A stretch of DNA of 64,000 nucleotides, taken from assembly GCA_963932905.1 (NCBI GenBank), contig CAWVRN010000016.1, positions 32,412 to 96,411 of the forward strand. The letters are read 5' to 3'. This DNA is from an uncultured Bdellovibrio sp. (GTDB lineage Bacteria > Bdellovibrionota > Bdellovibrionia > Bdellovibrionales > Bdellovibrionaceae). Each line of letters starts with the position of its first letter. The stretch's first letter is position 1. The translations under genes were made by a program, and so were the position numbers. The notes under the pieces were generated by a model. The model did no database searches. It was given only the letters and a program-made list of their open reading frames with translations, and had not been told where the DNA came from. Positions 1 through 64,000 of the stretch are shown one piece after another.

Positions 1-1
1 A

Positions 2-574
2 ACCGATGATATTAGCACTTGTCGACGCTTGGGCGTCTAGATCTACTTTTGTGTTCAATTCAAAGCCGATTAAATTATCGTAATTATAAGAAGCCGAAGC
101 TCCATAGATAAGGTTTGTCGACTTATCATGCTTATCCATGGCCATAATGCCACCTAATAGGCCAACTTGAATTTGGTTCCATTTATTAACTGGGTAATTT
201 ACGAATGCAAATCGACCATATACGTCTACCATATTCACGCTTTCACGGTATTCATAGCGACGAGGATTTCCATTTTCATCATAGGAATCATAAATATAAA
301 AATTTGAAGCATTCGCACGAATATTAGTGTAATGAGCACCAACAGACCAACGATCAGATAAAATTCTTTCGATACCAATACCCAAACCATTACCTGAACG
401 TTCCAAAGAACCCTCTGAGGTTCCCATGCTTGATGTTCCAGCCAAAATTTTCCAATTCACTTGTTGAATCGGCTGAAATTCCTGTCGGTCCATACTAATA
501 ACAATTTGTTGAGGTGTTTGAGCCATTGCTGACATACCAACTAATAGTGCTGCGATAACATAGAATCCTTTCAC
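2..574 (-). CDS. Secreted/outer-membrane beta-barrel-like protein, 3' end runs off the window
   Basis: Not in ORF track. GTG at 574 after AGGAGG; translates MKGFYVIAALLVGMSAMAQ... (signal peptide) followed by alternating aromatic/Gly beta-strand patterns; open to window edge. Confidence 0.6.
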   Translation of the reverse strand, partial: MKGFYVIAALLVGMSAMAQTPQQIVISMDRQEFQPIQQVNWKILAGTSSMGTSEGSLERSGNGLGIGIERILSDRWSVGAHYTNIRANASNFYIYDSYDENGNPRRYEYRESVNMVDVYGRFAFVNYPVNKWNQIQVGLLGGIMAMDKHDKSTNLIYGASASYNYDNLIGFELNTKVDLDAQASTSANIIG

Positions 575-801
575 GAGTCCTCCTGATAATTTTTTAAAAT
601 TACATTCCAATTCCCTACCTAAGTCTATTCAAAAAAAATTCCCGACGATTTCTGCCTTACCGCGTGCAGAATCAATCACTACTAGAGTAGTTTTGCCCCG
701 ATTTGTCTAAATCATTGATTCGTCGAAAGTCGAGAACTGGGTCGAGTGTGTTTCTTTTCCATGCAATGCCATTTAATATTAAGATATCGAGGTAAAATCT
801 T

Positions 802-1755
802 ATGAAATATTTAGTAATTTTTATGGCGGTTTTAAGCCAATCTGTAAGTGCATTAGCGGCGTGTGGTGAAGTAGTTACTGGCATGATGCAAGGTGAAAAA
901 ACTGTCGCGGTTCAACTGTCTTCGGGCAAATCTAAAAGATACGTTATCGATGATGATGGATATTTAGTTATTTCTCTTGCGGTGGCTCATTGTCGAAGTA
1001 AGCATCCTCAGGCCGTTCCCAAATTAACAGACGAACAATACAAGTGCATAAAAGCCAAATCAGATGCGGAACCCACGGATTCAAAATCAGCAAAGCTGAA
1101 CTTCTTTAGCTATGATCCTAGCGAGCATGGAAAAATAAACGATATCAATTCCTATAAAGAAAAATGCAATGTTAACTATCACTTCGTTTGGAGCCAAATT
1201 CTTCAAGAACGCGGCAATCAAAAATTTACGTGCGGTGCTGAAATTAAAGACGTCGTTAGAAAAGCTGTAGCGCAAAATGAAACCTACACTGCGGAGAAAA
1301 CATCGGAAGACGCCACAGATGCTTTAAGGGTGAACGAAGGTGGAAAAATCCGCTATCTTGGCGAATTAACCTACGATCGTAACTATGTCCAAAGACTAGA
1401 AAAAATCATCAACAATCCAAATGCTAAGGTAGCTGAATTCGACGCTTGGGTTGCTGAATTTGAAAATCCAGTTAGACGCCATGGATACAATGCAACAACA
1501 AGTGACGACCTAAGAAAAAGTCCCGGAAACTATTCGCATCTGGTAGACATCTTGCGTGAAGTGAATGCCGATTTCCCTTTTTCGCGGCCTGTTGCAAATG
1601 CCGATGGATCTTCTAAAAAATGTATGACTGGGTTTGATCAAAATTTGATTTCACGCTTAAGAGACGTGAATTGGGGTCAAGGTAAACAAGCAACACGCGC
1701 GGCAGCCGTCCCGGCAGTCGCACCAGAAGCTACAGACAAGGCAGCGACAAAATGA
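802..1755 (+). CDS. Hypothetical secreted protein
   Basis: 317-aa ORF, Sec signal (MKYLVIFMAVLSQSVSALA), several Cys. Confidence 0.75.
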   Translation: MKYLVIFMAVLSQSVSALAACGEVVTGMMQGEKTVAVQLSSGKSKRYVIDDDGYLVISLAVAHCRSKHPQAVPKLTDEQYKCIKAKSDAEPTDSKSAKLNFFSYDPSEHGKINDINSYKEKCNVNYHFVWSQILQERGNQKFTCGAEIKDVVRKAVAQNETYTAEKTSEDATDALRVNEGGKIRYLGELTYDRNYVQRLEKIINNPNAKVAEFDAWVAEFENPVRRHGYNATTSDDLRKSPGNYSHLVDILREVNADFPFSRPVANADGSSKKCMTGFDQNLISRLRDVNWGQGKQATRAAAVPAVAPEATDKAATK

Positions 1756-1991
1756 TTTCGATTATTTCCACTCTACTGATTTCACTTTTCAGTTTTGCAG
1801 GCAAACACATTACTTATACCGGCCAAGTTGTTAAGATTGAAAGCGGCGTCGTTACATTCAAAACCGATTCGGGCGAAACAACATTTAAAATCAAAGGTCT
1901 TTCTAAAGCCGATGCACAGCAGGTAGCTAAAGAAACTGGAACTAAAAAAACAATTACTTTAAATATTCCCATCGAAACGTTATCTAAATAA
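1752..1991 (+). CDS. Small hypothetical exported protein
   Basis: ATGA overlap with upstream gene; hydrophobic N-terminus. Confidence 0.6.
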   Translation: MISIISTLLISLFSFAGKHITYTGQVVKIESGVVTFKTDSGETTFKIKGLSKADAQQVAKETGTKKTITLNIPIETLSK

Positions 1992-2003
1992 AGGTAGCGT
2001 TTT

Positions 2004-2777
2004 CTATTTTAGCTTTTTCGCTACGATAGTTTGATGCCAGGTGGTTTTAGATGAAAACGAACCACCTTCTAACATCCCCCACACGTTTTCGATTCTAAAT
2101 CCAGCCTTTTTCAGTAAGCCTTTTAGTTCAGCGTGCGTGTATACATTTTGATCGAACAGCAAACGCTCTACCTTAGCTTTTGGTTTGCGCACGTCCACGA
2201 TGGTCCATTCAGCGAACGTTTTCTTTTTTTTGGGATCGAAATAAGCTTTATCAATCATAAAGACATTCTTGATAGGTTCACGTCCATTTGAAACCGGTTT
2301 AGCCATCGCTAACTTTACGCCATCCCCATTTAACGTATTAATCACAAGTCGACCACCTGGTTTTAAAACTCGATGGACTTCTTTAAGCATTTTTAAATCG
2401 TTACTGCGAACATGAAAATAACCGAAACTATTAAATAGAGACACCACCAAATCAAATTCGTTTGTGTCGAAATGAGGTTTTAAATTTTTCATATCGCCAT
2501 GAACGAAATCAATCGGCAGCTTTGCCTTTAAAGCCGCTTTTTGGGCATCCTTTAAAAAATTCTTTGTAAAATCCAATCCCGTAACCTGGTAGTTCTTTTT
2601 CGCGAATTGCAGGGAATGTCGACCAGTTCCACACGCCAAATCTAAAACCCGCGCTTTTTTAGGAATCGGAACCTGTTTTAGTATCTGTTGAACTTCTTTT
2701 TTGGCTTGGACCAAACGTGGTTGAAACATCACTTCGGCCGTAAGTGGAATAAAAAACCGCTGCCACCATTCTTTCAT
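2004..2777 (-). CDS. Class I SAM-dependent methyltransferase
   Basis: VLDLACGTGRH motif I, GDM, FDLV, LKPGG motifs. Confidence 0.9.
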   Translation of the reverse strand: MKEWWQRFFIPLTAEVMFQPRLVQAKKEVQQILKQVPIPKKARVLDLACGTGRHSLQFAKKNYQVTGLDFTKNFLKDAQKAALKAKLPIDFVHGDMKNLKPHFDTNEFDLVVSLFNSFGYFHVRSNDLKMLKEVHRVLKPGGRLVINTLNGDGVKLAMAKPVSNGREPIKNVFMIDKAYFDPKKKKTFAEWTIVDVRKPKAKVERLLFDQNVYTHAELKGLLKKAGFRIENVWGMLEGGSFSSKTTWHQTIVAKKLK

Positions 2778-2975
2778 ACATCATCCTTATCGAAACTTAG
2801 TGTACCGAAAACGCAAGTCCACTCAAGAGTAATGGGGTAATAAGCCACACACGCAAACGCATATCCCAAATATGCGACTCAACCACGGCAAAATCATGTC
2901 GGCGGCGAAATTGCATTTTTAAAAACTTGAGTTACACCTAAAACTAACAATAGAAAAGAAAGAACGAGATTACTA

Positions 2976-3605
2976 GTGAATTCAACACCACATCCCTATT
3001 ATTACATGTGCCGTGTTTGTTCGAATGCTATGCTTGTGCCCGCCAACCATCAGGATGATATTCAGTGCGACCGTTGCGGAGAGCTGAACTACTGGCATCA
3101 ACCCCGATCAGCGGCAGCAACACTTGCCTATTCGTTAACTGCGCTTATCTTTTTTGTACCCTCAAATATCTATCCATTTATGACGGTAGAACTTTATGGA
3201 AATCGCAATTCATCCACTATATGGGGCGGAATTATGTCGTTAGTGGACGATGGCTCATGGCCCATCGCTTTGATTGTTTTTCTAGCTAGCTTAGTGATAC
3301 CGATTCTAAAACTATTAGCCCTTTTCTATTTGGCACTGACTGCGGAAAATGGCTCGCATCCTAAATTTAAAACTCGACTCTATCATATCATCGAAGCCAT
3401 CGGCCGCTGGTCCATGTTAGATATTTTTTTGTTAGCGGTACTAGTAGCCATTGTCAAATTAGGTCGATGGACAACAGTGGAACCAGAACCTGGATCTTAC
3501 ATGTTTGCGATGGTCGTGATTTTTACAATGCTGGCATCAGCTTCTTTTGATCCTCAACTTCTATGGGAAAACACAAATGGCAAAAACGACTCAACAAAAA
3601 ATTAA
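2976..3605 (+). CDS. pqiA: Paraquat-inducible protein A family membrane protein (single PqiA domain)
   Basis: CxxC...CxxC N-terminus, PSNIYPFM, GRWSMLDIF motifs. Confidence 0.85.
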   Translation: MNSTPHPYYYMCRVCSNAMLVPANHQDDIQCDRCGELNYWHQPRSAAATLAYSLTALIFFVPSNIYPFMTVELYGNRNSSTIWGGIMSLVDDGSWPIALIVFLASLVIPILKLLALFYLALTAENGSHPKFKTRLYHIIEAIGRWSMLDIFLLAVLVAIVKLGRWTTVEPEPGSYMFAMVVIFTMLASASFDPQLLWENTNGKNDSTKN

Positions 3606-4431
3606 ATCTTTCCGTGCAAACTGGGCCATTTGGTTATTTCCTGTTATTGCCTTCATCATTTGCGGCTATCTATTTTACGATTCAGTAAAAAAGCGTGGGC
3701 CAACAATAAAAATTCTTTTTACCGATGCGTCTGGTTTGCAATCAGAAAAAACTCAAGTTCGTTTTCGTGGTGTCAGTATAGGGTATGTAAAAAGCGTTGT
3801 AATTTCCGAGGACACCAAAGATGTGATAGCCACAGTTCATTTACAAAAAGAAGCAGAGCAATTCGCCAAAGCCGGAACAAAATTCTGGATCGTAAGTCCC
3901 AAGGTCACCTTCAGTGGAATCTCGGGTTTGGAAACACTAATTGAAGGAACATACATCGGTGCACTTCCCGGCGCATTCGATTCAGACGAACAAACTGTAT
4001 TTAGTGCGTCTGTTAATTCTGAATCTAACGATAGTAATGAAAATACGACGCCTTACTTCCTGGAAGCTCCCAATGCAGAATCTATTGGCGCCGGTGATAG
4101 TGTGACGTTTCGCGGTTTAACTGTTGGCAACGTAACCAAAGTTTCACTTAACAAAACAGCACAGCTCGCTGTTATCCAATTGAACATTCAAAACAAATAT
4201 TCAAAGCTAGTTCGTTCTAATTCTGTATTTTGGCGTAAAGTCGGCATTCAAGCCGATTTAGGATTATTCGGATCAAAGGTAAAAATAAATTCTTTGGAAT
4301 CCGTGATGAAAGGCGGAATAGAATTCTTTACTCCTGATCAAGTCGGTGAACGCGCTAAATGGGGAAGTCGATTTACGCTGGAAGCGGCAGCACCTAAAGG
4401 ATCTGAAAAGTGGAACCCCGCAATTAATTAA
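3577..4431 (+). CDS. pqiB: PqiB/MCE-domain protein (two MCE domains)
   Basis: N-terminal TM; VRFRGVSIGYV, FWIVSPKV..SGISGLETL, second VTFRGLTVGNV; follows pqiA; start placed at ATG 3577. Confidence 0.8.
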   Translation: MAKTTQQKIKSFRANWAIWLFPVIAFIICGYLFYDSVKKRGPTIKILFTDASGLQSEKTQVRFRGVSIGYVKSVVISEDTKDVIATVHLQKEAEQFAKAGTKFWIVSPKVTFSGISGLETLIEGTYIGALPGAFDSDEQTVFSASVNSESNDSNENTTPYFLEAPNAESIGAGDSVTFRGLTVGNVTKVSLNKTAQLAVIQLNIQNKYSKLVRSNSVFWRKVGIQADLGLFGSKVKINSLESVMKGGIEFFTPDQVGERAKWGSRFTLEAAAPKGSEKWNPAIN

Positions 4432-4433
4432 AT

Positions 4434-5150
4434 TTACCTGCTGGGTTTTAGAAAACAATTCTGTGCCGGTTCTTCTTTTGGATTAATTCGCTTTAGAAGA
4501 ATGCTTTCGCCATCAAAAGATAGGATGTCGTTTTTCAAAGAATCTTTTGATTTCACCTGACAACCAGATGAAAAATCATACCAAGCGTCTTTTAGTAATT
4601 CACCGGTTTCAGCACGGAAAATTTTTAATTTTATTTGCTTAGGCTTAATTTGACCAACGTGAAACCAAGCCCCCTTTTCGCACCCACCAGCCCAAAACGA
4701 ATCTTTAGGAATTTTCACTGGCATTGCAGGCAGAGAACAATCTAAAGCTTGAACCTCACTACACGCCATTAAATACTTGGCACCGTCTTCTGAAACAACT
4801 TCATCGCTCGCTAGATCGCCACTACCGTCAACATCAGAAATAGCAACGTATTTGATCATTTTGTTTTCTTTGTCGGGCCGAAGTTTATATAAAAACCCGC
4901 CGGATGTATGAGAGCGGGTTCCTTTGAGAGCAATATCTTTGAAACTTTTTTTACCGAGTACAATTGATCTTGCTGTTGCGGTCACAGTGACGTCATCCAT
5001 AGAATCGCGGGGCTTTCCATCTGAATTTACCACAACTAGGTCATCGATATCTGCCGAGTGATGCCCTTGAGGACTACATGAAAGCGTAACTTGCCACGCT
5101 TGGGCGGAACCGAAAGTAAATAATACTGCCACTAAAAGTAGGTGCTTCAT
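4434..5150 (-). CDS. Hypothetical secreted protein
   Basis: Signal peptide ...GSAQA; Cys pairs. Confidence 0.7.
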   Translation of the reverse strand: MKHLLLVAVLFTFGSAQAWQVTLSCSPQGHHSADIDDLVVVNSDGKPRDSMDDVTVTATARSIVLGKKSFKDIALKGTRSHTSGGFLYKLRPDKENKMIKYVAISDVDGSGDLASDEVVSEDGAKYLMACSEVQALDCSLPAMPVKIPKDSFWAGGCEKGAWFHVGQIKPKQIKLKIFRAETGELLKDAWYDFSSGCQVKSKDSLKNDILSFDGESILLKRINPKEEPAQNCFLKPSR

Positions 5151-5252
5151 GGTTATTTCCCCTTATGAAATAATTTAGCACCGAAAACAGCTTTGAAGCC
5201 ACCGAAAACATTCCTAAATACTTAATATTACGATACTATTTTTAGCATTGCG

Positions 5253-5283
5253 TCAATTAAGGATATTTGTTATCCTTAATTGA
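5253..5283. promoter_or_regulatory. Probable Rrf2 operator
   Basis: Perfect 13-bp inverted repeat TCAATTAAGGATA-N5-TATCCTTAATTGA just upstream of the ahpD-like/rrf2 operon. Confidence 0.7.
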
Positions 5284-5298
5284 AATGAAGGAGTTTTT

Positions 5299-5775
5299 AT
5301 GAGCCAACGACTTAACTACGCACAACAATCACCAGATCTTGCGAAAAAGCTTTTTGAACTAAGCCAAGCCTCTAAGGGATCACTTGGGCACACGCTGATC
5401 GATCTAATCAATATTCGAGCATCCCTAATGAATGGCTGCGCGTTTTGTTTAGATATGCATGTCAAAGAAGCGAAAATACATGGCGAGCGTGAACTGCGCG
5501 TTCATCACATTGCCATTTGGCGTGAATCAACACTGTTTTCAGCAAGAGAACGCGCAGCTCTTGAATGGACTGAAGCCGTGACAAAGCTTTCTGATCACGG
5601 TATCCCAGACGAAACATTTACACGCGTGCGTGAGCATCTTTCGGAAAAAGAACTTTCTGATATTACGTTTGCTGTTGGCATTATAAATATGTGGAATCGA
5701 CTTTCCGTTAGCTTTGCTTCTGTGCCTGGATCGCTGGACACAATGTACGGTTTAACAAAGGCTGGATTAAATTAA
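5299..5775 (+). CDS. Carboxymuconolactone decarboxylase/AhpD-like protein
   Basis: RASLMNGCAFCLDMH motif, RERAALEWTEAVT. Confidence 0.9.
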   Translation: MSQRLNYAQQSPDLAKKLFELSQASKGSLGHTLIDLINIRASLMNGCAFCLDMHVKEAKIHGERELRVHHIAIWRESTLFSARERAALEWTEAVTKLSDHGIPDETFTRVREHLSEKELSDITFAVGIINMWNRLSVSFASVPGSLDTMYGLTKAGLN

Positions 5776-6260
5776 TGGTTTTAAAAAATCAAGTTGAGTG
5801 GGCTTTACATTGCTGTTCAGTTTTAGCGGGATTACCTGACGATGTTTTTTTGGCAACAAAAGACTTGGCTGAATTCCATGGTGTTCCTAAAGAATACTTA
5901 TCAAAAGCAATGCAAAGCTTGTCTCAAGCTGGTTTAGTTGAAACAACACTGGGGCCGCGCGGAGGCTATCGCTTAGCGCGCTCGCCTTCAGAAATTACGT
6001 TTCTTGATATTGTGGAAGCAGTCGAAGGTCGACGTACCACATTTCAATGCCAAGAAATTAGAAAGAACAATCCTTGCCGGCCGGCAAAACAAAAAGATAG
6101 TTCAATCTGTGCCGTTGCACGTATCATGTATGGTGCCGACGAAGCTTGGCGCAAACACCTGAAGAGCGTTCGCCTAGCAGATTTGCTGCAGACTCTAGGT
6201 CAAGAAATCCCAAGCGAAATTTTGCAAAAAAGTTCAGAATGGTTAGCCACTAGAAAGTAA
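5775..6260 (+). CDS. Rrf2 family transcriptional regulator
   Basis: GPRGGYRLAR..EITFLDIVEAVEG; three C-terminal Cys. Confidence 0.9.
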   Translation: MVLKNQVEWALHCCSVLAGLPDDVFLATKDLAEFHGVPKEYLSKAMQSLSQAGLVETTLGPRGGYRLARSPSEITFLDIVEAVEGRRTTFQCQEIRKNNPCRPAKQKDSSICAVARIMYGADEAWRKHLKSVRLADLLQTLGQEIPSEILQKSSEWLATRK

Positions 6261-6520
6261 CCTAGATTCGATTTACCAATAGCGATATTCAGATTTCTTT
6301 AAATTTCTTATTGGAACATTCCGATTGGGGCAAATTCAATCATTTAGTTTTTATCACTGTGGCATAAATCAACGTTTTGCCTTTGACCTAGCATTCATCG
6401 GCGGCCAAGAACTTGCATGACTGTTTTGTTATGATGGAATTAGATGTAACGATAACGAAGCACCTAAAAAATGATTCTGATTCAGGAACTCGTGCCATGT
6501 TAAGATCAGGCACAGGATTT

Positions 6521-6820
6521 ATGATTTCCTTAAGCGACACCATTCGAGAATTACAGCGTATGGGTTACACCGAAAATCTAGGATGCGCGAATGATCATTT
6601 ATGCGCACGTTCAGGTAAAATTAAACTTTATCCTAAGGATATCACGATCGATCGAATGGTTAGATTCGAAAATTCGTCTGATCCAGATGATCAAGCCATT
6701 TTATATGCAGCTCGATGCGACTCTAAAGACTTGTTAGGGTTGTACGTCGATTCCTATGGTTTGTATCACGATGACCTTACACCAGAACTATTAAAATCTT
6801 TTAAAGATTGCCCTTACTGA
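6521..6820 (+). CDS. Small conserved hypothetical protein
   Basis: LQRMGYTENL...RFENSSDPDDQAILYA...GLYVDSYG pattern; start moved to ATG 6521 after AGGA. Confidence 0.65.
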   Translation: MISLSDTIRELQRMGYTENLGCANDHLCARSGKIKLYPKDITIDRMVRFENSSDPDDQAILYAARCDSKDLLGLYVDSYGLYHDDLTPELLKSFKDCPY

Positions 6821-7135
6821 TAGAGAATTGAATCCGCTCTGTCTTTAAGGGTTTTTTATTTTAGATTCCTACAATCAACGAAGCTGTGTAACCCGATGTT
6901 GTATTGCCAGAAATACTGACTAGCTGAGTGGGATAGCCATCGCTAAAAACATTATCCGTGGCATAACTAATTTTCGCTAAATTAGCTTTACTGCTGCTGT
7001 GTGTGGAAGCACTGTGGAACTTTCTCGTATTATTATGAGCCGATGTCGTTTAAACAGCTGTAGACGGCATTTCCGGGTCCTAATTAAGCCAAAATGATTT
7101 GACAGAATACTGGCGGCCATCGCAGCTTAATATTC

Positions 7136-7606
7136 ATGAAAACTATTTTACTTACTTTATTCGTAGTTATTTCTTTGGCCCATTCTTCGCCTCAAAAATA
7201 CGGCCGTTTCTATATTTCGGGCCAACCTACTGAAGAAGAACTGACCTCGTTTAAAAAAAATACCGGCGCGGTTGTTATGGATCTAAGATCTATAGATGAA
7301 CTAGGAAATTGTAGTGAACCTGCTACTGTTTCAAAATTAGGTATGCAGTATGGACGCGTACTATTTGAAAAATCAGCGACCATTGATCCGGAAGTGATCA
7401 AGCAAATTGATCAGCAAGTGGCCGATGCCAAAGACAAACCAGTATTTTTATTTTGCAAATCTGGAAATCGTGCGTCCGCTTGGTTGGCTATTCATTTAGT
7501 TAAAAAAGAAAATAAGTCTATTGACGAAGCCGTTTCCATTGCTAAAACGACGGGTTTAAAATCAGATATGGAAAAAGCTGTTCGCGAATATTTACAGAAA
7601 AACTAG
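7136..7606 (+). CDS. Exported Cx5R phosphatase/sulfurtransferase-like protein (DUF442-like)
   Basis: SGQPT, PVFLFCKSGNRAS active-site loop; signal peptide. Confidence 0.8.
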   Translation: MKTILLTLFVVISLAHSSPQKYGRFYISGQPTEEELTSFKKNTGAVVMDLRSIDELGNCSEPATVSKLGMQYGRVLFEKSATIDPEVIKQIDQQVADAKDKPVFLFCKSGNRASAWLAIHLVKKENKSIDEAVSIAKTTGLKSDMEKAVREYLQKN

Positions 7607-7607
7607 A

Positions 7608-7994
7608 CTATCGTTTGCGACCCGTAATTAAGATTTCCATCTGTTCAACTTTATAACCTTTAAGATTTTTTGTATCGATGCTGAGCATTTTAGGATCGAC
7701 GTCCATTATTTTTTTTGATTCAACATCGTATAAATGAAAATGCGTACTTAAATTTGAATCGTAGATAGTTTTACCAGCCGCGCCAGAGTAAAAAGATTTT
7801 AACAAACCAGCCGCTACAAATTCATTCAAGATATTGTAAACCGTGGCCCTAGACATTTTTTGTTTACCGCTAGAAGCCCACTCGCACAAGTCATCTGCGG
7901 TGAAGTGGCAGTGTTCCTTTAAAACTTTTTGTCCTATTTTTAAGCGGTGATTTGTTGGGCGCAAACCACGGTCTGCAAGTAATTTTTCAATCAT
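7608..7994 (-). CDS. Fur family regulator (Irr/PerR-like)
   Basis: GLRPTNHR, HFTADDL, MSRATVYNIL, YDSN..HFHL. Confidence 0.85.
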   Translation of the reverse strand: MIEKLLADRGLRPTNHRLKIGQKVLKEHCHFTADDLCEWASSGKQKMSRATVYNILNEFVAAGLLKSFYSGAAGKTIYDSNLSTHFHLYDVESKKIMDVDPKMLSIDTKNLKGYKVEQMEILITGRKR

Positions 7995-8036
7995 TATGAA
8001 GTGAGTCTAGCACAACCAGGTCTGGGAAAAAAGAAG

Positions 8037-8074
8037 TTTTTAGACTCAGTCTAATTTTAGATTGAGTCTAAAAA
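8037..8074. promoter_or_regulatory. Tandem Fur-family (7-1-7) operator boxes
   Basis: TTAGACT-C-AGTCTAA and TTAGATT-G-AGTCTAA, together a near-perfect 18-bp inverted repeat between the divergent fur-like and peroxidase genes. Confidence 0.7.
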
Positions 8075-8114
8075 TCTTTTCATCTAGCATTCATGTATAA
8101 CAACAGGAGGCCGC

Positions 8115-9260
8115 GTGCTTAATATGTTTCGTCAGTCAAAAAGTCTTCGACTTTTACTGGTGGCGACCTTTGCTTATTCTTTGCAGCTAGTTGCTGCTGA
8201 TGGACCAGCGCCAGATAAGAATTTGCTAGGCTTACCACCCTTACCCATTCCCGCTAATAACCCTATCACAAAAGAAAAAGTTATCTTAGGTGAACGCCTA
8301 TATAACGACGTTCGCTTTAGTTCGACAGGAAAAGTTTCATGTGCCACTTGCCATGATTCTAAAAAAGGTTTCACAGATAACTTGCGCGTTTCAAAAGGTA
8401 TTAATAACTTATCAGGAACTCGCAATGCTCCTACCGTACTAAATTCAGCTTTTAATACGTCTCAGTTTTGGGATGGCCGTTCTCCATCTTTGGAAGATCA
8501 AGCTCAGCACCCGATGACTAATCCCGTTGAGATGGGTTTACCTAATCACGAACCCGTAATGAAAATCGTCCGCGAAGAGAAAAAGTATCAAGACCAATTC
8601 AAATCGGCTTTTGGTATCGAAGCGAAAGATATCCAGTTAAACCATGTTCTAATGGCGATCGCCACGTTTGAAAGAACTCAAATCGATGGCAATAGCAAAT
8701 TCGATCGATGGTACTACGGCGGCGAAGAAAAAATTCTATCGGCTCAAGAGAAAAATGGTTTTGCGGTATTCATCGGTAACGGTCGCTGCGTTTCTTGCCA
8801 TGCCGTTGAAAGTACATCGGCGTTGTTTACTGACAACAAATTTCACAACATCGGCGTTGGAATTAATAAACTATCGAAATCAGATCAAGAAGCCATCGGC
8901 CAAGAATTCTTGAAATCAGATTATTCAAACGAGGCCGTGGATGTAAAAGTACTTACAAATCCAAAAACATCAGAAGTGGGTCGCCTAGCTGTCAGCAAAA
9001 AATTGTATGACATGGGTAATTTCAAAACACCAACTTTACGCAATATCAGTTTAACAGCTCCATACATGCATGACGGCAGTTTAAAAACTTTGGATGAAGT
9101 TGTTGAACACTATAACCGTGGTGGTGCCAGTTCCGATAAAGAAGTCGTAAATGATTTCATCAGCGGTGGTATTCGCCCATTAAATCTAACATCGACAGAG
9201 AAACGTGACCTTGTCGCGTTCTTAAAAACCCTAACTAGCGCCAGAAACGCAAAGAAGTAG
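8115..9260 (+). CDS. Diheme cytochrome c peroxidase/MauG family protein
   Basis: CATCH and CVSCH heme motifs, RNAPTVLN, QFWDGR, FKTPTLRN..TAPYMHDG. Confidence 0.9.
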   Translation: MLNMFRQSKSLRLLLVATFAYSLQLVAADGPAPDKNLLGLPPLPIPANNPITKEKVILGERLYNDVRFSSTGKVSCATCHDSKKGFTDNLRVSKGINNLSGTRNAPTVLNSAFNTSQFWDGRSPSLEDQAQHPMTNPVEMGLPNHEPVMKIVREEKKYQDQFKSAFGIEAKDIQLNHVLMAIATFERTQIDGNSKFDRWYYGGEEKILSAQEKNGFAVFIGNGRCVSCHAVESTSALFTDNKFHNIGVGINKLSKSDQEAIGQEFLKSDYSNEAVDVKVLTNPKTSEVGRLAVSKKLYDMGNFKTPTLRNISLTAPYMHDGSLKTLDEVVEHYNRGGASSDKEVVNDFISGGIRPLNLTSTEKRDLVAFLKTLTSARNAKK

Positions 9261-9269
9261 GAGAATACA

Positions 9270-10343
9270 ATGAGTAAAGTTTCTCGCAGAGATTTCAACA
9301 AATCGGCATTAGCCGCGGGCGCATTGGCTACTTTGCCAATCAGCTTGATCAAGTTTGCTTATGCTGAAGAAGAAAAAGACAAAAGTTTTACTTTTGCCTA
9401 TATTTCGGATTCACACATTCAACACATCAAAGGTAAAGAATTCGTACGCAACTGGGACATGGGTCTTAAACGTGCGGTAGCTGAATGTAATATGTTAGTC
9501 CCAAAACCTGATTTCGTAATTTTCGGTGGTGACTTGGCTCAGCTAGGTACTAAGCCAGAACTAGATCATGGAGCTGAACTACTTTCAGCTTTGAAATACA
9601 AAACTTATCACGTCATGGGTGAACACGATTACTATTTAGATCTTGGCCAGTACTGGGAAAAATTATTTGGTCCGCAATGGTATAGCTTTGACCACAAAGG
9701 TGTTCATTTCATGGTGTTAAATTCAATTTTAACTACTGATGAATGGACTAAAAAATGGCCGACTGATGTACAGCGTATGGCGGAAATGGCTGGTTTAGAT
9801 AATCCAAATGGCTCCCCGTTCATGGTTGGTGAAAAACAGCGTGAATGGATGAAAAAAGATCTAGAGAAAGTGAAAAAAGATACACCCATCGTAGTTCTTT
9901 CGCATTCGCCTCTACAAAAGATCTTTAAAAATTGGAATTTCTGGACGGACGACGCCGAACAAGTACAAGATTTATTGAAGCCTTTCAAAAAAGTAAACGT
10001 ACTGTACGGTCACGTTCACCAAATTCAATACAATAAAATCGGTAACATCGCGTTCAATTCAGTGATGGCAACTGCTTGGCCATGGCCGTACCCGGCTTCT
10101 TACACGCAAGCGGAAAGTCATCTACCTGTATTGACTGTACCGATGAATCGCGCCGATCCTTTCTTTGAAAGGGACGCAACGGGATGGCAGTTCGTTAATA
10201 TGAACTCGGGCCGCGTAACTGCGAAGTACTTGCTTCCAGAAAATGAATCGCGCGCAGTGGCTTATAACGAAAAAACAAATCAGCCGGAAGATGTCAGTCA
10301 TCAACCAGATGATAAACGTACTCCACCACAAACTCACTACTAG
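9270..10343 (+). CDS. Tat-exported calcineurin-like metallophosphoesterase
   Basis: SRRDFNK twin-Arg signal; DSH, GGD, GEHD, SH, GHVH motifs. Confidence 0.88.
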   Translation: MSKVSRRDFNKSALAAGALATLPISLIKFAYAEEEKDKSFTFAYISDSHIQHIKGKEFVRNWDMGLKRAVAECNMLVPKPDFVIFGGDLAQLGTKPELDHGAELLSALKYKTYHVMGEHDYYLDLGQYWEKLFGPQWYSFDHKGVHFMVLNSILTTDEWTKKWPTDVQRMAEMAGLDNPNGSPFMVGEKQREWMKKDLEKVKKDTPIVVLSHSPLQKIFKNWNFWTDDAEQVQDLLKPFKKVNVLYGHVHQIQYNKIGNIAFNSVMATAWPWPYPASYTQAESHLPVLTVPMNRADPFFERDATGWQFVNMNSGRVTAKYLLPENESRAVAYNEKTNQPEDVSHQPDDKRTPPQTHY

Positions 10344-10349
10344 GAGCTA

Positions 10350-10754
10350 ATGATGAAAACTATTTTACTAGTAACAATGATGATTTTTACTGGCGCTGTT
10401 AGCTCGGCAGATTCATTCACAAAAGCTGACCTTGAACGTTGGCAGGGTGAATTCGATGCTACCGCTAAATACGGCCGCGATCTTTGGACCAACAGTGCTA
10501 AGGTAAAACTAGGCACTAACGGAGTCGCATGTGCGCAATGTCACCCAAACGGCGCAAACACACATCCGGAAACTTATCCTAAATTCCAAAAGCAATTGGG
10601 TAAAGTTGCCACGGTATGGGAAATGATGAACTGGTGTATTCGTAATCCACTGCAAGGTAAAAACTTAGCAGCTGATTCGAAAGAGATGATTGCGATGCAA
10701 GCCTACATTATGAAAGAACGTAAGGGTGTTAAAATCGAACCAGGCAAACATTAA
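10350..10754 (+). CDS. Monoheme c-type cytochrome
   Basis: Signal peptide; CAQCH; distal NWC Cys. Confidence 0.85.
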   Translation: MMKTILLVTMMIFTGAVSSADSFTKADLERWQGEFDATAKYGRDLWTNSAKVKLGTNGVACAQCHPNGANTHPETYPKFQKQLGKVATVWEMMNWCIRNPLQGKNLAADSKEMIAMQAYIMKERKGVKIEPGKH

Positions 10755-10781
10755 TACTGATTTGATTATCAACAAATTTTT

Positions 10782-10809
10782 AGAGGCTCCAATCGGAGCC
10801 TCTTTTTTT
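10782..10809 (+). terminator. Rho-independent terminator
   Basis: AGAGGCTCC-AATC-GGAGCCTCT followed by T-run. Confidence 0.8.
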
Positions 10810-10824
10810 GGTTCCGCAATTGCA
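10809..10824 (+). promoter_or_regulatory. Possible sigma54 -24/-12 promoter
   Basis: TGGTTC-CGCAA-TTGCA, correct GG-N10-GC spacing, ~35 nt before the DUF4142 gene start. Confidence 0.45.
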
Positions 10825-10857
10825 CCTTAAAACAATAATAATTTTAAGGAGGCCTCC

Positions 10858-11442
10858 ATGGCAAAAAATATTCTGATAGTTTCCCTGTGTATCTTTATGT
10901 CGCACGCATTCGCGCAGCAAGCACCATCGACCCCGTCGTCCACAACCAATATGCCTACTACGACTGGAAATCAAAACGTGACTTCTAAAGCCGCAATGAC
11001 AGACGGACAGATTTCAAAAATTTTACTGACCATCAATCAAGGTGAAATCGAAGCCGCAAAATGGGCAAAAAAACATGCAGCAAATAAAGATGTGAAAAAC
11101 TTCGCGAAAGAAATGTACAAAGGTCACGAAAAAAATAAAAAAGCAACCCAAGACATGGCGAAAAATAAAATGATCAACTTGGAAGATAGTGAACTCAATA
11201 AAACAATTCAAGATGAAGCATCCAATTCAAATAATAACTTGAAGGCGCTGAAAAGAGATGAAATGGACAAGGTCTATATATCTCAACAAATTATGATGCA
11301 TCAGAATGCTCTAAATCATATCAACAATACTTTAATTCCCAATGCATCTAGCCCCGACCTAAGAGCCCATTTGGAAAAAACTCGTGATGATGTTTCTGCT
11401 CATTTAAACCATGCTCAAGAACTACAAACTAAAATTCAGTAA
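10858..11442 (+). CDS. DUF4142 family exported ferritin-like protein
   Basis: NQGEIEAAK..A.NKDVKNFAKEM..H; DKVYISQQI..HQ; HLNHAQEL. Confidence 0.8.
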   Translation: MAKNILIVSLCIFMSHAFAQQAPSTPSSTTNMPTTTGNQNVTSKAAMTDGQISKILLTINQGEIEAAKWAKKHAANKDVKNFAKEMYKGHEKNKKATQDMAKNKMINLEDSELNKTIQDEASNSNNNLKALKRDEMDKVYISQQIMMHQNALNHINNTLIPNASSPDLRAHLEKTRDDVSAHLNHAQELQTKIQ

Positions 11443-11453
11443 CTAACACTCTG

Positions 11454-11490
11454 CCTCTCTGCGATCTCATATAGATTGCAGAGAGGTTTT
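11454..11490 (+). terminator. Probable Rho-independent terminator
   Basis: CCTCTCTGCGATCT-N5-AGATTGCAGAGAGG-TTTT. Confidence 0.6.
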
Positions 11491-11509
11491 ATTATACATT
11501 TAATTCCAA

Positions 11510-12307
11510 ATGAAAAAATATATTATTGCGCTTGTTTTTTTAATTGTGGCTGGGCTTGGGCTTAAATTTTTACGTACACCTATTGATCCTGGTACGTCAT
11601 CCGTTGGTCAAAATTCCTATATACCTTCTGTCGATGGGAAAAATCAGAAACTAGCAGATCTAGAGAAATCGGTGGCTTCGCAACCCACCCCAGGTTTTAG
11701 CATCAATCGCAATGGTCCCGATCTGGTGATCACGACTCGATCTGGAAAAGCTTTCTCTTATAAAGACACTAAAAACGAAACCGCTTCTAATTTTTCTTAT
11801 GTAGTCGAATACAGATCAAATCCTGAAGTTTTAGTCGTATACTCTGAATCTGCAGAAATACGAAAATTTGCGTACTTGCTTGCTAGCGGAAATGAAATCC
11901 CTGCTAATCATTATCTCTATCCGTCCCCATCAGGAACAAGAGCTGTACAGGTTAGCTCACCGGATCCAAAATCAGAGCAACCTTCTAAATACAGTTTCAT
12001 TGGGTGGTCGATCGTTGAGAAGGACGGTGATACGTTCAAAGAAATCAGCAAACAAACTCCTATCGAGTTTAAGGATTTCAATAATGTTGGATTGCGTTTC
12101 TCAAGTTGGGACGGCGAAGAGGCCATTGATGTCATCATCAAGTACACGACAACTCAAAAAGCAGAATTTGTGACTTTATGTGTTCCTGGTAAAATTGAGC
12201 TTATTGATGACAAGTGGACCCTCAATGCCGAGCTTGAAGCCGCAGAACAAGATTGCAACGAATTTAACACCCTGATGGCACCCGAGCCTATTAAAGAAAT
12301 TCTATAA
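11510..12307 (+). CDS. Hypothetical membrane-anchored protein
   Basis: 265-aa ORF, N-terminal TM. Confidence 0.7.
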   Translation: MKKYIIALVFLIVAGLGLKFLRTPIDPGTSSVGQNSYIPSVDGKNQKLADLEKSVASQPTPGFSINRNGPDLVITTRSGKAFSYKDTKNETASNFSYVVEYRSNPEVLVVYSESAEIRKFAYLLASGNEIPANHYLYPSPSGTRAVQVSSPDPKSEQPSKYSFIGWSIVEKDGDTFKEISKQTPIEFKDFNNVGLRFSSWDGEEAIDVIIKYTTTQKAEFVTLCVPGKIELIDDKWTLNAELEAAEQDCNEFNTLMAPEPIKEIL

Positions 12308-12309
12308 TT

Positions 12310-12726
12310 TTAATCTAGTTCAAGACGGCGGATAGATTTAATTATACCCGCTTCAATTTCAAACCGAACATTCCACCTTAAGAAAGGTGGAATAGCGATG
12401 ATCTGAGTATCCAAAGTGATCTTTTTTATTTCAGCAATTTTTTTCTGCATGTCGATCATACTTACACCCATAGTGTCGTTGGTGACTTCTTTCGTATGGA
12501 TCTTTCCGGATTCTTTATCTACTAAATAGAAAGAGGTAAAACCAAGATCCTTGGCTCTAGGGAGCAATAGCTGCGCGGGCCTAGACACAACAAACTCTTT
12601 AATTAATGTATCTGAAGCCTTTTGACAGAATCGAAGCCTTCGATTGACTAAAAAATACGTGGCAATAATTAGAAGGGCACTAAAGGCGACAGCGGCAAAT
12701 AGGAGATTAACAAATAGTTCGCTCAT
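12310..12726 (-). CDS. Hypothetical membrane protein
   Basis: 138-aa ORF, N-terminal TM. Confidence 0.65.
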   Translation of the reverse strand: MSELFVNLLFAAVAFSALLIIATYFLVNRRLRFCQKASDTLIKEFVVSRPAQLLLPRAKDLGFTSFYLVDKESGKIHTKEVTNDTMGVSMIDMQKKIAEIKKITLDTQIIAIPPFLRWNVRFEIEAGIIKSIRRLELD

Positions 12727-12762
12727 TAAATATAATGCTAAAGTAAAATAGTTTAAAAAGCA

Positions 12763-12792
12763 AAAGCAGCGCTCATTTTGAGTCGCTGCTTT
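12763..12792 (-). terminator. Probable terminator of the 12813-13124 gene
   Basis: AAAGCAGCG...CGCTGCTTT hairpin with T-rich tail on minus strand. Confidence 0.55.
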
Positions 12793-12812
12793 GTTAACCA
12801 GTTAAGGAAAAT

Positions 12813-13124
12813 TTATAAGTAACGGCGATTGGCTGTGCAAATTAGTTGAGCTTTAGAGGCACCGTACATTTGGCAGCCAGTTGTCGCTGGGTTACACAAT
12901 TCCGGAGAAATAGTCACGCAAGCGGCTTCCATGTAACTCATATCTGGTTTTGCATGACAACCCGCAGGCATTGCCGGAGTTCGCTGAGCTGTACAAAATG
13001 GGATGCGTTGGCAGTTCACACCATCATCTGTGTACTTCGCGCAAATTTGCGGAAGAGTGTAAGATTGTGCAAACAAAGATTGCGCGCCTAAAATCATCAT
13101 AAGAACAAATACTAGGTTTTTCAT
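12813..13124 (-). CDS. Small Cys-rich secreted protein
   Basis: Signal peptide ...QSLFA; 8 Cys in ~84-aa mature part. Confidence 0.7.
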   Translation of the reverse strand: MKNLVFVLMMILGAQSLFAQSYTLPQICAKYTDDGVNCQRIPFCTAQRTPAMPAGCHAKPDMSYMEAACVTISPELCNPATTGCQMYGASKAQLICTANRRYL

Positions 13125-13250
13125 AAGGTTCCTTTGGGTTTGGGTTATGGTCGAGGTTTAATTTAAAATAATGTGACTAAGCTTGCAAAAAATAGAAAAT
13201 AAAAAGAAAATAAACAGAAATAAACTATTAATTTCACTATAGAATTTAAA

Positions 13251-13904
13251 ATGAAAGAAATACTGACAAAGGATGATTTAACTCATCTAATTTTTGAAGA
13301 AATATATCGGCGCTATAGCGAGCCCAAAACTCGCCGTAAAGCATTTGCGATATTGGAATCGGCCATCAGTTGTTACGATAAACGTGGCTTTGATAGTGTC
13401 ACCTTAAAAATGATCGCTCGAGAATCCGGCTTAACGGCGCCTTCATTAAAACACTATTTTTCAGATCTAGATGAAATTCGCGAGCTAGCGGTAAAGTACG
13501 TTCACATGATTGCTCAAAAAATTGTAGTGGACGCAATGGTTGATGCTAAAGATCCCAAAGATCGTTTGGCGAAATATCTAAACGGTCATTATATCTGGGC
13601 TAAACAATTCAAACGACACGTTTGTGTTTGGATCTCGTTTATATCATTTAGTTCTAGAAAAAAGAAAGACCGAGCTCTCAATACCGAAGCCGTGCTTAAC
13701 GGAGCAAAGAGAATCAGCGAAATGTTATCACGTGGACGCCGTAGTGGTGTTTTCAAACACAAAGACGATTTCATCGCCGCGCGAGTTATTCAAACTCTCA
13801 TTTTGGGTTGGCTCACAACGATTGTTACCGAAGACATCACTAACATAGATTCCTATACGGAAGGTGTTTTCAAAGAATGCTTCCGAACGGTCGAAACTAA
13901 CTAA
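13251..13904 (+). CDS. TetR/AcrR family regulator
   Basis: GFDSVTLKMIARESGLTAPSLKHYF HTH. Confidence 0.85.
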   Translation: MKEILTKDDLTHLIFEEIYRRYSEPKTRRKAFAILESAISCYDKRGFDSVTLKMIARESGLTAPSLKHYFSDLDEIRELAVKYVHMIAQKIVVDAMVDAKDPKDRLAKYLNGHYIWAKQFKRHVCVWISFISFSSRKKKDRALNTEAVLNGAKRISEMLSRGRRSGVFKHKDDFIAARVIQTLILGWLTTIVTEDITNIDSYTEGVFKECFRTVETN

Positions 13905-13910
13905 AACAAT

Positions 13911-15731
13911 CTATTCTCGTAATTTGACGCTAGAATATTCCGGGCGAAGAAATAGTCTTATTAGGTCATCAGTCGAATACTTCATTACCCACAAAGAAGT
14001 CTTTCCTTCTGGGAGGTTCAGATGTTGAGGAGCATATACAATACTAGCACCTCGTCGGCGATAAAAATTCATCCCGGCGCGATTACAATCGAAATATAAA
14101 TCACCCTTTATGTTAGCCATTTTTAAATACTCAGCCACGCCCGCCATTACAGTTAAAAAAGATTCGCTCTCAGCCAAATGGCTTGCGAACAATCGACCAA
14201 GTTCCATCGTTTTCTCTCCGTTCGAAGATCGGGGCAAATGGATATGAGGGAATTCTCTTTCGATATACGTTTTATCATAAGTACCATCAAAAATCCGAAT
14301 TAGAGCTAACAAGCGATGCTGCTCGTTTGGCTTAGTAAAAGATAAATATGTTGTTAAATTCAGTGGCGCTTTAAGTTCAATTTGCTCATCATGAGCAATT
14401 TCACTTTCGGTGAAACTTCCGTTCTTCCTTAGCGTATCGAAGTATGTTTTAACATAAGCCACTAGCTGAGGATCATGTTCCACATTATGTTCTCGGCGCC
14501 CGTCAAGCCAACGCGATGATACTACGTTTCCTTGCAGCCTTCTCAACATTGGGTTCCAGGCCAGCATCGTCTGATCATAATCGCTATATCCACCAGGCAG
14601 ATCTGGGTAAATTCGCGGTGAGAAAATATGTAAATCATTTTGGTAATTCGCAGGAGCCGGTTGAATCGATCGGGCTTTATCAACATCACCACGCGCTTCC
14701 AAAAATTGAAAATAGAATTCCGACACATCTCCGTACTTTTTTGTTTTTAACTGTTCTAGTCTGGTTAGAATTTCAAGTAAGTATTTTTTGGCAGCAATAT
14801 CATGAGAATTTTGAAACAGAAAATCGGTCATGTAATGCATAGACGGGTATGGCAGAGCCATTTCGTAAACTCGCCAGTCCGTTAGTTGCAGCCATTTTGG
14901 AACAGATTCATGTGGCCAGTATTTACTAGCAACGCCAAATTTTCTAAGTAAATCAAAATATTTATTCATTATATACAAATCTAATTTAGAATTGGAATTA
15001 GCAAACGCCTCTAACGCAAACTCGGTTTGCTTAGAACGAAGTGCTTTACTAGCCGCTCCTTGATCAATCCATTTTTTTATTTTGAATTTAAACTCAGCAT
15101 ACAAATCATCATAAGCTTTATTACCGATGGCATCAGAATACTTTTTCGTAATGTCCCCAGTGGTTGATAATTCTTTTATTGCCCACGTATGGTTAGCTTG
15201 CTGCAAGACTTGCTTTAACGTCGCTATGTTTCCTAAATCAACAGCCGTTTGCAGAACATGCTCTAAGTATTTCAGATCTTGATCTTTTGAAACCGATACA
15301 ATCAAGGGACCATTTAGGAAATAGCCTTCGATGATATGCCAGTCCCAATGACGCTCTTGAAAGAAGTTACTTTTCGGACGTTCACCCATCAGCAGGTCAA
15401 CATAAAATCCTGGGGTTCGTACTTCATAATAGCCAGTCGTTGATTCAAAAATTTTTAAGTAGACATCGAAATACTTCAGATCAGAATCAGTACCGTATTT
15501 TTTTAGTTTTTGAAAAAGTCTTTTCGCAGATTTGGCATCACTTGCCTCTTTGGGCTGTGCCCACTCCGACCCGAAATATTTATTCAAACGAGCCTCTAAA
15601 TTTTTTACCTGCTGATTACGGACAACCGATACCATTGGCTTATAGAATTGATGGCAGTCATCCTTAGCCAATGCCCAGCACTGGGTGAAAAGTATTATTA
15701 AAAATAACCAGTGGCAGACGAGCTTTTCCAT
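13911..15731 (-). CDS. Large secreted hypothetical protein with possible C-terminal GNAT-like acyltransferase domain
   Basis: Signal peptide from Met 15731; C-terminal MELGRL...NFYRRRGA resembles GNAT motifs. Confidence 0.6.
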   Translation of the reverse strand: MEKLVCHWLFLIILFTQCWALAKDDCHQFYKPMVSVVRNQQVKNLEARLNKYFGSEWAQPKEASDAKSAKRLFQKLKKYGTDSDLKYFDVYLKIFESTTGYYEVRTPGFYVDLLMGERPKSNFFQERHWDWHIIEGYFLNGPLIVSVSKDQDLKYLEHVLQTAVDLGNIATLKQVLQQANHTWAIKELSTTGDITKKYSDAIGNKAYDDLYAEFKFKIKKWIDQGAASKALRSKQTEFALEAFANSNSKLDLYIMNKYFDLLRKFGVASKYWPHESVPKWLQLTDWRVYEMALPYPSMHYMTDFLFQNSHDIAAKKYLLEILTRLEQLKTKKYGDVSEFYFQFLEARGDVDKARSIQPAPANYQNDLHIFSPRIYPDLPGGYSDYDQTMLAWNPMLRRLQGNVVSSRWLDGRREHNVEHDPQLVAYVKTYFDTLRKNGSFTESEIAHDEQIELKAPLNLTTYLSFTKPNEQHRLLALIRIFDGTYDKTYIEREFPHIHLPRSSNGEKTMELGRLFASHLAESESFLTVMAGVAEYLKMANIKGDLYFDCNRAGMNFYRRRGASIVYAPQHLNLPEGKTSLWVMKYSTDDLIRLFLRPEYSSVKLRE

Positions 15732-15926
15732 CAATAGGATAAAATGCAACCACAATACCCATCCTACTAAGATCACGAAGGTTTAGTATGTTTTTAGGAA
15801 CTATTTACCCCAAGCCGGAAGGCACCTGTCTAATATTTTGACAGTTAGAAATTAGGGCAACTACCGTTTTGAAATACATTACCTCGGATGACTTTGCTTA
15901 TGTTGGTTCTTTATATGTTTCAATGC

Positions 15927-16517
15927 TTAATAAACGACTTCGACATGATTGATAGTCTTTGTTTCGTTCATGCACCAGGAATCATATCCTAATCCAAATC
16001 CAAGAGGAGGTGCATCGCTGACGGAACCTGCTGCGCATAAGATAAATGTATTTGAAGTTAAATCTGTCGGTAGAGCATTTAGAATCGCATCATCGGCAGG
16101 TGGCAATGAACTGGCACTTTTAGTTGCCAGAAACTGATTCACTCCATCACCAGGCGCAGGTGCACAGGCACCAGCTCCTGGCGCCCAATCTAGTTGAGAA
16201 CAAGATCCCGATCCACCGGTACCACAGGTTCCATAAAAGAAATCGACGTTATGAAATCCGACCGAATAATATCGATTTGATGAACTAGGTTCAAAACCAA
16301 GGGCCCCGAGGCAGGCAGTGAAACTGCCTTTTTCAGAAAAGAAAACATTTTCAACTGCAAAAGCAGCGTTCAGAGAAACTTTAACTTCGGCGGAGCGAGC
16401 TTTCGCCACAAATTTTCGATACTGCGGAATTCCGATGATGCTTAAAATACCTATGATGGAGACAACCACCATCAATTCAATTAAAGAAAAGCCCGATCGA
16501 GTTTTTAAAATCATCAA
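15927..16517 (-). CDS. Type IV pilin (PilA-like)
   Basis: Class III signal G|FSLIELMVVVSIIGILSIIGIPQY; C-terminal Cys. Confidence 0.9.
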   Translation of the reverse strand: MMILKTRSGFSLIELMVVVSIIGILSIIGIPQYRKFVAKARSAEVKVSLNAAFAVENVFFSEKGSFTACLGALGFEPSSSNRYYSVGFHNVDFFYGTCGTGGSGSCSQLDWAPGAGACAPAPGDGVNQFLATKSASSLPPADDAILNALPTDLTSNTFILCAAGSVSDAPPLGFGLGYDSWCMNETKTINHVEVVY

Positions 16518-16529
16518 TCCGTTATACCT

Positions 16530-17249
16530 TTATGTTTCCAATTTCGATTTAAAACTAAAAACTTTATGAGTGTCTTTAACTGGCAATACAATCCAGATCC
16601 GATAAATACCTGGATCTGAAATACCGTGCGGAATTCTGATTTTTATTTTCTTTGTATCTTTATCCAACACTGTCTCTGAATGGAAAATCCGCGAACCAAA
16701 ATTATTCGAGACCACTGAATACATAGTATTATCGAATGCATCGGACGAGTTGTTTACCATGTAAGAAAACTGAAAACTAGCCACCCCTTCTTTAAAGTCG
16801 CTTTTCACGAGTTCAATTTTTAAATTCCCATTTTCGTATAGTTTCATTTCCTTTTCAGGATCGGGATTTCTAACTTCCGCAGCACCCTTAAATTTATAGG
16901 ACATGAAAATATCGTTATCAAAATGCCCCTCGGCCCAAAGCCAATTCCATCCGGGAAGAATGTCATCAAACGTACCTTTCCAATCATTTTTTGCAGCTGT
17001 CAATGTCGCTATTTTGATTTCACTCCCAAACGAATTAAATAAGAAAACCTTTTTGATTGTACTCTTTTCTGCCGGTGTTATCGATTTATCTAAAAACGTA
17101 TTTTTAACTGCAAATTCAAACTCATACTTACCAGACTTCGCCTTATCTATTTTGAAATTATGTAAGCGCAGACTTGGATCAGAAATATTATGGGCCCTAG
17201 CCGACGAACCAAAGATGACACACAAAAGAAAAAGATATCTAATTGCCAT
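16530..17249 (-). CDS. Hypothetical secreted protein
   Basis: Signal peptide ...SARA; co-oriented with pilin. Confidence 0.65.
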   Translation of the reverse strand: MAIRYLFLLCVIFGSSARAHNISDPSLRLHNFKIDKAKSGKYEFEFAVKNTFLDKSITPAEKSTIKKVFLFNSFGSEIKIATLTAAKNDWKGTFDDILPGWNWLWAEGHFDNDIFMSYKFKGAAEVRNPDPEKEMKLYENGNLKIELVKSDFKEGVASFQFSYMVNNSSDAFDNTMYSVVSNNFGSRIFHSETVLDKDTKKIKIRIPHGISDPGIYRIWIVLPVKDTHKVFSFKSKLET

Positions 17250-17661
17250 ACTTGTTTATCAACCTATTCACTTCGTCGGCCAAATCGCCGAAGAAATCGC
17301 CTTTACGCAAATTAACTTGATCCGACTTTTTAAGCTGATTTTGATTCAATTGTTTTAGCGCATTACTGATTTTCAAAACAGGTCCTACAATTTGATTCGA
17401 TTGAAGCACTAGAACTATAAAAACCCCTAAGGACGTAAGAACATAGATAATAAAAAAACTAATATTAAAATAGATACCTAGTGTCGCGGCAAATTCCTTA
17501 TGGGCTTCGTTATGCGAATAGTCTTCAACTAAATCAAAAAGTATGTTCCTACCGATCAGGTACAATGCGATCAACCCCATCGAATTCATAAGAAGTCCAA
17601 GAAGGATAATACGCAGCTGCGATTTAACAGAAACAATCATTATTTTTCGCTTGAATTCCAT
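17239..17661 (-). CDS. Two-TM membrane protein with HAMP-like tail
   Basis: Two TMs; SNQIVGPV.KI...LRKGDFFGDLADEVN. Confidence 0.7.
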   Translation of the reverse strand: MEFKRKIMIVSVKSQLRIILLGLLMNSMGLIALYLIGRNILFDLVEDYSHNEAHKEFAATLGIYFNISFFIIYVLTSLGVFIVLVLQSNQIVGPVLKISNALKQLNQNQLKKSDQVNLRKGDFFGDLADEVNRLINKYGN

Positions 17662-17786
17662 ATAACCAATTTAGACTATACCGACATAAAAAACGAAACC
17701 AAAATAGAAAACGAGACAAATATCGAGTTCCAATTTTATTTATCTTCCAGGAAAACGCTGATAGAGTTTTTTAGCGGGAGATAAGT

Positions 17787-18281
17787 ATGCTTGGATTATT
17801 AATTAGAAGACGGGTTCTCATCGTTTTACCAATCTTGATTTTGATCTACTTTTTTATAGACAAGTCAGTAGACAAAGTACAGCGAATCGAATCCTCAAAA
17901 TCCCGTGTTAACCACATGATTGCTCACGACATTAGTTATAAAATTGATCTCTATAATCAAACTCTCATGAAAGAAAAACAATTAGCTAAAGATAGTTCCG
18001 AAATAGCAAAAATTGAGAACGCTCAGCAACGCCTTTATAAATTGAAAACTCAGCTGAAAAGTCACGAGAACGATGCAATCGCCAACGCAAAAAATGCGCT
18101 AGAAAAAGATTTTCCAGAGGTTGGTTTTAAAAATCATTCACCTGAGTTGGATGATAGAATCAGTAAGGTCAATATTTCTTTGAAAGCCAATGAGCTTGAT
18201 TTGCAAAGACATGAAGAACAAACTAAAGGAGCATTTCATAAACTGATTGCTAAACTCTTTGGCTTAACGAAAAACGATTAA
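17787..18281 (+). CDS. Hypothetical membrane-anchored coiled-coil protein
   Basis: N-terminal TM; helical K/E-rich body; GGAG RBS. Confidence 0.65.
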   Translation: MLGLLIRRRVLIVLPILILIYFFIDKSVDKVQRIESSKSRVNHMIAHDISYKIDLYNQTLMKEKQLAKDSSEIAKIENAQQRLYKLKTQLKSHENDAIANAKNALEKDFPEVGFKNHSPELDDRISKVNISLKANELDLQRHEEQTKGAFHKLIAKLFGLTKND

Positions 18282-18335
18282 AACAATTGGCTGAACACTA
18301 AGCTTTGGATAAAGCTTTTGTTTTTAGTATGGGAT

Positions 18336-18689
18336 TTATTCAACCAAGATACTGTTCTTTAAAGTTTTATCTAAGAGATGTCTGCTTTTTTTTAGCGCTT
18401 CAATTTCTTTGTCTAGTCTCCGAAGTTCATTCTGAAACAAACTTTTCAAGTCCTGACACATCAAAATCTTGGTCTCTTGCAGAGTACAGGGCACGATGTA
18501 TTTTATTTTTTTTAAACCTAGACGAGCCTTCAATAGCCATTGAATTTGCTTGATAGTATTCGCTTGAGACTGACTGTACTCCCGATATCCGTTAGAATTT
18601 CTAAGTGGTACAATAAGACCTAATTTCTCATAATGACGCAAGCTTCGCGCGGAGGCACCACAGTATTTCGCAAATTCGCTGATTTTCAT
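18336..18689 (-). CDS. MerR family regulator
   Basis: MKISEFA...RSLRHYEKLGLI..RNSNGYREY. Confidence 0.9.
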   Translation of the reverse strand: MKISEFAKYCGASARSLRHYEKLGLIVPLRNSNGYREYSQSQANTIKQIQWLLKARLGLKKIKYIVPCTLQETKILMCQDLKSLFQNELRRLDKEIEALKKSRHLLDKTLKNSILVE

Positions 18690-18701
18690 GCTTCAATTCT
18701 A

Positions 18702-18733
18702 TTGACCTTAACATATATGTCAAGGTGTAAGCT
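18702..18733 (+). promoter_or_regulatory. MerR-type promoter/operator
   Basis: TTGACC-N20-TAAGCT with dyad ACCTTAACAT/ATGTCAAGGT over the long spacer. Confidence 0.75.
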
Positions 18734-18754
18734 TTTAGTATAAAGGAGATCCAA

Positions 18755-19126
18755 ATGATTCGAGGAAGCTGTTGCTGTGGAAGCATCAAATTTGAATTAA
18801 CCAAACCACCAAGCATAATGGGTACCTGCCATTGTTCCAGATGTAGAAAATCAGGGGCCAGTACCATCGTTTTTATCGAGAGTAATAGTCTGAGGTGGAT
18901 TCAGGGGAAAGAAATGGTGGCTACCTACAAACCTGAACTTCCATTTAAATACTCAAGAAATTTCTGCTCCAGTTGCGGAACTTCATTAGGAGAGATTCTG
19001 TCTAAGGAGAAAAGTTTTCCAATTTCGGCCAACTGCTTTGATGATGATCTTCTTGTGAAAAATACTTTCCATGAGCATGTAGATAGCAAACCCACATGGT
19101 ATGAGATTTGTGATAGCAAAAATTAG
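18755..19126 (+). CDS. GFA (glutathione-dependent formaldehyde-activating) family protein
   Basis: GSCCCG, CHCSRCRK, FCSSCGT motifs. Confidence 0.9.
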   Translation: MIRGSCCCGSIKFELTKPPSIMGTCHCSRCRKSGASTIVFIESNSLRWIQGKEMVATYKPELPFKYSRNFCSSCGTSLGEILSKEKSFPISANCFDDDLLVKNTFHEHVDSKPTWYEICDSKN

Positions 19127-19461
19127 AACTTAATGAGATTGACCCGGCGTTCGTTAAGCCAAAACATGGAGGCCAAGACGAAAATAAGTAATTTATGTCA
19201 GCGATTCTATGTCCATAGGGCCCAGACCACGAATTTTATTCCTAATATCTCGTATCAGACCGTAGGTATCAAAAGAGTAACAACATCAAATTAATTGAAC
19301 CGCACCATAGTGATACTTCTCTCTAAAACCTTGGTGTTTGCGTCTCTATACAGGATTTGTAGACCTCTGTCTCAATGCAGCTCTTTAGTTATCCTCACAA
19401 ATCGTCGAGGTAACAGCGTTGAAATTATTCAACGTTAATAACTTAACAAAGGAGCACGTAT

Positions 19462-20700
19462 ATGAAAAAGTTTAAGTTAAATATTTTGGTCTGTATTTCG
19501 ATAGGTCTGCTTATGGGGCTTAGCGCCTGCGACAAAAAATCAACTAAAGATGAGACTGTCGCTGCGACAACAAATGAATTTTCAAGTTTAGCGGAGGTCA
19601 CAGGCCCAGTGACAGGAGTCAGCTCGTCTGGTCTATCCGCAAAATTAACTTCCAATATTGGAATTCTGGCGGCAACGACGGGAGTTAGTTTATCTAGCCC
19701 TGGCACGTTTTCATCAGGAACATCCTTACAGTTATGCGAGAATGCCAACTACACAAAAGAAATTTTAAGGGAAGCCGCGTCTCCGGATAAGATACTTTGC
19801 TATATGAGTAAAATGAAAGCCAATGGTGTTATTCCCAGCACACTCAACCTAAGCGACGGCAATTCTAAGTATATCAAATTAGTAAATTTACCAGGCGGCG
19901 GTGGCGGCGGAAATAGCAATCCACTGGTTAAATTTCAGATTGTAAAATCAGGTAACGCCATAGCTAGTTTTAAAATGTGGTCCTGCTTTTCAGGAACAGC
20001 CTCTGCACCGGAACAATCCGAATACATTAGTGAACTCTTCAATGAGCTTACTGCGACGGTGACTTCAAAATATAAAGGAAGCGAAAGTGGTGCTACTTTT
20101 GGTTCGAGCATGACCGCCAGCGGAACTTTCGTTGATGGGGCTTGGAGTAGCAAAAACATCAGTGGCTACAGATATTTTTCTCACTCTGGAAACTCCAATG
20201 TTATGACCATTAATATGAATCAATATGCTGATAGAATCGACATGAGTATTGCCATGAAGGGCCGCTATAGTTCTAGCACCTATACAAATAAATTTTATTC
20301 GGTCATGCAAATTCTAAATGGAGCGTCACTAAGCACCCTGGCTCTAGGTGACGGTAGTTCAAAATACAGTATGTCCTATGATTCTGATTCCAACGGCAGT
20401 GCTGAGTTCTCAGAAGCCAGCACCAAATCATGGAGTGGAGATTCAAAAATGAATCTGTCGACCGCATCTTCGGGAGACTATTATACGGCAGCCAACGCCG
20501 GAACGGTCCCAGCAGACCCTAACTCGGCACAAACGGTTTCCTTTTCCACTGATGAGGCCTGGGATTGCACTTTGCCATCAGGTGAGTCTTGGACAGAGGC
20601 GGACTTTAACGTTGGGGGCTCGGGTATTACAGAAGGAATGCAAGCCTGCGAAAGCAAATATCTAGGCAGCGGTGGCGGTTGGATTAACTGCCCTTACTAG
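19462..20700 (+). CDS. Hypothetical Ser/Gly-rich lipoprotein
   Basis: Lipobox LSAC; AAGGAG RBS; downstream terminator. Confidence 0.75.
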   Translation: MKKFKLNILVCISIGLLMGLSACDKKSTKDETVAATTNEFSSLAEVTGPVTGVSSSGLSAKLTSNIGILAATTGVSLSSPGTFSSGTSLQLCENANYTKEILREAASPDKILCYMSKMKANGVIPSTLNLSDGNSKYIKLVNLPGGGGGGNSNPLVKFQIVKSGNAIASFKMWSCFSGTASAPEQSEYISELFNELTATVTSKYKGSESGATFGSSMTASGTFVDGAWSSKNISGYRYFSHSGNSNVMTINMNQYADRIDMSIAMKGRYSSSTYTNKFYSVMQILNGASLSTLALGDGSSKYSMSYDSDSNGSAEFSEASTKSWSGDSKMNLSTASSGDYYTAANAGTVPADPNSAQTVSFSTDEAWDCTLPSGESWTEADFNVGGSGITEGMQACESKYLGSGGGWINCPY

Positions 20701-20738
20701 CATTCTTTATGTAGATTATCGATCTTAGATTTTAATTT

Positions 20739-20765
20739 TGCCCGTCCTAATCGGACGGGCATTTT
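20739..20765 (+). terminator. Rho-independent terminator
   Basis: TGCCCGTCC-TAATC-GGACGGGCA-TTTT. Confidence 0.7.
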
Positions 20766-20826
20766 ATCGAGTTAAAAAAACTTCGCATCCAAAAATCGGT
20801 TGTACACTTAATTGACAGATAGGAAA

Positions 20827-21211
20827 TACAACACGGATTTGCCAAAAACGAGTCCTAGTAGAAGCCATTGTTAACTTGCAGCAAATGCTTCCCACGATTA
20901 AAAAAGCTTTCGCATCAGTGACAATTGATAATATCAGGTCCAACGAATTACTTTCAACAGGACACATTTTAGCAACTGACGTTGCGAACAATCTGGTCAC
21001 TGAGGGCATGCCATTCAGAGATGCGTACCGTCTTGTGGCTACAAGAATAGTTGAAGCCAATCAAAAAATGGTCCAGATAGGTAGCGATGTAATTTCTTTT
21101 GAAACAGCGGTAGAGAATCGAAATGATTTTGGTGGCACTTCTAAAAATCGTATTTTAGAATCTATATCAGTTCTTTATCAGCGCCTTACTACTTTGAACA
21201 CCAGTGCCTAA
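20827..21211 (+). pseudogene. argH: 3' fragment of argininosuccinate lyase
   Basis: LATDVANNLVTEGMPFRDAYRLVA and RNDFGGTS match the ArgH C-terminus; YNTDL (ArgH YNxDL) lies upstream in another frame; N-terminal part absent. Confidence 0.75.
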
Positions 21212-21233
21212 GCTAGGCCTTCGCCACTGAACT

Positions 21234-21609
21234 AAACCACTTCTTCTGGGACCAGAAAGCGTTCATAGTTTTACAAACCTTTGTGAACACTAAATTTTTT
21301 CGTCCCAGAATCAATTTTTCAAAAATTCTTAAAATTGTCGATGTCCATTAATGGGACCCTTTTGAAAATCGATCAAGAATAGTTCAAGACGCCCGAGTAT
21401 TGCTAAACTTACGCCATAGAAAAATCCGTGTAGCAAAAGTTGTAGTAATCTGTAGCAAGATTTTGAAATGAGCAGAAATATGGGGAAACATTCTGAACCC
21501 CGAGTCAAATCGGGGACGTCTTCAAACAAGTATTTTCAACTACTAGAAGCATTTAATAATTTTTGATTTTAATTTCAGGGACTTAATTTTTCGAAAAACC
21601 AAATGGCGG
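21234..21609 (+). repeat. ~376-bp direct repeat copy 1 (att-arm-like)
   Basis: Near-identical to 25290-25666; three TGTAG boxes (21429, 21441, 21451); ends in AAATGGCGG. Confidence 0.9.
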
Positions 21610-21788
21610 GCACGAGTAGATGAATTTATAACTGAATGTCTGGATTTTGTCGCATAAAAGAATCTGCTGATCATGAGGTCATGGAGCAGGAGATACTTTC
21701 TAACCAACCGCCCTATATCTTAAAGAAAAAGGCATCTATATTTTCGATGCCTTTTTATCAGTTTCAAATCGGATACACTTTAGTTATT

Positions 21789-22796
21789 CTAATACAAAAC
21801 AACGCTACAGTTAATCATTTGATCTTCCGTTGAAACATTCGGATATGTCGAAGACTGCCATGAAATATAATAACGAGGCGTCTGATACCCTGGAATTCTA
21901 TTCCCCTGATTATCTTTAATAGGTTCCCAAATTTTGTTAAATGAAATAATATCCGCATTTTCAAAACTAGAATTGGTGTATCCTGTTCTCAAGAATTTTT
22001 GACCTATTTTATCTTCCCCACTAACTACCGGAAATGTTTTTGCTTCATTGAAATCAAAGCTCGGATCATTTTCAAAAAAGCCAGAAAACGTTGTCTTGCT
22101 CATTAAGAAATTCCCACCAAGCACAGTAAATTGCACTTTCCAGGCATTGTTTATATCTTGATAGGCATAGAATTGTACGCCTTTTCCAACACAAAATAGC
22201 CGATCGTTAGGAAGACCTTCATTTAAATCTGTCCATTTTGTGTTGGTTGAAAAAAGACTAGCGACGACATGCCGAGATCGCTGAGAATTTGTTGCGCCAA
22301 GCATTCGAGCAACTCGGTAGACGGCTTCATGAAGCATCAATGCTGCTTGATCAGTTTTTGCTAATGCATCCCAGATATCCCCATTTATTAAAATATGTTT
22401 ATCACTAAAGTAGTTAGCTATTTGTTCTGCTTTACAACCGCTTGGAACGGCTACTATCAAAGCGTCGTTTATCGGCTGCAAAGTCACTCCTCGAACAATT
22501 TGCATATTTTGCGATACACCATATGCATAGGCCTCAACTAAACCTCGTGTCTGAGGCGGCATAACATCAAGAGCTTTTCTGACCTGATCATCGACAGAAT
22601 CGCTCGAATATTGAATTGGTAAATTATAAAGAACCGTCCCCTCATACAGGTCCAAGGTCTTGGCCGATGTGATGGCACCCAACTTGTCTCTACAGACAAC
22701 ACCCGTTCCCCCGCCTCCACTAATGGCACCACTTGCAGCGTTAGCTTTCGACAAAGCACCCAAAACTAAAATTAAAGATAAAATATATGTTCTCAC
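21789..22796 (-). CDS. Hypothetical secreted protein (GGGG motif after signal peptide)
   Basis: GTG after AAGGGG; signal peptide ...KANA; SGGGG..VVC..LDLYE; LMLHEAVY. Confidence 0.75.
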   Translation of the reverse strand: MRTYILSLILVLGALSKANAASGAISGGGGTGVVCRDKLGAITSAKTLDLYEGTVLYNLPIQYSSDSVDDQVRKALDVMPPQTRGLVEAYAYGVSQNMQIVRGVTLQPINDALIVAVPSGCKAEQIANYFSDKHILINGDIWDALAKTDQAALMLHEAVYRVARMLGATNSQRSRHVVASLFSTNTKWTDLNEGLPNDRLFCVGKGVQFYAYQDINNAWKVQFTVLGGNFLMSKTTFSGFFENDPSFDFNEAKTFPVVSGEDKIGQKFLRTGYTNSSFENADIISFNKIWEPIKDNQGNRIPGYQTPRYYISWQSSTYPNVSTEDQMINCSVVLY

Positions 22797-22957
22797 TAGT
22801 TTCCCCTTTTTAAATTTACAGAGCACTCATTGCTTCTGACAACTTCAGTTTCGAGCTTAATAAAAAAAAGAATAGATTTAATTTATAAAATTACTATAAT
22901 TAAAGTTAGTAATTTTTAAATTTAATTTTAAGTTAACTAAAAGTTTCGAGAGGTTAT

Positions 22958-23776
22958 GTGATTTTTAATTTTACAGATTATCGCTTGTTTCTTCTTGATT
23001 ACTTCGGGGACAAAAGTAGAAGAAAAGGATTAAAGTCCAGTGCCGCGAAGTTCTTAGGCTGTCATACAACTCTGATTTCACAAGTTCTACATGGTCAACT
23101 TATACTGAATCTTGAGCAGGCAGATAGGTTGAATCAATTTATAGGACACAACGAAGACGAGTCCCATTACTTTATGTTGTTAGTGCAGAAAGCGAGGGCA
23201 GGAACTAAATCCTTAGAAAAATATTTTAGCGAACAAATTGATCAAATTTTAAAATTGCGAAAAGTTTTGAAAAAAAGAGTGGGAAAAGTTGATTCAATAG
23301 CTACTGAAGATGAATTACGTTACTACAGCGCCTGGCAATTTTCTGCCATTCATGTATGCCTTTCAATTCCAGAGTATAATAATCCAGAGACAATATCAAA
23401 AGCACTCAATATCCCTTTAGCTAACGTACGTGCAATGTTGGAGTTTTTGGTGAGGATCGGTCTTGCTAACGTAAAGGATAGAGTTTATTCAATTAGTTCA
23501 AAACATATCCATTTGGGGACTGACTCGCCTCAAATTAGAAACCATCACACAAATTGGCGCGTAAAATCCATACAGTCGTTAGATCAAAACTTAAAAAACA
23601 ATCTTCACTATTCTTCCGCAGTGACGTTATCACGGGAAGACGTCGACACCATCAAAGAACTTCTCATTCAAAACCTGAAATCAATTAATAAGGTTATTCA
23701 AGTATCTAAAGAGGAAGAAATCTATTGCTTAAATTTCGATTTTTTTAATCTTGCAGCTCCATCTGAAAAACAGTGA
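22958..23776 (+). CDS. TIGR02147/DUF4423-like putative regulator
   Basis: IFNFTDYRLFL, N-terminal HTH, YYSAWQFSAIH, HHTNWR, IYCLNFDFF patterns of this family. Confidence 0.8.
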   Translation: MIFNFTDYRLFLLDYFGDKSRRKGLKSSAAKFLGCHTTLISQVLHGQLILNLEQADRLNQFIGHNEDESHYFMLLVQKARAGTKSLEKYFSEQIDQILKLRKVLKKRVGKVDSIATEDELRYYSAWQFSAIHVCLSIPEYNNPETISKALNIPLANVRAMLEFLVRIGLANVKDRVYSISSKHIHLGTDSPQIRNHHTNWRVKSIQSLDQNLKNNLHYSSAVTLSREDVDTIKELLIQNLKSINKVIQVSKEEEIYCLNFDFFNLAAPSEKQ

Positions 23777-23845
23777 GCACTTATCCGAGTTCTAAGCGTC
23801 TCGCTTTCCCGTTTTGCAAGTAGCTGTTTTGATTGAAGAAAAACT

Positions 23846-23859
23846 TGGCGGAGAGGGAG
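23846..23859 (-). other. att-core-like remnant resembling a tRNA-Ser 3' end
   Basis: Minus strand CTCCCTCTCCGCCA resembles a tRNA-Ser acceptor end; TGTAG boxes follow at 23933 and 23943. Confidence 0.55.
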
Positions 23860-24511
23860 AATTCACTTTATCAAGTTTTTAACTCGTTGAAAGTCTTCAG
23901 CATTTCTTACCCGCATAACTAAATAACTAATCTGTAGTAAGTTGTAGCGAGAAACTGTTTATTGGGGTGATGGCAAAGTCTGCGCGCCTGTTTCATAGCT
24001 ATTGCTGAATGTTGTAAGCGCACTGATAACGACATACTCAGTCGGGTTGTCGTCCCTGGAGTTTGGACAACGCAAGTTGTTGAATACATCGAAAAATTTG
24101 AAACTGCGATCTGGTCAATAAAGCTACGGCGTCCCCAGCAAGTCCCACGGTAAATCCCTAGAATGTCCCCTGTGTTTCCCCGCGATTTCTGAGGCTCGGG
24201 CGGCACCCTTCCTGACCGCTAGGTCACAACTCTGTTTTTCGCCTCATTTAAGGGGACCACCTATTTTCTAAAGGTCACTGTAGGGCTGCGCTCATTGCAA
24301 GGGGCGGCGTCTTCAACGCTGTATTAAAAGGTTTATGGTTTTCTGAAGGGCTGGATGAAAAATAGCATTGGCTTGTTGAGCATTGTGTTTCAACTTGTGT
24401 CGTCAAATATTTAAACGGCTTCTGCTAATTTTTGTCTAACGGTGGAGATATTCTATTGTGGAGGCCGTTAGTTTAATTTGGGCGGGTATTTAAACTGCAC
24501 TAAAATTTCTT

Positions 24512-25210
24512 ATGAAGCGGCTTACTATTGAATTTTTATTTGTTTTTCTTTGGGCAGTAACAGGAGCCGCTATTGAAGGTAATGTCTGCAGGAAATTCTA
24601 TGAAAATTCAAATAAAGTAACGGAAACTAATGGATTCAAGATATTTACCTCGAGATTTGAACTTCGTCCCTTAGATAAAGATGATTTTGCGGCTGCGACT
24701 AAATTAATATTTGACCCTTCCGTCGGTGATATGAGCGGGGATTTTCAAATATATAAAAAATTTAATATAGGTCGTCTAAACTACGCTAAATATATGGCTC
24801 GAATTGAGTTTTATGCGAGAAGTAGACTAACTTTTCAAGGTCTTAAACAAAAAAGCACTGGAAAAAATATAAATTTATCTTTTGGAATTTTTGAGAAGGG
24901 CAAACTTATAGGAATGTGTGGTCTTTTTAGTGGTGCACAGGGCGCTTCTACGCTCGAAATTGAAAATAAAAAAATATTTTCAATTTCATATCATTTATTT
25001 CCTCACGTTTGGGGAAAAGGCATCGCATCTGAGGTTGGTTTAAGGCTAATTGATTATGCTTTTAGAAATATGGATGCTGATTTAGTACATGGTCAGGCGT
25101 TAAAATCGAACATTGGGTCAAATAGAGTTCTTGAAAAGATTGGTTTGGTACCATTTTCCCAAAATGACCCACTTTACAACCATTTTATCATAGAGCGACC
25201 TTTTCAGTAG
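24512..25210 (+). CDS. GNAT (RimJ/RimL-like) acetyltransferase with signal peptide
   Basis: TSRFELRP, WGKGIASE, NIGSNRVLEKIG; N-terminal signal. Confidence 0.85.
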   Translation: MKRLTIEFLFVFLWAVTGAAIEGNVCRKFYENSNKVTETNGFKIFTSRFELRPLDKDDFAAATKLIFDPSVGDMSGDFQIYKKFNIGRLNYAKYMARIEFYARSRLTFQGLKQKSTGKNINLSFGIFEKGKLIGMCGLFSGAQGASTLEIENKKIFSISYHLFPHVWGKGIASEVGLRLIDYAFRNMDADLVHGQALKSNIGSNRVLEKIGLVPFSQNDPLYNHFIIERPFQ

Positions 25211-25289
25211 AAAACAAAAGTCTTATTAGGTTGTTTTATTATCCCCCTGCTCAATTTTTTTGAGCCTTTTCGGCTATTGACCTAATTCA

Positions 25290-25666
25290 AAACCCCTTCT
25301 TCTGGGACCAAAAAGCGTTCATAGTTTTACAAACCTTTGTGAACACTAAATTTTTTCGTCCCAGAATCAATTTTCCAAAAATTCTTAAAATTTTAGATGT
25401 CCATTAACGGGGACGCTTTTGAAAATCGAACAAGAATAGTTCAAGACGACCGAGTATTGCTAAATTTACGCCATAGAAAAATCCGTGTAGCAAAAGTTGT
25501 AGTAGTCTGTAGCAAGATTTTGAAATGAGCAGAAATACCCGGAAACATTCTGAACCCCGGGTCAAACCGGGGACGTCTTCAAACAAGTATTTTCAACTAC
25601 TTGAAGCATTTAATAGTTTTTGATTTTAATTTCAGGGACTTAATTTTTTGAAAAAATAAATGGCGG
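25290..25666 (+). repeat. ~377-bp direct repeat copy 2 (att-arm-like), next to the integrase
   Basis: Near-identical to 21234-21609; TGTAG boxes at 25486, 25498, 25508; ends AAATGGCGG. Confidence 0.9.
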
Positions 25667-25746
25667 ATTCGTCGCAAAATGACTTGTTTCAACTACTTAA
25701 CGAATCCGCCATGCTATTATAGCACAAACTTCTTTCTTCATTACTT

Positions 25747-26967
25747 CTAGCGCGAGCCGAACATACTGACCACATTCGCAGGGAGTTCCATCGGGCGCTC
25801 AATCGCTTTCGCTTTAAAGCTAAGCTTCTCTGTCGCTCCCGCTTCCTCGATACCAGCCATGCGGATGTAAATCTGCATCGTCTCAAGATCCTGCCAGCCA
25901 CCGATCTTCATGACCGTTGTCGCAGGAACCCCGGCTTGAATTAAGTGCGTCGCAAAACAAGCTCTGAGCGTGTGGAACTTAATAGATTTAAGTCCCTCGT
26001 TCACACAGAAGGCTCGAAGAACCTTCGCTTGCATGCCTCGTCTCAACTCATGGAAGTCCTGAAACACAAGAGTCCCTTGCTCGTCCTTGCCCCAACTCAT
26101 TGACGGCAAATAACTTTGTAGGAACCAGTAAAGTTCACTAGAAACAGGAACCGTGCGCCAGTAACCGGCCTTCGTTTCCCCAAATTTCTTTGTGCTCTGG
26201 CTCCATGCACGGTGAACTCTAATAAGTCCGTAACTCTTTTTTGAATCATCAGACTTATCGAGAGCCAAGGCTATTTCCCTAGAAACAAGGTCGATGTCTT
26301 CTAACCGAAGGCCTCGCAGTTCTCCTGCGCGCATTCCAGTATAAAGACCAACCTTCCATATAGGGTGCCAAGGGTGCTCTTTTTGTTCCGACCGTTCTAG
26401 CAGCAGAATAACTTCATCCCTCGTCAAGATCTCGGGGATGGTGCAAGCTGGCTTTCGCTCAAGCTCCACCGCGTGAACAGGGCTCTTGTCTTTCCCGACA
26501 ATGTGCCCGTGTTCCATGCCCCATGTGTAAATCACATTGATTGCGATCTTGATCTGATATTGAAGAAGGATACTTGCTTCTTCTGCTTTTGCTAAAGTGA
26601 AGATCTCTGCGCCATCAGCAAACCCAAGCTTCGATGCGGGCTTCTTCAGCCAAGACTTTGTCCAGTTATTGGCTCTCGCCACATAATCTCGAACCGTCGC
26701 AGGCTTGAGCTTCCGTGAAGGGAAGAGTGTGTAGTAGCGTTCCCACTTGTCCACAACTTCACCCCAGGTCGCGCCCTCGTTTTCACGTCTCGCAACTTTG
26801 ATGCAAGCTTGCTGATATTCGCGCTTATAGATTTTTTCCGCTTCCTCTTTAGAGGCAAGATCAATCTCTCGTTTCTGTTCGCGAATCTTGCGATTCTTGC
26901 TCGAAACGACATTGACGTATGCTTGCCACAATATTTTTCCATCTTCTTCGTAACTGGTTACACCCAT
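25747..26967 (-). CDS. int: Tyrosine recombinase/integrase
   Basis: TGMRAGEL, K (ETKAG), [16 protein letters not shown] catalytic residues. Confidence 0.93.
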
Positions 26968-26993
26968 CTTAATTCTCCTTTATTTCTATTTTT

Positions 26994-27248
26994 TTAGATT
27001 AGAGAGAGTTCAAGTAGGCGATCCAGTTCGACCTTCTTAAAGAAGAGTCTTCGACCCCATTTGCGAGCTTTCAAAAGTCCTCGCCAAACGGCAGTACGAA
27101 TTGCTCCATCAGAGGGTTGTCCATCCTTGCGAATTTTTCGCAAGTACACAGCAGCGTCTTTCGTAGATAACCAAGTCAAATTGTCAAAGAACGGCTTATT
27201 TGATTCTTCGCTTTCCGGCTTAGAATCTTTCAAATTATTACTGTCCAT
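26994..27248 (-). CDS. Excisionase-like HTH protein
   Basis: WLSTKDAAVYL...GLLKARKWGRRLFFKKVELDRLL; directly upstream of int. Confidence 0.8.
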   Translation of the reverse strand: MDSNNLKDSKPESEESNKPFFDNLTWLSTKDAAVYLRKIRKDGQPSDGAIRTAVWRGLLKARKWGRRLFFKKVELDRLLELSLI

Positions 27249-27331
27249 AAACTACTTTCTCCTTTGAGAAATATCAAGAAAATTCATTAAAAATAGAGCG
27301 TGCTTTCAAAGAGAAAAATGCGTCATTTCCC

Positions 27332-27691
27332 CTATGAAACTGCTGCATTTCCTTGAGCCAATTTGTTGCTTTCTGATTTCAACAGATGCGCCAAATAAGC
27401 GTCCATTGTGATCTGTCCGAACTTCGAACAATGCGCACGATAGCTTTGCTCCATTCGATCACGTCCCGTAAGACTGGCCTCCTGTAGTTCGGTCAGGTCC
27501 TGCGCCGTGAGCTTCGGAAGAAGCTTCAGCAAAAGCGCGTCGAGTTTGACGCGTTTGCCGAATTGCTTCTTGTTGATTTTGGCGAGTTCTGAAAGCAGGC
27601 GCTTTCGTGTTTCAAGCGAAACGCGAATCGCCGCTGAATTTGATTTTTTGGTAGCGGGCTTTGCTGCTTTTTTTGCTTCTGAAGTTTCCAT
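27332..27691 (-). CDS. Small basic hypothetical (probable DNA-binding) ICE protein
   Basis: AIRVSLETRKRL (ribbon-helix-helix-like); GGGG RBS. Confidence 0.6.
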   Translation of the reverse strand: METSEAKKAAKPATKKSNSAAIRVSLETRKRLLSELAKINKKQFGKRVKLDALLLKLLPKLTAQDLTELQEASLTGRDRMEQSYRAHCSKFGQITMDAYLAHLLKSESNKLAQGNAAVS

Positions 27692-27784
27692 AAGGCTTCC
27701 CCTTTGTGAAACCTCGTCCGCCTGAGTGTGGTGGGAAGAGGATTAAATTTAGATACAGACCGCGCTTAGGCGTAGGTCATTTTC

Positions 27785-29632
27785 TTACATACCGATGTCA
27801 GGGCCTCGGCCTCGATCATGGCTCAGATCACTCATGGAGAGTTCTTTCACCAGAATATCGAATGGGTTAAAACGCTCCTTCATTTTGTCGGCAAAACTCC
27901 GTTCTTGTTTTAACTCTTTATGACTTTGAGTTGGCATGACATGCACTTCTTGAATGTGCGGATTCAAAGCCAGAACCTCCGTCAGTTTTCTTTCCGAACC
28001 TTCATCAAACATTACAAAAATATTTGAGCTTTTTGAGTGAGACGCTTTGCCACTGCCACTCAAAATTAGAAACTCAAAAGGATCAGAGTGAAAGCTCATT
28101 TTCTTTGAGCTGGTGAGACTCTCGAAAAATGAAGCTGATGGCTTCCCATGACGTTTTTGTTTCCATTCGCCGCTTGGCTCTTGTTTGAACTCAATCGCGG
28201 ATTCGTTCTTTTCCCCCATAAGCCAAACACTTCGATTCTCGCCGACATGTACGTTCTTGTTCTTAAGAACTGACGCCGCGTGGGATTCACTGAAGCCACG
28301 AGAACGCAAAAGACTTTGCATTGTTTTTTGCGCAACTTCAGGCAAAGCAGATTTTGGTTTTGGGAAATAAAATGACTGAACCCCTTTCTGATACGATCCC
28401 ATGTAATTTTCTAACAGCAGCAGCTTTTGGTTCTTATTGATGATCGCAAGTGCGCCAAGTTCATTTGTTTCTTTATGCGCTTTTACGAAATCAATAATTG
28501 TTCCCTGACGCCCACTTTTGCTATTAGTCCAAGATTTGTCCTCGACGATAACAAACTCCAAACCGCGCAAAACCGTTTGCCCCTTGGCATTGGTTTTAAG
28601 TTGAATTTTGTTCGCTTCGCAGTAGCCAAAAATGCTCTGCTCATTGGCCCGTTTCATTTCATGGTAAAGAACCCCGCCGCTACTATCAAAAATTGCAGGC
28701 AACACATCCCGAGCACTGTTGCGATCAATTTTTGTGAACTTGCTGTAATCCTTTTTTCCGAGTCCTGAATAGCTTGCTGATTCAGGTAGTAGATGGCTTT
28801 GAGTTCCCACAAAATTTCCTTTTCCGTCAAAGGCTGCTCCAAGATCGGAAAGGGTTCGCTCTCTAAGTCCTGGACTCTTTGCATATCTGTCATCATTCTC
28901 CTTAAACGCTTTCATCAAGCCGTCTTTATCAAATTTATCTCCAAGGCGTTTCCCACGAACTGCTTTTGCGTCGCTACCATAGAGGTAGCTGATGTTCTTT
29001 TCCTCAACCCGAACATGCACACCACGGAATTTCAAAATTCCCACGTACTCGTCAAAACTTGTGCTCGCGGCTCTTGCAAAATCTGCTTTTTGCCGCATAT
29101 CAAAGAACCAAGTCTTTTTCCCATGTGCTGCCATATCCTGAGCTTTGTAGGGAACAAGAGACTTCTCTTTTTTGTCTCGTTTCTCGATGACGCTGAAACC
29201 ATTCTCTCGAGCAATTGCATTGTTTGCCTCGTGAAGCTTGGTCAATTCTGACCTCTTATTTACGAGCAACATTTTGGTGTCACGGTTCACGGACGAAATC
29301 ACAATATGGTTATGGATATGATTTTTCTCCGTGTGAGTTACAACCCAAGCAGAGTGACCAGGAGCGATTCGCTTCGCAAGCTCCAATCCCATCTCGTTGT
29401 ACTTTTCCGGCGGAAAGAGATCGCTCTCTTTCGCGGGCCAAGATTGGATAATAGTGAGTGCTAAGTTCTTCGCTTCTTTTTTTCGTCCCTCGTGTTCATC
29501 TCGAATTTGCTTTGCCATGTTTTCCGCAAGGCCATTCGAAGCACTTCGTACCGACTCAGAGTCACGATCCTTGTCCAAATACTTTTCAAGCGCTTCGGGA
29601 GCTTTCACCCAGCTTTGTTTAACGATTGGCAT
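27785..29632 (-). CDS. MOB-P-like relaxase
   Basis: N-terminal Tyr (EKYL), IIQSW, HTEKNHIHNHIVIS HUH motif, AVRGKRLG; follows mobC. Confidence 0.88.
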   Translation of the reverse strand: MPIVKQSWVKAPEALEKYLDKDRDSESVRSASNGLAENMAKQIRDEHEGRKKEAKNLALTIIQSWPAKESDLFPPEKYNEMGLELAKRIAPGHSAWVVTHTEKNHIHNHIVISSVNRDTKMLLVNKRSELTKLHEANNAIARENGFSVIEKRDKKEKSLVPYKAQDMAAHGKKTWFFDMRQKADFARAASTSFDEYVGILKFRGVHVRVEEKNISYLYGSDAKAVRGKRLGDKFDKDGLMKAFKENDDRYAKSPGLRERTLSDLGAAFDGKGNFVGTQSHLLPESASYSGLGKKDYSKFTKIDRNSARDVLPAIFDSSGGVLYHEMKRANEQSIFGYCEANKIQLKTNAKGQTVLRGLEFVIVEDKSWTNSKSGRQGTIIDFVKAHKETNELGALAIINKNQKLLLLENYMGSYQKGVQSFYFPKPKSALPEVAQKTMQSLLRSRGFSESHAASVLKNKNVHVGENRSVWLMGEKNESAIEFKQEPSGEWKQKRHGKPSASFFESLTSSKKMSFHSDPFEFLILSGSGKASHSKSSNIFVMFDEGSERKLTEVLALNPHIQEVHVMPTQSHKELKQERSFADKMKERFNPFDILVKELSMSDLSHDRGRGPDIGM

Positions 29633-29972
29633 AGTTCACAGTGAGCATTTGACTCAATTTCATATAGTTAACATTGATCGCCGAAAGTGCCTGACTCCAT
29701 CCGGTCATGAGGCCGGTGTTAATTTTTTTTGCGATCTGATTAATGTTATTACCCTGACGCTTGAGTTCAGTTTCAAAACTCTTTGCTTGCTCAGGCGTGA
29801 GGAGTGGGCGCTCAAGGTCCATTCGACAAAAGAGCGCACGTCGAAAAAGTTCTGGGCCAGACATTCCGGTCGCTGCGATCATTTTCTTAATTCGACTTTG
29901 CTCGTTAGCATCAACTCGGACGCAGAATGCGGTTCCTACTTCTGATTCGATTTCTAAATTTAGTTGTTCCAT
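29619..29972 (-). CDS. mobC: MobC relaxosome accessory protein
   Basis: RHH N-terminus; ELKRQGNNINQIAKKIN signature. Confidence 0.88.
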   Translation of the reverse strand: MEQLNLEIESEVGTAFCVRVDANEQSRIKKMIAATGMSGPELFRRALFCRMDLERPLLTPEQAKSFETELKRQGNNINQIAKKINTGLMTGWSQALSAINVNYMKLSQMLTVNYANR

Positions 29973-30078
29973 TTTTACCCCTATGAGTTAGCTGATAAAA
30001 GTCCTCGGGGTGTCGTGGGACTTTTTATTTTTGACACATGCCTCGGCATTTATGCCGATAGGACTAATTTAAAGACGC

Positions 30079-30261
30079 TCATGGCTTGAAAGCTGCGATG
30101 ATGGCTTTGAAAATTGTTGTGAGCCATCCTTTTACTTCTTCGTGATCGACTTCCGTTTCTGCTGCTGCTTTTGCAGCCTCCTTGACTGTCGCACTCAGTT
30201 CGCCAACTGCTTGCACAACCTGCTCACCTGGATCAATCGTTAGCTCTTTCATCTTTCCCAT
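30079..30261 (-). CDS. Small hypothetical protein
   Basis: AGGAGG RBS; 60 aa, amphipathic C-terminus. Confidence 0.55.
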   Translation of the reverse strand: MGKMKELTIDPGEQVVQAVGELSATVKEAAKAAAETEVDHEEVKGWLTTIFKAIIAAFKP

Positions 30262-30598
30262 TTTTTGCCTCCTGTTTGGTTGGGTTCATTATTTTGGTCG
30301 TTACAACTTTATTTGCGTTCAAGATCTCATCGAGACTCATCAAGAGATGTGCCTCTGCTTTCTTTAAAAGTTCGTTTTGTTCAATGACTTGTCGCAAACT
30401 TTCTTCTGAACGCTCCACTTTTATTTTTTCGATGAGTTCATTTTCTTTCGCTAAAACCGCATGGATTGAACTATCCCTGTGAGGAGAGCTTGCGCATCCG
30501 GTAAGAAAAATTTGAAGAGTAAGAGCAAGCATTAGGATTATGAGCGGGAGTTGGATTAATAATTTGCGTGTGCTGTTACTAAATTTTGGTTTGTTCAT
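30233..30598 (-). CDS. Small lipoprotein (candidate entry-exclusion protein)
   Basis: Start at ATG 30598 after AAGG; TM + lipobox LTGC; downstream of traG. Confidence 0.6.
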   Translation of the reverse strand: MNKPKFSNSTRKLLIQLPLIILMLALTLQIFLTGCASSPHRDSSIHAVLAKENELIEKIKVERSEESLRQVIEQNELLKKAEAHLLMSLDEILNANKVVTTKIMNPTKQEAKNGKDERAND

Positions 30599-30655
30599 GT
30601 TTTTTCCTTTGTTTGTTTCATTTTTTAGTTTGGATCTTTTGAGTATTTTGGTTCG

Positions 30656-30760
30656 TGGCAAGATAGGGGTGTGATATCTCCCTCCCCAAAAATGTGGTTG
30701 CTTTGCCCCCACACCCCCAAGGCCGAGACTGTTGGTCTCGGCCATAAATGCAAGACAGGA
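30656..30760 (-). other. Putative oriT
   Basis: CACACCCCTATCTTGCCA resembles the RP4 nic region (CACCTATCCTG^CC); adjacent hairpin GGCCGAGAC-N5-GTCTCGGCC. Confidence 0.6.
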
Positions 30761-30762
30761 AC

Positions 30763-32262
30763 TCATAGCGCCGCCTTCGCCGCCGTCATAAGCGGACCAG
30801 AAGTCGTCTCTAAGAACTCAGGCTTTCCTTCGGATTCGCTTTCACCAAGCATCGGTTTTAGGAACATAAACACCGAACCTGTTGTCATCGTGGCCACCAG
30901 AAGCTGAACCCATGAATAGATCGAAAACATATAGTAAAGCCTGTGGTTCACGAGACTGGCCGAGTACATGGATACCCCATCAGTCATTTGCCCAAAGGCT
31001 TGCATGACCTCAGACGACATCGAGATGCCAAGCATGATGTGATAGAGAAGCGTCCATAGTGGCGTCCACAAAAGAACCGAGAAGTAGATCCAAAACCAAA
31101 CCACCAGCACACGCCACTTGCCTGCGACCACAAAAAACATGAGCCACGGAAAGACCGCGATCAAAAGCATTCGGATAAATCCGGCGACGTGGGGCGCTCG
31201 CGCCAAATGCTCACTGAATTCCTGCGAACGACTTGCCGCCTCGGATGCACCTTGCTGATCTCGTAAACCCAGAGATCCTAGAATCCCATCCCAACTAAAG
31301 AGGCGTCCAAGAACTTGGAAAGTTTGACCAGCGGCTCCTGGAGCCTCAGCACCCTTTTGAATGCCGAGACGACCCTCGTGTTGATCGGCATAGAAGTTCG
31401 CAAGCGCCATCGAAGTCGCGTAGTTCTTGTAATAGCTTGGATCAAGCTTCCCGCCGTATGAGTAAACGAGTGCTTCTGAATACGGAATGGTCTTGGAAAA
31501 ATCCTTCATCTGACCGACGCCGTATTCATTCAACTTCTGAACCGTTGAGTCCTTTACTTCTAGGCAATTCGTTGTTTTTCCTTGGCCCAGATCAATGCTG
31601 ACATCTGAAAGTTCTTTGTTGATTTTTTTACCCGCCGAAAAAAATCCATCAATCGCTCCTTGATTTTTAAACTGGTCTACAGATGGCAAAACCTTGGTGA
31701 AACATTCATCCGAATAAAAACGAAGCTGGTCCCGAAGCGGTGAATCTTCAATCGTTGAGATGCCCGCATACATGATAGCCTTGTAGAACATATTCGGAGC
31801 CGTAAGCTGGGGATTACCCTTAGCGAATACTTCGTCAATGACCCTTGAAAGAAGCCCGGTGACTTCTTCAGCCGTTCGACTCATTAGCTCAAAGACAACG
31901 CTCACTCGGTACTGACTCTCAACATTATCCACATGGTTCTTCACATAGGTATTGTCGGACCAGTTTTTGCCTTGATAGTCCTTCACCCGCGCTTCCGAGC
32001 CGACGCGAAGAATCGCAAGACCTAAGAAAAGACATGCGATCACTTTGATAAACTTTGAGATGGGAACGTGACGCTTCTCGATCAAAGACCCCGGCAAATA
32101 GCGCGAGATAAATTTTAAAATCGTGAAAAAGAAAATGGCTCCAAAAATAATAAGAACCAAACCCTTAAAGAAGGTTTCACCCGTAATGACTTCAATAAAC
32201 TTGGAGTGAAGGCCGAGTCCAATGAGCTGATAGAGCGCTTCATAAGCCGTATTTGAAAACAT
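30763..32262 (-). CDS. traG: TraG N-terminal-like (VirB6-like) inner membrane protein
   Basis: Multi-TM; APHVAGFIRMLLIAVFP, WTPLW; position at end of tra operon. Confidence 0.75.
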   Translation of the reverse strand: MFSNTAYEALYQLIGLGLHSKFIEVITGETFFKGLVLIIFGAIFFFTILKFISRYLPGSLIEKRHVPISKFIKVIACLFLGLAILRVGSEARVKDYQGKNWSDNTYVKNHVDNVESQYRVSVVFELMSRTAEEVTGLLSRVIDEVFAKGNPQLTAPNMFYKAIMYAGISTIEDSPLRDQLRFYSDECFTKVLPSVDQFKNQGAIDGFFSAGKKINKELSDVSIDLGQGKTTNCLEVKDSTVQKLNEYGVGQMKDFSKTIPYSEALVYSYGGKLDPSYYKNYATSMALANFYADQHEGRLGIQKGAEAPGAAGQTFQVLGRLFSWDGILGSLGLRDQQGASEAASRSQEFSEHLARAPHVAGFIRMLLIAVFPWLMFFVVAGKWRVLVVWFWIYFSVLLWTPLWTLLYHIMLGISMSSEVMQAFGQMTDGVSMYSASLVNHRLYYMFSIYSWVQLLVATMTTGSVFMFLKPMLGESESEGKPEFLETTSGPLMTAAKAAL

Positions 32263-32277
32263 ATTCCTCCTTTCACA

Positions 32278-32523
32278 TTAAGCTTCGTTAAGAATTCGGG
32301 CATTGATGCCGTTTCTTAAAATCACGGCAATACCTTCAAGTTTTGAAAACCAGAAAAAGCTCTCATGCCAGTGCTCGATAATTCCAAGGAGCCAAACCTT
32401 GTTAATTTCTATTTCGACAATCGCGCCCGATTTGATTTCAACATCACCGACTTCAAATCTCTGAAAGCAGTTTCGTTTCAATGGTCCTTCGGAAGTCATT
32501 GGCCACCTCCTTTGGTTTCGCAA
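32278..32523 (-). CDS. Small hypothetical protein (DUF5348-like)
   Basis: GAIVEIEINKVWLLGIIE; start probably the second Met after GGAGG. Confidence 0.5.
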   Translation of the reverse strand: MRNQRRWPMTSEGPLKRNCFQRFEVGDVEIKSGAIVEIEINKVWLLGIIEHWHESFFWFSKLEGIAVILRNGINARILNEA

Positions 32524-33824
32524 AGAACGCCGTCCGAGCAGTCGAAGAAGCGACTCTTGGCAGTTTGCGATTCCAATCCCGATTGATCGCGCATCAGGCG
32601 TTCGCGGGATAGGTCCTGATGAATGCCTTCACCCTCTTGATTGATCTGGGAGACCACTTCATTCAATGGAACATTTCGCTCGCGCTGAAGTTCTAACGTC
32701 GTCTGGATCGACTGCTTGAGCGTGTCTCGCTTATCCTCGATTTCCTTTTTACGACGCTCGGGCAGATTTGGATTCTGCGAAGCAAGGGCTAAAACATCGA
32801 GAGACCTGTTCATGTCTTCAGAGAACCTTGCGATAGCCACGGAACCTGCTAAACGCTGACAATAGAGCGCACGGCTTCGATATGGCATCACTGCAAGATT
32901 ACGAAGAGTCTGCCGGTCGAGAAGAGTTTGGTTTTTAGCTCCCGTGATGGACTCAAGGTCTGCATTGCGAATGACCGCATTGGTGCCACCAGGGCTAGCA
33001 GCATCGACTTTCCCCATGAGGCCGACACAAAGCTTGTCCTGAACATCTCGCTCAATCCCGGCCAAGTGCGTTCGCGGCGTAATGCCGAAGGGTTTGTCAC
33101 CGTATTCGACACTGACTTTGCCACGGGAAATGACGGTGTCCCCAACAAGGTTTTTGACAAGCTTCACAGTGCTTGAAGCTTCGGGAGTATCAAACCCAGC
33201 CCAACGCGCAGAACTCTCGATCAGTTTATTGGAATTACTTTTCTCGCCGTACTTAGAACCCGACCAGTTTGCAACGTCTGTATCCCACATGCGGTTTGAG
33301 TTACAGGCTTGCATGGCGGTTTCAATGTTTCCGCCATTGCTTTCTATTTGGCGGTGAACACAGGACTGTCTTTCCTCGTAGTATTCCCCAACACGAGAAT
33401 CGGTGTACTTGTCCATGAGCGAGCACTGATTCAGGCGCATTTGCGACATGAAGTTCGCGTTTATTTGCGAGTGCTTTAGAATCGCACACCAAGTCGGACT
33501 AAAGTAGCAGGCAAGGAGCATTGGCGAGCCCGCCATGATGTCCTTTCCCATGTCACCAAAGTAACGACTATCAAGAATATTTTTAAGACTCGCCTGAAGC
33601 GTGCTTTTAAAATCAACTCGTCCGCAGTCTGAACCAATTCCAAGATTCAATCCCAGATCAACACTTCGGTACTCGTCAAAGACGGGGTCTTTTTTGAACC
33701 CTTGAGTCTGGTACAGATAATCGCTCGACTTAAATTCACTGCGATTTCGGTAAGAATAGTCGTTGTCTCCAGCGCTCGCCTGAGCCCCGAGGAAACAAAG
33801 ACTCATCGTTAAAATTATTTTCAT
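32496..33824 (-). CDS. TraH-like periplasmic conjugation protein
   Basis: Signal peptide; CGRVDF, PMLL...SP..C, coiled coil; between VirB4 and TraG. Confidence 0.65.
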   Translation of the reverse strand: MKIILTMSLCFLGAQASAGDNDYSYRNRSEFKSSDYLYQTQGFKKDPVFDEYRSVDLGLNLGIGSDCGRVDFKSTLQASLKNILDSRYFGDMGKDIMAGSPMLLACYFSPTWCAILKHSQINANFMSQMRLNQCSLMDKYTDSRVGEYYEERQSCVHRQIESNGGNIETAMQACNSNRMWDTDVANWSGSKYGEKSNSNKLIESSARWAGFDTPEASSTVKLVKNLVGDTVISRGKVSVEYGDKPFGITPRTHLAGIERDVQDKLCVGLMGKVDAASPGGTNAVIRNADLESITGAKNQTLLDRQTLRNLAVMPYRSRALYCQRLAGSVAIARFSEDMNRSLDVLALASQNPNLPERRKKEIEDKRDTLKQSIQTTLELQRERNVPLNEVVSQINQEGEGIHQDLSRERLMRDQSGLESQTAKSRFFDCSDGVLCETKGGGQ

Positions 33825-36347
33825 CTAGACTCCTTTTGTTTTTTCGTGAATCTCGTTTCGATCCTGCTCACTGTTCGCAGAGGACAGTCGATCAAGATTT
33901 GACTGGATATATCTAAACGCTCCTTGATGAGTGCTGGTCTTATTCGCGTAAAAGACTTCTGCGTACTCATTCGGGCTTGTTTCAAGCGTGTCGAGAATCT
34001 CAAGTGATGCGGAATTCAAAAGCGATGAGTGTTCCCGCAGATAGCGAACATTGTCGGGACTCATTTTTAAGAAAAAGAAATTGTCAGCTCCGCCCCAAAC
34101 AGCTTTACCGGCCTCAGTTTCAAAGAAGACTCTGGGATTTGGTGCAACACCAATCAGGAAGAATCCCATTTTTCGCATTCTCTCTGCGGCCTCTACAACG
34201 AATTCGCCAACGATTGGGTTGTCGCGGCCCAAACAGCCAAGCTCTTCGATATAAAGAACTCCACCGCGTTTCAGGCTTTCAGGTTTTGACATCATCGTCA
34301 TAATTTCCTGAATCACGCACATGCTCATGAGGACTTTGAGTGTTTCATCCGAATCGAGCGCTTCCAGGTCATAGGCATAGAGAAGCTTCGCTGATTGCTT
34401 CCTCGTTTGCGCTTGTCCTCGGAAGAATGCCGCATACACACCATCACCGTAGAAAGGCATAAGCCGAGTGATGAGATCTTCGATTTGCTCTTTGAGCGTC
34501 TCAAATTCACCTTCGGCAGTAAGGCCCGACATCGAAGCGATCACATCATCCATGGAAACTGAAACTTCGTTTGTCGAATCTCCCTCAACAAGCACGCCAT
34601 CCTTGTAAACGATTCCGCGCTCACGAGCCCTCCGCAAATAGGCATCCTTCAATGCGCGAGACACAATGCTCATGTGATGACTTTCCATCTCGAATGACGT
34701 GCTCGTGAGTTTGACCGCTGTCAGAATCAGCTTGGTCAGAAAATGTACTTTTGCGTCGTCGAAGGCTCCGCGAAACGATGAGAATGGCATTTCCTTGCTG
34801 GGATCAAAGACGCTTAGGTCTCCATCGAAATCTCGACACAAAGCCTCACAGCTCGTTCGCTTGTCGATTACAAACGCCATCGGCTCTGGACCTTTAAGTT
34901 TCAGCGCCTGAACACAGTCTAGCGCAAATTTACTTTTTCCGGAGCCCGTGTCTCCAAGGATGGCCGTGTGATTTGAAATCGCATTGGACGCCCACGAAAA
35001 ACGAACAAGATTGTTTTCCCGCGATAAAAATATTTGAAGTGGATTGTCCATCCCACTGTATGAGTCAAAAACAGGAAGAAGCTTTGTCGCATCTTTATTC
35101 ATGATCCGAACAAATCTCTGACTCGAATGATCCGCCGAGGGCGTATAGAAAAGTGGAAGACTATTTAAGCAAAGTCCGAAGCCGATCATCTCTTCTCGGA
35201 TAACTTCACACTCTAAGTCATTGTGAAATACGCTGGTGATGGCTCTGGTTCGTTGATTCAGAACCTCTTCGGTTTCTCCTTCGATAATCACACTGAATGT
35301 CATAAACAAACACCGCTCGTCATGGGCAAGTCGTTCTTGAATTTCCTTGATCTCCTGCTGCTGACGACGAGCCCGCGCGCTCGGACTATTTTGAAGAAAG
35401 AATTCCTTCGTATCAAAGTAGCTTTTGATTTTTGCAGCTTTTGGAAAGCTAAAATTGAGCGAAAGCTTGAATGGAAAATTGAGCGTGAGAAAATTCGCCA
35501 TTCCGCCAGGGACGACCCGTCGAGGACTCGTCTTAAGCGTAATAGTCCGAGTCTTAAGGCCCTCTCGCTCCAGTCCTTCAAAGTCGCCCTTAAGCCCCGC
35601 ATAGACGACTTGTTCAGAAATTGAAGTGTGCGGGTTGAACGGCGCGAAATCTCGTTCAAGATATTCTTTGGGATTAAAAAACCGTCTCAGGTATTCGACG
35701 AGTTCAGCACCTCCTACTCGGGTTAGGGGAACTTTTGAGCTATCAACAAATTGAGCGAGAATTTGAGAAAATTCTGAAACCTCCATCGTCATCGCGTTCA
35801 TCGAATCAAAGAGAAGACCCTCTCCGCGCTCCATGAGGCGTAAGATTTCTTTTTTGTTGTCTTGATCTGGAAAATACCTCATCGACAGAAGAGCGCGTCG
35901 ACGCATCGGCGAAAGTTTATTTTTCCCTTCGCAATAGCTCTTCAGATTTTCAAGTCGCGCCTCATAGATCGTTTTTGAAACTGGATTTGGATCCTTGAAG
36001 CCGCTCGCTTCAAATGTCCAAATCGGATCGCGCGCCGGAATGTGTCCCTGATCGAAGACAATCTGCAAAGTGCATTTCTCTGGCAAGAAGAACCAAGATT
36101 TAAGTCCTTCGACCATTTCAACGATTCGGGTTGCTTCAAGCGGCTCATGCTCAATGAGTCCAAGTTCAAAAACGGCCCCTAAAGATCCATCTTTAAGAAC
36201 AAACATTCCGGCTTCGCTTAAGTATTCTTCGTATGGAAGAATTTTTGCGAAGGAGTCGGGACGCTCAAACAAGGCACGAACAAATTTCGTTCGGCTTGCG
36301 AGTGTGGATTCAATAATTTCGCTATTTGATTTTTCAATTCCAAGCAT
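33825..36347 (-). CDS. traC: VirB4/TraC family ATPase
   Basis: 840 aa; HTAILGDTGSGKS Walker A, VIDK, YIEE Walker B, RMRKMG. Confidence 0.88.
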   Translation of the reverse strand: MLGIEKSNSEIIESTLASRTKFVRALFERPDSFAKILPYEEYLSEAGMFVLKDGSLGAVFELGLIEHEPLEATRIVEMVEGLKSWFFLPEKCTLQIVFDQGHIPARDPIWTFEASGFKDPNPVSKTIYEARLENLKSYCEGKNKLSPMRRRALLSMRYFPDQDNKKEILRLMERGEGLLFDSMNAMTMEVSEFSQILAQFVDSSKVPLTRVGGAELVEYLRRFFNPKEYLERDFAPFNPHTSISEQVVYAGLKGDFEGLEREGLKTRTITLKTSPRRVVPGGMANFLTLNFPFKLSLNFSFPKAAKIKSYFDTKEFFLQNSPSARARRQQQEIKEIQERLAHDERCLFMTFSVIIEGETEEVLNQRTRAITSVFHNDLECEVIREEMIGFGLCLNSLPLFYTPSADHSSQRFVRIMNKDATKLLPVFDSYSGMDNPLQIFLSRENNLVRFSWASNAISNHTAILGDTGSGKSKFALDCVQALKLKGPEPMAFVIDKRTSCEALCRDFDGDLSVFDPSKEMPFSSFRGAFDDAKVHFLTKLILTAVKLTSTSFEMESHHMSIVSRALKDAYLRRARERGIVYKDGVLVEGDSTNEVSVSMDDVIASMSGLTAEGEFETLKEQIEDLITRLMPFYGDGVYAAFFRGQAQTRKQSAKLLYAYDLEALDSDETLKVLMSMCVIQEIMTMMSKPESLKRGGVLYIEELGCLGRDNPIVGEFVVEAAERMRKMGFFLIGVAPNPRVFFETEAGKAVWGGADNFFFLKMSPDNVRYLREHSSLLNSASLEILDTLETSPNEYAEVFYANKTSTHQGAFRYIQSNLDRLSSANSEQDRNEIHEKTKGV

Positions 36348-36454
36348 AGGTAGACCCCTTTTTTGGTCTGCCGCTCGCCTGGTATTGGTAGAGAGACTTT
36401 TTAGTTTTTTATTTTATATCGTTCGCTGCTATTGAAGTGAGCGTTCGATATTTT

Positions 36455-37036
36455 CTACGGCCAAACTTCTGGAAACAAATTGCCTGCTGCATCTTCTGTT
36501 TCTAGTATTGAAGCAAACTTTGTTGCTTTCGCGTTTTTCAGTTTTTCCAAGTAAAAAGCCTTTTTAGGTTTCATCTTAGTTTGTGCCTTCATATGCTGAA
36601 GCACGCCGTCCTTTACTTCCTCTGGTACACTTAAGAAAAGATCACACAAAAACAAATCTGGGCTGCATACTGAAATCCCAACAGGACTCAGTAGTGCGTC
36701 GGGAAAGTCCTTCAAATTTAAAGTGACGATGGTGGAGCAGTTTTGCTGCCGAGCTAAAGCCACCACATGCTCATCATCTTTATCTGGAAGTCCGACGAGA
36801 GTATAACCACCAGCCAAAGTTTTTCTTGAAGCGCTGAATTGCTTGAACACGCCGCCCTCAATATTTTGACGAAATTTTTGTTTCGCTTCGTCGTCATCTG
36901 AGTAATTGCGAAAAACTTCATCCCAAATTTCATCTGACCAAGTGATCTGAATTAAGCTTCCCCAAGAAAGCCACAGAAACAAGCCGCGAAGAATATTCGA
37001 ATAAAGCACGTTGGCATCAAGAACGATTTTATTCAT
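36455..37036 (-). CDS. PIN-domain toxin (VapC50/PIN_3-like)
   Basis: IVLDANVLY, LPDKDDEHVVALA, IVTLNLKDFP. Confidence 0.88.
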   Translation of the reverse strand: MNKIVLDANVLYSNILRGLFLWLSWGSLIQITWSDEIWDEVFRNYSDDDEAKQKFRQNIEGGVFKQFSASRKTLAGGYTLVGLPDKDDEHVVALARQQNCSTIVTLNLKDFPDALLSPVGISVCSPDLFLCDLFLSVPEEVKDGVLQHMKAQTKMKPKKAFYLEKLKNAKATKFASILETEDAAGNLFPEVWP

Positions 37037-37421
37037 CCTTATCTATACCAAATCCGTCTTCGTCCATTTTCGACATCACCTGAGCAAATTGCTCACGCTC
37101 TTCCATATACTGAAGCAAAGAGCCTTTTGTAATTCTCCAGTGGGTGCCGACCTCATAACCCTTGAGTCTGCCAACTTTCAGCATGTGCATGATTGAGGGA
37201 CGAGAAATGCCAGCAATCTCTCCCGCTTGAGACGGCGACAGATCATCCTCAATAACGATGGCTTTTTCATCTAAGAGAAGCTCCACAAGTCCGACAAGTT
37301 CATGAAGGGAACTCTTCTTGATCTCAACGACTTCTTTAGGCTGTTTTTCTGCTCCCTTGAGTAAGGCCAAAAGGTTTTGGACCTTTTCTTCCTTTTCCTT
37401 CGTAATAAGCAGTCGTGACAT
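37029..37421 (-). CDS. Excisionase-HTH antitoxin/regulator
   Basis: LSPSQAGEIAGISRP...VGTHWRI; overlaps PIN gene; start ATG 37421 after GGAGG. Confidence 0.8.
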   Translation of the reverse strand: MSRLLITKEKEEKVQNLLALLKGAEKQPKEVVEIKKSSLHELVGLVELLLDEKAIVIEDDLSPSQAGEIAGISRPSIMHMLKVGRLKGYEVGTHWRITKGSLLQYMEEREQFAQVMSKMDEDGFGIDKDE

Positions 37422-37596
37422 AGAGCCTCCTATGTACCCATCATAATACATAACTGTATTATCTGAAACATCTTTCTTATCCTTATTATCGGCAGCATCT
37501 AACATAACTTAAGTCTCCTATATTTGTTTTGGCGCCATAACTGTCTTAAAACGCTCCCGATCTCAAACTGAGACAATCTCTAGCCCCCCGCTAGCG

Positions 37597-37977
37597 TTAC
37601 GTGCCTCTGGACCCCTTTGGAGGCTTTTGAACAGGCTTATCCTGAGTACGCGGCTTCGTTTTCGGCCCGGACGTTTTAGGTAATGGGACCTTCTTCATTT
37701 CCCAAGCTTCCGGCGCGACTACGATTGAAAGCCAGGAACCCCAAAAGTAATCCTTCGATGGAAGTTCTTTTGCGTGAAGCCACGCCACCACCACTTGTTC
37801 AGGCATACGGGTTGGAACGTATTTTACTCCACCTTGCCCGGACATATTCATGGGTGGTGCGGTGAAACCATAGCCAGCTCTTTCCTCAAGAAGTGACTTC
37901 TGATTGGTGCTCGCGCAACCGTTGATGAGACTACTCAAGAACACGAGTGAAATAAGAGTAAATACCTTCATCACCAT
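37597..37977 (-). CDS. traV: TraV-like lipoprotein
   Basis: Lipobox INGC; PTRMPEQVVVAW...VVAPEAW; follows traB. Confidence 0.75.
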   Translation of the reverse strand: MVMKVFTLISLVFLSSLINGCASTNQKSLLEERAGYGFTAPPMNMSGQGGVKYVPTRMPEQVVVAWLHAKELPSKDYFWGSWLSIVVAPEAWEMKKVPLPKTSGPKTKPRTQDKPVQKPPKGSRGT

Positions 37978-39190
37978 TCTTCCTTTCTTTTTTGAAAAAT
38001 TCTTCGGGCAAATTAACTTTGTCCTTCATAACAATCCAGACATCGCGGCCTGAACCGATAGCAACCGTCGGTGCAAGATTTTGCGCCTGTTGCAAGTACC
38101 ACTGAGCCACCATACCTGCGGCATTTGAAGCTCCGCCTGCGACGGCGTACTTCCCGGCATCACCAGTCATCATCGAAGAACCGCCCCCCAGAGGATTCGT
38201 GCTCTGGGTTGTTTGCGAGGCTTGAACTGCCTTCCCAACACCATCAACCACACCCGCGATGAATGCCATTGCAGCTACTCGGCCTTGTTTTGAGTTCACT
38301 TGCCCTTTCATGGCAAAAGATCCGTCCTTGTCGTCGGCAACAAACCCATTCACTTCGCGCTCAAACATCTTTCCTTTTTTGGAAACGCAGCTCATCTTGG
38401 TCGCCTGCATTTGCACGCGCTCAGTTGAAAGATCTCCTTCCGCCTTTGCGATCATAAAGCAGCCCGAGAGATCAATTTTATGATCGTTCGGACCAACGTA
38501 AGAAAAATCGAGCACCATCAGAACCGGATAGGTCTTTCCCTCGGGCACATCAACGCCAGTTAGAACTTTCGCTTTCACGTAGCTACCAGAAGGCAAGACA
38601 ACACCTTCGGTTTTAACGTCGCTCTTAACGGGAAACGCAATAAGATCGGGACCTTTTGCTTTCACACGACTAACTGGCGAACGAACGGGCGAAACGGTTC
38701 CACCAGGAGGTGCGTCGTAAAGCTGAATTGGTGTTTCTTGGTTCGGAGTTCCAGCATTCGGTGCGATCCCCAAGCTTTGCGGTTGTCCATTTACGGATGG
38801 CGGCAAATCTGTTTTCGACTGATTTACGTTTGTCGCAGCAGCATTCGCTTCTTGAAGTTTCTTTTCCAGTTCTGCGAGGCGAGCTTCAAGTTTACTTTGT
38901 CCTTCAAACATAGCTTGGGCCTTTTGAGAAAGAAGACGCTCTTTTCCGTAGTAGAATGTGCTTTCTCGATCATTCAGAATTCTTCCATTCTGAAAACTGA
39001 CGGCGGCACCGCGCTCAATAACTCGGTTCTCTTTTTCACCGATAAGTCCAAAAAAATTAATAACGAGCAAAACTCCAACTACAGAAAGGCCAACGATGAT
39101 TGGCTTTTTTTGAGTAAGTTCTTTGATCCTTAAGTGATGCTTTTTCCAGTCGAAGGATTTAATCTGAACTAGAATATTTTCTGCGTTCAT
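37931..39190 (-). CDS. traB: TraB/VirB10-like protein
   Basis: TM, coiled coil, Pro-rich linker, LPSGSYVKAKVLTGVD, GCF...GDLSTERV. Confidence 0.88.
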   Translation of the reverse strand: MNAENILVQIKSFDWKKHHLRIKELTQKKPIIVGLSVVGVLLVINFFGLIGEKENRVIERGAAVSFQNGRILNDRESTFYYGKERLLSQKAQAMFEGQSKLEARLAELEKKLQEANAAATNVNQSKTDLPPSVNGQPQSLGIAPNAGTPNQETPIQLYDAPPGGTVSPVRSPVSRVKAKGPDLIAFPVKSDVKTEGVVLPSGSYVKAKVLTGVDVPEGKTYPVLMVLDFSYVGPNDHKIDLSGCFMIAKAEGDLSTERVQMQATKMSCVSKKGKMFEREVNGFVADDKDGSFAMKGQVNSKQGRVAAMAFIAGVVDGVGKAVQASQTTQSTNPLGGGSSMMTGDAGKYAVAGGASNAAGMVAQWYLQQAQNLAPTVAIGSGRDVWIVMKDKVNLPEEFFKKERKNGDEGIYSYFTRVLE

Positions 39191-39192
39191 TT

Positions 39193-40113
39193 CTACTCCC
39201 CCTTCTTAGGATTGGCAGACGCTTCGTCTGATTCCATCGCTAAAATTACATCGCTACTTGAAGATGTGTTTTTAGCGACGACACGAATCAATGTTTCGCT
39301 GACACCTTTTCCTTTTGGATACAAAGTGGTCTCGTCACTCTGAGAGAGAATCGCTAAGTTTGGCTCTCCCACGGTGAGATGCCTTACATCAACTTCGACA
39401 TTTTTTTTCCAGCTCGTGTTCGTGAGCTTAAAAACATACCCGTTAAATGGAGAGCCCCGATAAATGCGAATCAGCTCAGCTCGCGCACTGGAATTTTTTG
39501 ACGGGAAGCTTTGCGAGACACGATAAAGCTTGTATCCCGACACAGCGTCGTCTCGTACCATCGCCTTTAGCAGTTCGACTTCGGAAATGACGGGAGCGTT
39601 CTCGGAATCTCCAGCTTCTGCTGATTCTCTGGATTTGAAATCGTACAGACCGTCAGCCGCCGGATCATTGGGACTTACAATGATTTTTGTCCTCACCACC
39701 GATTTATCAACCAGAAAGAAAATGACTTCGTTAACTCCATTCGTAAAGCGCGGAGTCACTTCAAGATCAGTGTAACTTGGATCGGAAGCGTTCGCGGGCT
39801 TGATCTGAAGTTTACTAGCACCCGAGATTGTTTGAACCGCCTTCGAAAAGCGAAAAATTGTCGGCCCTCCATGCTTGATGCGAACTTGCTCGGTCCCTGT
39901 GCCGTAAACTACAACTTTTGCCTCCGCACGGGATACAAGCAGGAACACCAGCAGAAGAATTCCGACGAGGTAAGTTCCAAATGCAATTTTAAAAGCGACT
40001 TTTCGAAAAAGCATTTTAAGACTCTCAATCTCAAAATTAAGTCCCTGATCCAGATCAATTGTTTTGTTATCGACCATTTGTTTTCCCTCCGTTGGCGCTT
40101 GGCTTAAATCCAT
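39193..40113 (-). CDS. traK: TraK-like protein
   Basis: Signal-like segment, ELLKAM..D..SGY; order traL-traE-traK-traB-traV. Confidence 0.65.
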   Translation of the reverse strand: MDLSQAPTEGKQMVDNKTIDLDQGLNFEIESLKMLFRKVAFKIAFGTYLVGILLLVFLLVSRAEAKVVVYGTGTEQVRIKHGGPTIFRFSKAVQTISGASKLQIKPANASDPSYTDLEVTPRFTNGVNEVIFFLVDKSVVRTKIIVSPNDPAADGLYDFKSRESAEAGDSENAPVISEVELLKAMVRDDAVSGYKLYRVSQSFPSKNSSARAELIRIYRGSPFNGYVFKLTNTSWKKNVEVDVRHLTVGEPNLAILSQSDETTLYPKGKGVSETLIRVVAKNTSSSSDVILAMESDEASANPKKGE

Positions 40114-40795
40114 CAGATCGCCCGCGCTTAAGGCTCGTGATTTCGAGATACCATTCCTTGCCTTTAACTGGAGGGACGAGCTTCATCAGCATTTCAATGA
40201 CCTCGTCCACATGGCCCACGCTCTCGCTATTGGTGTATCTCTCTCTTTGAGCTATTGCGGTGACCTTGTAGAATCCCTCGCCGGTCGCAACGACTTCGCG
40301 ATCTGTAATCCGCAAAATCTCAGAAATATTTTCGCTCTTAACTGTCTCGCGCCACTCCCTGGCTTCTTCTTCAAACTGAATCTGAAGCTGAGGAGTCATG
40401 AAGTTGGATAAACGCTTGTACTGTTCATCAATGTTGGCGGCATTCACGTTCCCGAGCATACTTAAGAAGCTAAGCGCAGCATTAACCACATAAGTGTCCG
40501 ACACCGATTGCGGAGACGCGGTCGTAAAATCCATTACCCCTGGAGCCAAGATATATTCTTTTTCACGAAGCTTTGTTTCAAGACCGTGAATCTCGAACCT
40601 TGCGAGGGCAAAGTGCATGGCGAATGCCGCAATATGAATTGCGAGAATGTACTGAAGCGTTAAGCGCTGCTTTATCATCGCCGACTTAAAGGCCACGTAC
40701 TTTGGCAGAATGCGAAGATCTACCCCTTGGTAGACACCCACAGGTGGCACTGCCACCTGTGCCGCTTCAATTCCCTTATCCATCGCTGTTAGCAT
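40067..40795 (-). CDS. traE: TraE-like protein
   Basis: Single TM then ILAPG...LGNVNAANID; start moved to Met 40795; synteny. Confidence 0.7.
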   Translation of the reverse strand: MLTAMDKGIEAAQVAVPPVGVYQGVDLRILPKYVAFKSAMIKQRLTLQYILAIHIAAFAMHFALARFEIHGLETKLREKEYILAPGVMDFTTASPQSVSDTYVVNAALSFLSMLGNVNAANIDEQYKRLSNFMTPQLQIQFEEEAREWRETVKSENISEILRITDREVVATGEGFYKVTAIAQRERYTNSESVGHVDEVIEMLMKLVPPVKGKEWYLEITSLKRGRSDGFKPSANGGKTNGR

Positions 40796-41024
40796 CTCGT
40801 TTACCTTTCCTTTTAGGTTTTGCATCAGGACTTGGACTCTGGGGCTCAATCCTTTCAGCAGCATGGTTTTGAGCAATGACATCCAGGTACTTGCGAGGCA
40901 AAATCCACGTTTCAACGCGCTCAATGATCCAGTAGCGACCATCTCTAGATAGTTTTGCGCGAGTATTGAAATTCGGTTTCCGGTCATATGTTTTTGCCCC
41001 TTGTTCGTCGGTTTGGTTGTCCAT
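40776..41024 (-). CDS. Small hypothetical protein
   Basis: GAGGGAG RBS then MDNQTDEQ...; fills the gap between traL and traE. Confidence 0.55.
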   Translation of the reverse strand: MDNQTDEQGAKTYDRKPNFNTRAKLSRDGRYWIIERVETWILPRKYLDVIAQNHAAERIEPQSPSPDAKPKRKGKRDANSDG

Positions 41025-41065
41025 AGTTCTCCCTCTTGGTTTGTTGTTGTTTTCATTTCTTCCTC

Positions 41066-41380
41066 TCAATCTGAAAATCTGCGGTCGTTGCTCTTCGGAT
41101 TCACAAGGCCGGGAAGCTCCATCCGAAGGCGCGAAAAGGGCCAGTGAAAGAAAATTCCTTTTGGATATTTCTTTTTAATCACTGGTCCAAACCCCAGACA
41201 CAAACTCAGCAAAGTGAACATCGTTCCCCACGAGTAGAAGAGGACTCCAAAGACAAGAATGATGAAGAGCGCGATGAAGACATCCGACAGTTCCCAAATA
41301 TCGAAAACCATAATTGGCGAGTCGATGGTTTGGCTCACCAGGGATGAGTATTTTGCCTTCAAGAGCTCTTGCTTACGCAT
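41066..41380 (-). CDS. traL: TraL-like protein
   Basis: TIDSPIMVFDIWELSD, two TMs, KKKYPKGIFFH. Confidence 0.75.
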   Translation of the reverse strand: MRKQELLKAKYSSLVSQTIDSPIMVFDIWELSDVFIALFIILVFGVLFYSWGTMFTLLSLCLGFGPVIKKKYPKGIFFHWPFSRLRMELPGLVNPKSNDRRFSD

Positions 41381-41816
41381 TTAAACTCCTCGGGCTCACA
41401 ATATGATTTAGTGAAAACACCCCGCCACCACCGCCGATGTCGAAAATGTTCTTAACCCATGTAGGCGCAGTGCCGAGGACCAGTGCCGCAACGATACAGA
41501 GTACAGCGATTCCAAATCGTTGCTCTTTCAAGTTCCAGCCTGCCGACATCACGCAGAGCCCAGCAAAAATCCGCGCTCCCCACGAGAAGAGCACCGAATC
41601 CACAATACGAAGCAGCGTTCCCGCCGCTTCGAGTTTGTCGCTGGCATCAGCTCCGGGAATTTTAGTTCCCGCAAAAGCATTCGTGTGCGAAAGACAAATG
41701 AGAAGAATGGTAACTAGAATAAAAAAGTACCACTCCTCATGTCTTCGAGGGTTCGGACCCCTCACTTGAGAGCCGTGGATTAATGATCCACACAATAAAA
41801 GGCGTTCTCCGAGCAT
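41373..41816 (-). CDS. Conjugative pilin (TraA/VirB2/TrbC-like)
   Basis: Long leader ending NAFA, two hydrophobic helices; directly before traL. Confidence 0.7.
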   Translation of the reverse strand: MLGERLLLCGSLIHGSQVRGPNPRRHEEWYFFILVTILLICLSHTNAFAGTKIPGADASDKLEAAGTLLRIVDSVLFSWGARIFAGLCVMSAGWNLKEQRFGIAVLCIVAALVLGTAPTWVKNIFDIGGGGGVFSLNHIVSPRSLNA

Positions 41817-41928
41817 AGGTAATCTCCTATCCTTGCTCGAAGTCAGCTCGCCGTTTTGTGGTAGAGAGACTTCTTTTGTTTTTCTTTTGAGCCTATTTGT
41901 GGTGGTGGCTCATTTTATTTTTATAAAA

Positions 41929-42681
41929 TCAATTCGCCGCTTTCAATAGTCGAAGGATCTCGTCGAATTCGTGATATCCTTCAATGGCTGGCAAAAGTGC
42001 TTTCCGCTTTGTGTCCGCAATCAGCAGAAATGGCACACCTTTGATCCCATGTTTTTTTAGATCACTAGGATCAGCTCTTGAGATCGGAACAATTCTTTCT
42101 GCATCCGGCACGGGACCGCTATCTACTTGCAAAGCTTCGACATGAAATCCGCCGTCTTGAAGTTTCTTTAGAACCTGAAACATTCGTCGGCAATGAGGAC
42201 AGGTGGATTCAAAATACATCCTCAAGCGAAAGCGTGACGGATCAAGATCTACATTTTGCTCTTTTACTTTCGGCGGAGCTGGCGCCACCGATACTACATT
42301 TGATGGAACCGTCATCTCGCCATTTTTTGCCATGTACTCAGCCATTCGCTCTTGAAGCTTTGTTTGAAGATCATTCTTCTTCTTCATCAATTCAAACCAC
42401 TGCTTGATATTGTCGTCCGTCGGATTTCTTGCGACCTCCATAAATGGCTCCGGTGGCGTGTAGTCTCCCTCCTTGAAGAATTCCTTATTCTTCGGATCAA
42501 GGAACGTCTTCCACGGAAATTTGCCGTCTTGCTTATCCGTCAGACTCGGCTCTTTTTTGGGAGCGTCTTTTGAGCTTTGCTTATCGCCCCAGAAGTCGAT
42601 CTTAGAGTCGAAGTATTCTAAATTTTCTGCTTGGGCAAAAGATGACAAAAGCAAAAAAAGAATCGTTTTACGAATTACCAA
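41929..42681 (-). CDS. Thioredoxin-fold conjugation protein (TraF/TrbB-like)
   Basis: TTG after AGGAGG; signal; ARNPTDDNIKQW; YFESTCPHC; GVP. Confidence 0.75.
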   Translation of the reverse strand: MVIRKTILFLLLSSFAQAENLEYFDSKIDFWGDKQSSKDAPKKEPSLTDKQDGKFPWKTFLDPKNKEFFKEGDYTPPEPFMEVARNPTDDNIKQWFELMKKKNDLQTKLQERMAEYMAKNGEMTVPSNVVSVAPAPPKVKEQNVDLDPSRFRLRMYFESTCPHCRRMFQVLKKLQDGGFHVEALQVDSGPVPDAERIVPISRADPSDLKKHGIKGVPFLLIADTKRKALLPAIEGYHEFDEILRLLKAAN

Positions 42682-43837
42682 GTTGAACCTCCTTCGAATC
42701 AATTTCTCCTCGAATCGCTCTCGCAATTCGTGCATCTTCCAGAGATTGAAAAACCTTTGGATGCTTAACGCCGTCGTTCACAAATGAAGCCCACTCGATA
42801 CTTGGAACTCGGCCCCGGATTCCTGAAACGCAATTCGGACAACCTTCTTCATGCCTCATGCGCATTTCACTTAAAATCCCCGGATGATTCTTTGAAAACC
42901 AATCAGTCACCTCGACGGATGGTTTTTCTGCACACTCAGTACAAAGTTTTTGCTCAAGTCTCTGCGCAACCGAAAGGCGCAAATTGGATTCTAAGACGAG
43001 TCTTTCAACGCCAAGGCCAGCAAGTCGCTCGATTACTTCTAGCGATCCATTTGCATGAAGAGTGGTAAAGACCAAGTGCCCAGTTTCCGCTGCTTGAAAA
43101 CAAAGTCTCGCGGTTTCGGCGTCTCGCACCTCTCCAACGAGGATAACATCAGGATCTTGCCGAAGCACTGACCTGAGAGCGTCAGCAAAGGTCATCTTGC
43201 GATTTACTTGCACTTGATTGAGGCCCTCAATGCGATATTCAATCGGATCTTCCAAAGTCACAATGTTAAGACGCTTTGGATTTAACGCCTTAAGCAGCGC
43301 ATAGAGAGTTCTCGTTTTACCACTTCCCGTAGGACCTGAAATTACAATGACTCCATCCTCGTATTGCAGGGCTCTTTCAAGCATCTTTTGCTCCGATTCT
43401 AAAAAGCCAAGTTCTGAAAGATTGAAGCTCGCATCAAGATTCAAAAGTCGCATAACAACTTTTTCGCCAAAGTGAGTTGGCAAAAGACTCACACGCAAAT
43501 CAAGCCGTAGCGACGGCAATGAAGCCCTGCCGTCCTGCGGTTTACCGCTCACTCCGATAGAAAGTCCGAAGATCCGTTTTGCTTCTAGAATCAAGCTCTC
43601 TCGGTGCTGAAGCTCTATTGACCTCACGAGAACGAGGTTCCCGTCTACGCGAAGTCTAAAATCAATTCCAAGCTCGGTCGGTTCAATGTGAATGTCACTG
43701 GCACCTTTTGCTTTGGCTTCGGTCACCAAGTCCTTAAGAAGTTTTGCGTAAGGTCCGACATCAGAAAGTAATTGTTCTGCCGTTCGACGTTTGGCGACCG
43801 TAATGCCGTGCTCGTTTTGAAGTTTTAAGCTTGTCAC
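42668..43837 (-). CDS. GspE/PilB family secretion ATPase
   Basis: ASDIHIEP, PQDGR, GPTGSGKT, TLEDPIEY, LRQDPDVILVGEVRD, TGHLVFTTLH, CxxC..CxxC; GTG 43837 after GGAGG. Confidence 0.9.
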   Translation of the reverse strand: MTSLKLQNEHGITVAKRRTAEQLLSDVGPYAKLLKDLVTEAKAKGASDIHIEPTELGIDFRLRVDGNLVLVRSIELQHRESLILEAKRIFGLSIGVSGKPQDGRASLPSLRLDLRVSLLPTHFGEKVVMRLLNLDASFNLSELGFLESEQKMLERALQYEDGVIVISGPTGSGKTRTLYALLKALNPKRLNIVTLEDPIEYRIEGLNQVQVNRKMTFADALRSVLRQDPDVILVGEVRDAETARLCFQAAETGHLVFTTLHANGSLEVIERLAGLGVERLVLESNLRLSVAQRLEQKLCTECAEKPSVEVTDWFSKNHPGILSEMRMRHEEGCPNCVSGIRGRVPSIEWASFVNDGVKHPKVFQSLEDARIARAIRGEIDSKEVQLGNS

Positions 43838-46800
43838 TTCGCACCTCCGCACGCAGCAGGAATGGTAAGGCTCGCGGCTTTTGCTTGAGCGGCTGCTGGC
43901 ATATCCTTGCAGGCAAAAGTGCGACTCCAAATCACGAACAGATAGCCTTTGAGTTTTCCGTTTACGAGCCTCATTGTCTCGCGGGCATTTACGACCGATT
44001 CCAAAATTCCCACGTTCTGACCTTCTCGAAAGCAGGAACTGGATTGCGGATAAATCATCTGCCACTTTTCGTCTGGACTATTGGGCATGGAGTGCAGCAC
44101 TTCTACAGAAAGACTCTTGATACGAGAGGCCACCATCAACGCGCCCGCCATTGATGCCGGACCTGAGTAAGTGCCATAGCGCGGATAAAAGACGCCCCAT
44201 CCGTTACAAACCGAATGAGTGCTTGGCGGAAACATATTGATCTTTGGAACGTCGAAACTACACATGGCCGAGTCAGGGGAAGGAGCGCCGCCCCCTTCCC
44301 CTGTAATAGAAGTCGCGGCACCCTTGAGGAGGCATAACTTTGGCGCAAGCCCCGATGCTAAGAACAGAGGCTGAGTCATGTCATTCTTGCCAGTATTCCA
44401 GTGCGCTCCGAAATGTTCGCTCATTCCATCAAAACAAACTTTCTCCATTCTTGTGCCACCGGCAGGCATTGTTTGAAATGTCAGTCCCGCAAGAGGTACT
44501 GCAATTGTTCTGGCCTGAAAACTCTGAGTGTCGTCATCGGCCTCAGTCCCAAAGGGCTTAGGAAAAATCTTAGCAAGCTGAGCTGACGCTCCTGGGATTC
44601 CTGAAAAATAACTCGTCTTGGGCTCCGGCCACACTTCAATGAAAGTCTGTGGCACATAGTAAGAAATCGCAGCACAGGGTCTTGGAGGATATCCACAAGT
44701 GCATCCCCCGATATTTAATTCCAGGCATGAAGTGAACGCTGGCGTACTTGCTACGGTACAAATATTCGGAATTTCCGCTTGAACATTGCCCGCGAGGAAG
44801 AGGGAGGCTGCTATAGCGCGAAGATTCTGAGCGAAATGCTTAATTCTCTCTACAGCTCCTCCCTTCTTCGTTACACGCAGCATTTCAAGCACTGCCTCAT
44901 GCTTCGTATTGATGAATCTCAAGAAATCAGGCTTAAGATAAAGTTTTAAAAACTTCGTCTCGATTCCATCAAATACTTGAGCGAACGCCTCGAAAGTTCG
45001 AAGCCTTGAGAACTCGCGGCCTGTGATGAGATCTTCTTTTCGCTTTGCTCTGGAGATCGCCTCATTCAAACTTGAATTCTGTGAATCGAATCCTCCGGCG
45101 AGTAAGTTCAGTTTTGCCGACTGCGCTGTTTCTGACATTGAGTGCGATTCAACCTCGCGATCCTCTTTTCCCGCCAATTCTTGGAAAAGCTTGATTGTTT
45201 CCGAATCTGAAGAGTGACAAGCAATTCTTGTTCTAAAGTTTTGCATAAGAACAAGAGCGGCTCTTTGGCTTCCTACCGAATCCATCAGTGAACTGACCGA
45301 TTGAGTCGCGACAATCACGGCGGGCTTTGATTCCCGAGCCTTTGCCATAAAAGTGTCGTCACCGATTGTGCCACCACCTCCGCAGGTCACAACATCTTGG
45401 TACTCATCAATTATGAGCGCTGTCGTGCAGAGTTTTTCTTGCTCTTTCAATTCACTCAGCATATTCAATACGGCCTGCTGATAGTGAAGCTTGATGAATG
45501 TTCCCATTGAGCGCGCAAGTCCTGGTTGATTGATGTCAAAGAGGAGAATTTTTCCTTCACGAATCAACTGCTCCATTGAGCGAATCGTGAGGTTCTCCTC
45601 CTTCGGACATAAAACGCGATTTGCCGCGAACTCCTGGAACTGATTGATGAATGCCGTACTTGTTGCGACGATTCCAGATCTTACGCGGTCCTCAAGCTGC
45701 GAGTATTCGTTTTCGAAATACTCCATAGCCCGTTCAATATTAAATCGCTCTTCTTCAGTGAAGGCGCCCGTATCAAGACGTTTTCGTAAATCGTCTGACA
45801 AATTCTCTTTCGAAGCACGAACGATAGCTCGATAGAGATCAAGCAACGTAAAGTACCCATGTTCTGCCGCACAATAGACGATGGCGTTCTTAATCAAGTT
45901 CGAAGATGAAATATCCCAGAAGGGTGAGTCCGAAGACTTACCCATAAAATTTACAGCAGCAGCTCTAACCATTTCGGCTAGCTCGGTGAACTTTGAATTC
46001 CGAAGCGGGTTTTCGATATAAACGGGGTTAAAGCTCACCGAACCTCGAAGAGAGATTTTGACGATTTTATCCCCAAGGCCTGCACGTCTGATAATTTGCT
46101 CTGCGTCCGCAAGGAAAGTCCGTTTAGGATCAATCGCAAGGATCGCGGGTGAGCTTTCACCGGCCCGCAAGATTTGGCGCAAATAGCGAAGCACGGTCCC
46201 TTGGGTTTTTCCACTACCGATACTTCCTGAAATCATAATCCCACCGTTGAGGCCACGGCTCGGAATTTTAACCCAACTCTCCGACTCTCCTGAATTCTGA
46301 ACAACTGAATGCGTAAGTTGTCCTGGCGTTGTCCCCAGAACGAGTTCGCCTTCTTCAACTTCGGGTGCATCCAGCTTGTGAATGTCATTAAACGAAAACT
46401 TTAGTTTCGCGATTCCGCGCAAGAACATGCGTATAATTAGACCGATGGTGAAAGCAATGTTCGCACTTAGGAGGGCGACAATCCCTGAAGGCTGAAACCC
46501 CTCTGTAAACCGCAGGAAGATTGGCCCAATGAAGTCAGCGATTTGTTTTTTACACGCGAAGTAAGTGACGGCGCTGGTGACAACAGAAACGCACTCGGCT
46601 CTTCCGAATTTTAAGTGTCTTGATTTCCCTTCAAGAACAGCGAGTTTACTTCCTTGTTTTTCAAGTCCAATGGATCTTTTAAGATAAATCGAACCGAACG
46701 AAATATTCACCATCGCGCAAGAGATTGTGATCCAAAAGAGCTTCGCATTCGCCTCTAGCTGCTGAAGCGCAAACTGCAGCAGATCTGGGTGAAGCCTCAG

Positions 46801-46896
46801 ATGTGCGAGATATAAATACACGAGTCCAAATCCGGCGAGCGCCATGAGCGCGAGCGAGAGAGGGACATCACTCTGTGCAGTTTGTGTTCGTGCCAT
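43834..46896 (-). CDS. Type IV coupling protein (TraD/VirD4-like) fused to a C-terminal TraU-like Cys-rich domain
   Basis: N-terminal TMs, GSIGSGKT, IDPK, IIDEYQ, ATQS; after ~aa 700 signal-like segment then SC....GGCTC, SYYVP..FIEV, WGVFYPRYG, KWQMIYP. Confidence 0.8.
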   Translation of the reverse strand: MARTQTAQSDVPLSLALMALAGFGLVYLYLAHLRLHPDLLQFALQQLEANAKLFWITISCAMVNISFGSIYLKRSIGLEKQGSKLAVLEGKSRHLKFGRAECVSVVTSAVTYFACKKQIADFIGPIFLRFTEGFQPSGIVALLSANIAFTIGLIIRMFLRGIAKLKFSFNDIHKLDAPEVEEGELVLGTTPGQLTHSVVQNSGESESWVKIPSRGLNGGIMISGSIGSGKTQGTVLRYLRQILRAGESSPAILAIDPKRTFLADAEQIIRRAGLGDKIVKISLRGSVSFNPVYIENPLRNSKFTELAEMVRAAAVNFMGKSSDSPFWDISSSNLIKNAIVYCAAEHGYFTLLDLYRAIVRASKENLSDDLRKRLDTGAFTEEERFNIERAMEYFENEYSQLEDRVRSGIVATSTAFINQFQEFAANRVLCPKEENLTIRSMEQLIREGKILLFDINQPGLARSMGTFIKLHYQQAVLNMLSELKEQEKLCTTALIIDEYQDVVTCGGGGTIGDDTFMAKARESKPAVIVATQSVSSLMDSVGSQRAALVLMQNFRTRIACHSSDSETIKLFQELAGKEDREVESHSMSETAQSAKLNLLAGGFDSQNSSLNEAISRAKRKEDLITGREFSRLRTFEAFAQVFDGIETKFLKLYLKPDFLRFINTKHEAVLEMLRVTKKGGAVERIKHFAQNLRAIAASLFLAGNVQAEIPNICTVASTPAFTSCLELNIGGCTCGYPPRPCAAISYYVPQTFIEVWPEPKTSYFSGIPGASAQLAKIFPKPFGTEADDDTQSFQARTIAVPLAGLTFQTMPAGGTRMEKVCFDGMSEHFGAHWNTGKNDMTQPLFLASGLAPKLCLLKGAATSITGEGGGAPSPDSAMCSFDVPKINMFPPSTHSVCNGWGVFYPRYGTYSGPASMAGALMVASRIKSLSVEVLHSMPNSPDEKWQMIYPQSSSCFREGQNVGILESVVNARETMRLVNGKLKGYLFVIWSRTFACKDMPAAAQAKAASLTIPAACGGAK

Positions 46897-47054
46897 TAAG
46901 CCCCCATTTTTTTGTTGGTTGAAGCTGCCTTCAAATAGGCGAGCGCCTTAAGAACTCGGGCTGTTCTTTTCTCTAAAGATTTATTTCTTATTTTTTCACC
47001 CTCAGAAACCTGGCCCAAAATTCTAAGAATCGTTTGTTCAATTGTTTCATTCAT
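46896..47054 (-). CDS. 52-aa hypothetical protein
   Basis: Below ORF-track cutoff; GAGGGG RBS; TAATG overlap with T4CP start. Confidence 0.5.
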   Translation of the reverse strand: MNETIEQTILRILGQVSEGEKIRNKSLEKRTARVLKALAYLKAASTNKKMGA

Positions 47055-47069
47055 AACCCCTCCGGTTAG

Positions 47070-47297
47070 TCATTTGACTTCGTTGTTGTTTCGTTTCGGA
47101 CTCACATAGCGTTTATTGCGCGGCCAATCTTCAACTCCTTGAAATCGTCCGTCGTGAAATACGAATCGAAAAGTTCCATAGGAGAAATCGGCGCCGTGTT
47201 CGTCTGCATACTGTTTTTGAAGGCGTCTTGCGGCCTCTTCCAAAACGGCTTCGTCCGTAAGGTCTTTGACTACAGTGCTTGTTTTGCTTTCGATCAT
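47070..47297 (-). CDS. Small protein, YezD/DUF2292-like
   Basis: YGTFRFVFHDGRFQGVE; ATGA overlap. Confidence 0.55.
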   Translation of the reverse strand: MIESKTSTVVKDLTDEAVLEEAARRLQKQYADEHGADFSYGTFRFVFHDGRFQGVEDWPRNKRYVSPKRNNNEVK

Positions 47298-47488
47298 CCG
47301 ACCACTACCTTTCCCGCCAGCAGGCGTTCTAATTTCTCAATCTCGGCAACCAGGACTTTGTTATAGACAAGCTCCTTAACCGAAAGATTTCCGTACCAGT
47401 TGCGAATTTCCGTTTTAATTCTCTCGATGGCGCTCGGCCCCGGAGTTGCCACATATTCCAAATTTTCATTTCGCTTTGTATGGCTCAT
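47294..47488 (-). CDS. Small hypothetical protein
   Basis: GAGG RBS, MSHTKR start. Confidence 0.55.
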   Translation of the reverse strand: MSHTKRNENLEYVATPGPSAIERIKTEIRNWYGNLSVKELVYNKVLVAEIEKLERLLAGKVVVG

Positions 47489-47501
47489 AGCCAACCTCTC
47501 T

Positions 47502-47789
47502 TTAAAAAATATTTCTGTACTGCATCGCCTGCATTCGAGCTTGCTCAATTTTTTCCTGTTGTGGTGGCGCAATAAAAAGCACGCACCCAATTCCTCGAAT
47601 CACGTTTCCCAGAGTTCTCAATACCCAAAGCCCTGCAATTTTCTGCCAAGCTTGCTTGGCTCCAAAAACAAGCTTCATAAAAAATTCGTAGATTTTAAGT
47701 CGCCAAGGTTTCCAGAATGGATTTGTAAATAGCCATTCGCCCTCGTTTGAACCGAGGATCACAGTTTGGTTCATTACGTTTTGTTTCAT
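47502..47789 (-). CDS. Small hypothetical protein
   Basis: ATGA overlap with upstream gene. Confidence 0.55.
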   Translation of the reverse strand: MKQNVMNQTVILGSNEGEWLFTNPFWKPWRLKIYEFFMKLVFGAKQAWQKIAGLWVLRTLGNVIRGIGCVLFIAPPQQEKIEQARMQAMQYRNIF

Positions 47790-48043
47790 GCGGCACTTCC
47801 TTTTTTATTTTTCGAGTTCTGATTCAGAGGAAGCTGTTCAACGACTGACTGAGTCTTTATGGATTTCATTTGCGCAACGGCCTCTGCTGCCCACGGGGGA
47901 ATTGGCAGCTCATCGCCGGATGATTTTGATTTTCTATAGGTAAGAAGATCAGGCGCGTAGTTGCAGCACAGACAGTGTGAATGGGTGACAAGCTTTTCGA
48001 GTGTTCGCTCGTTGCATCGGGGACAAGTTCTTAACGTACTCAT
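47786..48043 (-). CDS. Zinc-ribbon small protein, first gene of tra operon
   Basis: AAGGAG RBS then MSTLRTCPRC...CLCC. Confidence 0.65.
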   Translation of the reverse strand: MSTLRTCPRCNERTLEKLVTHSHCLCCNYAPDLLTYRKSKSSGDELPIPPWAAEAVAQMKSIKTQSVVEQLPLNQNSKNKKGSAA

Positions 48044-48098
48044 TTTTTTGCTCTCCTTATAGTGAAGGACATTTCTAAGTCCTTTCATCTTTTAGAAT

Positions 48099-48114
48099 TG
48101 CAAAGAGGTAACCA
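48099..48114 (-). promoter_or_regulatory. sigma54 -24/-12 promoter of the tra operon
   Basis: TGGTTA-CCTCT-TTGCA, exact GG-N10-GC spacing, 56 nt upstream of the first start codon. Confidence 0.7.
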
Positions 48115-48186
48115 GAGCCGCGCACAGGCTAAGTTGTTGGAAAGATTGGTTTTTGATTTTAAGTTGTGCGCGCGGTAAAAGTCGAT

Positions 48187-48297
48187 TCGTCGAGAACTCG
48201 CGAATTGAAATCGAAACGGCAATGTTCTCTGTTGAACTTTCGCTAGAGATTCGACGGCCCGTGCCCAACCTCTTCCAGCACTATCGAATTCTCGTCA
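48187..48297. promoter_or_regulatory. Upstream activator-like repeats of the tra promoter
   Basis: TCGTCGAGAACTCGCGA (48187), CTGTTGAACTTTCGCTA (48229), CTATCGAATTCTCGTCA (48281); same motif as 54294-54394. Confidence 0.7.
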
Positions 48298-48417
48298 ATT
48301 TTAACTCAGACTCAATTAAACGCGTCTATACAGAAGCGTCCGCTGCACAACGCGCACAAGTGTCATGCCTTAACGCCAAAAGAATTTGCGTGTAAAGCCG
48401 CAAAGATAAAACTCCAA

Positions 48418-48642
48418 ATGAAGAAGAATTTAAGTGAAATCGAAATTAAAATCTCTATCTGCAAGCTAAGTGCAGACAAAAGAGAGGAGCTGAGTCAGAA
48501 GCAACTTTTGAAGGTTTTTTGGCGCGGATGGCAGAAGGCAACTCCTGTACAGAAAAAGCGCCTACTTCGCAGAGTTTTCGATGTAATTTATGCTGGAGTT
48601 GACGGAATGACGGCACACTACTGGATATATCCCAAAAAATAA
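48418..48642 (+). pseudogene. Possible remnant of a large serine recombinase C-terminus
   Basis: FWRGWQKATPVQKKRLLRRVFDVIY resembles the C-terminal tail of large serine recombinases; no catalytic domain. Confidence 0.35.
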
Positions 48643-48689
48643 AGAAGTCGACTCTGACCTCAGCAAGCAATATTTTGAAACCAAGCTAA

Positions 48690-50252
48690 CTAGGAATCCC
48701 GGACAGCACTCATAACCATTCTCACAGAGTTATCCACCATGCGCCTCAAGTCACCTTTGCCGTTGGCGTGGTCTTTTCGACTAACGACGTCCATGCTTTC
48801 CCAAATCCCCAAGGCCTGGCACTGACTGCGTAGGGATGACCGAGCCACTCCAAGCTTCCTGGCGGTCTCAGACAAGTTATATTCGCTTGCTTGGTATGTC
48901 TTAAGGATAAGTGTTCTAACTTCGTTTTCATGACGAGCATTCATTTGCTCAAGAGATTCAAGGGTTGTCACGTTTTCAACATTCGCAGCACCTTCAAGCT
49001 CCCCGTATTTCTCGATATGCTCTGGCAAGATGATTGGGCCGCTTACTAAGACCGAAAGTCTTTCGATTAAATTTTCCAGCTCGCGGACATTTCCAGGCCA
49101 CGAATAGGCTCGAAGCATATCAAGCGAATCGGGATGCAACTGTTTGGGTACGCCGTCAGATTGTGATGGTCGTCGTTTTTCTAGAAAGAACTCGCATAAG
49201 ACTTCAACATCGTTGGGCCGCTCAGCAAGTCTTGGCAGATCAATCTTGATCTGCTTCATCCGATAGATCAAATCAGCCAAAAACTTGTCTTCATTTACGA
49301 GGACTTTCAAGTGCGGCTTTGAGGCGAATACCAATCGCACATCAACATGTTTTTCGGTGCTACCGCCGACTCGTCGAACTTTTCGATCCTGAATAAATCG
49401 CAATAGCATCGCCTGCGCTTCGTCACTCAAATGATGAACTTCATCTAAGAAAACGGTTCCGCCATTAGCCACCTCAAGGAGACCGATTTTTGATTCAGCT
49501 CCAGTGAAAGCACCTTTTTCGCTCCCGAATAATTCGCTAGCGATAAGTTCCGATTTTTTGAATTGCGTGCAATCAATTGTACGAAACTGTTTCTCTTTTC
49601 GATCTGAATTCTGATGAATCGCTCGGGCAAACAACTCTTTTCCAGTTCCCGTTTCTCCGTAAATTAAAACTGATAAATCTGATTTCGCTGTTTGCAAAAC
49701 AAGATCTGCGGCCGCTTTCATTTCACGATCAACAGATACAACTCCGATTTTTTTGAGAGAGTCAGGCACTTGACTCATGCGGCGAGTGCGATTTCCCAGG
49801 AACCCATTGAATTTGGAGCGAAACTTCGTCAGAGCTTCAGTGATAAAAATTTGCAGCTTTTCTTGCTGCCCGACGAATTCCTTATAGAGGAACTTGTCAG
49901 CGCCATTTTTTAGCCATAAGCGAAGGCTCTCTGGTGTTGTATCCGACGACATCATAACTATCTCGATATAAGAGTTCACTCTTTTGATCGGACGTATGAA
50001 GTCTGCTCCTAAAGTAGTCTTCTCTTTTGATTCATGAAAATGATGATCCATAAAAACCAAAAAGACGTTGAAGGGATTTTTCTTTATCGAATCAAGGGCC
50101 AGCACTGGATGCGAATGAAACTCGACATCGAAAGCGCGCTCTGCTCCAAAGGCTGAATCGAGCGATATCTTGAGCCCGTCACGAAAGCAGCTTTCGTCAT
50201 CTACAAAAATAACTCGTGGTTGTTCCATAGGACCCTCCCTCAATGCGTTCAA
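48690..50252 (-). CDS. sigma54-dependent response regulator (NtrC-like bEBP)
   Basis: REC (VDDE, FMDH, K), GETGTGKE, SELFGSEKGAFTGA, FLDEV, WPGNVREL, Fis-type HTH. Confidence 0.93.
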   Translation of the reverse strand: MNALREGPMEQPRVIFVDDESCFRDGLKISLDSAFGAERAFDVEFHSHPVLALDSIKKNPFNVFLVFMDHHFHESKEKTTLGADFIRPIKRVNSYIEIVMMSSDTTPESLRLWLKNGADKFLYKEFVGQQEKLQIFITEALTKFRSKFNGFLGNRTRRMSQVPDSLKKIGVVSVDREMKAAADLVLQTAKSDLSVLIYGETGTGKELFARAIHQNSDRKEKQFRTIDCTQFKKSELIASELFGSEKGAFTGAESKIGLLEVANGGTVFLDEVHHLSDEAQAMLLRFIQDRKVRRVGGSTEKHVDVRLVFASKPHLKVLVNEDKFLADLIYRMKQIKIDLPRLAERPNDVEVLCEFFLEKRRPSQSDGVPKQLHPDSLDMLRAYSWPGNVRELENLIERLSVLVSGPIILPEHIEKYGELEGAANVENVTTLESLEQMNARHENEVRTLILKTYQASEYNLSETARKLGVARSSLRSQCQALGIWESMDVVSRKDHANGKGDLRRMVDNSVRMVMSAVRDS

Positions 50253-51640
50253 GCTTCTTTCGCCGCAAGACTAAGCTGAACGCCGGTTTGTACTTTTGCA
50301 TTTCGATTCATCGACATCGGCAAAAAAATTCTGACTGCGGTGCCGACTCCTTCCTTAGAAGATATCAAAATTCTGCCATTGTATTTTTCGATTATTTTCT
50401 TGGCCCACTGTAAACCCAAACCTTTGCCGTTGGGTTTACCAAAAGACCCACCTTTTTCTAAGATCGTCTTTAAAACTGACTCCGAAATTCCAGAACCGTT
50501 ATCGACAATTGAAATGCAGCACTCATTCGCAATTCGTGTGCAGTTTACGTCAATGCTTCCCCGGTCAGAAACGGCATAGAGTGCGTTGTCGATTAAGTTT
50601 GAAATAATCCGTTTGAAGTCACTGACTTGCATTTCAATGAAGGTATCCTCGGTATTTAGTTTTGTTTGGACGGACACTTGTGGCGTCTGCCTACACATCA
50701 GGCTTTTTTCAGCAACTATTTCGTTCAAGGCAAGATCGACAGACATCGGAAGTTTTTGTATCGGCACTCTGTACTCAGAGCTTTTGCTGGAGGCTGTGTA
50801 TTGGCTGATAACATCGTTTGCGATGTCACTGATCCTCTGCGCCGAGTGATTTAAAACACCCTTGATCGTCGGGTCGAGATGAACTTGTGCCGCATTGAGC
50901 GCCACCTGAAGACTCACAATCGGTGAGCGAATATCATGTGCAACTTGTCTTGCAACATCAAGCGCCGCTTTTGCTTCGGCTGCTGCCTTAGTTACTTCAA
51001 ATTGGTAACTCAAGTTTTCGGCCAAAGAGGAGAATTCACTAATTTTAAATTTTGGTGTTTTTTTCTTGTCGCCCGTTTGGGTTTCTAAGATCTTCATCAA
51101 TTCATTAAGCTCGATTCGAATTCGTGAAAATCCGATTGAAAGACCAGCAAACAATATTACGGCAAGAAGTACGAATCCGATTGCGTTCTTCCCTGCGTTT
51201 TTCCAAATTCCTGCAATTAGATCCGAATTGTCGAACGTAATCGAGATATGTCCCATCCAATTCGAAGCATCCTCAGAAAAGTAGAGATCCGTATCCATGC
51301 GATGAAGTCCTGATGAGGAAGTTTTCAGCTTATTGCAACTTTGAATTGTTTCTGAGATCGACTTAATTTCGATGCAGAAGATTTGTGAGTTCTGCGCAAG
51401 TTCGTTCGCCCGAATTCTTGCTTCAATAAGACTTCCTTGAATAAGCGGTTGGCGAACGACCGCTGCGAAAGTTTCAAATGTGAGTTTCTGACTATCGAGA
51501 CGGGAAGTTTTGTTAACTCGATAGTCGTTCCACGCCAACAGTCCGCTAATGGCGGTGCTGACAAGGAGGACGATTGGAATAAAAATTCTCAGAAAGTATC
51601 GTTGAATAGATCTTGTCGGAGATTTCCCTAGAATTCCCAC
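50249..51640 (-). CDS. Sensor histidine kinase
   Basis: Two TMs around a periplasmic domain; AHDIRSP, NLIDNA, DNGSG, GKGLGL. Confidence 0.93.
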   Translation of the reverse strand: MGILGKSPTRSIQRYFLRIFIPIVLLVSTAISGLLAWNDYRVNKTSRLDSQKLTFETFAAVVRQPLIQGSLIEARIRANELAQNSQIFCIEIKSISETIQSCNKLKTSSSGLHRMDTDLYFSEDASNWMGHISITFDNSDLIAGIWKNAGKNAIGFVLLAVILFAGLSIGFSRIRIELNELMKILETQTGDKKKTPKFKISEFSSLAENLSYQFEVTKAAAEAKAALDVARQVAHDIRSPIVSLQVALNAAQVHLDPTIKGVLNHSAQRISDIANDVISQYTASSKSSEYRVPIQKLPMSVDLALNEIVAEKSLMCRQTPQVSVQTKLNTEDTFIEMQVSDFKRIISNLIDNALYAVSDRGSIDVNCTRIANECCISIVDNGSGISESVLKTILEKGGSFGKPNGKGLGLQWAKKIIEKYNGRILISSKEGVGTAVRIFLPMSMNRNAKVQTGVQLSLAAKEA

Positions 51641-53085
51641 TACAATCCCTTCACAAGATGGAGTCTCGGTGTATAGCGGAAAGTAGCCTCTTCAGAGATC
51701 ATGTTGGTTTGGCCGATAATGTAAAGCGGAACACGCCATCCCGGAACCATCAGCTGCTCTTTACGGAGCTGCTCATTGATCTGCTGAAACAGTTCACTTC
51801 TGACAGTCCAATTTTCTTCTTGTCTGGCACGCTTGTATTTTTCGGCAAGAGCCGGACCAATATAAGTTCCAAAATCTTTTACAAGAAATGTCGGGAGAAG
51901 AGCAATAAATCCTTCGGGATCATTAAACCCACCAGCCCATCCACCAAATATTACGTCAGGTTTTTTCTCAACTATTTTCGTCATTTCAGATGGAGAAATT
52001 TTGATAATCTCAATTTGGAAGCCGTGCTCTTTCGCAATTGCTTGAGCGTCATTTCCCTTAAGAAAGTCATCGAATGTAGCGCCTATGAACGCAAGCCTGA
52101 GTGGTTCTGTTTTTTCATATTTTTTATGCGTAATCTTTGGAGCTTGTGTAGCTGCTAAATGACCCGCAACTCCTTTGGGAATGACGCCGGTTGCTCGCTC
52201 AAGTTCCAATTTCTTACAGCCCTTATCGAGGATCTCTTCAATCAATCCCATCGCTCGGATGCGCATTTCCGGTGTATTGAAATGAGTTCCGTGCGGATGC
52301 CACCACGCTGATGTTTGAGCATAGCTTATTTGGTTCACTGTTTTGAGCTTTTCAAATCCGCTCACTTTTTGCATACCGACCTTTGTGGATAGGGTCGCAC
52401 CAGGAACGTAATCAGGAAGACCGACGGCGGGCACATTGAGATCATGATCACCAAAGAAAACAAGCTGCCATTCGCGGATGCTGATAGCTGACGATTTTGG
52501 ATATTTCTCATTTACTTCGAGATTCCAATTCGCACCTTTTTTTAAAAGACGATAAGGTCCTGAGCCAACGAGGGGTTCTGAAGAATCTTTATCGAAGCTC
52601 CAATCAATAGGAACGACACCAACTTGGTCTCGACTTAGAGCTTTAAGGATCGACACGTTGGGCTCTTTAAGGCGAATAATGAGGACGTCTGAAGCTGGGA
52701 CTTCGATGGATGAAATGCTGCCGAGAAAATTACTCGACTGGGATTTTTTCTGAATGACACGATCAATGGTATATTTAATGTCTTTGGCTTCGAGCTTTTT
52801 CCCATTGGAAAAAAAGCGATCTTTTCTGATTTTGAATTTAATTGTGAGACCCTTGTCCTCAAACGACCAACTCTCAGCAAGGCCCGGAGTAACATTACCC
52901 ATCTTATCGGTATCAACCATAGGCTCGAGAATTTGACCCAATACAATGTGCTCTGCGAATTGATTAACCTCAGCGGGATCGCGGGGAAATGTTGGCGGTA
53001 CATATCCATATTTTTTTGGTGCTGCCGAAACCATTGATGATGTCATAAAAATAATTCCTCCTATGAGAACAAGCCACCTTTTCAT
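51640..53085 (-). CDS. Family-5 (OppA/DppA-like) solute-binding protein, no permease nearby
   Basis: Signal peptide; PGLAESW..., FKIR..RFFSNG..LEAKDIKYTI, VGSGPY. Confidence 0.85.
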   Translation of the reverse strand: MKRWLVLIGGIIFMTSSMVSAAPKKYGYVPPTFPRDPAEVNQFAEHIVLGQILEPMVDTDKMGNVTPGLAESWSFEDKGLTIKFKIRKDRFFSNGKKLEAKDIKYTIDRVIQKKSQSSNFLGSISSIEVPASDVLIIRLKEPNVSILKALSRDQVGVVPIDWSFDKDSSEPLVGSGPYRLLKKGANWNLEVNEKYPKSSAISIREWQLVFFGDHDLNVPAVGLPDYVPGATLSTKVGMQKVSGFEKLKTVNQISYAQTSAWWHPHGTHFNTPEMRIRAMGLIEEILDKGCKKLELERATGVIPKGVAGHLAATQAPKITHKKYEKTEPLRLAFIGATFDDFLKGNDAQAIAKEHGFQIEIIKISPSEMTKIVEKKPDVIFGGWAGGFNDPEGFIALLPTFLVKDFGTYIGPALAEKYKRARQEENWTVRSELFQQINEQLRKEQLMVPGWRVPLYIIGQTNMISEEATFRYTPRLHLVKGL

Positions 53086-53882
53086 TAACTGGCCTGCTTT
53101 CCTGCAATCTCAACCAACTTCTTAGCAAATGAAGTTAGCTCTTGATCCTCAAATGCCTCTGTGTTTTGTCGTAAGAGGTCTTGATATTTTTGATTTGTTT
53201 CTCCAGTTGAGCGCTGGAACTGAACCATTCGATACAACGCCCACAACGAATGCAGCCTGCCGATTGGAGGTCTCTTTGTTCCCTGAAAGGGCGCATGAAC
53301 CTCGTTATAGTCAAATGGTTGATTCACTAGCCGATCGAGCAGATTCACAAGAAATAATTCTTGATGGGCCATTTCGTGAACAACAGAAACGGCCAGTTGT
53401 TGCACTGTTTGCTGTCTGACCCCATCCCCAATTAAAATTAATCCGAATATATGGGGATGCGAGGCGCTTCTGAAATTCACGCCCCTTACCCGCAGAAATC
53501 CACTGATATTTTCTTTTCGCAACGACGAAAGATCTTTGTCCGCCTGATCAACTAACATCAGTGCTTCTTGAAGTTTACTTCGTGTCTCAACTTCGAAAGC
53601 CCCGATACTCGAACCTTCGTAATCGACAAAGAATGTTGCTTCAATAAGGCTTTTCGCGGCAACACTCAGTTGGAGTGGATCAATGGCCTGACTCAAATTT
53701 GGCAACGAAATTTGATCGGGGTGAACTTTTCCGTAAAACCCCATGCACAACGCTGAAAGACTCTTAGCAAGGGGATCGACCTGCAATCCAGTTGCTAAAC
53801 GTCTTCGAAAAGAGGGAGCGATATCTTGCAGACACCACTCCCCGCGGCTCAATTCTGAGAGGATTCGTTCAATCAGACTCAT
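53085..53882 (-). CDS. HExxH-motif protein (alphaKG-HExxH/TIGR04267-like putative peptide-modifying enzyme)
   Basis: SASHPHIFGLI, VVHEMAHQELF, APFQGTKRPPIGRLHSLWA; no signal peptide. Confidence 0.8.
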   Translation of the reverse strand: MSLIERILSELSRGEWCLQDIAPSFRRRLATGLQVDPLAKSLSALCMGFYGKVHPDQISLPNLSQAIDPLQLSVAAKSLIEATFFVDYEGSSIGAFEVETRSKLQEALMLVDQADKDLSSLRKENISGFLRVRGVNFRSASHPHIFGLILIGDGVRQQTVQQLAVSVVHEMAHQELFLVNLLDRLVNQPFDYNEVHAPFQGTKRPPIGRLHSLWALYRMVQFQRSTGETNQKYQDLLRQNTEAFEDQELTSFAKKLVEIAGKQAS

Positions 53883-53883
53883 T

Positions 53884-54192
53884 TTAGAGAGCGCTCGCTT
53901 TTATGATGTCAGCAGCTAAAATTTTGAAGGCACCATTTTCAAAAACTGAGAGATCAAGCTCGCCATCTTGTTTAACCTGAAAAGCAAGATCGCTCGCACT
54001 TTTGGCCTGCGCAAGTTCAGTCAATTTCTGCAAATCAATTTTCATCGTTTGTGCAGCGGATTGAGTTAGGGAATAGTAAATACCTTTTTGAAGAGAGTTA
54101 AGATCAATCGCCTTTTCTCCACACGCATGCGCGGCCTCGATTCCCGCTGCTAGAGCCGCTATTGCACCTATAGTACTTTTTAATATTTTCAT
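53884..54192 (-). CDS. Small secreted protein, putative signal-peptide precursor
   Basis: GGGGG RBS; Sec signal ending AHA|C; first gene of the operon. Confidence 0.7.
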   Translation of the reverse strand: MKILKSTIGAIAALAAGIEAAHACGEKAIDLNSLQKGIYYSLTQSAAQTMKIDLQKLTELAQAKSASDLAFQVKQDGELDLSVFENGAFKILAADIIKASAL

Positions 54193-54231
54193 CGAACCCC
54201 CTTTTTGATTTAAAACCTACGAAATTCTCTA

Positions 54232-54247
54232 TGCAGAGACGGTGCCA
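54232..54247 (-). promoter_or_regulatory. sigma54 -24/-12 promoter of the signalling operon
   Basis: TGGCAC-CGTCT-CTGCA, near-consensus, 40 nt upstream of ATG 54192. Confidence 0.85.
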
Positions 54248-54293
54248 ACTGCCTAATGATTAAACAGTGTTTGATGATGAAATATCCTTAAAT

Positions 54294-54394
54294 TCGTCGA
54301 GAACTCGCCAATACCTATTTATTCAACGATAGCGGTCGTCGAAATCTCGCCAAAGGCGGTGTCTTTTAGGCTAACTGGTGTCGAAATCACGCCA
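54294..54394. promoter_or_regulatory. Three 17-bp activator-site-like repeats at exact 42-bp spacing
   Basis: TCGTCGAGAACTCGCCA (54294), TCGTCGAAATCTCGCCA (54336), GTGTCGAAATCACGCCA (54378). Confidence 0.8.
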
Positions 54395-54796
54395 CTTTGT
54401 TGTCCGCGCTATGAAGTTTTTTCATGCCGACTATGTTTTCACTATTATTGAATCTATGTTTTGCCCTTGACGAGGAGATGTCTCGGTTGCAGCAGAACCA
54501 ACAGACGCGATACCAATATAACTCGATCTCGTGTCAGATTGCTGAGAAGCTAAAGTCACAACTCACTATCGCCAAAACCATTTTCAAAATTCAGAAATAC
54601 ACTTCACAAACGGTGAAGTGTGAACTGTGTCCTCAAAGACAGGATTTTTGTAGAAAATTTGTCCAAACTTTACGACGTTAGAATAGCGAGAGGCTCTTTG
54701 ATTGATCTGGTTTTGCCAGAGATGGAGTGACAATGGGTGTTGTCCTTATCCGTGTACAGCTTGCATCGAAATTCAGACAAAGCTATTATTCGTTGG

Positions 54797-55837
54797 ATGC
54801 AGAGTATCGAATTTTATCAAAATCATCTCAATAAAGTGAGCCGGAGTTTTTCTTTCTGCATTGCACGTCTTGATCATGAAATGCGCTTATGGGTCAGTAT
54901 TTCTTATTTGCTTTGTCGAATTTTAGATTGCATTGAAGATGCCAGTTGGATCTGTAAAAGCGATCAAGAAGCAACCTTCAATGACTTTGATGATTTTGTA
55001 AAGAACAGGCCTGAGGCTATAGATTTTCATGAGTGGATTGTGCGGTTTCCTAAAAATATGCCATTGTTTGAAATTCAGCTAATTGAAGACTCACATGCGG
55101 TTTTTTCTGACCTCCACAGTCTCCCTGAAAATATAAAAAAGCATATCGTTAAAACAGTCATTCAAATGAGTTTTGGCATGCGGAAATTTGTTTTGCAAAA
55201 CGGATCGAATCAAAAAATTAAATTGAGCAGTATTCAAGAAGTGAATATCTATTGCTATTTCGTTGCCGGCGTTGTTGGGGAACTCCTATCCGCCCTATTG
55301 ATGGAGAAACACACAAACTCGCAATTCAAATTTAAAAATCTGACACACCAGTATCAGTTTGGTTTGTTTTTACAAAAAATAAATATTCTTAAAGATCAAA
55401 AGACGGATGAAAGTGAGGGCCGGTATCTGGTTCACTCTCGTGAAGACTTGCTTTCGAGTCTGTCCAGCAATGCAGACGGAGCACTTCAGTACTTGCTCGA
55501 CATTCCAATTTGTGAAAAAGGGTATAGATTATTTTGCGCTTGGTCATTGTTTTTAGGGCTGTCGATGTTGCCATTTTTAAGACAAACGTGGTTGAAAAAT
55601 TTATTTTCTAGAATGCCGCGAAAATGGGTCGAAAAAAAATTAAAACATCTAGAAACAATTATCGACGACAATGAAAACATTGGCCGATTCTTCTCGAAAA
55701 GAATGCCTCGAAATAGTATTTTTAGGCGCAGTCCACACAACCCGAAAAAAGTGCTAACCTTCGCTGAGCTCAGTGCGAACTATAATTTGATTTTGCCTGA
55801 AAACTCTCTCCAAGAATTAGGCCTTGTCGGAAGATAG
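54797..55837 (+). CDS. Squalene/phytoene synthase family protein
   Basis: VSRSF, YLLCRILDCIED, YCYFVAGVVG, FGLFLQKINILKD; start uncertain (54737 or 54797). Confidence 0.85.
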   Translation: MQSIEFYQNHLNKVSRSFSFCIARLDHEMRLWVSISYLLCRILDCIEDASWICKSDQEATFNDFDDFVKNRPEAIDFHEWIVRFPKNMPLFEIQLIEDSHAVFSDLHSLPENIKKHIVKTVIQMSFGMRKFVLQNGSNQKIKLSSIQEVNIYCYFVAGVVGELLSALLMEKHTNSQFKFKNLTHQYQFGLFLQKINILKDQKTDESEGRYLVHSREDLLSSLSSNADGALQYLLDIPICEKGYRLFCAWSLFLGLSMLPFLRQTWLKNLFSRMPRKWVEKKLKHLETIIDDNENIGRFFSKRMPRNSIFRRSPHNPKKVLTFAELSANYNLILPENSLQELGLVGR

Positions 55838-56102
55838 CAACTCATTTAAGTGCCTCGTCGAACAATAATGAGCCCACTCACGACAATGGATTCCCCAATT
55901 TTTGACATCTACTGCACAAATAGGGGCTGTTGACGTTTTATAGGTGAACCAGATAAGGGCGCAAGCGAGGCAAAGAGTGCCTATGAATTTCTTCAGTAAC
56001 CAGGTAGTTCAAACCACAAGTTAGTCCCCGACATTGTTTCCTGAATTAGTTTCGCAGCGTTCTTTTGATCCAGTAAACGGTAAGGGCACCAAGGCCAAAA
56101 GA

Positions 56103-56729
56103 TCACTCTATCAGACTGAAAATGATCTGGTCGATTAAATCCTTACGGAAAGTTTTGCTGTTCAGTGATGTTTTGTAGAATTTAAGGGCACAATTTTTGG
56201 TTTTCATTAAATTCATAAAGGGAGATAGCACTTGGATCATGAGAATTTGCTCATCATGTGTTCTCGCTCGGAGAAATCCGGCCTTGGCAGCATCACGAAG
56301 GAACTTTTTAAAAATATCGAAAGTTTTAAACAAAGTTTGAGAGAAAACTTTTTCGGCTTCAGGCTGCTCTTTTTCAAGCTCTTCAAGAAAAAGCCTAATC
56401 AGGGCCGAGTTGTCGAGATAAAAATGAATCATTTCGCTCAGGAACGCTTTCAAGCGCTCTTCAAAATCTTGTTTGGAGTCAAACTTTTCAATCAGGCGCT
56501 CCATTTTCTGAGCACCTTTTTCGGTTAGTTCTTCAAGGATTGCATTGAGCAGCCCATCTTTACCAGTGAAGTAATAGGAAATCAGACTGATATTCACCTG
56601 AGCTCTTTCGCAAATCTCGCGGATAGAAACAGCGTGAAAACCTTTGCTTGAGAAAAGCTCAATCCCGGCTTTAATCAGTTTCTGTTTCGAATCATTTTGC
56701 TCTGAGGGATCATTTGCTGATTTGACTAT
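56103..56729 (-). CDS. TetR family regulator with ATA start codon
   Basis: Frame stays open upstream of the ORF call through the HTH (KQKLIKAGIELFSSKGFHAVSIREICERAQVNISLISYYF) to ATA, 5 nt after AGGAGG. Confidence 0.75.
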   Translation of the reverse strand: MVKSANDPSEQNDSKQKLIKAGIELFSSKGFHAVSIREICERAQVNISLISYYFTGKDGLLNAILEELTEKGAQKMERLIEKFDSKQDFEERLKAFLSEMIHFYLDNSALIRLFLEELEKEQPEAEKVFSQTLFKTFDIFKKFLRDAAKAGFLRARTHDEQILMIQVLSPFMNLMKTKNCALKFYKTSLNSKTFRKDLIDQIIFSLIE

Positions 56730-56907
56730 AGTTTCCTCCTGCGTGTGATGCCGTTGCCTGTTTCGCTGATCCCACTTGATCTGGCGAATCCATCAGGCCT
56801 TCAATTTTAGCCAGCTTGTGGGCTTTCTTGAGACTCCATCTTCGGAATCTTTCAAAGTAAGAGAAAGCGGCCGGAACTACGACTAGAGTCAACAGAGTCG
56901 AAGAGAT
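56710..56907 (-). pseudogene. C-terminal remnant of a second RND transporter
   Basis: ISSTLLTLVVVPAAFSYFERFRRWS vs ISSTILTLVVVPAIFSYVDRYRIWS of the intact RND gene. Confidence 0.8.
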
Positions 56908-57266
56908 TACTGTCCATCATTCAGCCATGACACAGCAGCCGATAAATCATTATAAAAAACTCTGTAAATGCCCTCACCAAAAGCCAGTCTCGCAAGGTAA
57001 GCTAGTTTTGTATCAGGCACCAATATAGCTCTTTTGAGTTTTAAATCATTCGCGGCATCGAGATCAGGGGTTTTCCAATGTGAAATCACCAGGTCTAATT
57101 CAGGCGCGGCCATCTCCAAGGCATCATATAAAATTAGGCGAGAGCCAGTGTCCTTTGCGATCTGAAAAATAGTTTCCTGACATGTCTTCAGGTAATCTCG
57201 CGTTGGAACTCCTCTGAGTCTAGCAATAATGATGTTTCCCTTGAGTTCGACCCATAGATTTTCCAT
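56907..57266 (-). CDS. STAS/SpoIIAA-like small protein
   Basis: IIIARLRG, LILYDA, RAILV, VFYNDLSAAVSWL. Confidence 0.7.
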   Translation of the reverse strand: MENLWVELKGNIIIARLRGVPTRDYLKTCQETIFQIAKDTGSRLILYDALEMAAPELDLVISHWKTPDLDAANDLKLKRAILVPDTKLAYLARLAFGEGIYRVFYNDLSAAVSWLNDGQ

Positions 57267-57267
57267 A

Positions 57268-57870
57268 CTACAAACCCTCATTCATAATGACACTTGCCAC
57301 CAAACTTTTAACCAATTTCTCCCGAAACTCTTTGTCTTCTATGGAGACGCCCAGATGCCTAGACGTGGAATTTCGCATTTGAACCAAAGCTGCTAAGGGA
57401 CCAAAAAGCTGAATAATTGTGACACGAGCGTCCTTATTTTTAGGAACAAACCCTTTCTTCTTTCCTGTCTCCAAAAACCTCTCTAAGCATTTAAGTACAT
57501 TTGAATAAGCAACATTATATTCACTTTCCGCGCCATCGAATCCCTGCTCAAGCTGTTGAAGAAAGAGTTTGATGAGCGTTGCTTGCTCGGAAAAAAATAA
57601 GGCAAGCTCGTTCAAAAAAAGTTCGAGACGAATCTTAAATTCAGACTGATTTTCAAATTTGTGCAAAAACCGATTGGCGCGCACGAGTTTGTCATGGGCC
57701 AATGTCTTCAGGGCCGCAACAAGAAGCCCTTCCTTACCACCGAAGTAGTAACTGATCATGGAAACATTGACTCCAGACTTCTCCATGATTTCAGAGACAC
57801 TCGTGCCCTCGTAGCCTTTCTCCGAGAACAAAGAGATCGCGGTTGAGATCAATTCGTCTTTTGACGACAT
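57268..57870 (-). CDS. TetR/AcrR family regulator
   Basis: FSEKGYEGTSVSEI...NVSMISYYFGGKEGL. Confidence 0.9.
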   Translation of the reverse strand: MSSKDELISTAISLFSEKGYEGTSVSEIMEKSGVNVSMISYYFGGKEGLLVAALKTLAHDKLVRANRFLHKFENQSEFKIRLELFLNELALFFSEQATLIKLFLQQLEQGFDGAESEYNVAYSNVLKCLERFLETGKKKGFVPKNKDARVTIIQLFGPLAALVQMRNSTSRHLGVSIEDKEFREKLVKSLVASVIMNEGL

Positions 57871-57969
57871 ACCCCTCTCCTTTCTGTTCGACCGCCTTCT
57901 AACCCCGCAAAACCGGCCCCAACAATGATGACGATCATTTGCCAGATGCCTTTTTCGGATGCTGAATTC

Positions 57970-60900
57970 TCATATATTTTCATCAACCTGTTTAGCTCCG
58001 TTGACAAAGTGAGTTTTCGGCGGTGGTTTTGGCAAAAAGATTCGAGCCATCAACCCCTTGCTCCATATTCTGTAGCGGTCCACATAAGAGAAAATTGCGG
58101 GAACAACAACCAACGTCAGAATGGTTGATGAAATCAAACCACCGACGATTGCCCAACCCATCGCCGTTCTCATTTTAGAAGCTTCGTTCAGTCCGATGGC
58201 GATAGGCATTGTGCCCGCGATCAAGGCAAACGAAGTCATCAAGATCGGACGAAGACGAGTTTTCCCTGCGGCAATGATTGCCTCAGATCTTGATTTGCCC
58301 TCGGCCATCATTTGATTGGCAAAATCCACCAAAAGGATGGAGTTCTTGCCGGAAACTCCGAGAAGCAAAAAGATTCCAAGAGTTGCGAAGATACTCATCG
58401 TTTCATGAGTGATATAAAGGGCGTAAAAAGCACCACAAAGCGCAAGTGGCAAAGCGACCAGGATCGTCACGGGGGTCACAAATGATCCATAGAGACTCGC
58501 CAAAATGAGATAAATCAAAACCACCGCGAATCCAATGGCAATACCGGCTGAAGATCCCAAGTCAGCGGAGTTTTCGACATCGCCCGCCCAGTTGTACCTC
58601 ATGGATGTAGGGAGTTTAGTTGCACCCTCGTTCATGAATTTATCGATGTCTCGTGATATATCGCTCAACCCCGCACCAGAAGCGATACCGGCTTGGATTT
58701 GAACGGATCGCCCACGGTCAAGACGGTTGACCTCTGCGGGACCAAGAACTTCCGACCCATCCGCAATATCAGAGAGCCTTACCAACTTGTGATTCACGTT
58801 CGGAACGAGCACTCGTGAAAAACTGTCCTTCAAGTTGCGCTGGTCTTCTTGTAAACGAACACGGACATCATATTCCTTTCCATTTTGTCTGAATTTGGCT
58901 GGGGTAAATCCTTCGACCTGACCTCGCAGCTCAACCCCCATTGTCTTAGAGTTGATACCGTAAGTATTGGCGCGTTCAGGGCGCAGTTTCACGGAAAACT
59001 CCGGCTTTCCTGGCCGAGCATCCGACTCGACATCTTTGATGCGAGAGTCTTTCTTCATAAACTCGACAACTTTTGCCGCATAGGCTTCAACTTCTTTTTG
59101 ATCAGACCCGATCAGATTCAAAATGATCGGCTGTCCACCCATTCCGCCAGTCACATCATAGTCTTTGACGACGGGTTGAGCGTAAGAAAGCTCCTTGAAT
59201 TCAGTTCTCAGTGTTTCCTTAAACTGCGCCGTTGTTCCTCCGCGTTCTTTACCGGACTTCAAAAGTACAAAAACTTGCCCCTTGTTAGCTTCACCGTTAA
59301 AGCCGCCGACAATGACCGGAGCCAAGGCTACACTTGAATGGGACTTGATGATCTTTTCTGCCTTTTCAAGAACGACCTGAGTGCCATCCAGGCTTGTTCC
59401 AGGAGGCAATTCAAATGTCGCAATAATCTGACCGTTATCCATTTCTGGAATAAAAGCGCTGGGAACGCTTTGTGCGGCAACAAGACTAAATACGAAGACA
59501 AGAAGGCTGCCCACAAGCGAGACAATGGGGCGCTTTAAAATCCAGCCTAGAAGAACACCATAGCCATTTTCAAGCTTGGTCTGAAAACGATCAAACCATC
59601 TGACGGTAGCTCCGATGGTGCGATCATAAATAGATCCTGTCGGCATCTTATCGTGTTCATCGTCCATGAAGTAGGCTGACAACATGGGAATAAGCGTTAG
59701 GGCCACGAAGAAGCTGATACCCATTGAAAACGCGATGGTAAGACCGAACTGTTTTAGAAACTGCCCAATCACGCCACTCATAAAACCGACGGGCACGAAT
59801 ACGGAAACGACAACCAAGGTGATGGCGAAGACTGAGAGTTGCAGCTCATTGGTTCCACGATCTGCCGCCGCTTTAGCATCCTCTCCAAGCTTCATACGTC
59901 TGTGGATATTCTCGACGATAACAATGGCATCATCGACAAGAAGTCCCACCGCCAAACTTAAGGCAAGAAGCGAAATGATGTTGATCGAAAATCCCGCCAT
60001 CTGCATCGTAATGAACGCTCCGATAAGCGAGATCGGAAGTGCCAGCGCGGTAATCAATGTCATTTTCATGCTGCCCAGGAAGAAGAAGACCGTAATGACG
60101 GTGAGGATAATAGCGATAATGATCGTCTCGTAAACATCCGCGACGTTATCTTTGATCATTTTACTGCCATCAATAACAGTTTGAATCTTTGCGTTTTGCT
60201 TGCTTGATGAAAACTCCGCATTGAGTTTATCAATAGCCATTTTCGCATCGTCGGCGACTCGGATTGTATTTGTTCCCGATTGGCGAAAAACAAAAAGAAA
60301 GACAGACGATTTTCCATCAATCATGGTGCGGTTTTTCTCATCTTCAACCGTATCCATGACGGTTCCGATAGTTCCTACCTTGGTCGGCACTTCGTTTCCG
60401 TAAAGGTTAATGAGGATGTCAGAAACCTGAGCCGCTGATTCAAATTCCCCAACACCACGGAAGGAGAGTTCTTTCGCGCCGATATTGACTTTACCTCCTG
60501 GGATATTCTCACCTGAAGCTCCAATTTGAGCGGCCACCTGAGAAACGGACATTTCTTTTCGACTGAGCTTTTCACGATCCAAGAGAACTTGAATTTCCCG
60601 TTTTCGGCCCCCGTAAATTTCAACGGCGCCCACATTATTGACCTGTTCAAACCGAGGCTTCACGACCTGATCGGCCAAGTCAAAGAGTTCAGCTTGCTTC
60701 AGATCGGCAGTCATGGCGAGAATCAAAACAGGTTGGTCCGAAGGGTCGAAGCGACGAATAATCGGTTCTTCGATTTCAGTTGGCATTTTTCCGCGAGCCA
60801 AGTTCACTTTGTCTCGGACTTGCTGCTCAACGCGGTCTACATTCACACCTTGTTTAAATTCAGCCACGAGCTGACTGACGCCCTCAAGATTCTTTGAACT

Positions 60901-61140
60901 GAGTCGCTTCAGTCCCGCAATAGATGAGATTTGTTCTTCAAGGGGACGGCTGACCAGCGTTTCGATTTCTGCTGGACCCGCGCCTCTGTAGACCGTGATA
61001 ACTGCGACAACCGGCACATTGATATCAGGAAAAAGATCGACACTCATGGACTTGAAGGCCGCAAATCCTCCAATGACAAGTGACAACATCACACAAACAG
61101 TCAGGGTCGGATTCCGAATGGATAGACGTGCGAGATTCAT
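57970..61140 (-). CDS. RND efflux permease (AcrB/AcrD/AcrF family)
   Basis: 1056 aa; GLLVDDAIVIVENI, KNSILLVD, RLRPILMTS. Confidence 0.95.
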   Translation of the reverse strand: MNLARLSIRNPTLTVCVMLSLVIGGFAAFKSMSVDLFPDINVPVVAVITVYRGAGPAEIETLVSRPLEEQISSIAGLKRLSSKNLEGVSQLVAEFKQGVNVDRVEQQVRDKVNLARGKMPTEIEEPIIRRFDPSDQPVLILAMTADLKQAELFDLADQVVKPRFEQVNNVGAVEIYGGRKREIQVLLDREKLSRKEMSVSQVAAQIGASGENIPGGKVNIGAKELSFRGVGEFESAAQVSDILINLYGNEVPTKVGTIGTVMDTVEDEKNRTMIDGKSSVFLFVFRQSGTNTIRVADDAKMAIDKLNAEFSSSKQNAKIQTVIDGSKMIKDNVADVYETIIIAIILTVITVFFFLGSMKMTLITALALPISLIGAFITMQMAGFSINIISLLALSLAVGLLVDDAIVIVENIHRRMKLGEDAKAAADRGTNELQLSVFAITLVVVSVFVPVGFMSGVIGQFLKQFGLTIAFSMGISFFVALTLIPMLSAYFMDDEHDKMPTGSIYDRTIGATVRWFDRFQTKLENGYGVLLGWILKRPIVSLVGSLLVFVFSLVAAQSVPSAFIPEMDNGQIIATFELPPGTSLDGTQVVLEKAEKIIKSHSSVALAPVIVGGFNGEANKGQVFVLLKSGKERGGTTAQFKETLRTEFKELSYAQPVVKDYDVTGGMGGQPIILNLIGSDQKEVEAYAAKVVEFMKKDSRIKDVESDARPGKPEFSVKLRPERANTYGINSKTMGVELRGQVEGFTPAKFRQNGKEYDVRVRLQEDQRNLKDSFSRVLVPNVNHKLVRLSDIADGSEVLGPAEVNRLDRGRSVQIQAGIASGAGLSDISRDIDKFMNEGATKLPTSMRYNWAGDVENSADLGSSAGIAIGFAVVLIYLILASLYGSFVTPVTILVALPLALCGAFYALYITHETMSIFATLGIFLLLGVSGKNSILLVDFANQMMAEGKSRSEAIIAAGKTRLRPILMTSFALIAGTMPIAIGLNEASKMRTAMGWAIVGGLISSTILTLVVVPAIFSYVDRYRIWSKGLMARIFLPKPPPKTHFVNGAKQVDENI

Positions 61141-61141
61141 A

Positions 61142-62572
61142 TTATTTTTCCTCTCCTGAGTGTTGATAGGCTTTCAGCCCCGAACGTAAGGCCAAGATCT
61201 GCGAAGCAATTTGAGTACGGATGATTTCGGCTTGAGATTGATCCTGTTCGAACAGCAGCACTTGATAGGTTGTCGCGCGGCCCTGCCGAAGCTGAGATTT
61301 TTCTCGATTCAGTTTTGCGGTTTGAGCACTTACCAGCTTATTCGCTAAAGCCAGAGATTCCTTTGCATCCTGAAGTTGCTGGGTCATCATGTTCCAGTCT
61401 TTTTCCTGGGTGAGCTGTTTGTAGCTAAGCTGATCCTTCTGAGCGGTTTCAGATAAACGCGCCCCAGCACGGGCATTGCTGGACGCGGAGAAGTCCAAGG
61501 GGATATTCAAACGCAAACCAATCACTTGAGTGCCACGATCACCACCGTAGAGCTTTGAATTTGAATCTGAGTAAGAATCACCTCGTCCATTGAAGGTATA
61601 GGCGCCATACACATCAAGGGTCGGTTTATTTCGCTCATCGATAATTTTACTATTGGCAACGGCGGCCTCAGTCTGTGCTTCCGCTGCTTTGACATCATAT
61701 CGATCCGAAGGTTTTTTTCCGGGTAAAGGTAAACTTTGTAGAACCTCATAAGGTATGGAATCGAGTTTGTCGGGCACCTCATCGGAGAGGGAGTTTCGCA
61801 TGATATTGAAATTCCGACGTGCAGATTGCTCGTCACTTTTTGCTTTTCTTAATTCTAACTGACGAGCGGCGACCAGGGCCTTTGCTTGCAGAACATCACT
61901 GTCTTCTCCGAGCCGCATCTGGGCTTTCTTGCTAACGTAACTCAAAATCCCTTCAGCTTGTTGCAATGCTTTTTCTTGCGTACTTAGGATCTCTTGACGG
62001 GCCACAAGACTCCAATACGTATTTTCAGCTTCGATTTCATAACCCTTAGAAAGAGCTTTCGCGCCATATTGCTCGGCCTGATTCCCAGAAAGGATCAAAG
62101 ACTTCTGGGCTCGGGATGTTCGCCCAAAGCCGTTGCCCCAGAGAGGCATGGAGAGTTCGAGCGTCGGATTGGTGTCATAAAAATGCGCCGTGCTTCCAGT
62201 TAGCATCGGTGAATTTACGTATTTCGTTTCACTGAGTGAGTAGTAGAGTTTCCCTTGAAGACCAAAACTGAATTGTTGAGCCAGTCCTGCTGACACCGAA
62301 CTCGTCTCGATCCTGTCAAAAACCAAGAGTGGAGGATTCATCTTCTTGCCCTCGGAAGCCATTCTTGCCTCAGTAAAAAACTGTGGCATAAAAAGAAGAT
62401 CCGCTTCGGAGGCTTTCAAATTTGCGGCCTCGGCCTGCTTTTCGGCCCCAATTTGACCTTGATTTGCCCCATTTACCTGTTTCAGGTACTCATCCAAACT
62501 CAAGGCGTAGCTAAACTGTGCCGTGAGTAGCAGCAAAACAAAAACGACAGCTTTAATGAATGGTGAATTCAT
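61142..62572 (-). CDS. TolC family outer-membrane protein
   Basis: Signal peptide, TolC helical/beta repeat pattern, directly upstream of RND. Confidence 0.85.
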   Translation of the reverse strand: MNSPFIKAVVFVLLLLTAQFSYALSLDEYLKQVNGANQGQIGAEKQAEAANLKASEADLLFMPQFFTEARMASEGKKMNPPLLVFDRIETSSVSAGLAQQFSFGLQGKLYYSLSETKYVNSPMLTGSTAHFYDTNPTLELSMPLWGNGFGRTSRAQKSLILSGNQAEQYGAKALSKGYEIEAENTYWSLVARQEILSTQEKALQQAEGILSYVSKKAQMRLGEDSDVLQAKALVAARQLELRKAKSDEQSARRNFNIMRNSLSDEVPDKLDSIPYEVLQSLPLPGKKPSDRYDVKAAEAQTEAAVANSKIIDERNKPTLDVYGAYTFNGRGDSYSDSNSKLYGGDRGTQVIGLRLNIPLDFSASSNARAGARLSETAQKDQLSYKQLTQEKDWNMMTQQLQDAKESLALANKLVSAQTAKLNREKSQLRQGRATTYQVLLFEQDQSQAEIIRTQIASQILALRSGLKAYQHSGEEK

Positions 62573-62624
62573 GCGAACCTTTCCTATATTCCGTGATTGA
62601 CTCTGTTATGATCCAGACGGAAAA

Positions 62625-62642
62625 TGTAAGCGAACGATTACA
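62625..62642. promoter_or_regulatory. Possible TetR operator
   Basis: TGTAAGCG-AA-CGATTACA imperfect palindrome in the divergent tolC/tetR gap. Confidence 0.5.
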
Positions 62643-62745
62643 CTTTAAGGGTAAGTCACTTTTAAAAAGTAATCAAGTGTTTGCACTTAACAGCAAATAC
62701 ACGTCTTTTGACTTGGTATAACTAATTGATATTAAGAGGATTTTT

Positions 62746-63369
62746 ATGAAAAATGTGATGCCTCAATCAAAGAAAATTCGCAAAAATGATAGCTCCGAAT
62801 CAAAGCTGCGCATTCAGAAGGCGGCGATAGAAGTCTTTGCGAAAAATGGGTTTGCTGCGGCTTCAACTCGCATGATTGCCAAACGAGCCAAGCTCAACAT
62901 CTCGCTAATCTCCCGTTACTTTGGCGGGAAAGAACAGCTTTTTATGAGCATAATCGAGGGAGAAGTCGAAAGAGCTGTCAAGTCAGACTTCGACTACCCC
63001 TTCAGAGAGTCTTTCCAAGACGAAGTCATGTCTTATATAGATTTTGTGTATCGCAGCTTGAAAGCAAATATTAAACTTTTTCGGATCGTGGTCGCACAAT
63101 CCGTTATCGATCCTGTTTTCGCAAAAAAAATTAAAAATTCGGTCGCGCCTCAGGAGGACCCACGTCTTCAAGTTCGGCTAGAAAAATTGAAGGCATCAGG
63201 TGCCATTGCCGCTGATATTGATATTCGAGATCTCAGCCTAACTATTTTTACTTTGGCAACGAATCAAAGTATCTGCGAGCTTCTTATCTTTCAAACTCCT
63301 AGTGAGGAACTTCAAAAGAATGCTCAACATTTTTTAAAAATACTTAACAGAAATGTGGCCTCGATATAA
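62746..63369 (+). CDS. TetR/AcrR family regulator
   Basis: FAKNGFAAASTRMIAKRAKLNISLISRYFGGKEQL. Confidence 0.9.
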   Translation: MKNVMPQSKKIRKNDSSESKLRIQKAAIEVFAKNGFAAASTRMIAKRAKLNISLISRYFGGKEQLFMSIIEGEVERAVKSDFDYPFRESFQDEVMSYIDFVYRSLKANIKLFRIVVAQSVIDPVFAKKIKNSVAPQEDPRLQVRLEKLKASGAIAADIDIRDLSLTIFTLATNQSICELLIFQTPSEELQKNAQHFLKILNRNVASI

Positions 63370-63428
63370 ACAGCGTCCCTCTTCTTGTGCGAACTCTGTA
63401 GTCTCGCCGCCGACAGCGGAAGCTATCG

Positions 63429-63929
63429 CTAGGATTTTAGTTTGAATCGAAAACGTGCGATTTGCTCCTCGTTCAATCGATGAAAAATCCCCTGTCCCGA
63501 GACATGAGGGATTTTGTCTAACCCATAAATCGTTGCGTGGACATCCAGGGTTTTTGGGGTTTCCGATACGATTTCCGTAAACACGAGGGCTTCTTCGTGA
63601 AGAGGCAGGAGTTTGACGTAACGGAGTTCGAGTTTTTCGGTCACGCAGTGTTCATTTCGATGCCATACGGCAATCCCCATGACTTCATCCATGAGACCCG
63701 CGCTTGCGCCCCCGTGAACGCATCCCGGAGGTCCTTCCGCCGCATCCAGAAATTTAACCTTCGTTAAAAACAATGTCTTGCGGGTGGAATGAATCCAGTG
63801 GGTGACTTGAAAAAGTGTGCTGGCCTTTCCAGAAACGAAACTTTTCTGCCAGTTCGGAAATCCCGGTTCGATCTGCGTAAAATTGCCGAAATCAAAATCG
63901 GGAACTACTGCATAAAGAAGATTTTTCAC
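63429..63929 (-). CDS. PaaI/hotdog-fold thioesterase
   Basis: EGPPGCVHGGASAGLMDEVMG. Confidence 0.85.
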   Translation of the reverse strand: MKNLLYAVVPDFDFGNFTQIEPGFPNWQKSFVSGKASTLFQVTHWIHSTRKTLFLTKVKFLDAAEGPPGCVHGGASAGLMDEVMGIAVWHRNEHCVTEKLELRYVKLLPLHEEALVFTEIVSETPKTLDVHATIYGLDKIPHVSGQGIFHRLNEEQIARFRFKLKS

Positions 63930-64000
63930 TTAGCACCATCTTTCACGGAAAATTTCAGGATAGTTGTCGTGTTTGATCAACACGCTTGTTGAAGTTCAAC

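Follow-up and report, generated by a model that had tools for sequence, protein, structure and literature searches.

Does the gene at positions 43834..46896 (minus strand) of the window, the whole 64,000-nucleotide stretch of DNA analysed, join a cytoplasmic coupling-protein (T4CP) ATPase to a cysteine-rich TraU-like domain, normally a separate periplasmic protein, and if so, how would the second half leave the cytoplasm? The open reading frame comprised an ATG start, 1020 codons and a TGA stop, with no internal stop, and homologues had the same length and covered it fully. The in-frame fusion claimed in the preliminary description was present as this single uninterrupted frame, and the junction that it quoted was found. 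The host of this conjugation gene was a Bdellovibrio-like bacterium.

The simplest way to obtain such a frame would be a mis-assembly, a sequencing indel or the recent loss of a stop codon that merged two neighbouring genes, as the preliminary description had allowed. Fusions of this type are rare in general, and one relative (G398:C295) was a pseudogene with 10 stops. However, the region 44300-45400, which contains the junction, was covered by contigs from independent public runs showing substitutions only, with no insertion or deletion. A single 8270-nt contig of run X2 covered the region with 5 substitutions and 0 gaps, a 692-nt contig of run X5 was identical to the window within it, and the contigs of run X1 were gapless. 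The junction was read through in 120/120 of the homologues listed (43-95% identity, mostly about 995-1050 aa), which together with the window made up the alignment of 121 sequences used below. Among 401 genomes sampled from the phylum, 24 contained a total of 26 uninterrupted fused frames (spanning query residues <=288 to >=1009) from 11 family codes. When the TraU subfamily was clustered at 50%, 13 of the approximately 20 complete representatives measured 948-1050 aa and only 2 measured about 335 aa. A continuous frame common to more than 100 divergent sequences, to complete-contig genomes and to indel-free independent assemblies, with equal conservation of the two halves (0.83 and 0.83), argues against artefact or decay, to which we give a negligible probability. 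The listed homologues, the phylum frames and the independent contigs refute a lost stop or an assembly error; the T4CP-TraU fusion is almost certainly genuine and, judged on sequence comparison, is real and under selection.

The names given to the two halves in the preliminary description were also right, with profile matches to T4CP families and weaker ones to PF06834. The N-terminal membrane domain (aa 1-165, 46402..46896, minus strand) was delimited by hydropathy, loop charges and the helices of an AlphaFold2 model. Membrane helices were predicted in the full-length model at aa 13-31, 51-75, 99-130 and 137-163, and the K/R-rich loop at aa 74-100 was consistent with an even number of spans; the topology, a membrane anchor followed by a cytoplasmic ATPase, is a prediction only. 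The ATPase (aa 185-655, 44932..46344, minus strand), made of nucleotide-binding and all-alpha domains, matched PF10412 with 46.4 bits (cut-off 20.5; aa 211-650, profile positions 9-384 of 387), PF02534 with 27.8 bits (cut-off 20.1) and PF12696 with 26.2 bits (cut-off 22), while NCBIfam models matched the fused protein only far under their cut-offs. The Walker A motif GSIGSGKT occupied aa 224-231 (46204-46227), residues G224, S225, G227, G229, K230 and T231 being conserved in at least 90% of the 121 sequences. The Walker B region IIDEYQD lay within aa 494-501, and D497, E498 and D501 were invariant (121/121). The top Foldseek match of the full-length model was Cag-beta (8dol, E 6.5e-13, probability 1.0); TrwB (1e9s) was matched with E 2e-12 and probability 1.0, and both, with target TM-scores of 0.53-0.66, ranked ahead of HerA and VirB4. 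This half ended with a conserved T4CP tail (PDFL..NTKHEAVLE) and a variable linker (together aa 656-682, 44851..44931, minus strand), a stretch that included M672 and the KKGG codons AAGAAGGGAGGA. The linker was the least conserved part of the protein (0.54 versus 0.83 for the domains).

The TraU-family domain (aa 708-1020, 43837..44775, minus strand) formed the C-terminal third of the 1020-aa frame instead of a free-standing protein, although free-standing orthologues exist in other genomes. Its alignment with PF06834 was nearly full-length (aa 732-996, about profile positions 39-305 of 306), with scores under the cut-off of 26.5: 18.3 bits in the whole fused protein and 23.8 bits (E 3.5e-5) for the domain scanned alone. 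The profile was matched at E<=0.01 by 27 of 32 aligned relatives (best 1.7e-14), many homologues carried a precomputed PF06834 hit, and one free-standing relative was annotated 'TraU family protein' by NCBI. The AlphaFold2 model of the domain had a pLDDT of 82.6 and a pTM of 0.86, and no solved TraU structure was found for comparison. A search of the same genome found no second TraU-like domain. Twelve of the 20 cysteines of the protein lay in this part (3.8 per 100 aa; ATPase part, 1.0); all 12 were kept in at least 90% of the 121 sequences and three were invariant. According to excerpts of the published accounts, TraU of the F plasmid is periplasmic, has a processed signal peptide and contains 10 cysteines (PMC7555446, PMC10939261), and IceU of ICEclc carries an SPI signal and is found in the envelope (PMC10018362). 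Because of these locations, the 12 conserved cysteines and a nearby TraF/TrbB-like thioredoxin gene, the TraU-family domain looks periplasmic.

Between the two halves we found an internal signal-peptide-like segment (aa 683-707, 44776..44850, minus strand), not at the precursor N-terminus, recognised by its n, h and c features and by a position matching the signal peptides of free-standing orthologues. It consisted of an n-region ERIKHFAQNLR, an h-region AIAASLFLAG and a c-region NVQA, with a predicted cut at A707|E708 (R693 AIAASLFLAGNVQA707 | E708 IPNIC713), and residues 694-706 had a pLDDT <50 in the full-length AlphaFold2 model. The mature N-terminus would be EIPNIC.. in the window and FPNVC in most relatives. 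The share of the commonest residue was 0.33-0.70 at the junction and 0.68-0.83 in the domains, so that the junction varies in sequence while retaining its signal-like features; within the window's clade the h-region was fairly well conserved (0.70), which could indicate a lasting structural role. A rule-based script found a (-3,-1) cleavage-type site in 121/121 sequences, a permissive test as small residues are common where any hydrophobic stretch ends, and the 12 residues preceding the uncharged run had a net charge of at least +1 in 111/121. Nine free-standing TraU-like genes (42-54% identity), each at the head of the same operon, encoded an ordinary N-terminal signal peptide ending just before the FPNVC motif, as in MRKVLLSVLFALMTSIVHG|FPNIC. 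Fused and free-standing forms were alike in the (-3,-1) site (117/117 versus 38/39 sequences), in the median length of the uncharged run (12 versus 11 residues) and in the positive charge of the n-region. Since the signal peptides of the free-standing orthologues end at the same mature N-terminus, the internal segment is best read as TraU's own signal peptide, retained. With only approximately 10-12 residues, the hydrophobic core in the window scored lower than a 19-residue transmembrane helix would, which suits a cleavable signal more than an anchor.

We propose, with moderate confidence, that the locus is a single conserved gene of an F/G-like type IV secretion system (T4SS) in which the coupling protein runs into the signal and domain of TraU, the latter being Sec-exported and then, probably, cut free by signal peptidase I. 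Among the options of the preliminary description, a polyprotein cut by signal peptidase is thus the best supported, through sequence features and the free-standing orthologues, from which we infer the cleavage itself. In this model, the N-terminal helices would take the translating ribosome to the membrane and the ATPase part would fold in the cytoplasm. The emerging internal signal would then engage SecYEG, and the 313-aa Cys-rich domain would be translocated to the periplasm. Signal peptidase I would most likely cut after ..NVQA707, giving a free TraU-like protein and leaving a short C-terminal membrane tail on the coupling protein. Each coupling-protein subunit would thus supply one TraU, at the place where the coupling protein sits. 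As a counterpoint, the signal comes after approximately 680 residues of already folded protein, and no bacterial precedent for a signal after such a large folded part was found in the literature searched.

Two other readings accept the fusion and differ in what becomes of the TraU domain. It might stay covalently attached to each coupling-protein subunit after export, the segment being a fifth membrane-spanning signal-anchor. Such a tether would agree with the conservation of the h-region in the window's clade and with uncharged runs of 17-25 residues in distant clades, and it would make sense, if covalent linkage matters, of a fusion that persists in relatives whose coupling protein is split elsewhere. 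However, the uncharged run of 10-12 residues in the window and in most of its clade is too short for a stable bilayer-spanning helix, and the small residues at -3/-1 are kept in 121/121 sequences, as in the free-standing forms. On the domain tree there were also at least 4-5 changes between the fused and free states, so the TraU domain works untethered. We consider a permanent tether unlikely. Alternatively, the TraU-like protein could be translated from an in-frame start, either the ATG at 44883-44881 (M672, MLRVTKK...) that the preliminary description had pointed out or a codon near aa 682, the fusion being a tolerated by-product. A GAGG lies ahead of this ATG (-5.6 kcal/mol), a score equalled by 10% of the other in-frame starts of the gene. 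A conserved SD-like AAGGGAGG is found 28 codons ahead of P710 in the window's clade, followed in five loci (L004, L005, L054, L055 and L059) by GTG or TTG at the right spacing. The short-contig protein P0122 was called from exactly the Val position after this motif, and in several relatives a Met directly precedes the n-region (..IIMKNLRA..). On the evidence of the five loci and P0122, some lineages may therefore also use an internal start. The data do not support initiation at ATG 44883 as a general mechanism: the column of Met672 contained Met in 43/121 sequences, Ile in 33 and other residues in 45. In the window the SD-like motif precedes GTA, and in other lineages it precedes GTC, CTG or ACG. 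GGAGG occurs 3-6 times per frame and also encodes other conserved Gly-Gly pairs, so its presence does not by itself indicate a ribosome-binding site. The short-linker clades L006, L007 and L011 have no in-frame ATG, GTG or TTG before the hydrophobic segment, the conserved tail of the coupling protein passing directly into the h-region. Stops after the ATPase would be expected if only the internal product mattered, yet the frame was open in 121/121 sequences. An internal start is thus quite improbable as the main source of the protein, and it may operate as a minor route.

Relatives in which the coupling protein is divided elsewhere add support to a fusion under selection. In L006, L007 and L010 the membrane domain was a separate upstream frame with four TM-like segments, and in L012, L013 and L015 the coupling protein was split after Walker A; the ATPase-TraU junction was intact in these variants. 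As the relatives with a split membrane domain keep the fusion, the internal signal segment is their only membrane determinant. If the export-and-release model is true, their ATPase would have the cut-off signal peptide as its sole membrane anchor, reused as a tail anchor.

Downstream of the fusion is a GspE/PilB-type ATPase gene (42668..43837, minus strand), whose GTG start overlaps the stop of the fusion (GTGA) and whose GGAGG ribosome-binding site falls within the final codons of the fusion. This gene was found 3' of both fused and free-standing TraU-like genes; the operon with a free-standing gene reads TraU-like, GspE-type ATPase, TraF-like, pilin, o104, TraE, TraK, TraB/TrbI, o126 and TraC. 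In the window, the TraF/TrbB-like thioredoxin gene is located two genes downstream of the fusion. An integrase (25747-26967), a MobP-type relaxase (27785-29632) and TraC/VirB4 (33825-36347) were also present, and the G+C content stepped from approximately 0.39 to 0.46 at about 26 kb of the window. The F/G-type gene set included matches to TraC-F-type (E 3.9e-47), F-type TraB (E 6.9e-35), TraE, TraK_C and the TraF/TrbB-like thioredoxin. All mating-pair-formation matches were under equivalog cut-offs, therefore the system is divergent. By its gene content, it is an F/G-like conjugative type IV secretion system on an integrated element.

The fusion brings known parts together in a new architecture, and no description of a T4CP-TraU fusion was found in the papers searched. 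The role of TraU is called unclear in the parts of the literature consulted (PMC7555446, PMC10939261, PMC10018362), and TraU is an F-specific conjugation protein without a structure or an assigned place in the F-type machine. The conservation of the fusion across the whole phylum argues that TraU works with the coupling protein, in a fixed ratio. For F-like plasmids, which are major carriers of resistance genes, this provides a specific hypothesis about TraU that can be tested. More speculatively, the fusion could be a bacterial 'polyprotein' route in which each subunit of the hexamer threads its own TraU through Sec and has it cut off on the spot. This would place a TraU ring on the periplasmic face, right at the DNA-transfer motor, and TraU, read as in a Rosetta-stone fusion, would be the periplasmic partner of the coupling protein and of the inner-membrane DNA channel. 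The gene would also offer a natural example of an exported domain placed, behind an internal Sec signal, on a large folded cytoplasmic enzyme, an arrangement for which bacterial examples seem hardly documented. In the source names, these proteins figure only as 'type IV secretion system DNA-binding domain-containing protein' or under similar terms. Annotation thus overlooks the TraU part, and T4SS loci of this kind would be counted as TraU-less.

In viral polyproteins, internal signal sequences are cut by signal peptidase, and the F-plasmid TraG has been proposed to yield a periplasmic TraG* fragment. The window gene resembles both in having a cytoplasmic or membrane part, then an internal signal, then a luminal or periplasmic part released by signal peptidase, but neither fuses an ATPase motor to a separate subunit of the machine. 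With the coupling proteins VirD4, TrwB and TraD it shares the N-terminal membrane domain, Walker A and B, the all-alpha domain and a relaxase and VirB4/TraC encoded alongside. The fused protein has four predicted membrane helices instead of the two of TrwB and, unlike these proteins, its C-terminal extension is a secreted-type domain. In the portion of the review consulted (PMC7434980), the C-terminal domains of T4CPs are presented as variable domains that contain Asp/Glu-rich regions, and a periplasmic C-terminal domain appears in none of the five architecture classes. The same portion describes TMD-less or paired T4CPs, such as TraG-TraJ pairs and T4CPs requiring a separate membrane protein (PMC7434980). 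L006, L007 and L010 resemble these in having the membrane domain on a separate upstream frame, but still carry the ATPase-TraU fusion. The TraU part shares with F TraU and IceU the near full-length profile alignment and a Sec-type signal in front, and it is Cys-rich like F TraU (12 versus 10 cysteines). Like them, it belongs to an F/G-like T4SS operon with a neighbouring thioredoxin-like gene and, as in ICEclc, a neighbouring PilT/GspE-type ATPase gene (PMC7555446, PMC10939261, PMC10018362, PMC4027160). F TraU and IceU are free-standing proteins of about 315-330 aa that carry the signal peptide N-terminally, whereas in the window the signal is internal and follows approximately 680 residues of T4CP.

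The reading frame at positions 43834–46896 on the minus strand is a single frame of 1020 codons, starting with ATG and ending with TGA, in which a type IV coupling protein (T4CP) ATPase continues into a TraU-like domain. Upstream, a TAATG at 46896 combined the stop of a small ORF with the start of the fusion ORF; downstream, a GTGA at 43834–43837 combined its stop with the GTG start of the next gene, whose GGAGG ribosome-binding site sat within the final codons of the fusion ORF. The overlaps and the embedded GGAGG place the fusion ORF in a tightly coupled operon. The gene translationally coupled to it (42668–43837, minus strand) encodes a GspE/PilB-type ATPase of the type II secretion/type IV pilus kind (E 2e-97), amid an otherwise F-like type IV secretion system (T4SS) operon. 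In passages on ICEclc (PMC10018362), a TraU homologue is likewise paired with a PilT-like ATPase.

The G+C content was raised across the 26–54 kb region (0.46 vs. 0.39), which contains genes for an integrase, a MobP-type relaxase, TraC/VirB4, F-type TraB/TrbI, TraK, TraE, a pilin-like protein, a TraF/TrbB-like thioredoxin and the GspE/PilB-type ATPase. The region constitutes an integrated conjugative element whose T4SS is F/G-like and divergent. No tRNA that could serve as integration site was found in the window. Between the TraC and TraB/TrbI genes (36455–37505, minus strand), a PIN-domain and an HTH_17 protein look like a toxin–antitoxin-like pair. Directly upstream of the transfer operon (48690–53085, minus strand), genes of intermediate G+C for a sigma-54 activator with receiver domain, a histidine kinase and a family-5 solute-binding protein may regulate the element. 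Three further loci in the genome of the window (contigs C1, C12 and C22) carried VirB4-like (approximately 820–840 aa) and coupling-protein-like (approximately 540–560 aa) frames and represent additional conjugative elements, all without a TraU-like domain.

The coupling-protein part clearly belongs to a known family. Residues 211–650 matched the Pfam coupling-protein families PF10412 (46.4 bits), PF02534 and PF12696, and superposition of the ATPase ranked Cag-beta (8dol) and TrwB (1e9s), at E of about 1e-12, before HerA and VirB4. Hydropathy and the full-length AlphaFold2 model (pLDDT 84.1, pTM 0.57) predicted four N-terminal helices (residues 13–31, 51–75, 99–130 and 137–163); in this predicted topology the K/R-rich loop 74–100 fits a cytoplasmic ATPase. 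The Walker A (GSIGSGKT, residues 224–231) and Walker B (DEYQD) motifs lie in the middle part. The last conserved coupling-protein motif, KPDFL..NTKHEAVLE, was followed by a poorly conserved, low-confidence linker, then by ERIKHFAQNLR-AIAASLFLAG-NVQA, the predicted cut and EIPNIC, which opens a 313-residue domain with 12 conserved cysteines. This domain matched TraU (PF06834) weakly but nearly end-to-end (residues 732–996); we assign it to the TraU family on this sub-threshold, full-length match, backed by the orthologues. Modelled alone, it gave a confident fold (pLDDT 82.6, pTM 0.86). Its sequence profile had no match in the PDB at E<=1, the best Foldseek E was 0.76 and the best Z against 48,161 chains (VIA-align wide) was 2.7; the solved structures thus offered no usable fold relative, a null result that is not evidence of a new fold.

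The preliminary description had proposed the in-frame fusion, with loss of a stop codon or an assembly error among the alternatives. A search of 5.8 billion proteins returned 253 matches, and in the best 120 of these (43–95% identity) together with the window, the junction was continuous in 121 of 121 sequences. Matches were present in 43 of the 401 genomes sampled from the phylum; 24 of the 43, from 11 family codes, contained 26 uninterrupted frames spanning query residue 288 or earlier to 1009 or later. Most of the approximately 20 complete close representatives in a census (C-domain profile, 50% clustering) were 948–1050 aa long (13), the others being about 820 aa (two), 518–694 aa (three) and about 335 aa (two). 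Within the window's clade, both domains were under constraint, with a commonest-residue share of 0.83 in the ATPase half and in the TraU half. Across 44300–45400, independently assembled contigs from activated sludge and groundwater differed by substitutions only. The fusion as first described is genuine: divergent homologues, the phylum genomes and independent contigs without gaps exclude both misassembly and the recent loss of a stop codon. Eight MAGs that differ in taxon label also carried the whole 1020-residue gene at 93–95% identity, and copies occurred in public runs from activated sludge and groundwater (X1, X2 and X5; at least three studies), which suggests a recently spreading element. 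From the one metatranscriptome run, X16, came two contigs of 151 nt, which cover only 44300–44499 and bear neither on the junction nor on a transcript start. In one relative (L022, G398:C295:4302–7277), a pseudogene, the frame is broken by 10 stops (6 TGA, 3 TAG and 1 TAA).

Free-standing TraU-like genes, nine in all, came out of the phylum search as well; their open frames measured 335–414 aa, at 42–54% identity. Their N-termini were ordinary signal peptides, such as MRKVLLSVLFALMTSIVHG and MKNLFISLIVICFSFKAHS (each followed by FPNIC), ending directly before the mature N-terminus common to the fused forms, a pattern that recurred in a larger collection of 39 free-standing proteins. The signal-peptide-like junction of the fused forms (residues 683–707 in the window) matches these real N-terminal signal peptides in position. 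By simple measures the two were indistinguishable: the median uncharged run was 12 residues in fused and 11 in free-standing proteins, a site obeying the (-3,-1) rule was present in 117 of 117 and 38 of 39, respectively, and the n-region was positive in both. The junction sequence itself drifts, with a commonest-residue share in a distant clade of 0.33 vs. 0.68–0.69 for the domains, and the hydrophobic core in the window is short (10–12 residues, below transmembrane-helix scores). Because these features are conserved on a drifting sequence, and with so short a core, the junction is read as TraU's own signal peptide, kept as an internal Sec signal with a putative signal-peptidase-I site after A707.

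An internal start at ATG 44883 (M672) had also been suggested, from which the TraU-like part would be initiated separately. This codon is preceded, 11 nt upstream, by a GAGG (-5.6 kcal/mol, a value matched by 10% of the gene's other in-frame starts), and the motif AAGGGAGG was considered alongside it as a candidate. The KKGG codons in the window's clade are AAGAAGGGAGGA; two codons further, GTG or TTG stands in five loci of this clade, GTA in the window and its near copies, and GTC, CTG or ACG elsewhere. The Shine–Dalgarno-like motif was rejected as proof of an internal ribosome-binding site because GGAGG occurs 3–6 times per ORF and encodes other conserved Gly-Gly pairs too. The M672 column holds Met in only 43 of 121 sequences (Ile in 33, other residues in 45), and in the short-linker clades (L006, L007 and L011) the hydrophobic segment is not preceded by any in-frame start, the n-region being supplied by the conserved tail of the coupling protein. 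Internal initiation may contribute to expression in certain lineages. It is not what has been conserved, and the window probably does not use it as its main route. The main rival to cleavage at the junction is an uncleaved tether, by which the two domains would stay joined.

The mechanism that we consider most likely is the following. The N-terminal helices would carry the ribosome to the membrane, and the ATPase would remain in the cytoplasm. The internal signal would then open SecYEG for translocation of the C-domain, which signal peptidase I would free; the signal would stay on the coupling protein as its short C-terminal tail. In this way TraU would be made where the coupling protein is made and in a 1:1 ratio to it, which would fit published passages on TraU. 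In passages of PMC10939261, swaps of TraU between F-like plasmids restored transfer and did not restore piliation.

The fused copy was the only TraU-like domain found in the genome of the window with A2, a family-specific profile; PF06834 gave no second TraU gene at E<=1, in a search that also missed the weak match of the window. The free-standing genes head an operon shared with the window (TraU-like, GspE-type ATPase, TraF-like, pilin, o104, TraE, TraK, TraB/TrbI, o126 and TraC). No coupling-protein gene was detected (tblastn, 1e-5) within 7 kb upstream of the TraU-like gene in the seven loci with full flanks (L031–L037); in L038 and L039 the contig ends approximately 1 kb and 0.5 kb upstream. 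Three of these operons (L034 on G225:C1, L036 on G194:C1 and L037 on G285:C8) lie in genomes with no match to the PF10412 profile at E<=0.001, and their T4SS may rely on a coupling protein of a different family or do without one. In the window, four small ORFs (52, 75, 98 and 100 aa) without family match lie upstream of the fusion (46896–48088, minus strand). Two of them, o75 and o100, had homologues upstream of free-standing TraU-like genes (L033 and L031), so that the coupling-protein part stands between conserved neighbours.

Splits were seen elsewhere in the protein. In L006, L007 and L010 the membrane domain is an apparent separate ORF of about 216 aa with four TM-like segments, directly upstream in another frame and ending at about nt 1433–1499 of each locus. 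In L012, L013 and L015 an apparent split follows Walker A, with a 288-aa ORF (approximately 645–1508) and then a 741-aa ORF. The ATPase–TraU junction was kept in all six variants. A quick tree of the TraU-like domain (LG+G4, SH-aLRT only, midpoint root), in which the direction of fusion or fission is unreadable without a root, placed the window with good support in a group of 25 fused sequences; both trees excluded three rows classed as "other", whose length is intermediate. All 103 rows required nine fused/free changes, and five remained (at least four forced by starred branches) after dropping four "free" rows on contigs of 1.1–2.0 kb (P0122, P0124, P0126 and P0144), two of which begin within the T4CP tail and are apparently truncated. 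A single origin of the fusion was rejected, as the tree needs at least four to five changes. It follows that the domain functions in either state, free or fused; as the signal peptide is never missing, one state readily converts to the other.

No paper describing a T4CP–TraU fusion was found in open-access PMC and bioRxiv, including with a Bdellovibrionota query, and source names among the best 120 of the 253 matches, where given, referred to the coupling-protein part only or to a "hypothetical protein". The fusion is a new arrangement of two parts from known families, and its architecture is absent from the five T4CP classes in the passages of PMC7434980. It connects the DNA-transfer motor with TraU, a so far unplaced conjugation protein, and constitutes a simple system in which to study an internal bacterial signal peptide.

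Follow-up and report, generated by a model that had tools for sequence, protein, structure and literature searches.

A five-gene sensory module as a candidate transfer-control circuit of a Bdellovibrio-like mobile element

The window, a stretch of 64,000 nucleotides analysed as a whole, carries a mobile element (ICE) of a Bdellovibrio-like host (Bdellovibrionota), and the five-gene module at the right end of this element is, on balance, best explained in full as its transfer-control circuit. The module lies directly upstream of the T4CP/tra operon, and all five of the coupled minus-strand ORFs that the original prediction had listed there were confirmed (Table 1), with a 1-nt gap or an overlap of 1 to 4 nt between neighbours. 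From its sequence, transcription of the module as one operon from a sigma-54 promoter is strongly supported, with the adjacent T4CP/tra operon having its own. Control of transfer by the module's activator also appears well supported, because the promoter footprints are conserved, rpoN is found in the window's own genome (the host, 4.55 Mb), the module is linked to T4SS genes, and other lineages have their own palindromes. The earlier interpretation, in which a secreted peptide acts through a binding protein, a kinase and sigma-54 on conjugation, stands as regards the location upstream of tra in an ICE, the sigma-54-type promoters and the common activator sites, while the HExxH protein is re-identified as a peptide hydroxylase.

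The ICE spans ~28.8 kb (about 25657–54427, minus strand), and its gene content was typed by Pfam/NCBIfam profile matches. Similarity to the ICE of another genome begins near 25657 and stops near 54427, and GC content inside the ICE is 0.44–0.48, compared to 0.38–0.41 in the flank to its left and in the bin directly adjoining its right end. No att repeat of at least 13 nt was found between the ICE ends. A single 12-nt match between them falls outside both junctions.

Table 1. Features of the ICE, the module and the two promoter regions (window positions).
Feature	Position	Strand	Remarks
Integrase	25747-26967	-	ICE, Pfam/NCBIfam
Relaxase	27785-29632	-	ICE, Pfam/NCBIfam
NikA/MobC-like	29619-29972	-	ICE, Pfam/NCBIfam
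TraC	33825-36347	-	ICE, Pfam/NCBIfam
PIN/HTH pair	36455-37505	-	ICE, Pfam/NCBIfam
TrbI/TraB	37931-39190	-	ICE, Pfam/NCBIfam
TraK	39193-40113	-	ICE, Pfam/NCBIfam
TraE	40067-41056	-	ICE, Pfam/NCBIfam
Pilin-like	41373-41816	-	ICE, Pfam/NCBIfam
TraF	41929-42735	-	ICE, Pfam/NCBIfam
GspE-like ATPase	42668-44065	-	ICE, Pfam/NCBIfam
T4CP-TraU fusion	43834-46896	-	ICE, Pfam/NCBIfam
First genes of tra operon, whole stretch	47070-48042	-	zinc-ribbon gene and three small ORFs
Three small ORFs, tra operon	47502-47789, 47294-47590, 47070-47297	-	travel with T4CP gene
Zinc-ribbon protein, tra operon gene 1	47786-48042	-	Cys pairs CPRC and CLCC
tra/T4CP operon sigma-54 promoter	48099-48114	-	TGGTTACCTCTTTGCA; GG at -24, CTTTGCAATTCTAAA around -12
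tra UAS array (48188-48297)	48282-48297, 48230-48245, 48188-48203	-	2 mismatches each; conserved blocks in alignment A2
Terminator-like hairpin and T-run	48644-48661	-	just past activator gene; consensus scan only
Sigma-54 enhancer-binding response regulator, 520 aa	48690-50252	-	Sigma54_activat, PF00158
Membrane histidine kinase, 463 aa	50249-51640	-	HATPase_c
Family-5 solute-binding protein (SBP), 481 aa	51640-53085	-	SBP_bac_5, PF00496
aKG-HExxH-type peptide beta-hydroxylase, 265 aa	53085-53882	-	TIGR04267
102-aa protein (pre102)	53884-54192	-	ORF; no family
Module operon sigma-54 promoter	54232-54247	-	TGGCACCGTCTCTGCA; TGGCAC-N5-CTGCA
Module UAS site 3	54295-54310	-	palindrome inside 17-bp exact repeat common to tra promoter
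Module UAS site 2	54337-54352	-	palindrome; 42 bp from sites 1 and 3
Module UAS site 1	54379-54394	-	palindrome, 1 mismatch; conserved columns in alignment A1

The only regulator encoded with the palindromes described below is the NtrC-type response regulator of the module (PF00158, 189 bits), which combines a REC domain, an AAA+ domain with GAFTGA and a Fis-type HTH. Its true start is probably the ATG at 50228 (MEQPRV...), as assigned to the orthologue in several relatives. The histidine kinase has two TM segments around a periplasmic stretch of ~115 aa (read from the sequence by eye) and the H-box HDIRSP, and a Pfam scan found no receiver or Hpt domain in it. For the first tra gene, a conserved ATG at 48042 (85 aa) is the most likely start and replaces a candidate at 48088.

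Both -24/-12 boxes sit where they had been predicted, and the box pattern alone occurs at chance level in the window (4 matches, 3.7 expected). The tra -24 element is weak, reading TGGTTA in the window. A 17-bp repeat had been proposed to precede each box; the repeat is real, but it is not a matter of one copy per promoter, since three copies of a 16-bp palindrome, TGKCGA-N4-TCGMCA, precede the module box and three precede the tra box. The repeat belongs to a 21-nt family at 48185–48205, 54292–54312 (95%) and 54334–54354 (71%), and the first 17 nt are identical between the first two copies. The 15-mer GCGAGWTYTCGACGA gave 3 exact matches, compared to 0.5 expected at up to 2 mismatches. The palindrome matched 16 times in the window against 7.9 expected, a count reached in 0/100 shuffles. 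Across the 4.55-Mb genome the palindrome matches at 590 sites when up to 2 mismatches are allowed; arrays of at least three occur only at the module (54295–54394) and tra promoters, and pairs occur in four other places.

These footprints are conserved. At the module promoter (alignment A1), TTGGCACC and CTGCA are invariant in 5/5 genomes while the 4-nt spacer between them varies, and three TGGCGnnnnnTCGAC sites at 42 bp spacing are present in all five. At the tra promoter (alignment A2), the -12 block is kept in 4/4 genomes and so is the GG at -24, which reads TGG in two and CGG in the other two, and the three site positions are conserved, although individual copies tolerate mismatches. The expectation that the motif would accompany such operons was thus borne out in five genomes for the module and four for tra, and other lineages have their own sites. 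In the simplest reading, the phosphorylated activator would bind all six sites and switch on both its own operon, as feedback, and the tra operon. This dual induction, as originally proposed, is the best reading because the architecture is conserved and recurs in T4SS-linked copies with lineage-specific sites.

To place the module in a wider context, 40 HExxH loci were collected, 27 of which (L027–L053) form a closer set; 7 of these are cut by contig ends. The small protein was detected in 23/27. The predicted co-occurrence with tra genes was recovered: T4SS genes lie within 14 kb in 19 of the 20 uncut loci, or 20/21 with the window, a count not made of independent events because the loci are related elements. 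The module occurs in three gene arrangements: in one it is co-directional and upstream, in another divergent, and in the third it precedes a different T4SS of TrbC/VirB4 type. The linked T4SSs are thus of two types, with a palindrome of its own in each lineage. In type-B modules, TTGGC-N7-TTGCT is invariant before the activator gene (9/9 loci), with CTCCAA-N4-TTGGAG-like palindromes upstream. At the VirB4-type T4SS, CTGCAA-N4-TTGCAG palindromes are followed by a conserved GGCAC-N5-TTGA box, and at L050 one palindrome is common to divergent sigma-54-like boxes. The VirB4-type box is without the canonical GC at -12.

Gene order HExxH-SBP-HK is maintained across 29–94% identity, and SBP-HK adjacency is retained in all complete modules. 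Homologous operons unlinked to mobile elements, which the original prediction had held to count against it, were found only as distant HExxH-SBP-HK sets (29–41% identity) and as one closer locus, L040 (with L039), which has the five genes but lacks T4SS genes over 10 kb upstream and 5.7 kb downstream. The distant sets lie among housekeeping genes, so this type of sensor is not intrinsically tied to conjugation.

What might the sensor respond to? By its sequence matches, the HExxH protein is an aKG-HExxH RiPP-type peptide beta-hydroxylase: it scores 51.6 bits against TIGR04267 (cut-off 40), its family profile matches the solved ChlH (8s5f, E 9.4e-9), and H169, E170, H173, D183, R184, R204 and H211 are invariant. 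The TIGR04267 and ChlH matches rule out a protease-like reading. Immediately 5' of its gene lies the small ORF encoding pre102, which has a signal peptide at about residues 1–24 with an A-x-A site, and Y40, A47 and D95 are invariant among 19 aligned sequences. Neither Pfam nor NCBIfam gave a family match, and the relatives in 32 clusters are all hypothetical. Structure prediction shows residues 30–102 folded (pLDDT about 90), so that mature pre102 would form a compact domain of about 70 aa, a C-terminal helix of which contains the conserved Asp. This Asp ends a family-wide C-terminal motif, [A/L]-R-x-D, which takes the A-R-x-D form in 10/19 relatives, is exactly ARMD in 6/19 and reads L-A-A-D in the window. 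Related small ORFs ending in ..R-V-D also lie beside more distant HExxH genes, while no pre-like ORF was found upstream of six distant HExxH-SBP-HK sets.

According to PMC12636437, PflC/PosC are aKG-HExxH enzymes whose precursors share a conserved C-terminal ARMD motif, at which these enzymes work, and oxidative cleavage in PosA needed a small residue at the first motif position. Cleavage is therefore doubtful for the L-A-A-D copy of the window. We consider pre102 a likely substrate of the hydroxylase, because the two are co-conserved, are swapped as a single cassette whose breakpoint lies between HExxH and SBP, and the Asp of the C-terminal motif is invariant. The cytoplasmic enzyme would modify pre102 near this motif before Sec export; the modification would be beta-hydroxylation, and in ARMD-bearing relatives perhaps oxidative backbone cleavage.

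The SBP carries a signal peptide and matches the N-terminal part of PF00496 at 99 bits. No ABC permease or ATPase came up when the 29 longer ICE ORFs were scanned with Pfam, which, like the retained SBP-HK adjacency, speaks for the SBP as a sensor. The solved proteins closest to it bind peptides, nickel/metallophores or opines, and its best NCBIfam match and several top PDB matches are NikA-type. That nickel chelates and opines are also ligands of family-5 SBPs counts against a ligand derived from pre102. The exported pre102 product, or a fragment of it, may be the ligand or co-ligand of this orphan SBP, which would dock on the periplasmic part of the kinase, like LuxP/LuxQ or AioX/AioS, and set its kinase/phosphatase balance. 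Our confidence falls stepwise from pre102 modification, to the SBP ligand, to SBP docking on the kinase.

A tentative possibility is that the modified pre102 product acts between cells, as in quorum sensing: it would leave the donor, build up with the density of ICE-bearing cells and be captured by the SBP, inducing the module (positive feedback) and transfer. The promoter footprints and palindrome statistics fit, the element encodes a signal-like gene and a modifying enzyme under an autoregulated promoter, and pre102 shares a Sec signal peptide with Phr precursors. Module types with different DNA sites also co-reside in single genomes, like orthogonal signalling channels (two matches on a contig of G010, L046 and L050 on one contig, L041 and L052 in one MAG). 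However, no route across the outer membrane for a protein of ~77 aa and no processing protease are encoded nearby, and pre102 is predicted to be folded rather than a short linear peptide. Across the cassette swap, the SBP and kinase are 89–94% identical, compared to 47–50% for pre102 and 62–65% for HExxH; judged by these identities, variation in the signal cassette is not mirrored in the SBP, in contrast to usual receptor-signal specificity pairs. A ligand could also turn the kinase to a phosphatase and repress transfer, as PhrI does for ICEBs1.

A somewhat less probable reading still makes pre102 a modulator that assists the sensor in the periplasm, like CpxP, ExoR or HbpS, rather than a diffusible signal. 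The SBP-kinase pair would then sense an external peptide, an opine-like compound or a metal chelate, or else the state of pre102 itself. Since modification of pre102 depends on O2, Fe(II) and 2-oxoglutarate, this state could report donor physiology. The confidently folded mature protein, which by default stays in the periplasm, fits such a role, as does its autoregulated promoter, from which CpxP is also produced. Conservation of the SBP while pre102 varies, the NikA and metallophore binders among the SBP's nearest named relatives, and the chromosomal distant sets, six of them with no pre-like ORF found upstream, point the same way. Against this, Foldseek found no fold match to known periplasmic modulators (best E 0.27), and the small protein and hydroxylase are strictly coupled, with the C-terminal R-x-D conserved family-wide; this points to the modified C-terminus as what matters for function, and a ligand would explain that no less well than a modulator.

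It is unlikely that the RiPP-like product of pre102 and HExxH serves some other purpose, as an antimicrobial, an exclusion factor or a surface factor, and that the SBP-HK-bEBP unit is an unrelated sensor co-transcribed with the pair. Characterised aKG-HExxH enzymes do serve natural-product pathways (PMC12636437), and the distant relative L061, whose precursor has two repeats and no signal peptide, has neither SBP nor HK beside it but a JmjC protein and transporters of the MFS and ABC types. However, the HExxH-SBP-HK order holds across the whole identity range, the module genes are translationally coupled, and Pfam scans found no immunity or export genes beside the pair in the ICE. That the module is cargo without transfer control, its repeats coincidental or serving another protein, is very improbable: L040 would fit, but the triple-site arrays are unique genome-wide to the two ICE promoters and conserved in relatives, the arrangement recurs with different sites in other lineages, and T4SS linkage holds in nearly all informative loci.

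The transfer-control circuit that we favour resembles several known systems in part. LuxP-LuxQ-LuxO (AI-2 quorum sensing of Vibrio) and AioX-AioS-AioR (arsenite) likewise combine a transporter-less periplasmic SBP, encoded beside a membrane histidine kinase, with an NtrC-type sigma-54 enhancer-binding response regulator as output. Their SBPs are of the ribose-binding type, whereas that of the module belongs to family 5 (Opp/Nik type); the module also differs in its kinase without receiver or Hpt domain, its candidate ligand, an enzyme-modified protein encoded in the same operon, and its target, a conjugation operon on a mobile element.

In Firmicutes, conjugation is governed by peptides in ICEBs1 (RapI-PhrI) and in pCF10 (pheromones with the OppA-like PrgZ). 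As in the module, the precursor is encoded by the element and has a Sec signal peptide, a binding protein of the Opp family takes part, and transfer genes are the output. Those peptides are unmodified and imported to cytoplasmic receptors, and sigma-54 is not involved, whereas the module pairs its SBP with a kinase in a diderm host and has a RiPP-type hydroxylase in the operon. The modified-peptide two-component quorum-sensing systems ComQXPA and Agr also join precursor, modifying enzyme, histidine kinase and response regulator in an operon, and in them, as in the module, precursor and enzyme are the parts that vary fast. They have no SBP and their receptor sensor domain co-varies with the signal, unlike the near-constant SBP and kinase of the module, which also uses another activator type. 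In Proteobacteria, acyl-homoserine lactones control the conjugation of Ti plasmids (TraI/TraR) and of ICEMlSymR7A. There too the host is diderm, and the element encodes a signalling circuit that gates its transfer and feeds back positively on itself, but the signal is a small molecule, the receptor a cytoplasmic protein of LuxR type, and the promoters are sigma-70.

The hydroxylase shares with ChlH (PDB 8s5f), BpmH and PflC/PosC a family HMM score above cut-off, the HExxH and RPPxGxLH blocks, and an adjacent small precursor gene whose product has a C-terminal A-R-M-D-like motif. Those described in PMC12636437 belong to natural-product clusters with radical-SAM, MNIO or GNAT partners and transporters; the only partners of the module enzyme are the SBP, kinase and regulator, and its precursor has a signal peptide and a predicted folded body.

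In line with the original prediction, the published literature searched contained no description of conjugation controlled by this design of secreted protein, modifying enzyme, SBP, kinase and sigma-54 activator. The element carries its own sensing circuit, which appears to switch on its DNA-transfer genes.

The five genes of the module, which encode the secreted small protein pre102, the HExxH enzyme, a family-5 solute-binding protein (SBP), a histidine kinase and a sigma-54 activator, fill the last 5.7 kb of the ICE. They are linked by overlaps of 1 to 4 nt or by a 1-nt gap, in line with the tight coupling claimed in the original prediction. The activator matched Sigma54_activat (PF00158) at 189 bits, and its translation contains the GAFTGA loop. 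Its receiver (Response_reg, 27.9 bits) and helix-turn-helix (HTH_8, 16.2 bits) fell below the Pfam cut-offs of 30.2 and 22, respectively; the sequence shows an acidic pocket (DD) and a candidate acceptor Asp. The kinase has a HATPase_c domain and an H-box (HDIRSP), and two membrane segments, as read from the sequence, flank ~115 periplasmic residues. Only HATPase_c-type hits were obtained for it in the Pfam scan, with no Response_reg and no Hpt, which sets it apart from the LuxPQ-LuxO phosphorelay, where a hybrid kinase with a receiver works with a separate Hpt protein. The SBP has a signal peptide and matched PF00496 (SBP_bac_5) at 99 bits, over profile positions 2–141 of 368 only, and matched the solved AapF over its full length (E 3.3e-25). 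The solved structures closest to it are of proteins that bind peptides, nickel chelates or opines. As Pfam scans found no ABC permease or ATPase among the 29 longer ICE ORFs, the SBP is an orphan placed beside a kinase, and its gene is followed by a histidine kinase gene in every complete module among the relatives.

By gene content the element is an ICE, and its ends are defined only by comparison with a copy in another genome. Integrase, relaxase, coupling-protein and mating-pair-formation genes were found together in one block by Pfam scans. The GC content is 0.44–0.48 over the minus-strand ORFs and 0.38–0.41 in the left flank and the first right-flank bin. No direct repeat of at least 13 nt was found between the two ends (the one 12-nt match falls beyond the two junctions), there was no tRNA in the window, and no Rfam family matched in its 20–56 kb interval. 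The right flank had no match in nine same-genus genomes, and thus no empty site was recovered from them. A repeat of ~380 bp (94–95% identical) abuts the left end, with a further copy in the window and two on contig C1 of the host genome, which also carries two copies of a second repeat of ~520 bp; neither flank repeat matched an RNA family in Rfam. At least half of the sampled words were present in five DNA sequencing runs from three studies (groundwater and activated sludge), and no RNA run was among the listed runs carrying the sequence.

Features of the ICE and its flanks, in window positions
Feature	Position	Strand	Basis or remark
~380-bp repeat, further copy	21234-21609
~520-bp repeat	23846-24369
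~380-bp repeat at left end	25285-25667
ICE ends	~25657 and ~54427		Comparison with another genome
Tyrosine integrase (Phage_integrase)	25747-26967	-	Pfam/NCBIfam
Single block of ORFs	26967-54192	-
Relaxase, MobA/VirD2-type, with NikA/MobC-like partner			Pfam/NCBIfam
Mating-pair genes: TraC, TrbI/TraB, TraK, TraE, pilin-like protein, TraF			Pfam/NCBIfam
PIN-domain and HTH_17 proteins	36455-37505		Overlapping gene pair
GspE/PilB-like ATPase and 1020-aa coupling protein (TrwB/T4CP)	42668-46896		Pfam/NCBIfam
First tra gene, conserved ATG (most likely start)	48042		Predicted
Inverted repeat AAGGAC..GTCCTT	48050-48087
Gap between activator gene and tra promoter	48089-48690
74-aa ORF in this gap	48418-48642	+	No family
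Seventh palindrome copy	50301-50316		One mismatch
Region compared at the breakpoint	53050-54450		Four related elements
pre102 gene	53884-54192	-

Within the transfer genes, the coupling protein is a fusion, of which the Cys-rich, TraU-like C-terminal part matched weakly (PF06834, E 0.0016, below the cut-off). Its ORF and the GspE-like ATPase ORF, as listed, share 232 nt at the start of the latter, which makes a more internal start of the ATPase probable. The PIN-domain and HTH_17 gene pair amid the tra genes looks like a toxin-antitoxin-like or excisionase-like insert.

A pattern scan found the -24/-12 boxes of the module and of the tra operon where the original prediction had placed them. As the count of this pattern in the window was not above chance, the weight rests on conservation. 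Aligned across five genomes, the module promoter has an invariant TTGGCACC-N4-CTGCA with a freely varying spacer, and TGGCGnnnnnTCGAC-type sites lie upstream of the small-protein gene in three copies with a spacing of 42 bp. The tra promoter, aligned across four genomes, has GG at -24 and an invariant CTTTGCAATTCTAAA block around -12, and sites of this kind recur at three conserved positions, in copies that tolerate mismatches. The predicted activator site is a 16-bp palindrome, TGKCGA-N4-TCGMCA, and its presence at both promoters agrees with the earlier claim that one repeat precedes the two. The window contains 16 matches compared to 7.9 expected, a number reached by none of 100 shuffles. 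Genome-wide (4.55 Mb) there are 590 sites with up to two mismatches; arrays of at least three palindromes occur only at the module and tra promoters, and pairs at four other places. Sigma-70-like promoters were not above chance between 46.8 and 54.8 kb (9 found, 10.5 expected), and rpoN is present in the host genome. A consensus scan placed a terminator-like hairpin directly 3' of the activator gene, which makes a tra unit of its own probable; the first gene of the tra operon most likely starts downstream of a conserved ribosome-binding site.

Several smaller features were seen in this region. A seventh palindrome copy lies inside the 3' end of the kinase gene, ~50 bp before the activator start, and its core is also present in the related locus L017; it could be an internal regulatory site, or be conserved merely through the coding sequence. 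The inverted repeat that separates the tra -12 box from the ribosome-binding site may form a hairpin in the 5'-UTR, and in one relative the arms differ yet still pair (AGAGGACC..GGTTCTCT). Insertions of variable size occupy the stretch from the activator gene to the tra promoter, which measures 0.5 to ~7 kb in different elements (same position in loci L027–L037); in L017 it holds a gene for a 1158-aa DEAD-box helicase.

Matches to the HExxH protein were found in 11 of 60 related genomes (10 of 36 from the same family and 1 of 24 from other families of the order), a patchy distribution of the kind expected of a mobile element. A survey using one genome per species gave 40 HExxH loci, 36 of them with Bdellovibrionota-type labels. 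In a closer set of 27, the HExxH protein was 35–94% identical over its full or near-full length, and the module small protein was detected in 23. Contig ends cut seven of the 27; among the 20 uncut loci, 19 had T4SS genes within 14 kb, and with the window itself included the co-occurrence of module and transfer genes proposed for checking was found at 20 of 21 informative loci. The exception, L040 (with a truncated twin, L039), has the five genes amid those for an abortive-infection-type toxin, a reverse transcriptase and a chemotaxis receptor. No T4SS genes were found with the tblastn panel at the 13 more distant loci (29–41% identity), most of which keep HExxH, SBP and kinase genes; those examined sit among housekeeping genes. 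The original prediction held that homologous operons unlinked to mobile elements would speak against it: such cases are the distant HExxH, SBP and kinase sets and, in the closer set, L040 only. At five of the distant chromosomal loci (L054, L057, L060, L062 and L064) unusually long histidine kinases (871–1123 aa) follow the HExxH gene. In two of these the kinase comes directly after it with no separate SBP match, so a fused sensor domain is possible.

The closer set showed two arrangements. Type A has the order small protein, HExxH, SBP, kinase, activator, a variable insert of 0.5–7 kb and the tra operon. In type B the activator comes first, and the module is divergent from the same tra family in some loci, or sits upstream of either a tra set with 45% identity or another kind of T4SS (TrbC/VirB4-type). 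In all nine type-B loci an invariant TTGGC-N7-TTGCT is found 50–75 bp before the activator start, with palindromes of the form CTCCAA-N4-TTGGAG, or a variant, upstream of it. L050 has two divergent sigma-54-like boxes, one towards the module and one towards the tra genes, with a single palindrome family upstream of both. At the VirB4-type T4SS, two CTGCAA-N4-TTGCAG palindromes precede a conserved GGCAC-N5-TTGA box that lacks the canonical GC. Thus, the design of an activator-site array followed by a predicted sigma-54 box is kept before both module and T4SS while the sites themselves change, and we take this as the strongest evidence that the activator drives the transfer genes. The module is probably a switch for ICE transfer, acting through the activator on two sigma-54 promoters. 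As a separate observation, the SBP gene of the type-B locus L046 (10827-12278) has an in-frame stop, and is two ORFs in L023; the L046 stop marks either a pseudogene or an assembly error.

The HExxH protein belongs to TIGR04267/IPR026337 (aKG-HExxH peptide beta-hydroxylase; 51.6 bits against a curated cut-off of 40, residues 138–243). H169, E170, H173, R204, P205 and H211 are invariant in 12 sequences, and a profile of these relatives matched the solved ChlH (8s5f, E 9.4e-9), with aligned blocks HE..HQ and RPP.G.LH. By family it is therefore an aKG-HExxH-type peptide beta-hydroxylase, with that activity predicted. A co-conserved small ORF lies directly upstream of the HExxH gene in 23 loci, and in four more distant ones. 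pre102 matched no family in Pfam or NCBIfam. An AlphaFold2 model from a 19-row alignment has a disordered signal peptide and a confidently folded region from residue 30 to 102 (pLDDT ~90), for which there was no match in the PDB (best E 0.27). The only lead from a protein-atlas look-up (0.76) was to a lipoprotein cluster without a name, and the family is rare, with 32 clusters, none of them named, among 5.8 billion proteins.

Y40, A47 and D95 are the only invariant residues among 19 aligned pre102 relatives. D95 is part of a C-terminal motif, [A/L/M/S]-[R/A/S]-x-D, located in the last helix of the model, which reads A-R-x-D in 10 of the 19 and exactly ARMD in six of those. Ahead of the four more distant HExxH genes lie small ORFs with a signal peptide and the ending ..R-V-D. 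A 2025 preprint (PMC12636437) describes two aKG-HExxH enzymes that hydroxylate Gln residues of their precursors and oxidatively cleave the backbone at the precursors' conserved C-terminal ARMD motif, the first residue of which had to be small. This makes the C-terminus of pre102 the likely site of enzyme action. For pre102 of the window, with L-A-A-D, hydroxylation is more plausible than backbone cleavage. Overall, we consider it likely that pre102 is the substrate of the HExxH enzyme. A different situation was observed at the distant locus L061 (8752-13332), where a 70-aa ORF with two repeats of a LVDEVFGESRVNGVIID-like unit, ending in ..R-V-N and lacking a signal peptide, precedes the HExxH gene. 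Its neighbours encode a JmjC-domain protein, an MFS transporter and a MacB-type ABC pair, and the locus resembles a natural-product cluster more than a sensor.

Does the SBP read the product of this pair? Nucleotide identity to four related elements (L030, L031, L033 and L035) is 50–73% from the ICE end through the promoter, pre102 and HExxH genes, and rises to 79–95% exactly where the SBP gene starts, a level kept across the kinase and activator, with a sharp recombination breakpoint at the HExxH/SBP gene boundary. pre102 and the enzyme are thus exchanged together, in support of their pairing. The SBP stays out of this swap, which argues against a specificity-group pair of signal and receptor; in modified-peptide quorum sensing of the ComQXPA/Agr or Phr type, by contrast, the receptor co-varies with the signal cassette. 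If the SBP does read pre102, it must read conserved features of it. A complex prediction for SBP residues 23–481 with mature pre102 (25–102) scored 0.00 (mark 0.32), and speaks neither for nor against binding. There are two main rival explanations: pre102 may serve as an accessory protein in the periplasm or report on the co-substrates of the enzyme, or else the pre102–HExxH pair may make an unrelated product. That the exported pre102 product is a ligand or co-ligand of the SBP is somewhat less probable than that it is not, and that it acts between cells as a quorum signal is rather unlikely.

If the product is nevertheless what the SBP senses, a protein encoded by the mobile element and exported through Sec would be hydroxylated or trimmed by an aKG-HExxH enzyme of the RiPP type, at the conserved R-x-D motif of its C-terminus. 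Detection of the product would fall to the orphan Opp-family binding protein, in a chain with the kinase and the sigma-54 activator, and this sensing circuit would decide when the element conjugates. The family would have split into orthogonal channels that differ in activator sites and T4SS type, and such channels can occur together in a single Bdellovibrionota genome. Ligand-bound SBPs can switch a kinase to a phosphatase, so the element-encoded signal could also suppress transfer among element carriers. Taken jointly, this would be a new class of diderm cell–cell signalling that sets the timing of ICE conjugation through orthogonal channels, a reading we regard as doubtful.

The individual kinds of part are known: three-component systems of SBP, kinase and sigma-54 activator, element-encoded signalling that gates conjugation, and aKG-HExxH RiPP enzymes. 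In a limited literature search, we came across neither a conjugation operon under sigma-54 control nor an aKG-HExxH enzyme linked with an SBP and kinase; within that search, this agrees with the original remark that no described system with this architecture was known. Control of conjugation decides when genes spread, and in diderms it is known to us only through acyl-homoserine lactones or stress repressors. If correct, the switch would be the first sigma-54/enhancer-driven one for conjugation found in that limited search. It would also give a signalling role to aKG-HExxH peptide hydroxylases, which to our knowledge come so far only from natural-product pathways, and would have an Opp-family binding protein act with a kinase as co-sensor of a ligand that is encoded by a gene. 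With two promoters, six predicted binding sites and five genes, the circuit is compact and open to direct tests, and it is found in lineages of predatory bacteria, where gene transfer has been little studied.

Follow-up and report, generated by a model that had tools for sequence, protein, structure and literature searches.

What does a stand-alone HExxH enzyme do when its gene lies directly behind that of a small Sec-exported protein? The locus that raises this question lies in a 64-kb stretch of DNA from an uncultured Bdellovibrio sp., the whole of which was analyzed and is called the window here. That αKG-HExxH enzymes are oxygenases became known only in 2024-2025, and to date solely from antibiotic-type RiPP clusters. 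The first-pass annotation had read the two genes as a minimal RiPP system, lacking a radical SAM partner, in which the small protein is modified or cleaved before export and acts as a signal. Every element that it claimed for the small ORF with its signal peptide and for the HExxH ORF was found in place on the minus strand (Table 1), and there is indeed no radical SAM partner: the genome has 23 Radical_SAM (PF04055) matches, none of them on the window's contig. What had to be given up was the word minimal, because the pair is the head of a five-gene sigma54 operon that continues with an orphan substrate-binding protein (SBP), a histidine kinase, and a sigma54-dependent activator.

The five genes are tightly packed. 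The stop of the small ORF and the start of the HExxH ORF are separated by 1 nt, the HExxH and SBP genes overlap by 1 nt, as do the SBP and kinase genes, and the kinase and regulator genes overlap by 4 nt when counted from the called TTG start of the regulator. (Relatives of the regulator begin with MEQPRV..., which corresponds to an ATG at 50228 that is probably the true start.) We counted these overlaps, together with the hairpin after the regulator, as support for an operon. No protease gene was found within the operon, and the signal peptidase site is the sole readable cleavage site. Conservation of the cassette does not extend to the flanking genes, which give no clue from context: identity of the AcrB-like pump reaches no more than 50% in the four genomes of the same genus that were searched and 57% in genome G010 of the same family, and the squalene-synthase-like gene has a match in one of five relatives.

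Table 1. Features of the operon and its upstream region, in window coordinates.
Feature	Position	Strand	Remarks
Terminator-like hairpin with T-run	48644..48661	-	Directly after the regulator stop; consensus scan only
Sigma54-dependent response regulator (REC-AAA+-HTH)	48690..50252	-	Called from TTG at 50252
Histidine kinase, 463 aa	50249..51640	-	TM segments 19-37 and 153-171 around a periplasmic domain of ~115 aa
Orphan family-5 (peptide/nickel type) SBP with signal peptide	51640..53085	-	Start overlaps HExxH stop by 1 nt
Stand-alone αKG-HExxH-type enzyme, 265 aa	53085..53882	-	HEMAH, residues 169-173, encoded at 53364-53378
Small exported protein, 102 aa	53884..54192	-	Signal peptide ~residues 1-23; folded domain ~30-102
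Core motif, residues 79-95, LDLSVFENGAFKILAAD	53908..53958	-	Ends in Asp95
Last four core residues, L92-A93-A94-D95	53908-53919	-	Align with ARMD
Ribosome-binding site of the small gene, GGGGG	54197..54201	-	Read from sequence; kept in alignment A3
Sigma54-type promoter, TGGCAC-N5-CTGCA	54232..54247	-	~55 nt before the start codon of the small gene
Upstream repeat 3, TGGCGAGTTCTCGAC, putative activator site	54296..54310	-	42 bp from repeat 2; genome-wide pattern search, 8-locus alignment A3
Upstream repeat 2, TGGCGAGATTTCGAC, putative activator site	54338..54352	-	42 bp from repeat 1; genome-wide pattern search, 8-locus alignment A3
Upstream repeat 1, TGGCGTGATTTCGAC, putative activator site	54380..54394	-	Genome-wide pattern search, 8-locus alignment A3

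The assignment of the enzyme to the αKG-HExxH family was borne out by both sequence and predicted fold. It matched TIGR04267 (mod_HExxH; NCBIfam, IPR026337) with 51.6 bits against a cut-off of 40 (E = 1e-13), and with 52.4 bits in the whole-genome search. Its profile matched ChlH (PDB 8s5f) at E = 2.3e-9, with the R-P...H block aligned too; in the window's protein PF..., RP, and G.LH lie at residues 198-211. The AF2 model (pLDDT 93.3) retrieved 8s5f in Foldseek with E = 1.2e-9 and a TMq of 0.62, and SjiH (22ob) with E = 1.6e-6; the next rows had E values of at least 0.08. H169, E170, H173, R204, P205, and H211 are invariant in 28 HExxH sequences and may be metal or co-substrate ligands. A Kyte-Doolittle scan found no hydrophobic segment in the protein, which is therefore most likely cytoplasmic. 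The motif itself is common to zincins, weak zinc-peptidase matches appear among the Foldseek rows with E of at least 0.08, and PflC, an enzyme of this family, is described in the available text of its report as hydrolytic on truncated substrates (PMC12636437). That the enzyme is nevertheless an ordinary zinc metalloprotease, or that it has no connection with the small gene and their adjacency means nothing, is hardly probable at all, given a TIGR04267 score above the cut-off, a ChlH fold match with an E value about eight orders of magnitude better than that of any peptidase, and conservation of both the adjacency and an ARMD-like motif (see below).

The small protein has a K-rich start and a hydrophobic stretch, followed by ...EAAHA and then CGEK; the call of a signal peptide was made by inspection of the sequence and a hydrophobicity rule. 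Residues 30 to 102 were modeled by AF2 at a pLDDT of ~85. No Pfam or NCBIfam family matched the protein, and neither Foldseek against the PDB (best E, 0.22) nor a wide VIA-align search (best Z, 3.2) found a relative of the model. In the ESM Atlas there was a single feature match of 0.76, to an automatic "putative lipoprotein" cluster, which we did not use as evidence. The lipobox rule disfavors His at -2 and an acidic residue in the preceding stretch, and the window's protein has both. A lipoprotein reading of the Cys after AHA was rejected on this misfit and because the Cys is limited to the window's allele group, other groups having S, N, Q, or E. The variability of this residue between groups points to a signal peptidase I site after AHA and not a lipobox. 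In distant loci the precursors are leaderless, 20 to 25 aa long, and little more than the core motif.

If the two genes belong together, homologous HExxH genes should have a small secreted gene beside them, and the first-pass annotation had set the lack of such a gene beforehand as the result that would count against its reading. Of 43 related loci, nearly all from Bdellovibrionota, 34 have a small ORF with the motif next to the HExxH gene, and 29 of these 34 ORFs have a signal-peptide-like start. The small secreted gene is thus a conserved partner of the enzyme, and the arrangement that characterizes RiPP loci, a precursor gene beside that of a modifying enzyme, is present in the same 34 loci. 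An SBP gene adjoins the HExxH gene in 29 of the 43, and 25 have a kinase match. The binding-protein and kinase genes stay linked to those of precursor and HExxH enzyme despite deep divergence, changed gene order, and a changed type of regulator, and the 1-nt overlaps on both sides of the SBP gene are conserved in relatives. (The long kinases of loci L051, L055, L059, and L061 have an N-terminal region with ~12 TM segments in which no Pfam family was found even at E values up to 1.) From these comparisons, the pairing of enzyme and substrate is well supported, and the enzyme most likely modifies the tail of the small protein.

Where on the tail this would occur can be read from the homologs. 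The first-pass annotation considered the core not identifiable from one sequence; the alignment of precursor homologs, which it had proposed as a check, revealed a C-terminal motif that ends in Asp in 85 of 86 distinct family sequences. The pattern across the family is a beta-strand LDLS-V/I-F/Y, a conserved Phe, and then x-R/A-x-D. It is the core that is the conserved part here, in contrast to the hypervariable core of a typical RiPP. At the aligned place, loci L034, L037, L038, L042, L046, and L050 have exactly ARMD, which in the substrates of PflC/PosC is the site of oxidative cleavage (PMC12636437). According to the part of that report available, only the first ARMD residue is critical, a small one giving cleavage and a larger one beta-hydroxylation, and a C-terminal extension beyond ARMD is tolerated. 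Among the 86 sequences the first position of the tetrapeptide is L in 27, A in 26, M in 9, and S in 7; some relatives have Ala there, and members of the window's clade have Leu, Ile, or Met. The window's LAAD lacks the small first residue of ARMD, and its bulky Leu predicts, by analogy, hydroxylation without cleavage. Three of the four positions in LAAD are unlike those of ARMD, so that the chemistry for the window is extrapolated. Modification or cleavage before export, as first proposed, agrees with the published PflC/PosC chemistry (PMC12636437).

Upstream of the small gene, the sigma54 promoter pattern has only 2 matches in the 64-kb window, of which the promoter is one. It is kept in all nine of the type A loci that have upstream sequence. 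A wider form of the pattern matches 21 of 31 loci, the background rate being 0.0106 per 200 nt; the strict pattern is absent from 10 of the 31, including L034 to L036 of the G003/G009 type, and L036 has a sigma54 regulator in view. The rpoN gene was found in the genome. There was no excess of sigma70 promoters (9 found versus a shuffle mean of 9.2). The three repeats form a conserved column block in alignment A3. Their pattern has 5 matches in the genome, of which 3 are the upstream triplet, and it is clustered nowhere else; the reversed control has 3 scattered matches. The operon's own regulator may bind these three putative sites. Short metatranscriptome contigs with at least 99% identity, from three libraries of three studies, overlap the small gene in part (2 runs) and likewise the HExxH gene (1 run); the runs were picked by this very sequence and DNA carry-over is possible, so that these contigs are a hint of transcription, and a lack of coverage elsewhere in the operon carries no information. 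In the RNA-library set, X14 is probably DNA.

The remaining genes have the layout of a binding-protein-dependent sensor, in which a binding protein lacking a transporter adjoins a kinase with a periplasmic domain. Orphan binding proteins can work with distantly encoded permeases, and the nearest solved relatives of the SBP (AgaA, NikA, OppA, and AapF) are all transport binding proteins. Nonetheless, we consider it very improbable that the SBP serves a distant ABC permease, bringing it the operon's peptide or an unrelated one, and that the kinase responds to another cue: in the window, the operon neither contains nor borders an ABC permease or ATPase gene, and the SBP gene keeps its 1-nt overlaps with both the HExxH and the kinase genes. 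Complex prediction with SBP residues 23 to 481 and small-protein residues 24 to 102 gave a score of 0.00, which is no answer and speaks neither for nor against binding.

The circuit that we propose is a self-activating five-gene sigma54 operon in which an HExxH-modified exported protein is sensed by the binding protein and the kinase; taken as a whole, we give it somewhat less than an even chance. In the first step, which follows from family membership and from the motif common with published substrates, the cytoplasmic Fe(II)/alpha-ketoglutarate oxygenase would bind the C-terminal motif of the small protein before the chain folds, and oxidize it. Precursors of relatives with A-R-M/V/I-D would have their backbone cut oxidatively at Ala, in the manner of PflC/PosC, and be left with an amide at the C terminus; the window's allele would instead gain 16 Da (+16) by hydroxylation without cleavage, on Leu92 or the near-invariant Asp95. 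The signal peptide suggests that the modified protein would then be exported via Sec and trimmed after AHA. In the third and least certain step, the orphan SBP would bind the product or a fragment of it and dock on the periplasmic domain of the kinase. In the last step, for which the sequence gives support, phosphorylation by the kinase would enable the sigma54 activator to act at the three putative 42-bp-spaced sites and fire the small-gene promoter, giving a positive loop of the autoinducer type.

The third step is the one against which the comparative data speak most directly. The exported folded domain is ~75 aa, and the usual ligands of family-5 binding proteins are smaller. In addition, a specific signal and its receptor would be expected to co-vary. 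Loci whose precursor is 46 to 50% and whose HExxH enzyme is 62 to 65% identical to the window's have a sensor backbone that is 89 to 95% identical, and the HExxH tree is incongruent with the SBP-plus-kinase tree. As judged from these sequences, precursor and HExxH genes are exchanged together, as one divergent allelic module, while the sensor backbone is conserved. Between the window group and the precursor-divergent loci there were no fixed amino acid differences in the mature SBP or the kinase; consequently, the idea of pherotypes, receptor specificity groups that track precursor alleles, was not supported. A single genome carries two cassettes, L042 and L046, whose core motifs are almost the same; channel specificity therefore cannot come from the core alone. 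That the small protein acts as a signal is an inference, which the operon architecture favors; with a putative receptor that shows no co-variation with the precursor alleles, such a role is plausible but unproven, and the receptor step is weak.

An alternative is that the SBP and kinase sense an unrelated outside cue, such as prey or cell-wall peptides, and that the modified small protein is only the output, a secreted effector with an antagonistic, adhesive, or inhibitory action on other cells. Its fast divergence would then mirror an arms race, the sensor is conserved and does not co-vary with the precursor, and the incongruent trees are those of swapped effector cassettes; moreover, the operon itself is the regulator's only evident target. 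However, the linkage across deep divergence is tighter than is usual when a sensor controls an arbitrary target, an SBP of the family-5 type suits a peptide ligand made next door, and no immunity or export gene is evident. We regard such a regulated effector as unlikely rather than likely, even with a related Pseudomonas small protein reported, in the text available, to be antibiotic related (PMC7726476). In a further model the small protein is a CpxP-like periplasmic modulator of its own kinase or binding protein, and its hydroxylation state, set in the cytoplasm by the enzyme in dependence on O2, Fe, and alpha-ketoglutarate, would report the metabolic or oxygen state to the sensor. Co-variation would be unneeded if the sensor proteins read only the conserved modified tail. 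It is exported, folded, and encoded in an operon under its sensor's control, and the co-substrates of the enzyme are physiological variables, as is known of the family (PMC12636437, as far as available). Yet the leaderless precursors of distant loci could not act periplasmically unless they were exported otherwise, and the fold searches found the small protein unlike any known accessory protein; we consider this explanation improbable.

Returning to the proposed circuit, the operon looks like an undescribed signaling or effector circuit in predatory-type Bdellovibrionota. Our searches found no literature on a precursor-HExxH-SBP-kinase-sigma54 architecture, and to our knowledge no peptide-type signaling has been described in this phylum of bacterial predators. 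The locus links the αKG-HExxH family with a Sec-exported substrate, a core motif common with the ARMD site, and a dedicated sensor circuit, all of which are new. If the product is sensed, peptide-type signaling would be opened up in Bdellovibrionota, and the circuit would be the first there for quorum or kin sensing by a peptide or protein. Production of the signal would be licensed by oxygen and metabolic state, the signal and its writer would form a module exchanged between strains, and the locus would provide a natural example of an oxygen-dependent mark on an exported protein. That a Sec-exported protein written by an oxygenase and read by a binding protein and kinase is a new bacterial cell-cell signal is, in our estimate, doubtful. 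The natural variation at the first position of the tetrapeptide (Ala versus Leu, Ile, or Met) is a ready-made test of the published rule for cleavage or hydroxylation.

Several known systems share parts of this design. LuxP-LuxQ, TorT-TorS, and AioX-AioS-AioR each have a transporter-less periplasmic binding protein beside a two-TM kinase, and AioXSR ends in a sigma54 activator. These systems sense small molecules made elsewhere, whereas the window's operon encodes both a candidate ligand and its modifying enzyme, and its SBP is of the family-5 peptide/nickel type. In agrBDCA, comQXPA, and nisin/subtilin autoinduction, the precursor, modifying enzyme, kinase, and regulator are found in one self-activated locus. 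Like the window's locus, comQXPA combines a polymorphic precursor and enzyme with a regulator that is conserved. In agr and com, signal and kinase sensor part vary together, but not in the window, which differs further in Sec export, a folded exported domain, and oxygenase chemistry.

Closest in its enzyme is the Pseudomonas system PflC/PosC with PflA/PosA (Ouyang et al., bioRxiv 2025; PMC12636437), which we compared by its description in the available text and not by the PflC/PosC sequences. In both, a stand-alone αKG-HExxH enzyme adjoins a precursor of ~100 aa, and many relatives of the window's small protein carry ARMD, the modified C-terminal site of PflA/PosA, where aligned. As described, PflA/PosA have a nitrile-hydratase-like leader, whereas the window's precursor has a Sec signal peptide and a small alpha/beta domain. 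The window's motif is LAAD, its small protein has no Gln string, and no MNIO-nitroreductase, GNAT, or efflux genes of the PflC/PosC clusters are among its neighbors, which are instead the added SBP, kinase, and sigma54 regulator. ChlH, the HExxH domain of ChlBH (PDB 8s5f; Morishita et al., Nat Chem 2024, as cited in PMC12636437), is of the same family and fold as the window's enzyme. According to that citing text, ChlH forms a fusion with a radical SAM cyclophane synthase and requires a macrocycle to be in place beforehand, while the window's enzyme is a stand-alone protein; Asp and His are the residues that ChlH beta-hydroxylates, and the near-invariant residue in the window's family is an Asp.

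The HExxH enzyme is encoded in a cassette of five genes with the same orientation, arranged head to tail. The first-pass annotation had described its gene next to a small gene for an exported protein, and this observation was correct in every detail except for the Cys following AHA, which is not a general feature and is confined to one allele group. The HExxH protein scores 51.6 bits with NCBIfam TIGR04267, for which the cut-off is 40. The lack of a radical SAM partner was also borne out: the 4.55-Mb host genome has 23 radical SAM matches, none of them on the cassette's contig. By hydrophobicity scan, the HExxH protein has no transmembrane (TM) segment, the binding protein has one N-terminal hydrophobic segment, and the kinase has two TM segments (residues 19 to 37 and 153 to 171) flanking a loop some 115 residues long. 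Genes for an ABC permease or ATPase were not found near the cassette. The genes past the regulator resemble those of type IV secretion or conjugation; the opposite flank has a squalene-synthase-like gene and genes for TetR regulators and an RND pump. The flanks on both sides are unrelated in relatives, and the cassette may be located at a mobile-element boundary.

Features of the cassette and its surroundings, in window coordinates
Feature	Position	Strand	Remarks
Small protein ORF, 102 aa	53884-54192	minus	
HExxH ORF, 265 aa	53085-53882	minus	Starts 1 nt past the small ORF stop
Family-5 solute-binding protein, 481 aa	51640-53085	minus	ATG overlaps the HExxH stop by one base
Histidine kinase, 463 aa	50249-51640	minus	Shares one base with the binding-protein stop
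Sigma54-dependent response regulator	48690-50252	minus	Start in relatives is the Met encoded at 50228
Terminator-like hairpin	48661-48644		After the regulator
TrwB/TraD-type coupling protein, T2SSE-type ATPase, TraF, TraE, TraK-like, TrbI	37931-46896	minus	Directly past the regulator
Sigma54-type element TGGCAC-N5-CTGCA	54232-54247		About 55 nt ahead of the small-gene start codon
Upstream repeat triplet	54296-54310, 54338-54352, 54380-54394		TGGCGNNNTNTCGAC pattern
Sigma54-type match TGGCATCTTCAATGCA	54944-54959	minus	Only other one in the window; inside the opposite-strand squalene-synthase-like gene; probably by chance

A profile of nine relatives of the HExxH protein matched ChlH (PDB 8s5f; E 2.3e-9) across the HExxH...D...P..RPP.G.LH block. 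When the AF2 model built from 28 sequences (pLDDT 93.3) was used as a Foldseek query, it retrieved the HExxH domain of ChlH (E 1.2e-9, TMq 0.62) and SjiH (E 1.6e-6), with zinc peptidases appearing only at E 0.08 or worse. Residues H169, E170, H173, R204, P205, and H211 are invariant among the 28 sequences. Sequence and model together give good support for membership in the αKG-HExxH oxygenase family, with catalysis predicted. Another, distantly related HExxH protein of 280 aa, scoring 58.8 bits with TIGR04267, is encoded in the same genome (G000) at locus L022 (6190 to 8597, about 13190 to 15600 of contig C15). Ahead of its gene is a 53-aa ORF lacking a signal peptide, and after it is a gene for a 459-aa protein that has about six hydrophobic segments and gave weak P-loop matches. 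This trio, which has neither binding protein nor kinase, is RiPP-like in a more conventional way.

HExxH relatives were present in 9 of the 41 genomes searched, counting the window's own. A scan of species-representative genomes gave 43 HExxH loci, nearly all labeled Bdellovibrionota and mostly Pseudobdellovibrionaceae or Bdellovibrionaceae. The proposed partnership of the two genes held up: a motif-bearing small ORF (one matching, at E 0.01 or better, an HMM that covers the C-terminal third of the small protein in the window) adjoins the HExxH gene in 34 loci. Among the nine others, L032 and L047 are cut by contig ends, and L054 and L060 to L065 are the most distant. A signal-peptide-like start was found in 29 of the 34 small ORFs; one is cut by a contig end, and four are leaderless (L051, L055, L058, and L059), the L051 and L055 precursors having only about 20 to 25 aa, little beyond the motif. 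The binding-protein gene adjoins the HExxH gene in 29 of the 43 loci, with contig ends cutting six of the remaining 14. Two main gene orders occur: in type A the regulator is last, as in the window, and in type B (L037 to L050) a different sigma54 regulator is first. The small protein matched no family in NCBIfam or Pfam, and its own family is small, with 23 clusters, all unnamed or "hypothetical," in a word-indexed search and 50 when all 1.84 billion cluster representatives were searched with HMMER.

Several of these loci have features of their own. The kinases beside the short leaderless precursors are 870 to 1000 aa long, with about 12 predicted TM segments ahead of the kinase core (L051 7334-9958, L055 6916-9924, L059 5900-8515, and L061 5937-8672, where the precursor is only a weak match); this region matched no Pfam family and may be a domain that resembles a transporter or senses peptides directly. 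In L058 (4725-4934; Bacteriovoracaceae) the motif is doubled in the precursor, as two ...VDEVFGESRVNG... repeats, and the neighbors are genes for a JmjC/cupin-type oxygenase and an MFS transporter; binding protein and kinase are absent. Genome G010 has two cassettes, and in one of them, L042, the binding-protein gene is divided between two ORFs (5593-6726 and 6739-7278), perhaps because it is a pseudogene or because of a sequencing error. Some near-identical or clearly related cassettes (L023, L032, L052, and L063) are labeled outside Bdellovibrionota ("Candidatus Altimarinota," a "Streptomyces griseus" MAG, "Pseudomonadota"; the "Oligoflexales" of L032 may also fall outside), which likely reflects binning or labeling issues, not transfer.

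Across 86 distinct small-protein sequences, the conserved C-terminal stretch is [LIV]-[DN]-[LIV]-S-[IV]-[FY]-[DE]-x3-F-x2-(p1)-(p2)-(p3)-D. The Asp that closes it (D95 in the window) is kept in 85, the sole exception being a truncated sequence; Phe is six residues ahead of it in 76, and Arg is at p2 in 52. At p1 are Leu (27), Ala (26), Met (9), Ser (7), Ile (4), and Pro (4); variants close to the window allele inflate the Leu count. The tetrapeptide is exactly ARMD in L034, L037, L038, L042, L046, L050, and several metagenome proteins. The first-pass annotation stated that the core cannot be identified from one sequence; with relatives, the core can be placed in this stretch. In the AF2 model of the small protein, the signal peptide is disordered and residues 30 to 102 form a small alpha/beta domain (pLDDT about 85) without a match among known folds; the motif runs from the last strands into the beginning of a C-terminal helix.

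Ouyang et al. (PMC12636437) describe PflC and PosC as stand-alone αKG-HExxH enzymes that hydroxylate a Gln string and recognize a C-terminal ARMD in precursors of about 100 aa, cutting the backbone oxidatively at the Ala. The main product is left with an amide and the released piece with a ketone. Of the motif residues, only the first mattered: small side chains led to cleavage, and Gln, Val, or Ser led to beta-hydroxylation without cleavage. A C-terminal extension was tolerated, and the motif needed enough distance from the N-terminal leader. Because the cassette family shares this tetrapeptide, likewise at the C-terminal end of a similarly sized precursor and adjacent to an enzyme of the same family, we consider it highly probable, by analogy, that the small protein is the substrate of the HExxH enzyme and that its core is at the C-terminal motif. 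For ARMD-type relatives, cleavage and amidation would be predicted, with a short tail remaining in the cytoplasm. The window allele ends L-A-A-D-IIKASAL, differing from ARMD at three of four motif positions, and its chemistry is predicted from the descriptions of PflC and PosC. The published first-residue rule would predict hydroxylation without cleavage; alternatively, the near-invariant Asp may be beta-hydroxylated, which is the reaction described for ChlH in PMC12636437.

The window's sigma54-type element TGGCAC-N5-CTGCA recurs at -53 to -57 in all nine type A loci with upstream sequence. In 21 of 31 loci, the wider pattern TGGC-N8-TGC[AT] lies no more than 200 nt from the first gene of the operon (background, 0.0106 per 200 nt; two matches in the entire window); in type B loci it is upstream of the regulator gene in 11 of 12. 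The ten loci without it mostly have no sigma54 regulator in view (L048, L051 to L053, L056, and L057); the remainder are L044 (type B), which has the regulator, and L034 to L036, of the type of genomes G003 and G009, with the regulator in view in L036. RpoN is encoded in the window's genome. In an alignment of eight loci, the imperfect palindrome TTGGCGAnnTTCTCGAC is conserved in three copies upstream of the promoter, spaced about 42 bp apart. Since the sigma54 element is conserved and this triplet accounts for three of the five genome-wide matches to TGGCGNNNTNTCGAC (the reversed control gave three scattered matches, and no other clustered copies were visible genome-wide), the sequence indicates that the operon carries an activator-dependent promoter of the classic kind and that its own regulator, whose binding is putative, has no other evident target. 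At the sequence level, then, both the operon and its sigma54 control are in evidence. The stretch is present in metagenomes of sludge, wastewater, and groundwater, across many studies, and three metatranscriptome libraries from three studies had short contigs (160 to 239 nt, at most one mismatch), two covering parts of the small gene and one covering part of the HExxH gene. Because these runs were found with this sequence, the contigs are strandless, and DNA carry-over is possible, this is a weak hint of operon expression.

The binding protein, kinase, and regulator of six loci (L026 to L031) are 89 to 95% identical to the window's, with the HExxH proteins 62 to 65% and the small proteins 46 to 50% identical. 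Nucleotide identity rises from about 50 to 65% to about 85 to 95% within roughly 150 nt of the binding-protein gene start and drops again directly after the regulator, both flanks being unrelated. By GyrB, the window's genome is 94% identical to G006, the source of L026; its closest relative, G009 (97%), has a quite different cassette (HExxH, 42%). The window groups with L023 and L024 in the HExxH tree (support 93/99; 0.86 changes per site from L026) and with L026 to L031 in the binding protein plus kinase tree (support 86/100; paths about 0.07; L024 outside), no branch of either tree being at the tool's "starred" support level. The simplest reading of these sequences is that precursor and enzyme are exchanged as a unit.

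A full autoinducer chain, in which the product would be sensed by the adjacent sensor, is proposed tentatively. The mature binding protein and kinase have no fixed amino acid differences between allele groups, the binding-protein signal peptide, beside the breakpoint, being the sole part that differs; and L042 and L046, two cassettes that share a genome, have almost identical cores. Both observations argue against a specific signal-receptor lock and for a regulated effector, in which the small modified protein would be the secreted output, a reading that we consider somewhat less likely overall than the autoinducer chain. That the small protein is an accessory protein modulating its own sensor seems to us improbable. 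We found no description of this cassette architecture in the papers retrieved on HExxH in Bdellovibrio, TIGR04267 (Pseudomonas Os17), and HExxH/RiPP. The enzyme family and the motif are known; the Sec-exported substrate format and the circuit context are new, and the apparent exchange of a precursor and enzyme module resembles that of pherotype loci.

Follow-up and report, generated by a model that had tools for sequence, protein, structure and literature searches.

What reads the inverted repeats that stand in front of two promoters in a mobile element of an uncultured Bdellovibrio? The DNA analysed here, referred to as the window, is a 64-kb stretch of one contig of this genome, and the initial annotation of its sequence described helically phased 17-bp dyad repeats shared by two sigma54 promoters. 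Our analysis suggests that the repeats form six dyads, three per promoter, which are very probably the upstream activating sequences (UAS) of the element's own NtrC-type regulator, through which it would switch on a signalling operon and the DNA-transfer (tra) genes. We consider this the most likely reading because the dyads are conserved, because their clusters are exclusive to two places in the genome, and because a different dyad is found where the helix-turn-helix of the activator differs.

The region was identified with Pfam as an integrative conjugative element (ICE) carrying an integrase, a relaxase, MobC, F-type tra genes and a coupling protein. Upstream of the tra genes lies an operon encoding a precursor, an HExxH enzyme, a binding protein, a kinase and a regulator, with one of the dyad arrays in front of it. 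The AAA+ domain of the regulator matched PF00158 above the cut-off, and both the GAFTGA motif and the receiver aspartate are intact. Its helix-turn-helix scored below the Pfam cut-off (HTH_8, E 0.0084) and gave one PDB match (E 0.001). No tRNA genes were found in the 64-kb window. Copies of a 380-bp arm, 94% identical, are present at 25288-25667 and ~21234-21609 of the window and at 280516-280900, 351330-351709 and 283025-283185 of contig C1. A short core that matches tRNA-Ser at its 3' end closes the arm, which on C1 abuts this tRNA; element junctions appear to follow one another in tandem in the window. Between 54737 and 63369, upstream of the cassette, lies cargo consisting of a squalene-synthase-like gene, TetR regulators, RND efflux and an outer-membrane factor, and relatives carry other cargo in its place. 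A PIN-domain and HTH_17 gene pair, likely a toxin-antitoxin, is inserted among the tra genes at 36455-37505.

A de novo palindrome search of related promoters returned a 16-bp dyad, TG(G/T)CGA-N4-TCG(A/C)CA, as the repeat unit, with two 6-bp halves flanking 4 free bases. The imperfect dyad proposed earlier stands, but its 17-bp unit is replaced by one of 16 bp in a 6-4-6 layout. The dyad is consistently asymmetric, with G in the promoter-distal half of 59/69 sites and A in the proximal half of 65/69. The three copies reported upstream of the signalling operon (54294, 54336 and 54378) are indeed exactly 42 bp apart, and the core GTCGA-N4-TCGCC recurs at 54296, 54338 and 54380 with 0, 0 and 1 mismatch. 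The tra copies, which had been called degenerate at +42 and a further +52, carry 1, 2 and 2 mismatches to this core at 48189, 48231 and 48283. Spacing is accordingly 42/42 bp in the signalling array and 42/52 bp in the tra array. A 17-mer common to both promoters was also found, exactly twice in the genome, but at 48185 and 54292; the position first given for it, 48187, is in the register of 54294, a slip of two bases. A generic repeat finder run over 46800-56900 recovered a two-copy 21-mer and missed the triple array. A fourth, overlapping dyad was observed at 48180-48195 (centre -99.5) and is kept in 7 of the 12 tra promoters of the window's own family, family A. All sites are numbered relative to the predicted promoter with its GG set at -25/-24 by the usual convention (Table 1).

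Table 1. Coordinates of the promoter elements, dyads and genes discussed in the text (window positions).
Feature	Position	Strand	Remarks
Sigma54-type -24/-12 element before precursor gene	54232..54247	-	7/7 core columns invariant, n=13 promoters
Signalling dyad 1	54295..54310	.	centre -81.5; halves nearly invariant, n=13 promoters
Signalling dyad 2	54337..54352	.	centre -123.5
Signalling dyad 3	54379..54394	.	centre -165.5; 1 mismatch to core
Sigma54-type -24/-12 element, tra leader	48099..48114	-	weak -24 flank, consensus -12; 6/7 core columns invariant, n=12
IHF-like site (predicted) near -48, tra promoter	48130..48142	-	7/9 positions
Tra-leader dyad 1	48188..48203	.	centre -107.5
Tra-leader dyad 2	48230..48245	.	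centre -149.5; degenerate in window
Tra-leader dyad 3	48282..48297	.	centre -201.5; degenerate in window
Precursor, 102 aa	53884..54192	-	signal-peptide-like start (by eye); invariant Asp near C-terminus
Alpha-ketoglutarate HExxH-type peptide-modifying enzyme (predicted)	53085..53882	-	TIGR04267 51.6 bits, cut-off 40
Family 5 solute-binding protein	51640..53085	-	PF00496 above cut-off
Membrane histidine kinase	50249..51640	-
NtrC-type sigma54 response regulator	48690..50228	-	receiver, AAA+ domain with GAFTGA, C-terminal helix-turn-helix; predicted binder
First tra-leader gene, 85-aa CxxC/CxxC protein	47786..48043	-	start 48043 preferred over ATG 48088
Conjugation region downstream of leader	27785..46896	-	coupling protein, ATPases, TraF/E/K/TrbI/TraC-like, MobC, relaxase; Pfam
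Tyrosine integrase, element end	25747..26967	-	PF00589

The claim that both promoters are of the sigma54 type was upheld by a -24/-12 element at each of them, on the minus strand downstream of the array, with GG and GC ten bases apart. By the -24/-12 consensus, we take these to be sigma54-type elements. The host encodes rpoN (TIGR02395, 453.6 bits, above the cut-off). The number of sigma70 sites, 10 compared to 14.4 in shuffles, was not above chance. At the tra promoter, an IHF-like site predicted from the consensus lies near -48, and the host has an IHF-alpha-like gene, which at 111 bits falls below the cut-off of 120.25. Transcription is predicted to start near 54221 at the signalling promoter and near 48088 at the tra promoter. 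As the latter position is that of an ATG, translation of the first leader gene is likelier to begin at 48043. Related loci include conserved non-canonical -12 elements in which GA or GG replaces GC (the tra promoters of L012-L019, and L035 and L086). In L037 (7480-8290), L084 (6700-7600) and L102/L103 the signalling operon and the tra leader are divergent, and in L037 and L084 a single intergenic region holds two separate three-site arrays.

Conservation was assessed in family A with 13 signalling promoters and 12 tra promoters, a set without duplicated or nearly duplicated loci and without several that were short or truncated. All 25 have three sites, each within 1 bp of -81.5/-123.5/-165.5 or -107.5/-149.5/-201.5, although these loci are kin rather than independent trials and the family matrices were trained on the promoters that they score. 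The DNA farther upstream is unrelated among these promoters, and their regulators are as little as 62% identical. Half-site columns were conserved at 0.97 and 0.88, compared to 0.71 and 0.56 for the DNA between sites. The held-out locus L035 has three family A sites at -81.5/-122.5/-164.5. Among 19 related genome loci, 18 carry the titles of Bdellovibrionota-type organisms. A 94%-identical cassette (L002) lies in a record titled Candidatus Altimarinota, reflecting either misbinning or transfer beyond the phylum.

A single site carries little meaning. The genome contains 10 exact matches to the core, and a matrix built without the window's own sites gave 499 matches of at least 8 bits compared to 561 in one simulated genome. 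Three-site clusters behaved differently from single sites, which occur at the chance rate and away from promoters; the condition under which the initial annotation would have given up its reading thus applies to single sites but not to clusters. Only two clusters were found in the 4.55-Mb genome, both of them at these promoters and 60-110 bp from a -24/-12 element, and none in one simulated genome; the genome-wide scan that the initial annotation proposed thus confines the clusters to the two promoters. At 12 bits the signalling cluster alone remained. None of 300 shuffles reached the observed three-site score for either promoter, and a matrix made solely from five distant tra promoters (15 sites) found exactly the six window sites. 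Of the 401 genomes of the phylum, 4 had the exact paired-dyad pattern, each time directly upstream of a family A precursor. Since the three positives other than this genome duplicate training loci, the informative part of this result is 0/397. The paired dyad had no match in viral contigs.

Helical phasing was claimed for the repeats, and in family A the sites do lie about whole turns apart (4.0/4.0 in the signalling array and 4.0/4.95 in the tra array of the window). The two arrays are, however, placed 6.6 (signalling) and 9.1 (tra) turns from their -12 elements, an offset of ~2.5 turns that puts them on opposite faces relative to the promoters. In families B and C the spacing is not an integer number of turns, so that phasing is not a general requirement. 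The second proposal, that the better-matching array belongs to the signalling operon, holds as a sequence pattern. Signalling arrays outscored tra arrays in 10/10 family A pairs with a matrix trained on tra sites alone, one of them by a margin of 0.8 bit. This makes a lower threshold for autoactivation plausible in family A. The pattern is not general: with the top three scores summed, signalling exceeded tra in 6/6 pairs of family B and in 1/2 of family C, where the other pair is reversed, and family D is apparently reversed as well. The idea that weak tra sites are peculiar to this window was overturned by the same family A pairs.

These features raise the alternative that the regulator binds at both promoters but at one of them, most likely tra, represses or poises it, with transfer depending on a further factor, for example the product of a leader gene. 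The half-turn rotation of the tra array relative to the signalling array, its weaker sites and its non-consensus -24 flank would fit such a role, as would two features of family B, namely the GA that replaces GC at -12 of the tra element and the sigma70 region 4-like proteins encoded by the leaders. On the other hand, every site is 80-200 bp upstream, clear of the -24/-12 elements. An IHF-like site between array and promoter, which fits looping, was found in 6/7 family B tra promoters and, at 8 or more of 9 positions, in 6/12 family A tra promoters (5 of these at -48; 0.09 in shuffles) compared to 1/13 family A signalling promoters. The site near -48 may also reconcile the offset of the two arrays. 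We therefore regard repression or poising as unlikely, and activation at both promoters remains the preferred reading.

The protein most likely to bind the dyads can be addressed by comparing cassettes. The helix of the regulator is nearly invariant in family A. Family B regulators, ~30% identical, have another helix, and three CTCCAA-type dyads are present in 14/14 of their promoters, none of which has a family A site; the held-out locus L103 fits the family B matrix. In family C, CTRAAA-type dyads occur at tra positions matching those of family B, a positional match being the one use made of this matrix, which is A/T-rich, was trained on 4 promoters and has many unrelated matches. Among YcaO-type cassettes whose regulator has an S-R-S-T-V-R helix, a TGGCGG-type dyad precedes the regulator at 9/13 loci, and none was found in the available DNA of the remaining 4. 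L126 and L129 have dyad variants of their own, one per locus, that recur at both promoters. Across otherwise distant regulators, Arg-x-x-x-Arg helices pair with half-sites starting (T/C)GGC; L102/L103 are an exception, having a quite different helix and nevertheless a B-like motif. Collectively, these comparisons speak well, though indirectly, for reading of each dyad by the regulator of the same cassette, and the earlier proposal that the repeats are sites for the activator is backed by the change of motif with its helix-turn-helix, as it is by conservation and exclusivity.

In principle the main reader could be a different activator, encoded by the host (a sigma54 regulator) or by a co-resident YcaO-type element. 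The genome holds ~23 other sigma54-activator-like matches, two of which have a similar helix and a similar motif, and the regulators on contigs C1 and C22, with the S-R-S-T-V-R helix and TGGCGG-type dyads, share the half-site start with the window. The window sites, however, scored no higher than 7.1 out of 25.4 bits with the matrix for family D, the family whose sites lie on these contigs. The motif also travels with the cassette across host genera, is absent from 397 of the 401 genomes, and changes when the cassette's own helix changes. This makes reading by another activator very unlikely. Conversely, family D sites scored 15-21.5 bits on the family A matrix, including 21.5 and 15.0 bits for the tra sites of the neighbouring YcaO-type element, so one-way cross-activation from the window regulator to family D sites is possible. 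Family D site spacing differs from that of the window arrays, and no clear -24/-12 element was called at the C1 tra promoter. A structural role for the repeats (origin of transfer, iterons, integrase arm sites) or a role as RNA hairpins, with the promoters incidental, would suit palindromes confined to an integrative element but is extremely improbable, given that the genome scan found no three-site cluster near relaxase or integrase, that the distance to -24/-12 is fixed to 1 bp, that the sites are upstream of the predicted transcripts, and that the motif goes with the regulator helix rather than with the tra module, since different motifs precede CxxC leader genes that are related.

The YcaO-type cassettes resemble that of the window in having a sigma54 regulator, a binding protein, a kinase and a precursor, and differ from it in tailoring enzyme, helix and dyad. 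Three are present in the same genome (G000), at C1 537395-542975, C22 14478-20027 and C30 497-6227, each with a sigma54 regulator, a secreted 91-101 aa protein, a binding protein, a small YcaO-like protein and a kinase; the copy on C1 lies ahead of tra genes. Further cassettes of this genome, at C1 377614-384566, C3 97053-104026 and C44 10650-16340, have MFS and DUF4135 genes or hydrolase and methyltransferase genes. Each has a sigma54-type element, and separate dyads, of a GTTCG type, are present in those on C1 and C3.

If the dyads are the UAS of the element's own regulator, the kinase, aided by the binding protein, would phosphorylate the regulator, and three dimers on three same-face sites would assemble an AAA+ hexamer. 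The step from three dimers to one hexamer follows the precedent of NorR, for which all three enhancers are essential (PMC2831303). DNA looping, probably assisted by IHF at the tra promoter, would then open the sigma54 complex, a mechanism that we infer for the window regulator from the biology of bacterial enhancer-binding proteins (bEBPs; PMC7175178). With the stronger array in front of its own operon, the regulator would first feed back positively on itself, and a higher threshold would have to be passed before transfer. The least certain step is the input, which may be a product of the secreted precursor modified by the HExxH enzyme.

The enzyme matched ChlH (8s5f, E 3.2e-06) and has both the HExxH motif and the later conserved His; no match to it was found in plasmids. 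The precursor had no Pfam match, and the gene list contains no transporter genes beside the binding-protein gene. One Asp is kept in all 37 distinct precursor ends, of which 16 have A-R-x-D and 3 the exact ARMD (L015, L019 and L084, where these ends adjoin the HExxH enzyme). PflC/PosC perform oxidative cleavage before an ARMD motif, and bulky residues blocked cleavage (PMC12636437). The window precursor has L-A-A-D at the ARMD-like position, with Leu where PflC/PosC-type cleavage calls for Ala or Gly; for this reason hydroxylation appears the likelier modification, as a lead only. A recombination breakpoint at ~52950, at the start of the binding-protein gene, separates a promoter-precursor-enzyme block of one lineage from a binding protein-kinase-regulator block of another, and L028 is the reciprocal mosaic, with the precursor/enzyme and receptor/regulator lineages exchanged. 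The idea of pherotypes, in which the receptor tracks the precursor type, found no support: among 11 binding-protein sequences 1 column separates precursor types compared to 22 that separate regulator lineages, a poor showing for a receptor specific to the peptide. As the binding protein does not track precursor type and mosaics occur, two options are left, an active product that stays the same across precursor types or a different ligand altogether.

Enhancer-binding proteins such as NtrC and LuxO provide a known setting for arrays of this kind. The UAS of bEBPs in general (PMC7175178) are dyads 80-200 bp upstream, with GAFTGA, a receiver and looping, all of which have observed or predicted counterparts in the window. 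The window sites depart from them in their new half-site sequence and in having a conjugation operon as target. NorR at E. coli norVW (PMC2831303) likewise uses three enhancers, but with a GT-N7-AC core and NO sensed via a GAF domain, compared to a 6-4-6 dyad and a receiver domain with a kinase here; the window dyads and activator do not have the NorR box or the GAF domain, and, unlike those of NorR, the window arrays are common to two promoters of a mobile element. ICEBs1 RapI-PhrI and ICEMlSym TraR also place an element-encoded signal circuit over transfer genes, using an imported peptide and an anti-repressor or a TraR-type regulator, and the accessible part of this ICE review (PMC5812530) has no mention of sigma54 driving both the transfer genes and the element's own signalling operon. 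The window circuit differs from both: it belongs to a predatory Gram-negative lineage and is made up of a precursor, an HExxH enzyme, a binding protein, a kinase and a sigma54 activator. The enzyme resembles ChlH and PflC/PosC (PMC12636437) in its TIGR04267 match, its HExxH and later His; the precursor differs from PflC/PosC substrates in its signal-peptide-like start and in lying in a sensor operon rather than a biosynthetic cluster. In the literature searched, which comprised titles and the starts of abstracts and lay mostly outside subscription journals, no description of the motif, the cassette or sigma54-controlled conjugation was found. Together, these results suggest that the cis-element is of a known kind with a new half-site sequence, and that the sites, which are real, probably function as activator sites.

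A wider picture is possible rather than probable. ICEs of the Bdellovibrionota may share a modular sigma54 enhancer code over conjugation, in which an HExxH-modified secreted peptide would lead to autoactivation via a strong triple array and to transfer via a weaker one, with helix and dyad swapped as a unit among co-resident elements; the window activator might also read neighbouring YcaO-type tra sites, and not the reverse. The sites turn a guess from gene neighbourhood into a wiring diagram in which two promoters are named as those the regulator would control and the rest of the genome is excluded. The two promoters offer a direct reporter assay for finding the signal, and the family provides several natural helix-dyad pairs for the study of DNA recognition and for orthogonal sigma54 switches. 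If the reading is confirmed, conjugation in this element, in a manner described for no other in the literature searched, would be gated by sigma54 and ATP-driven activation.
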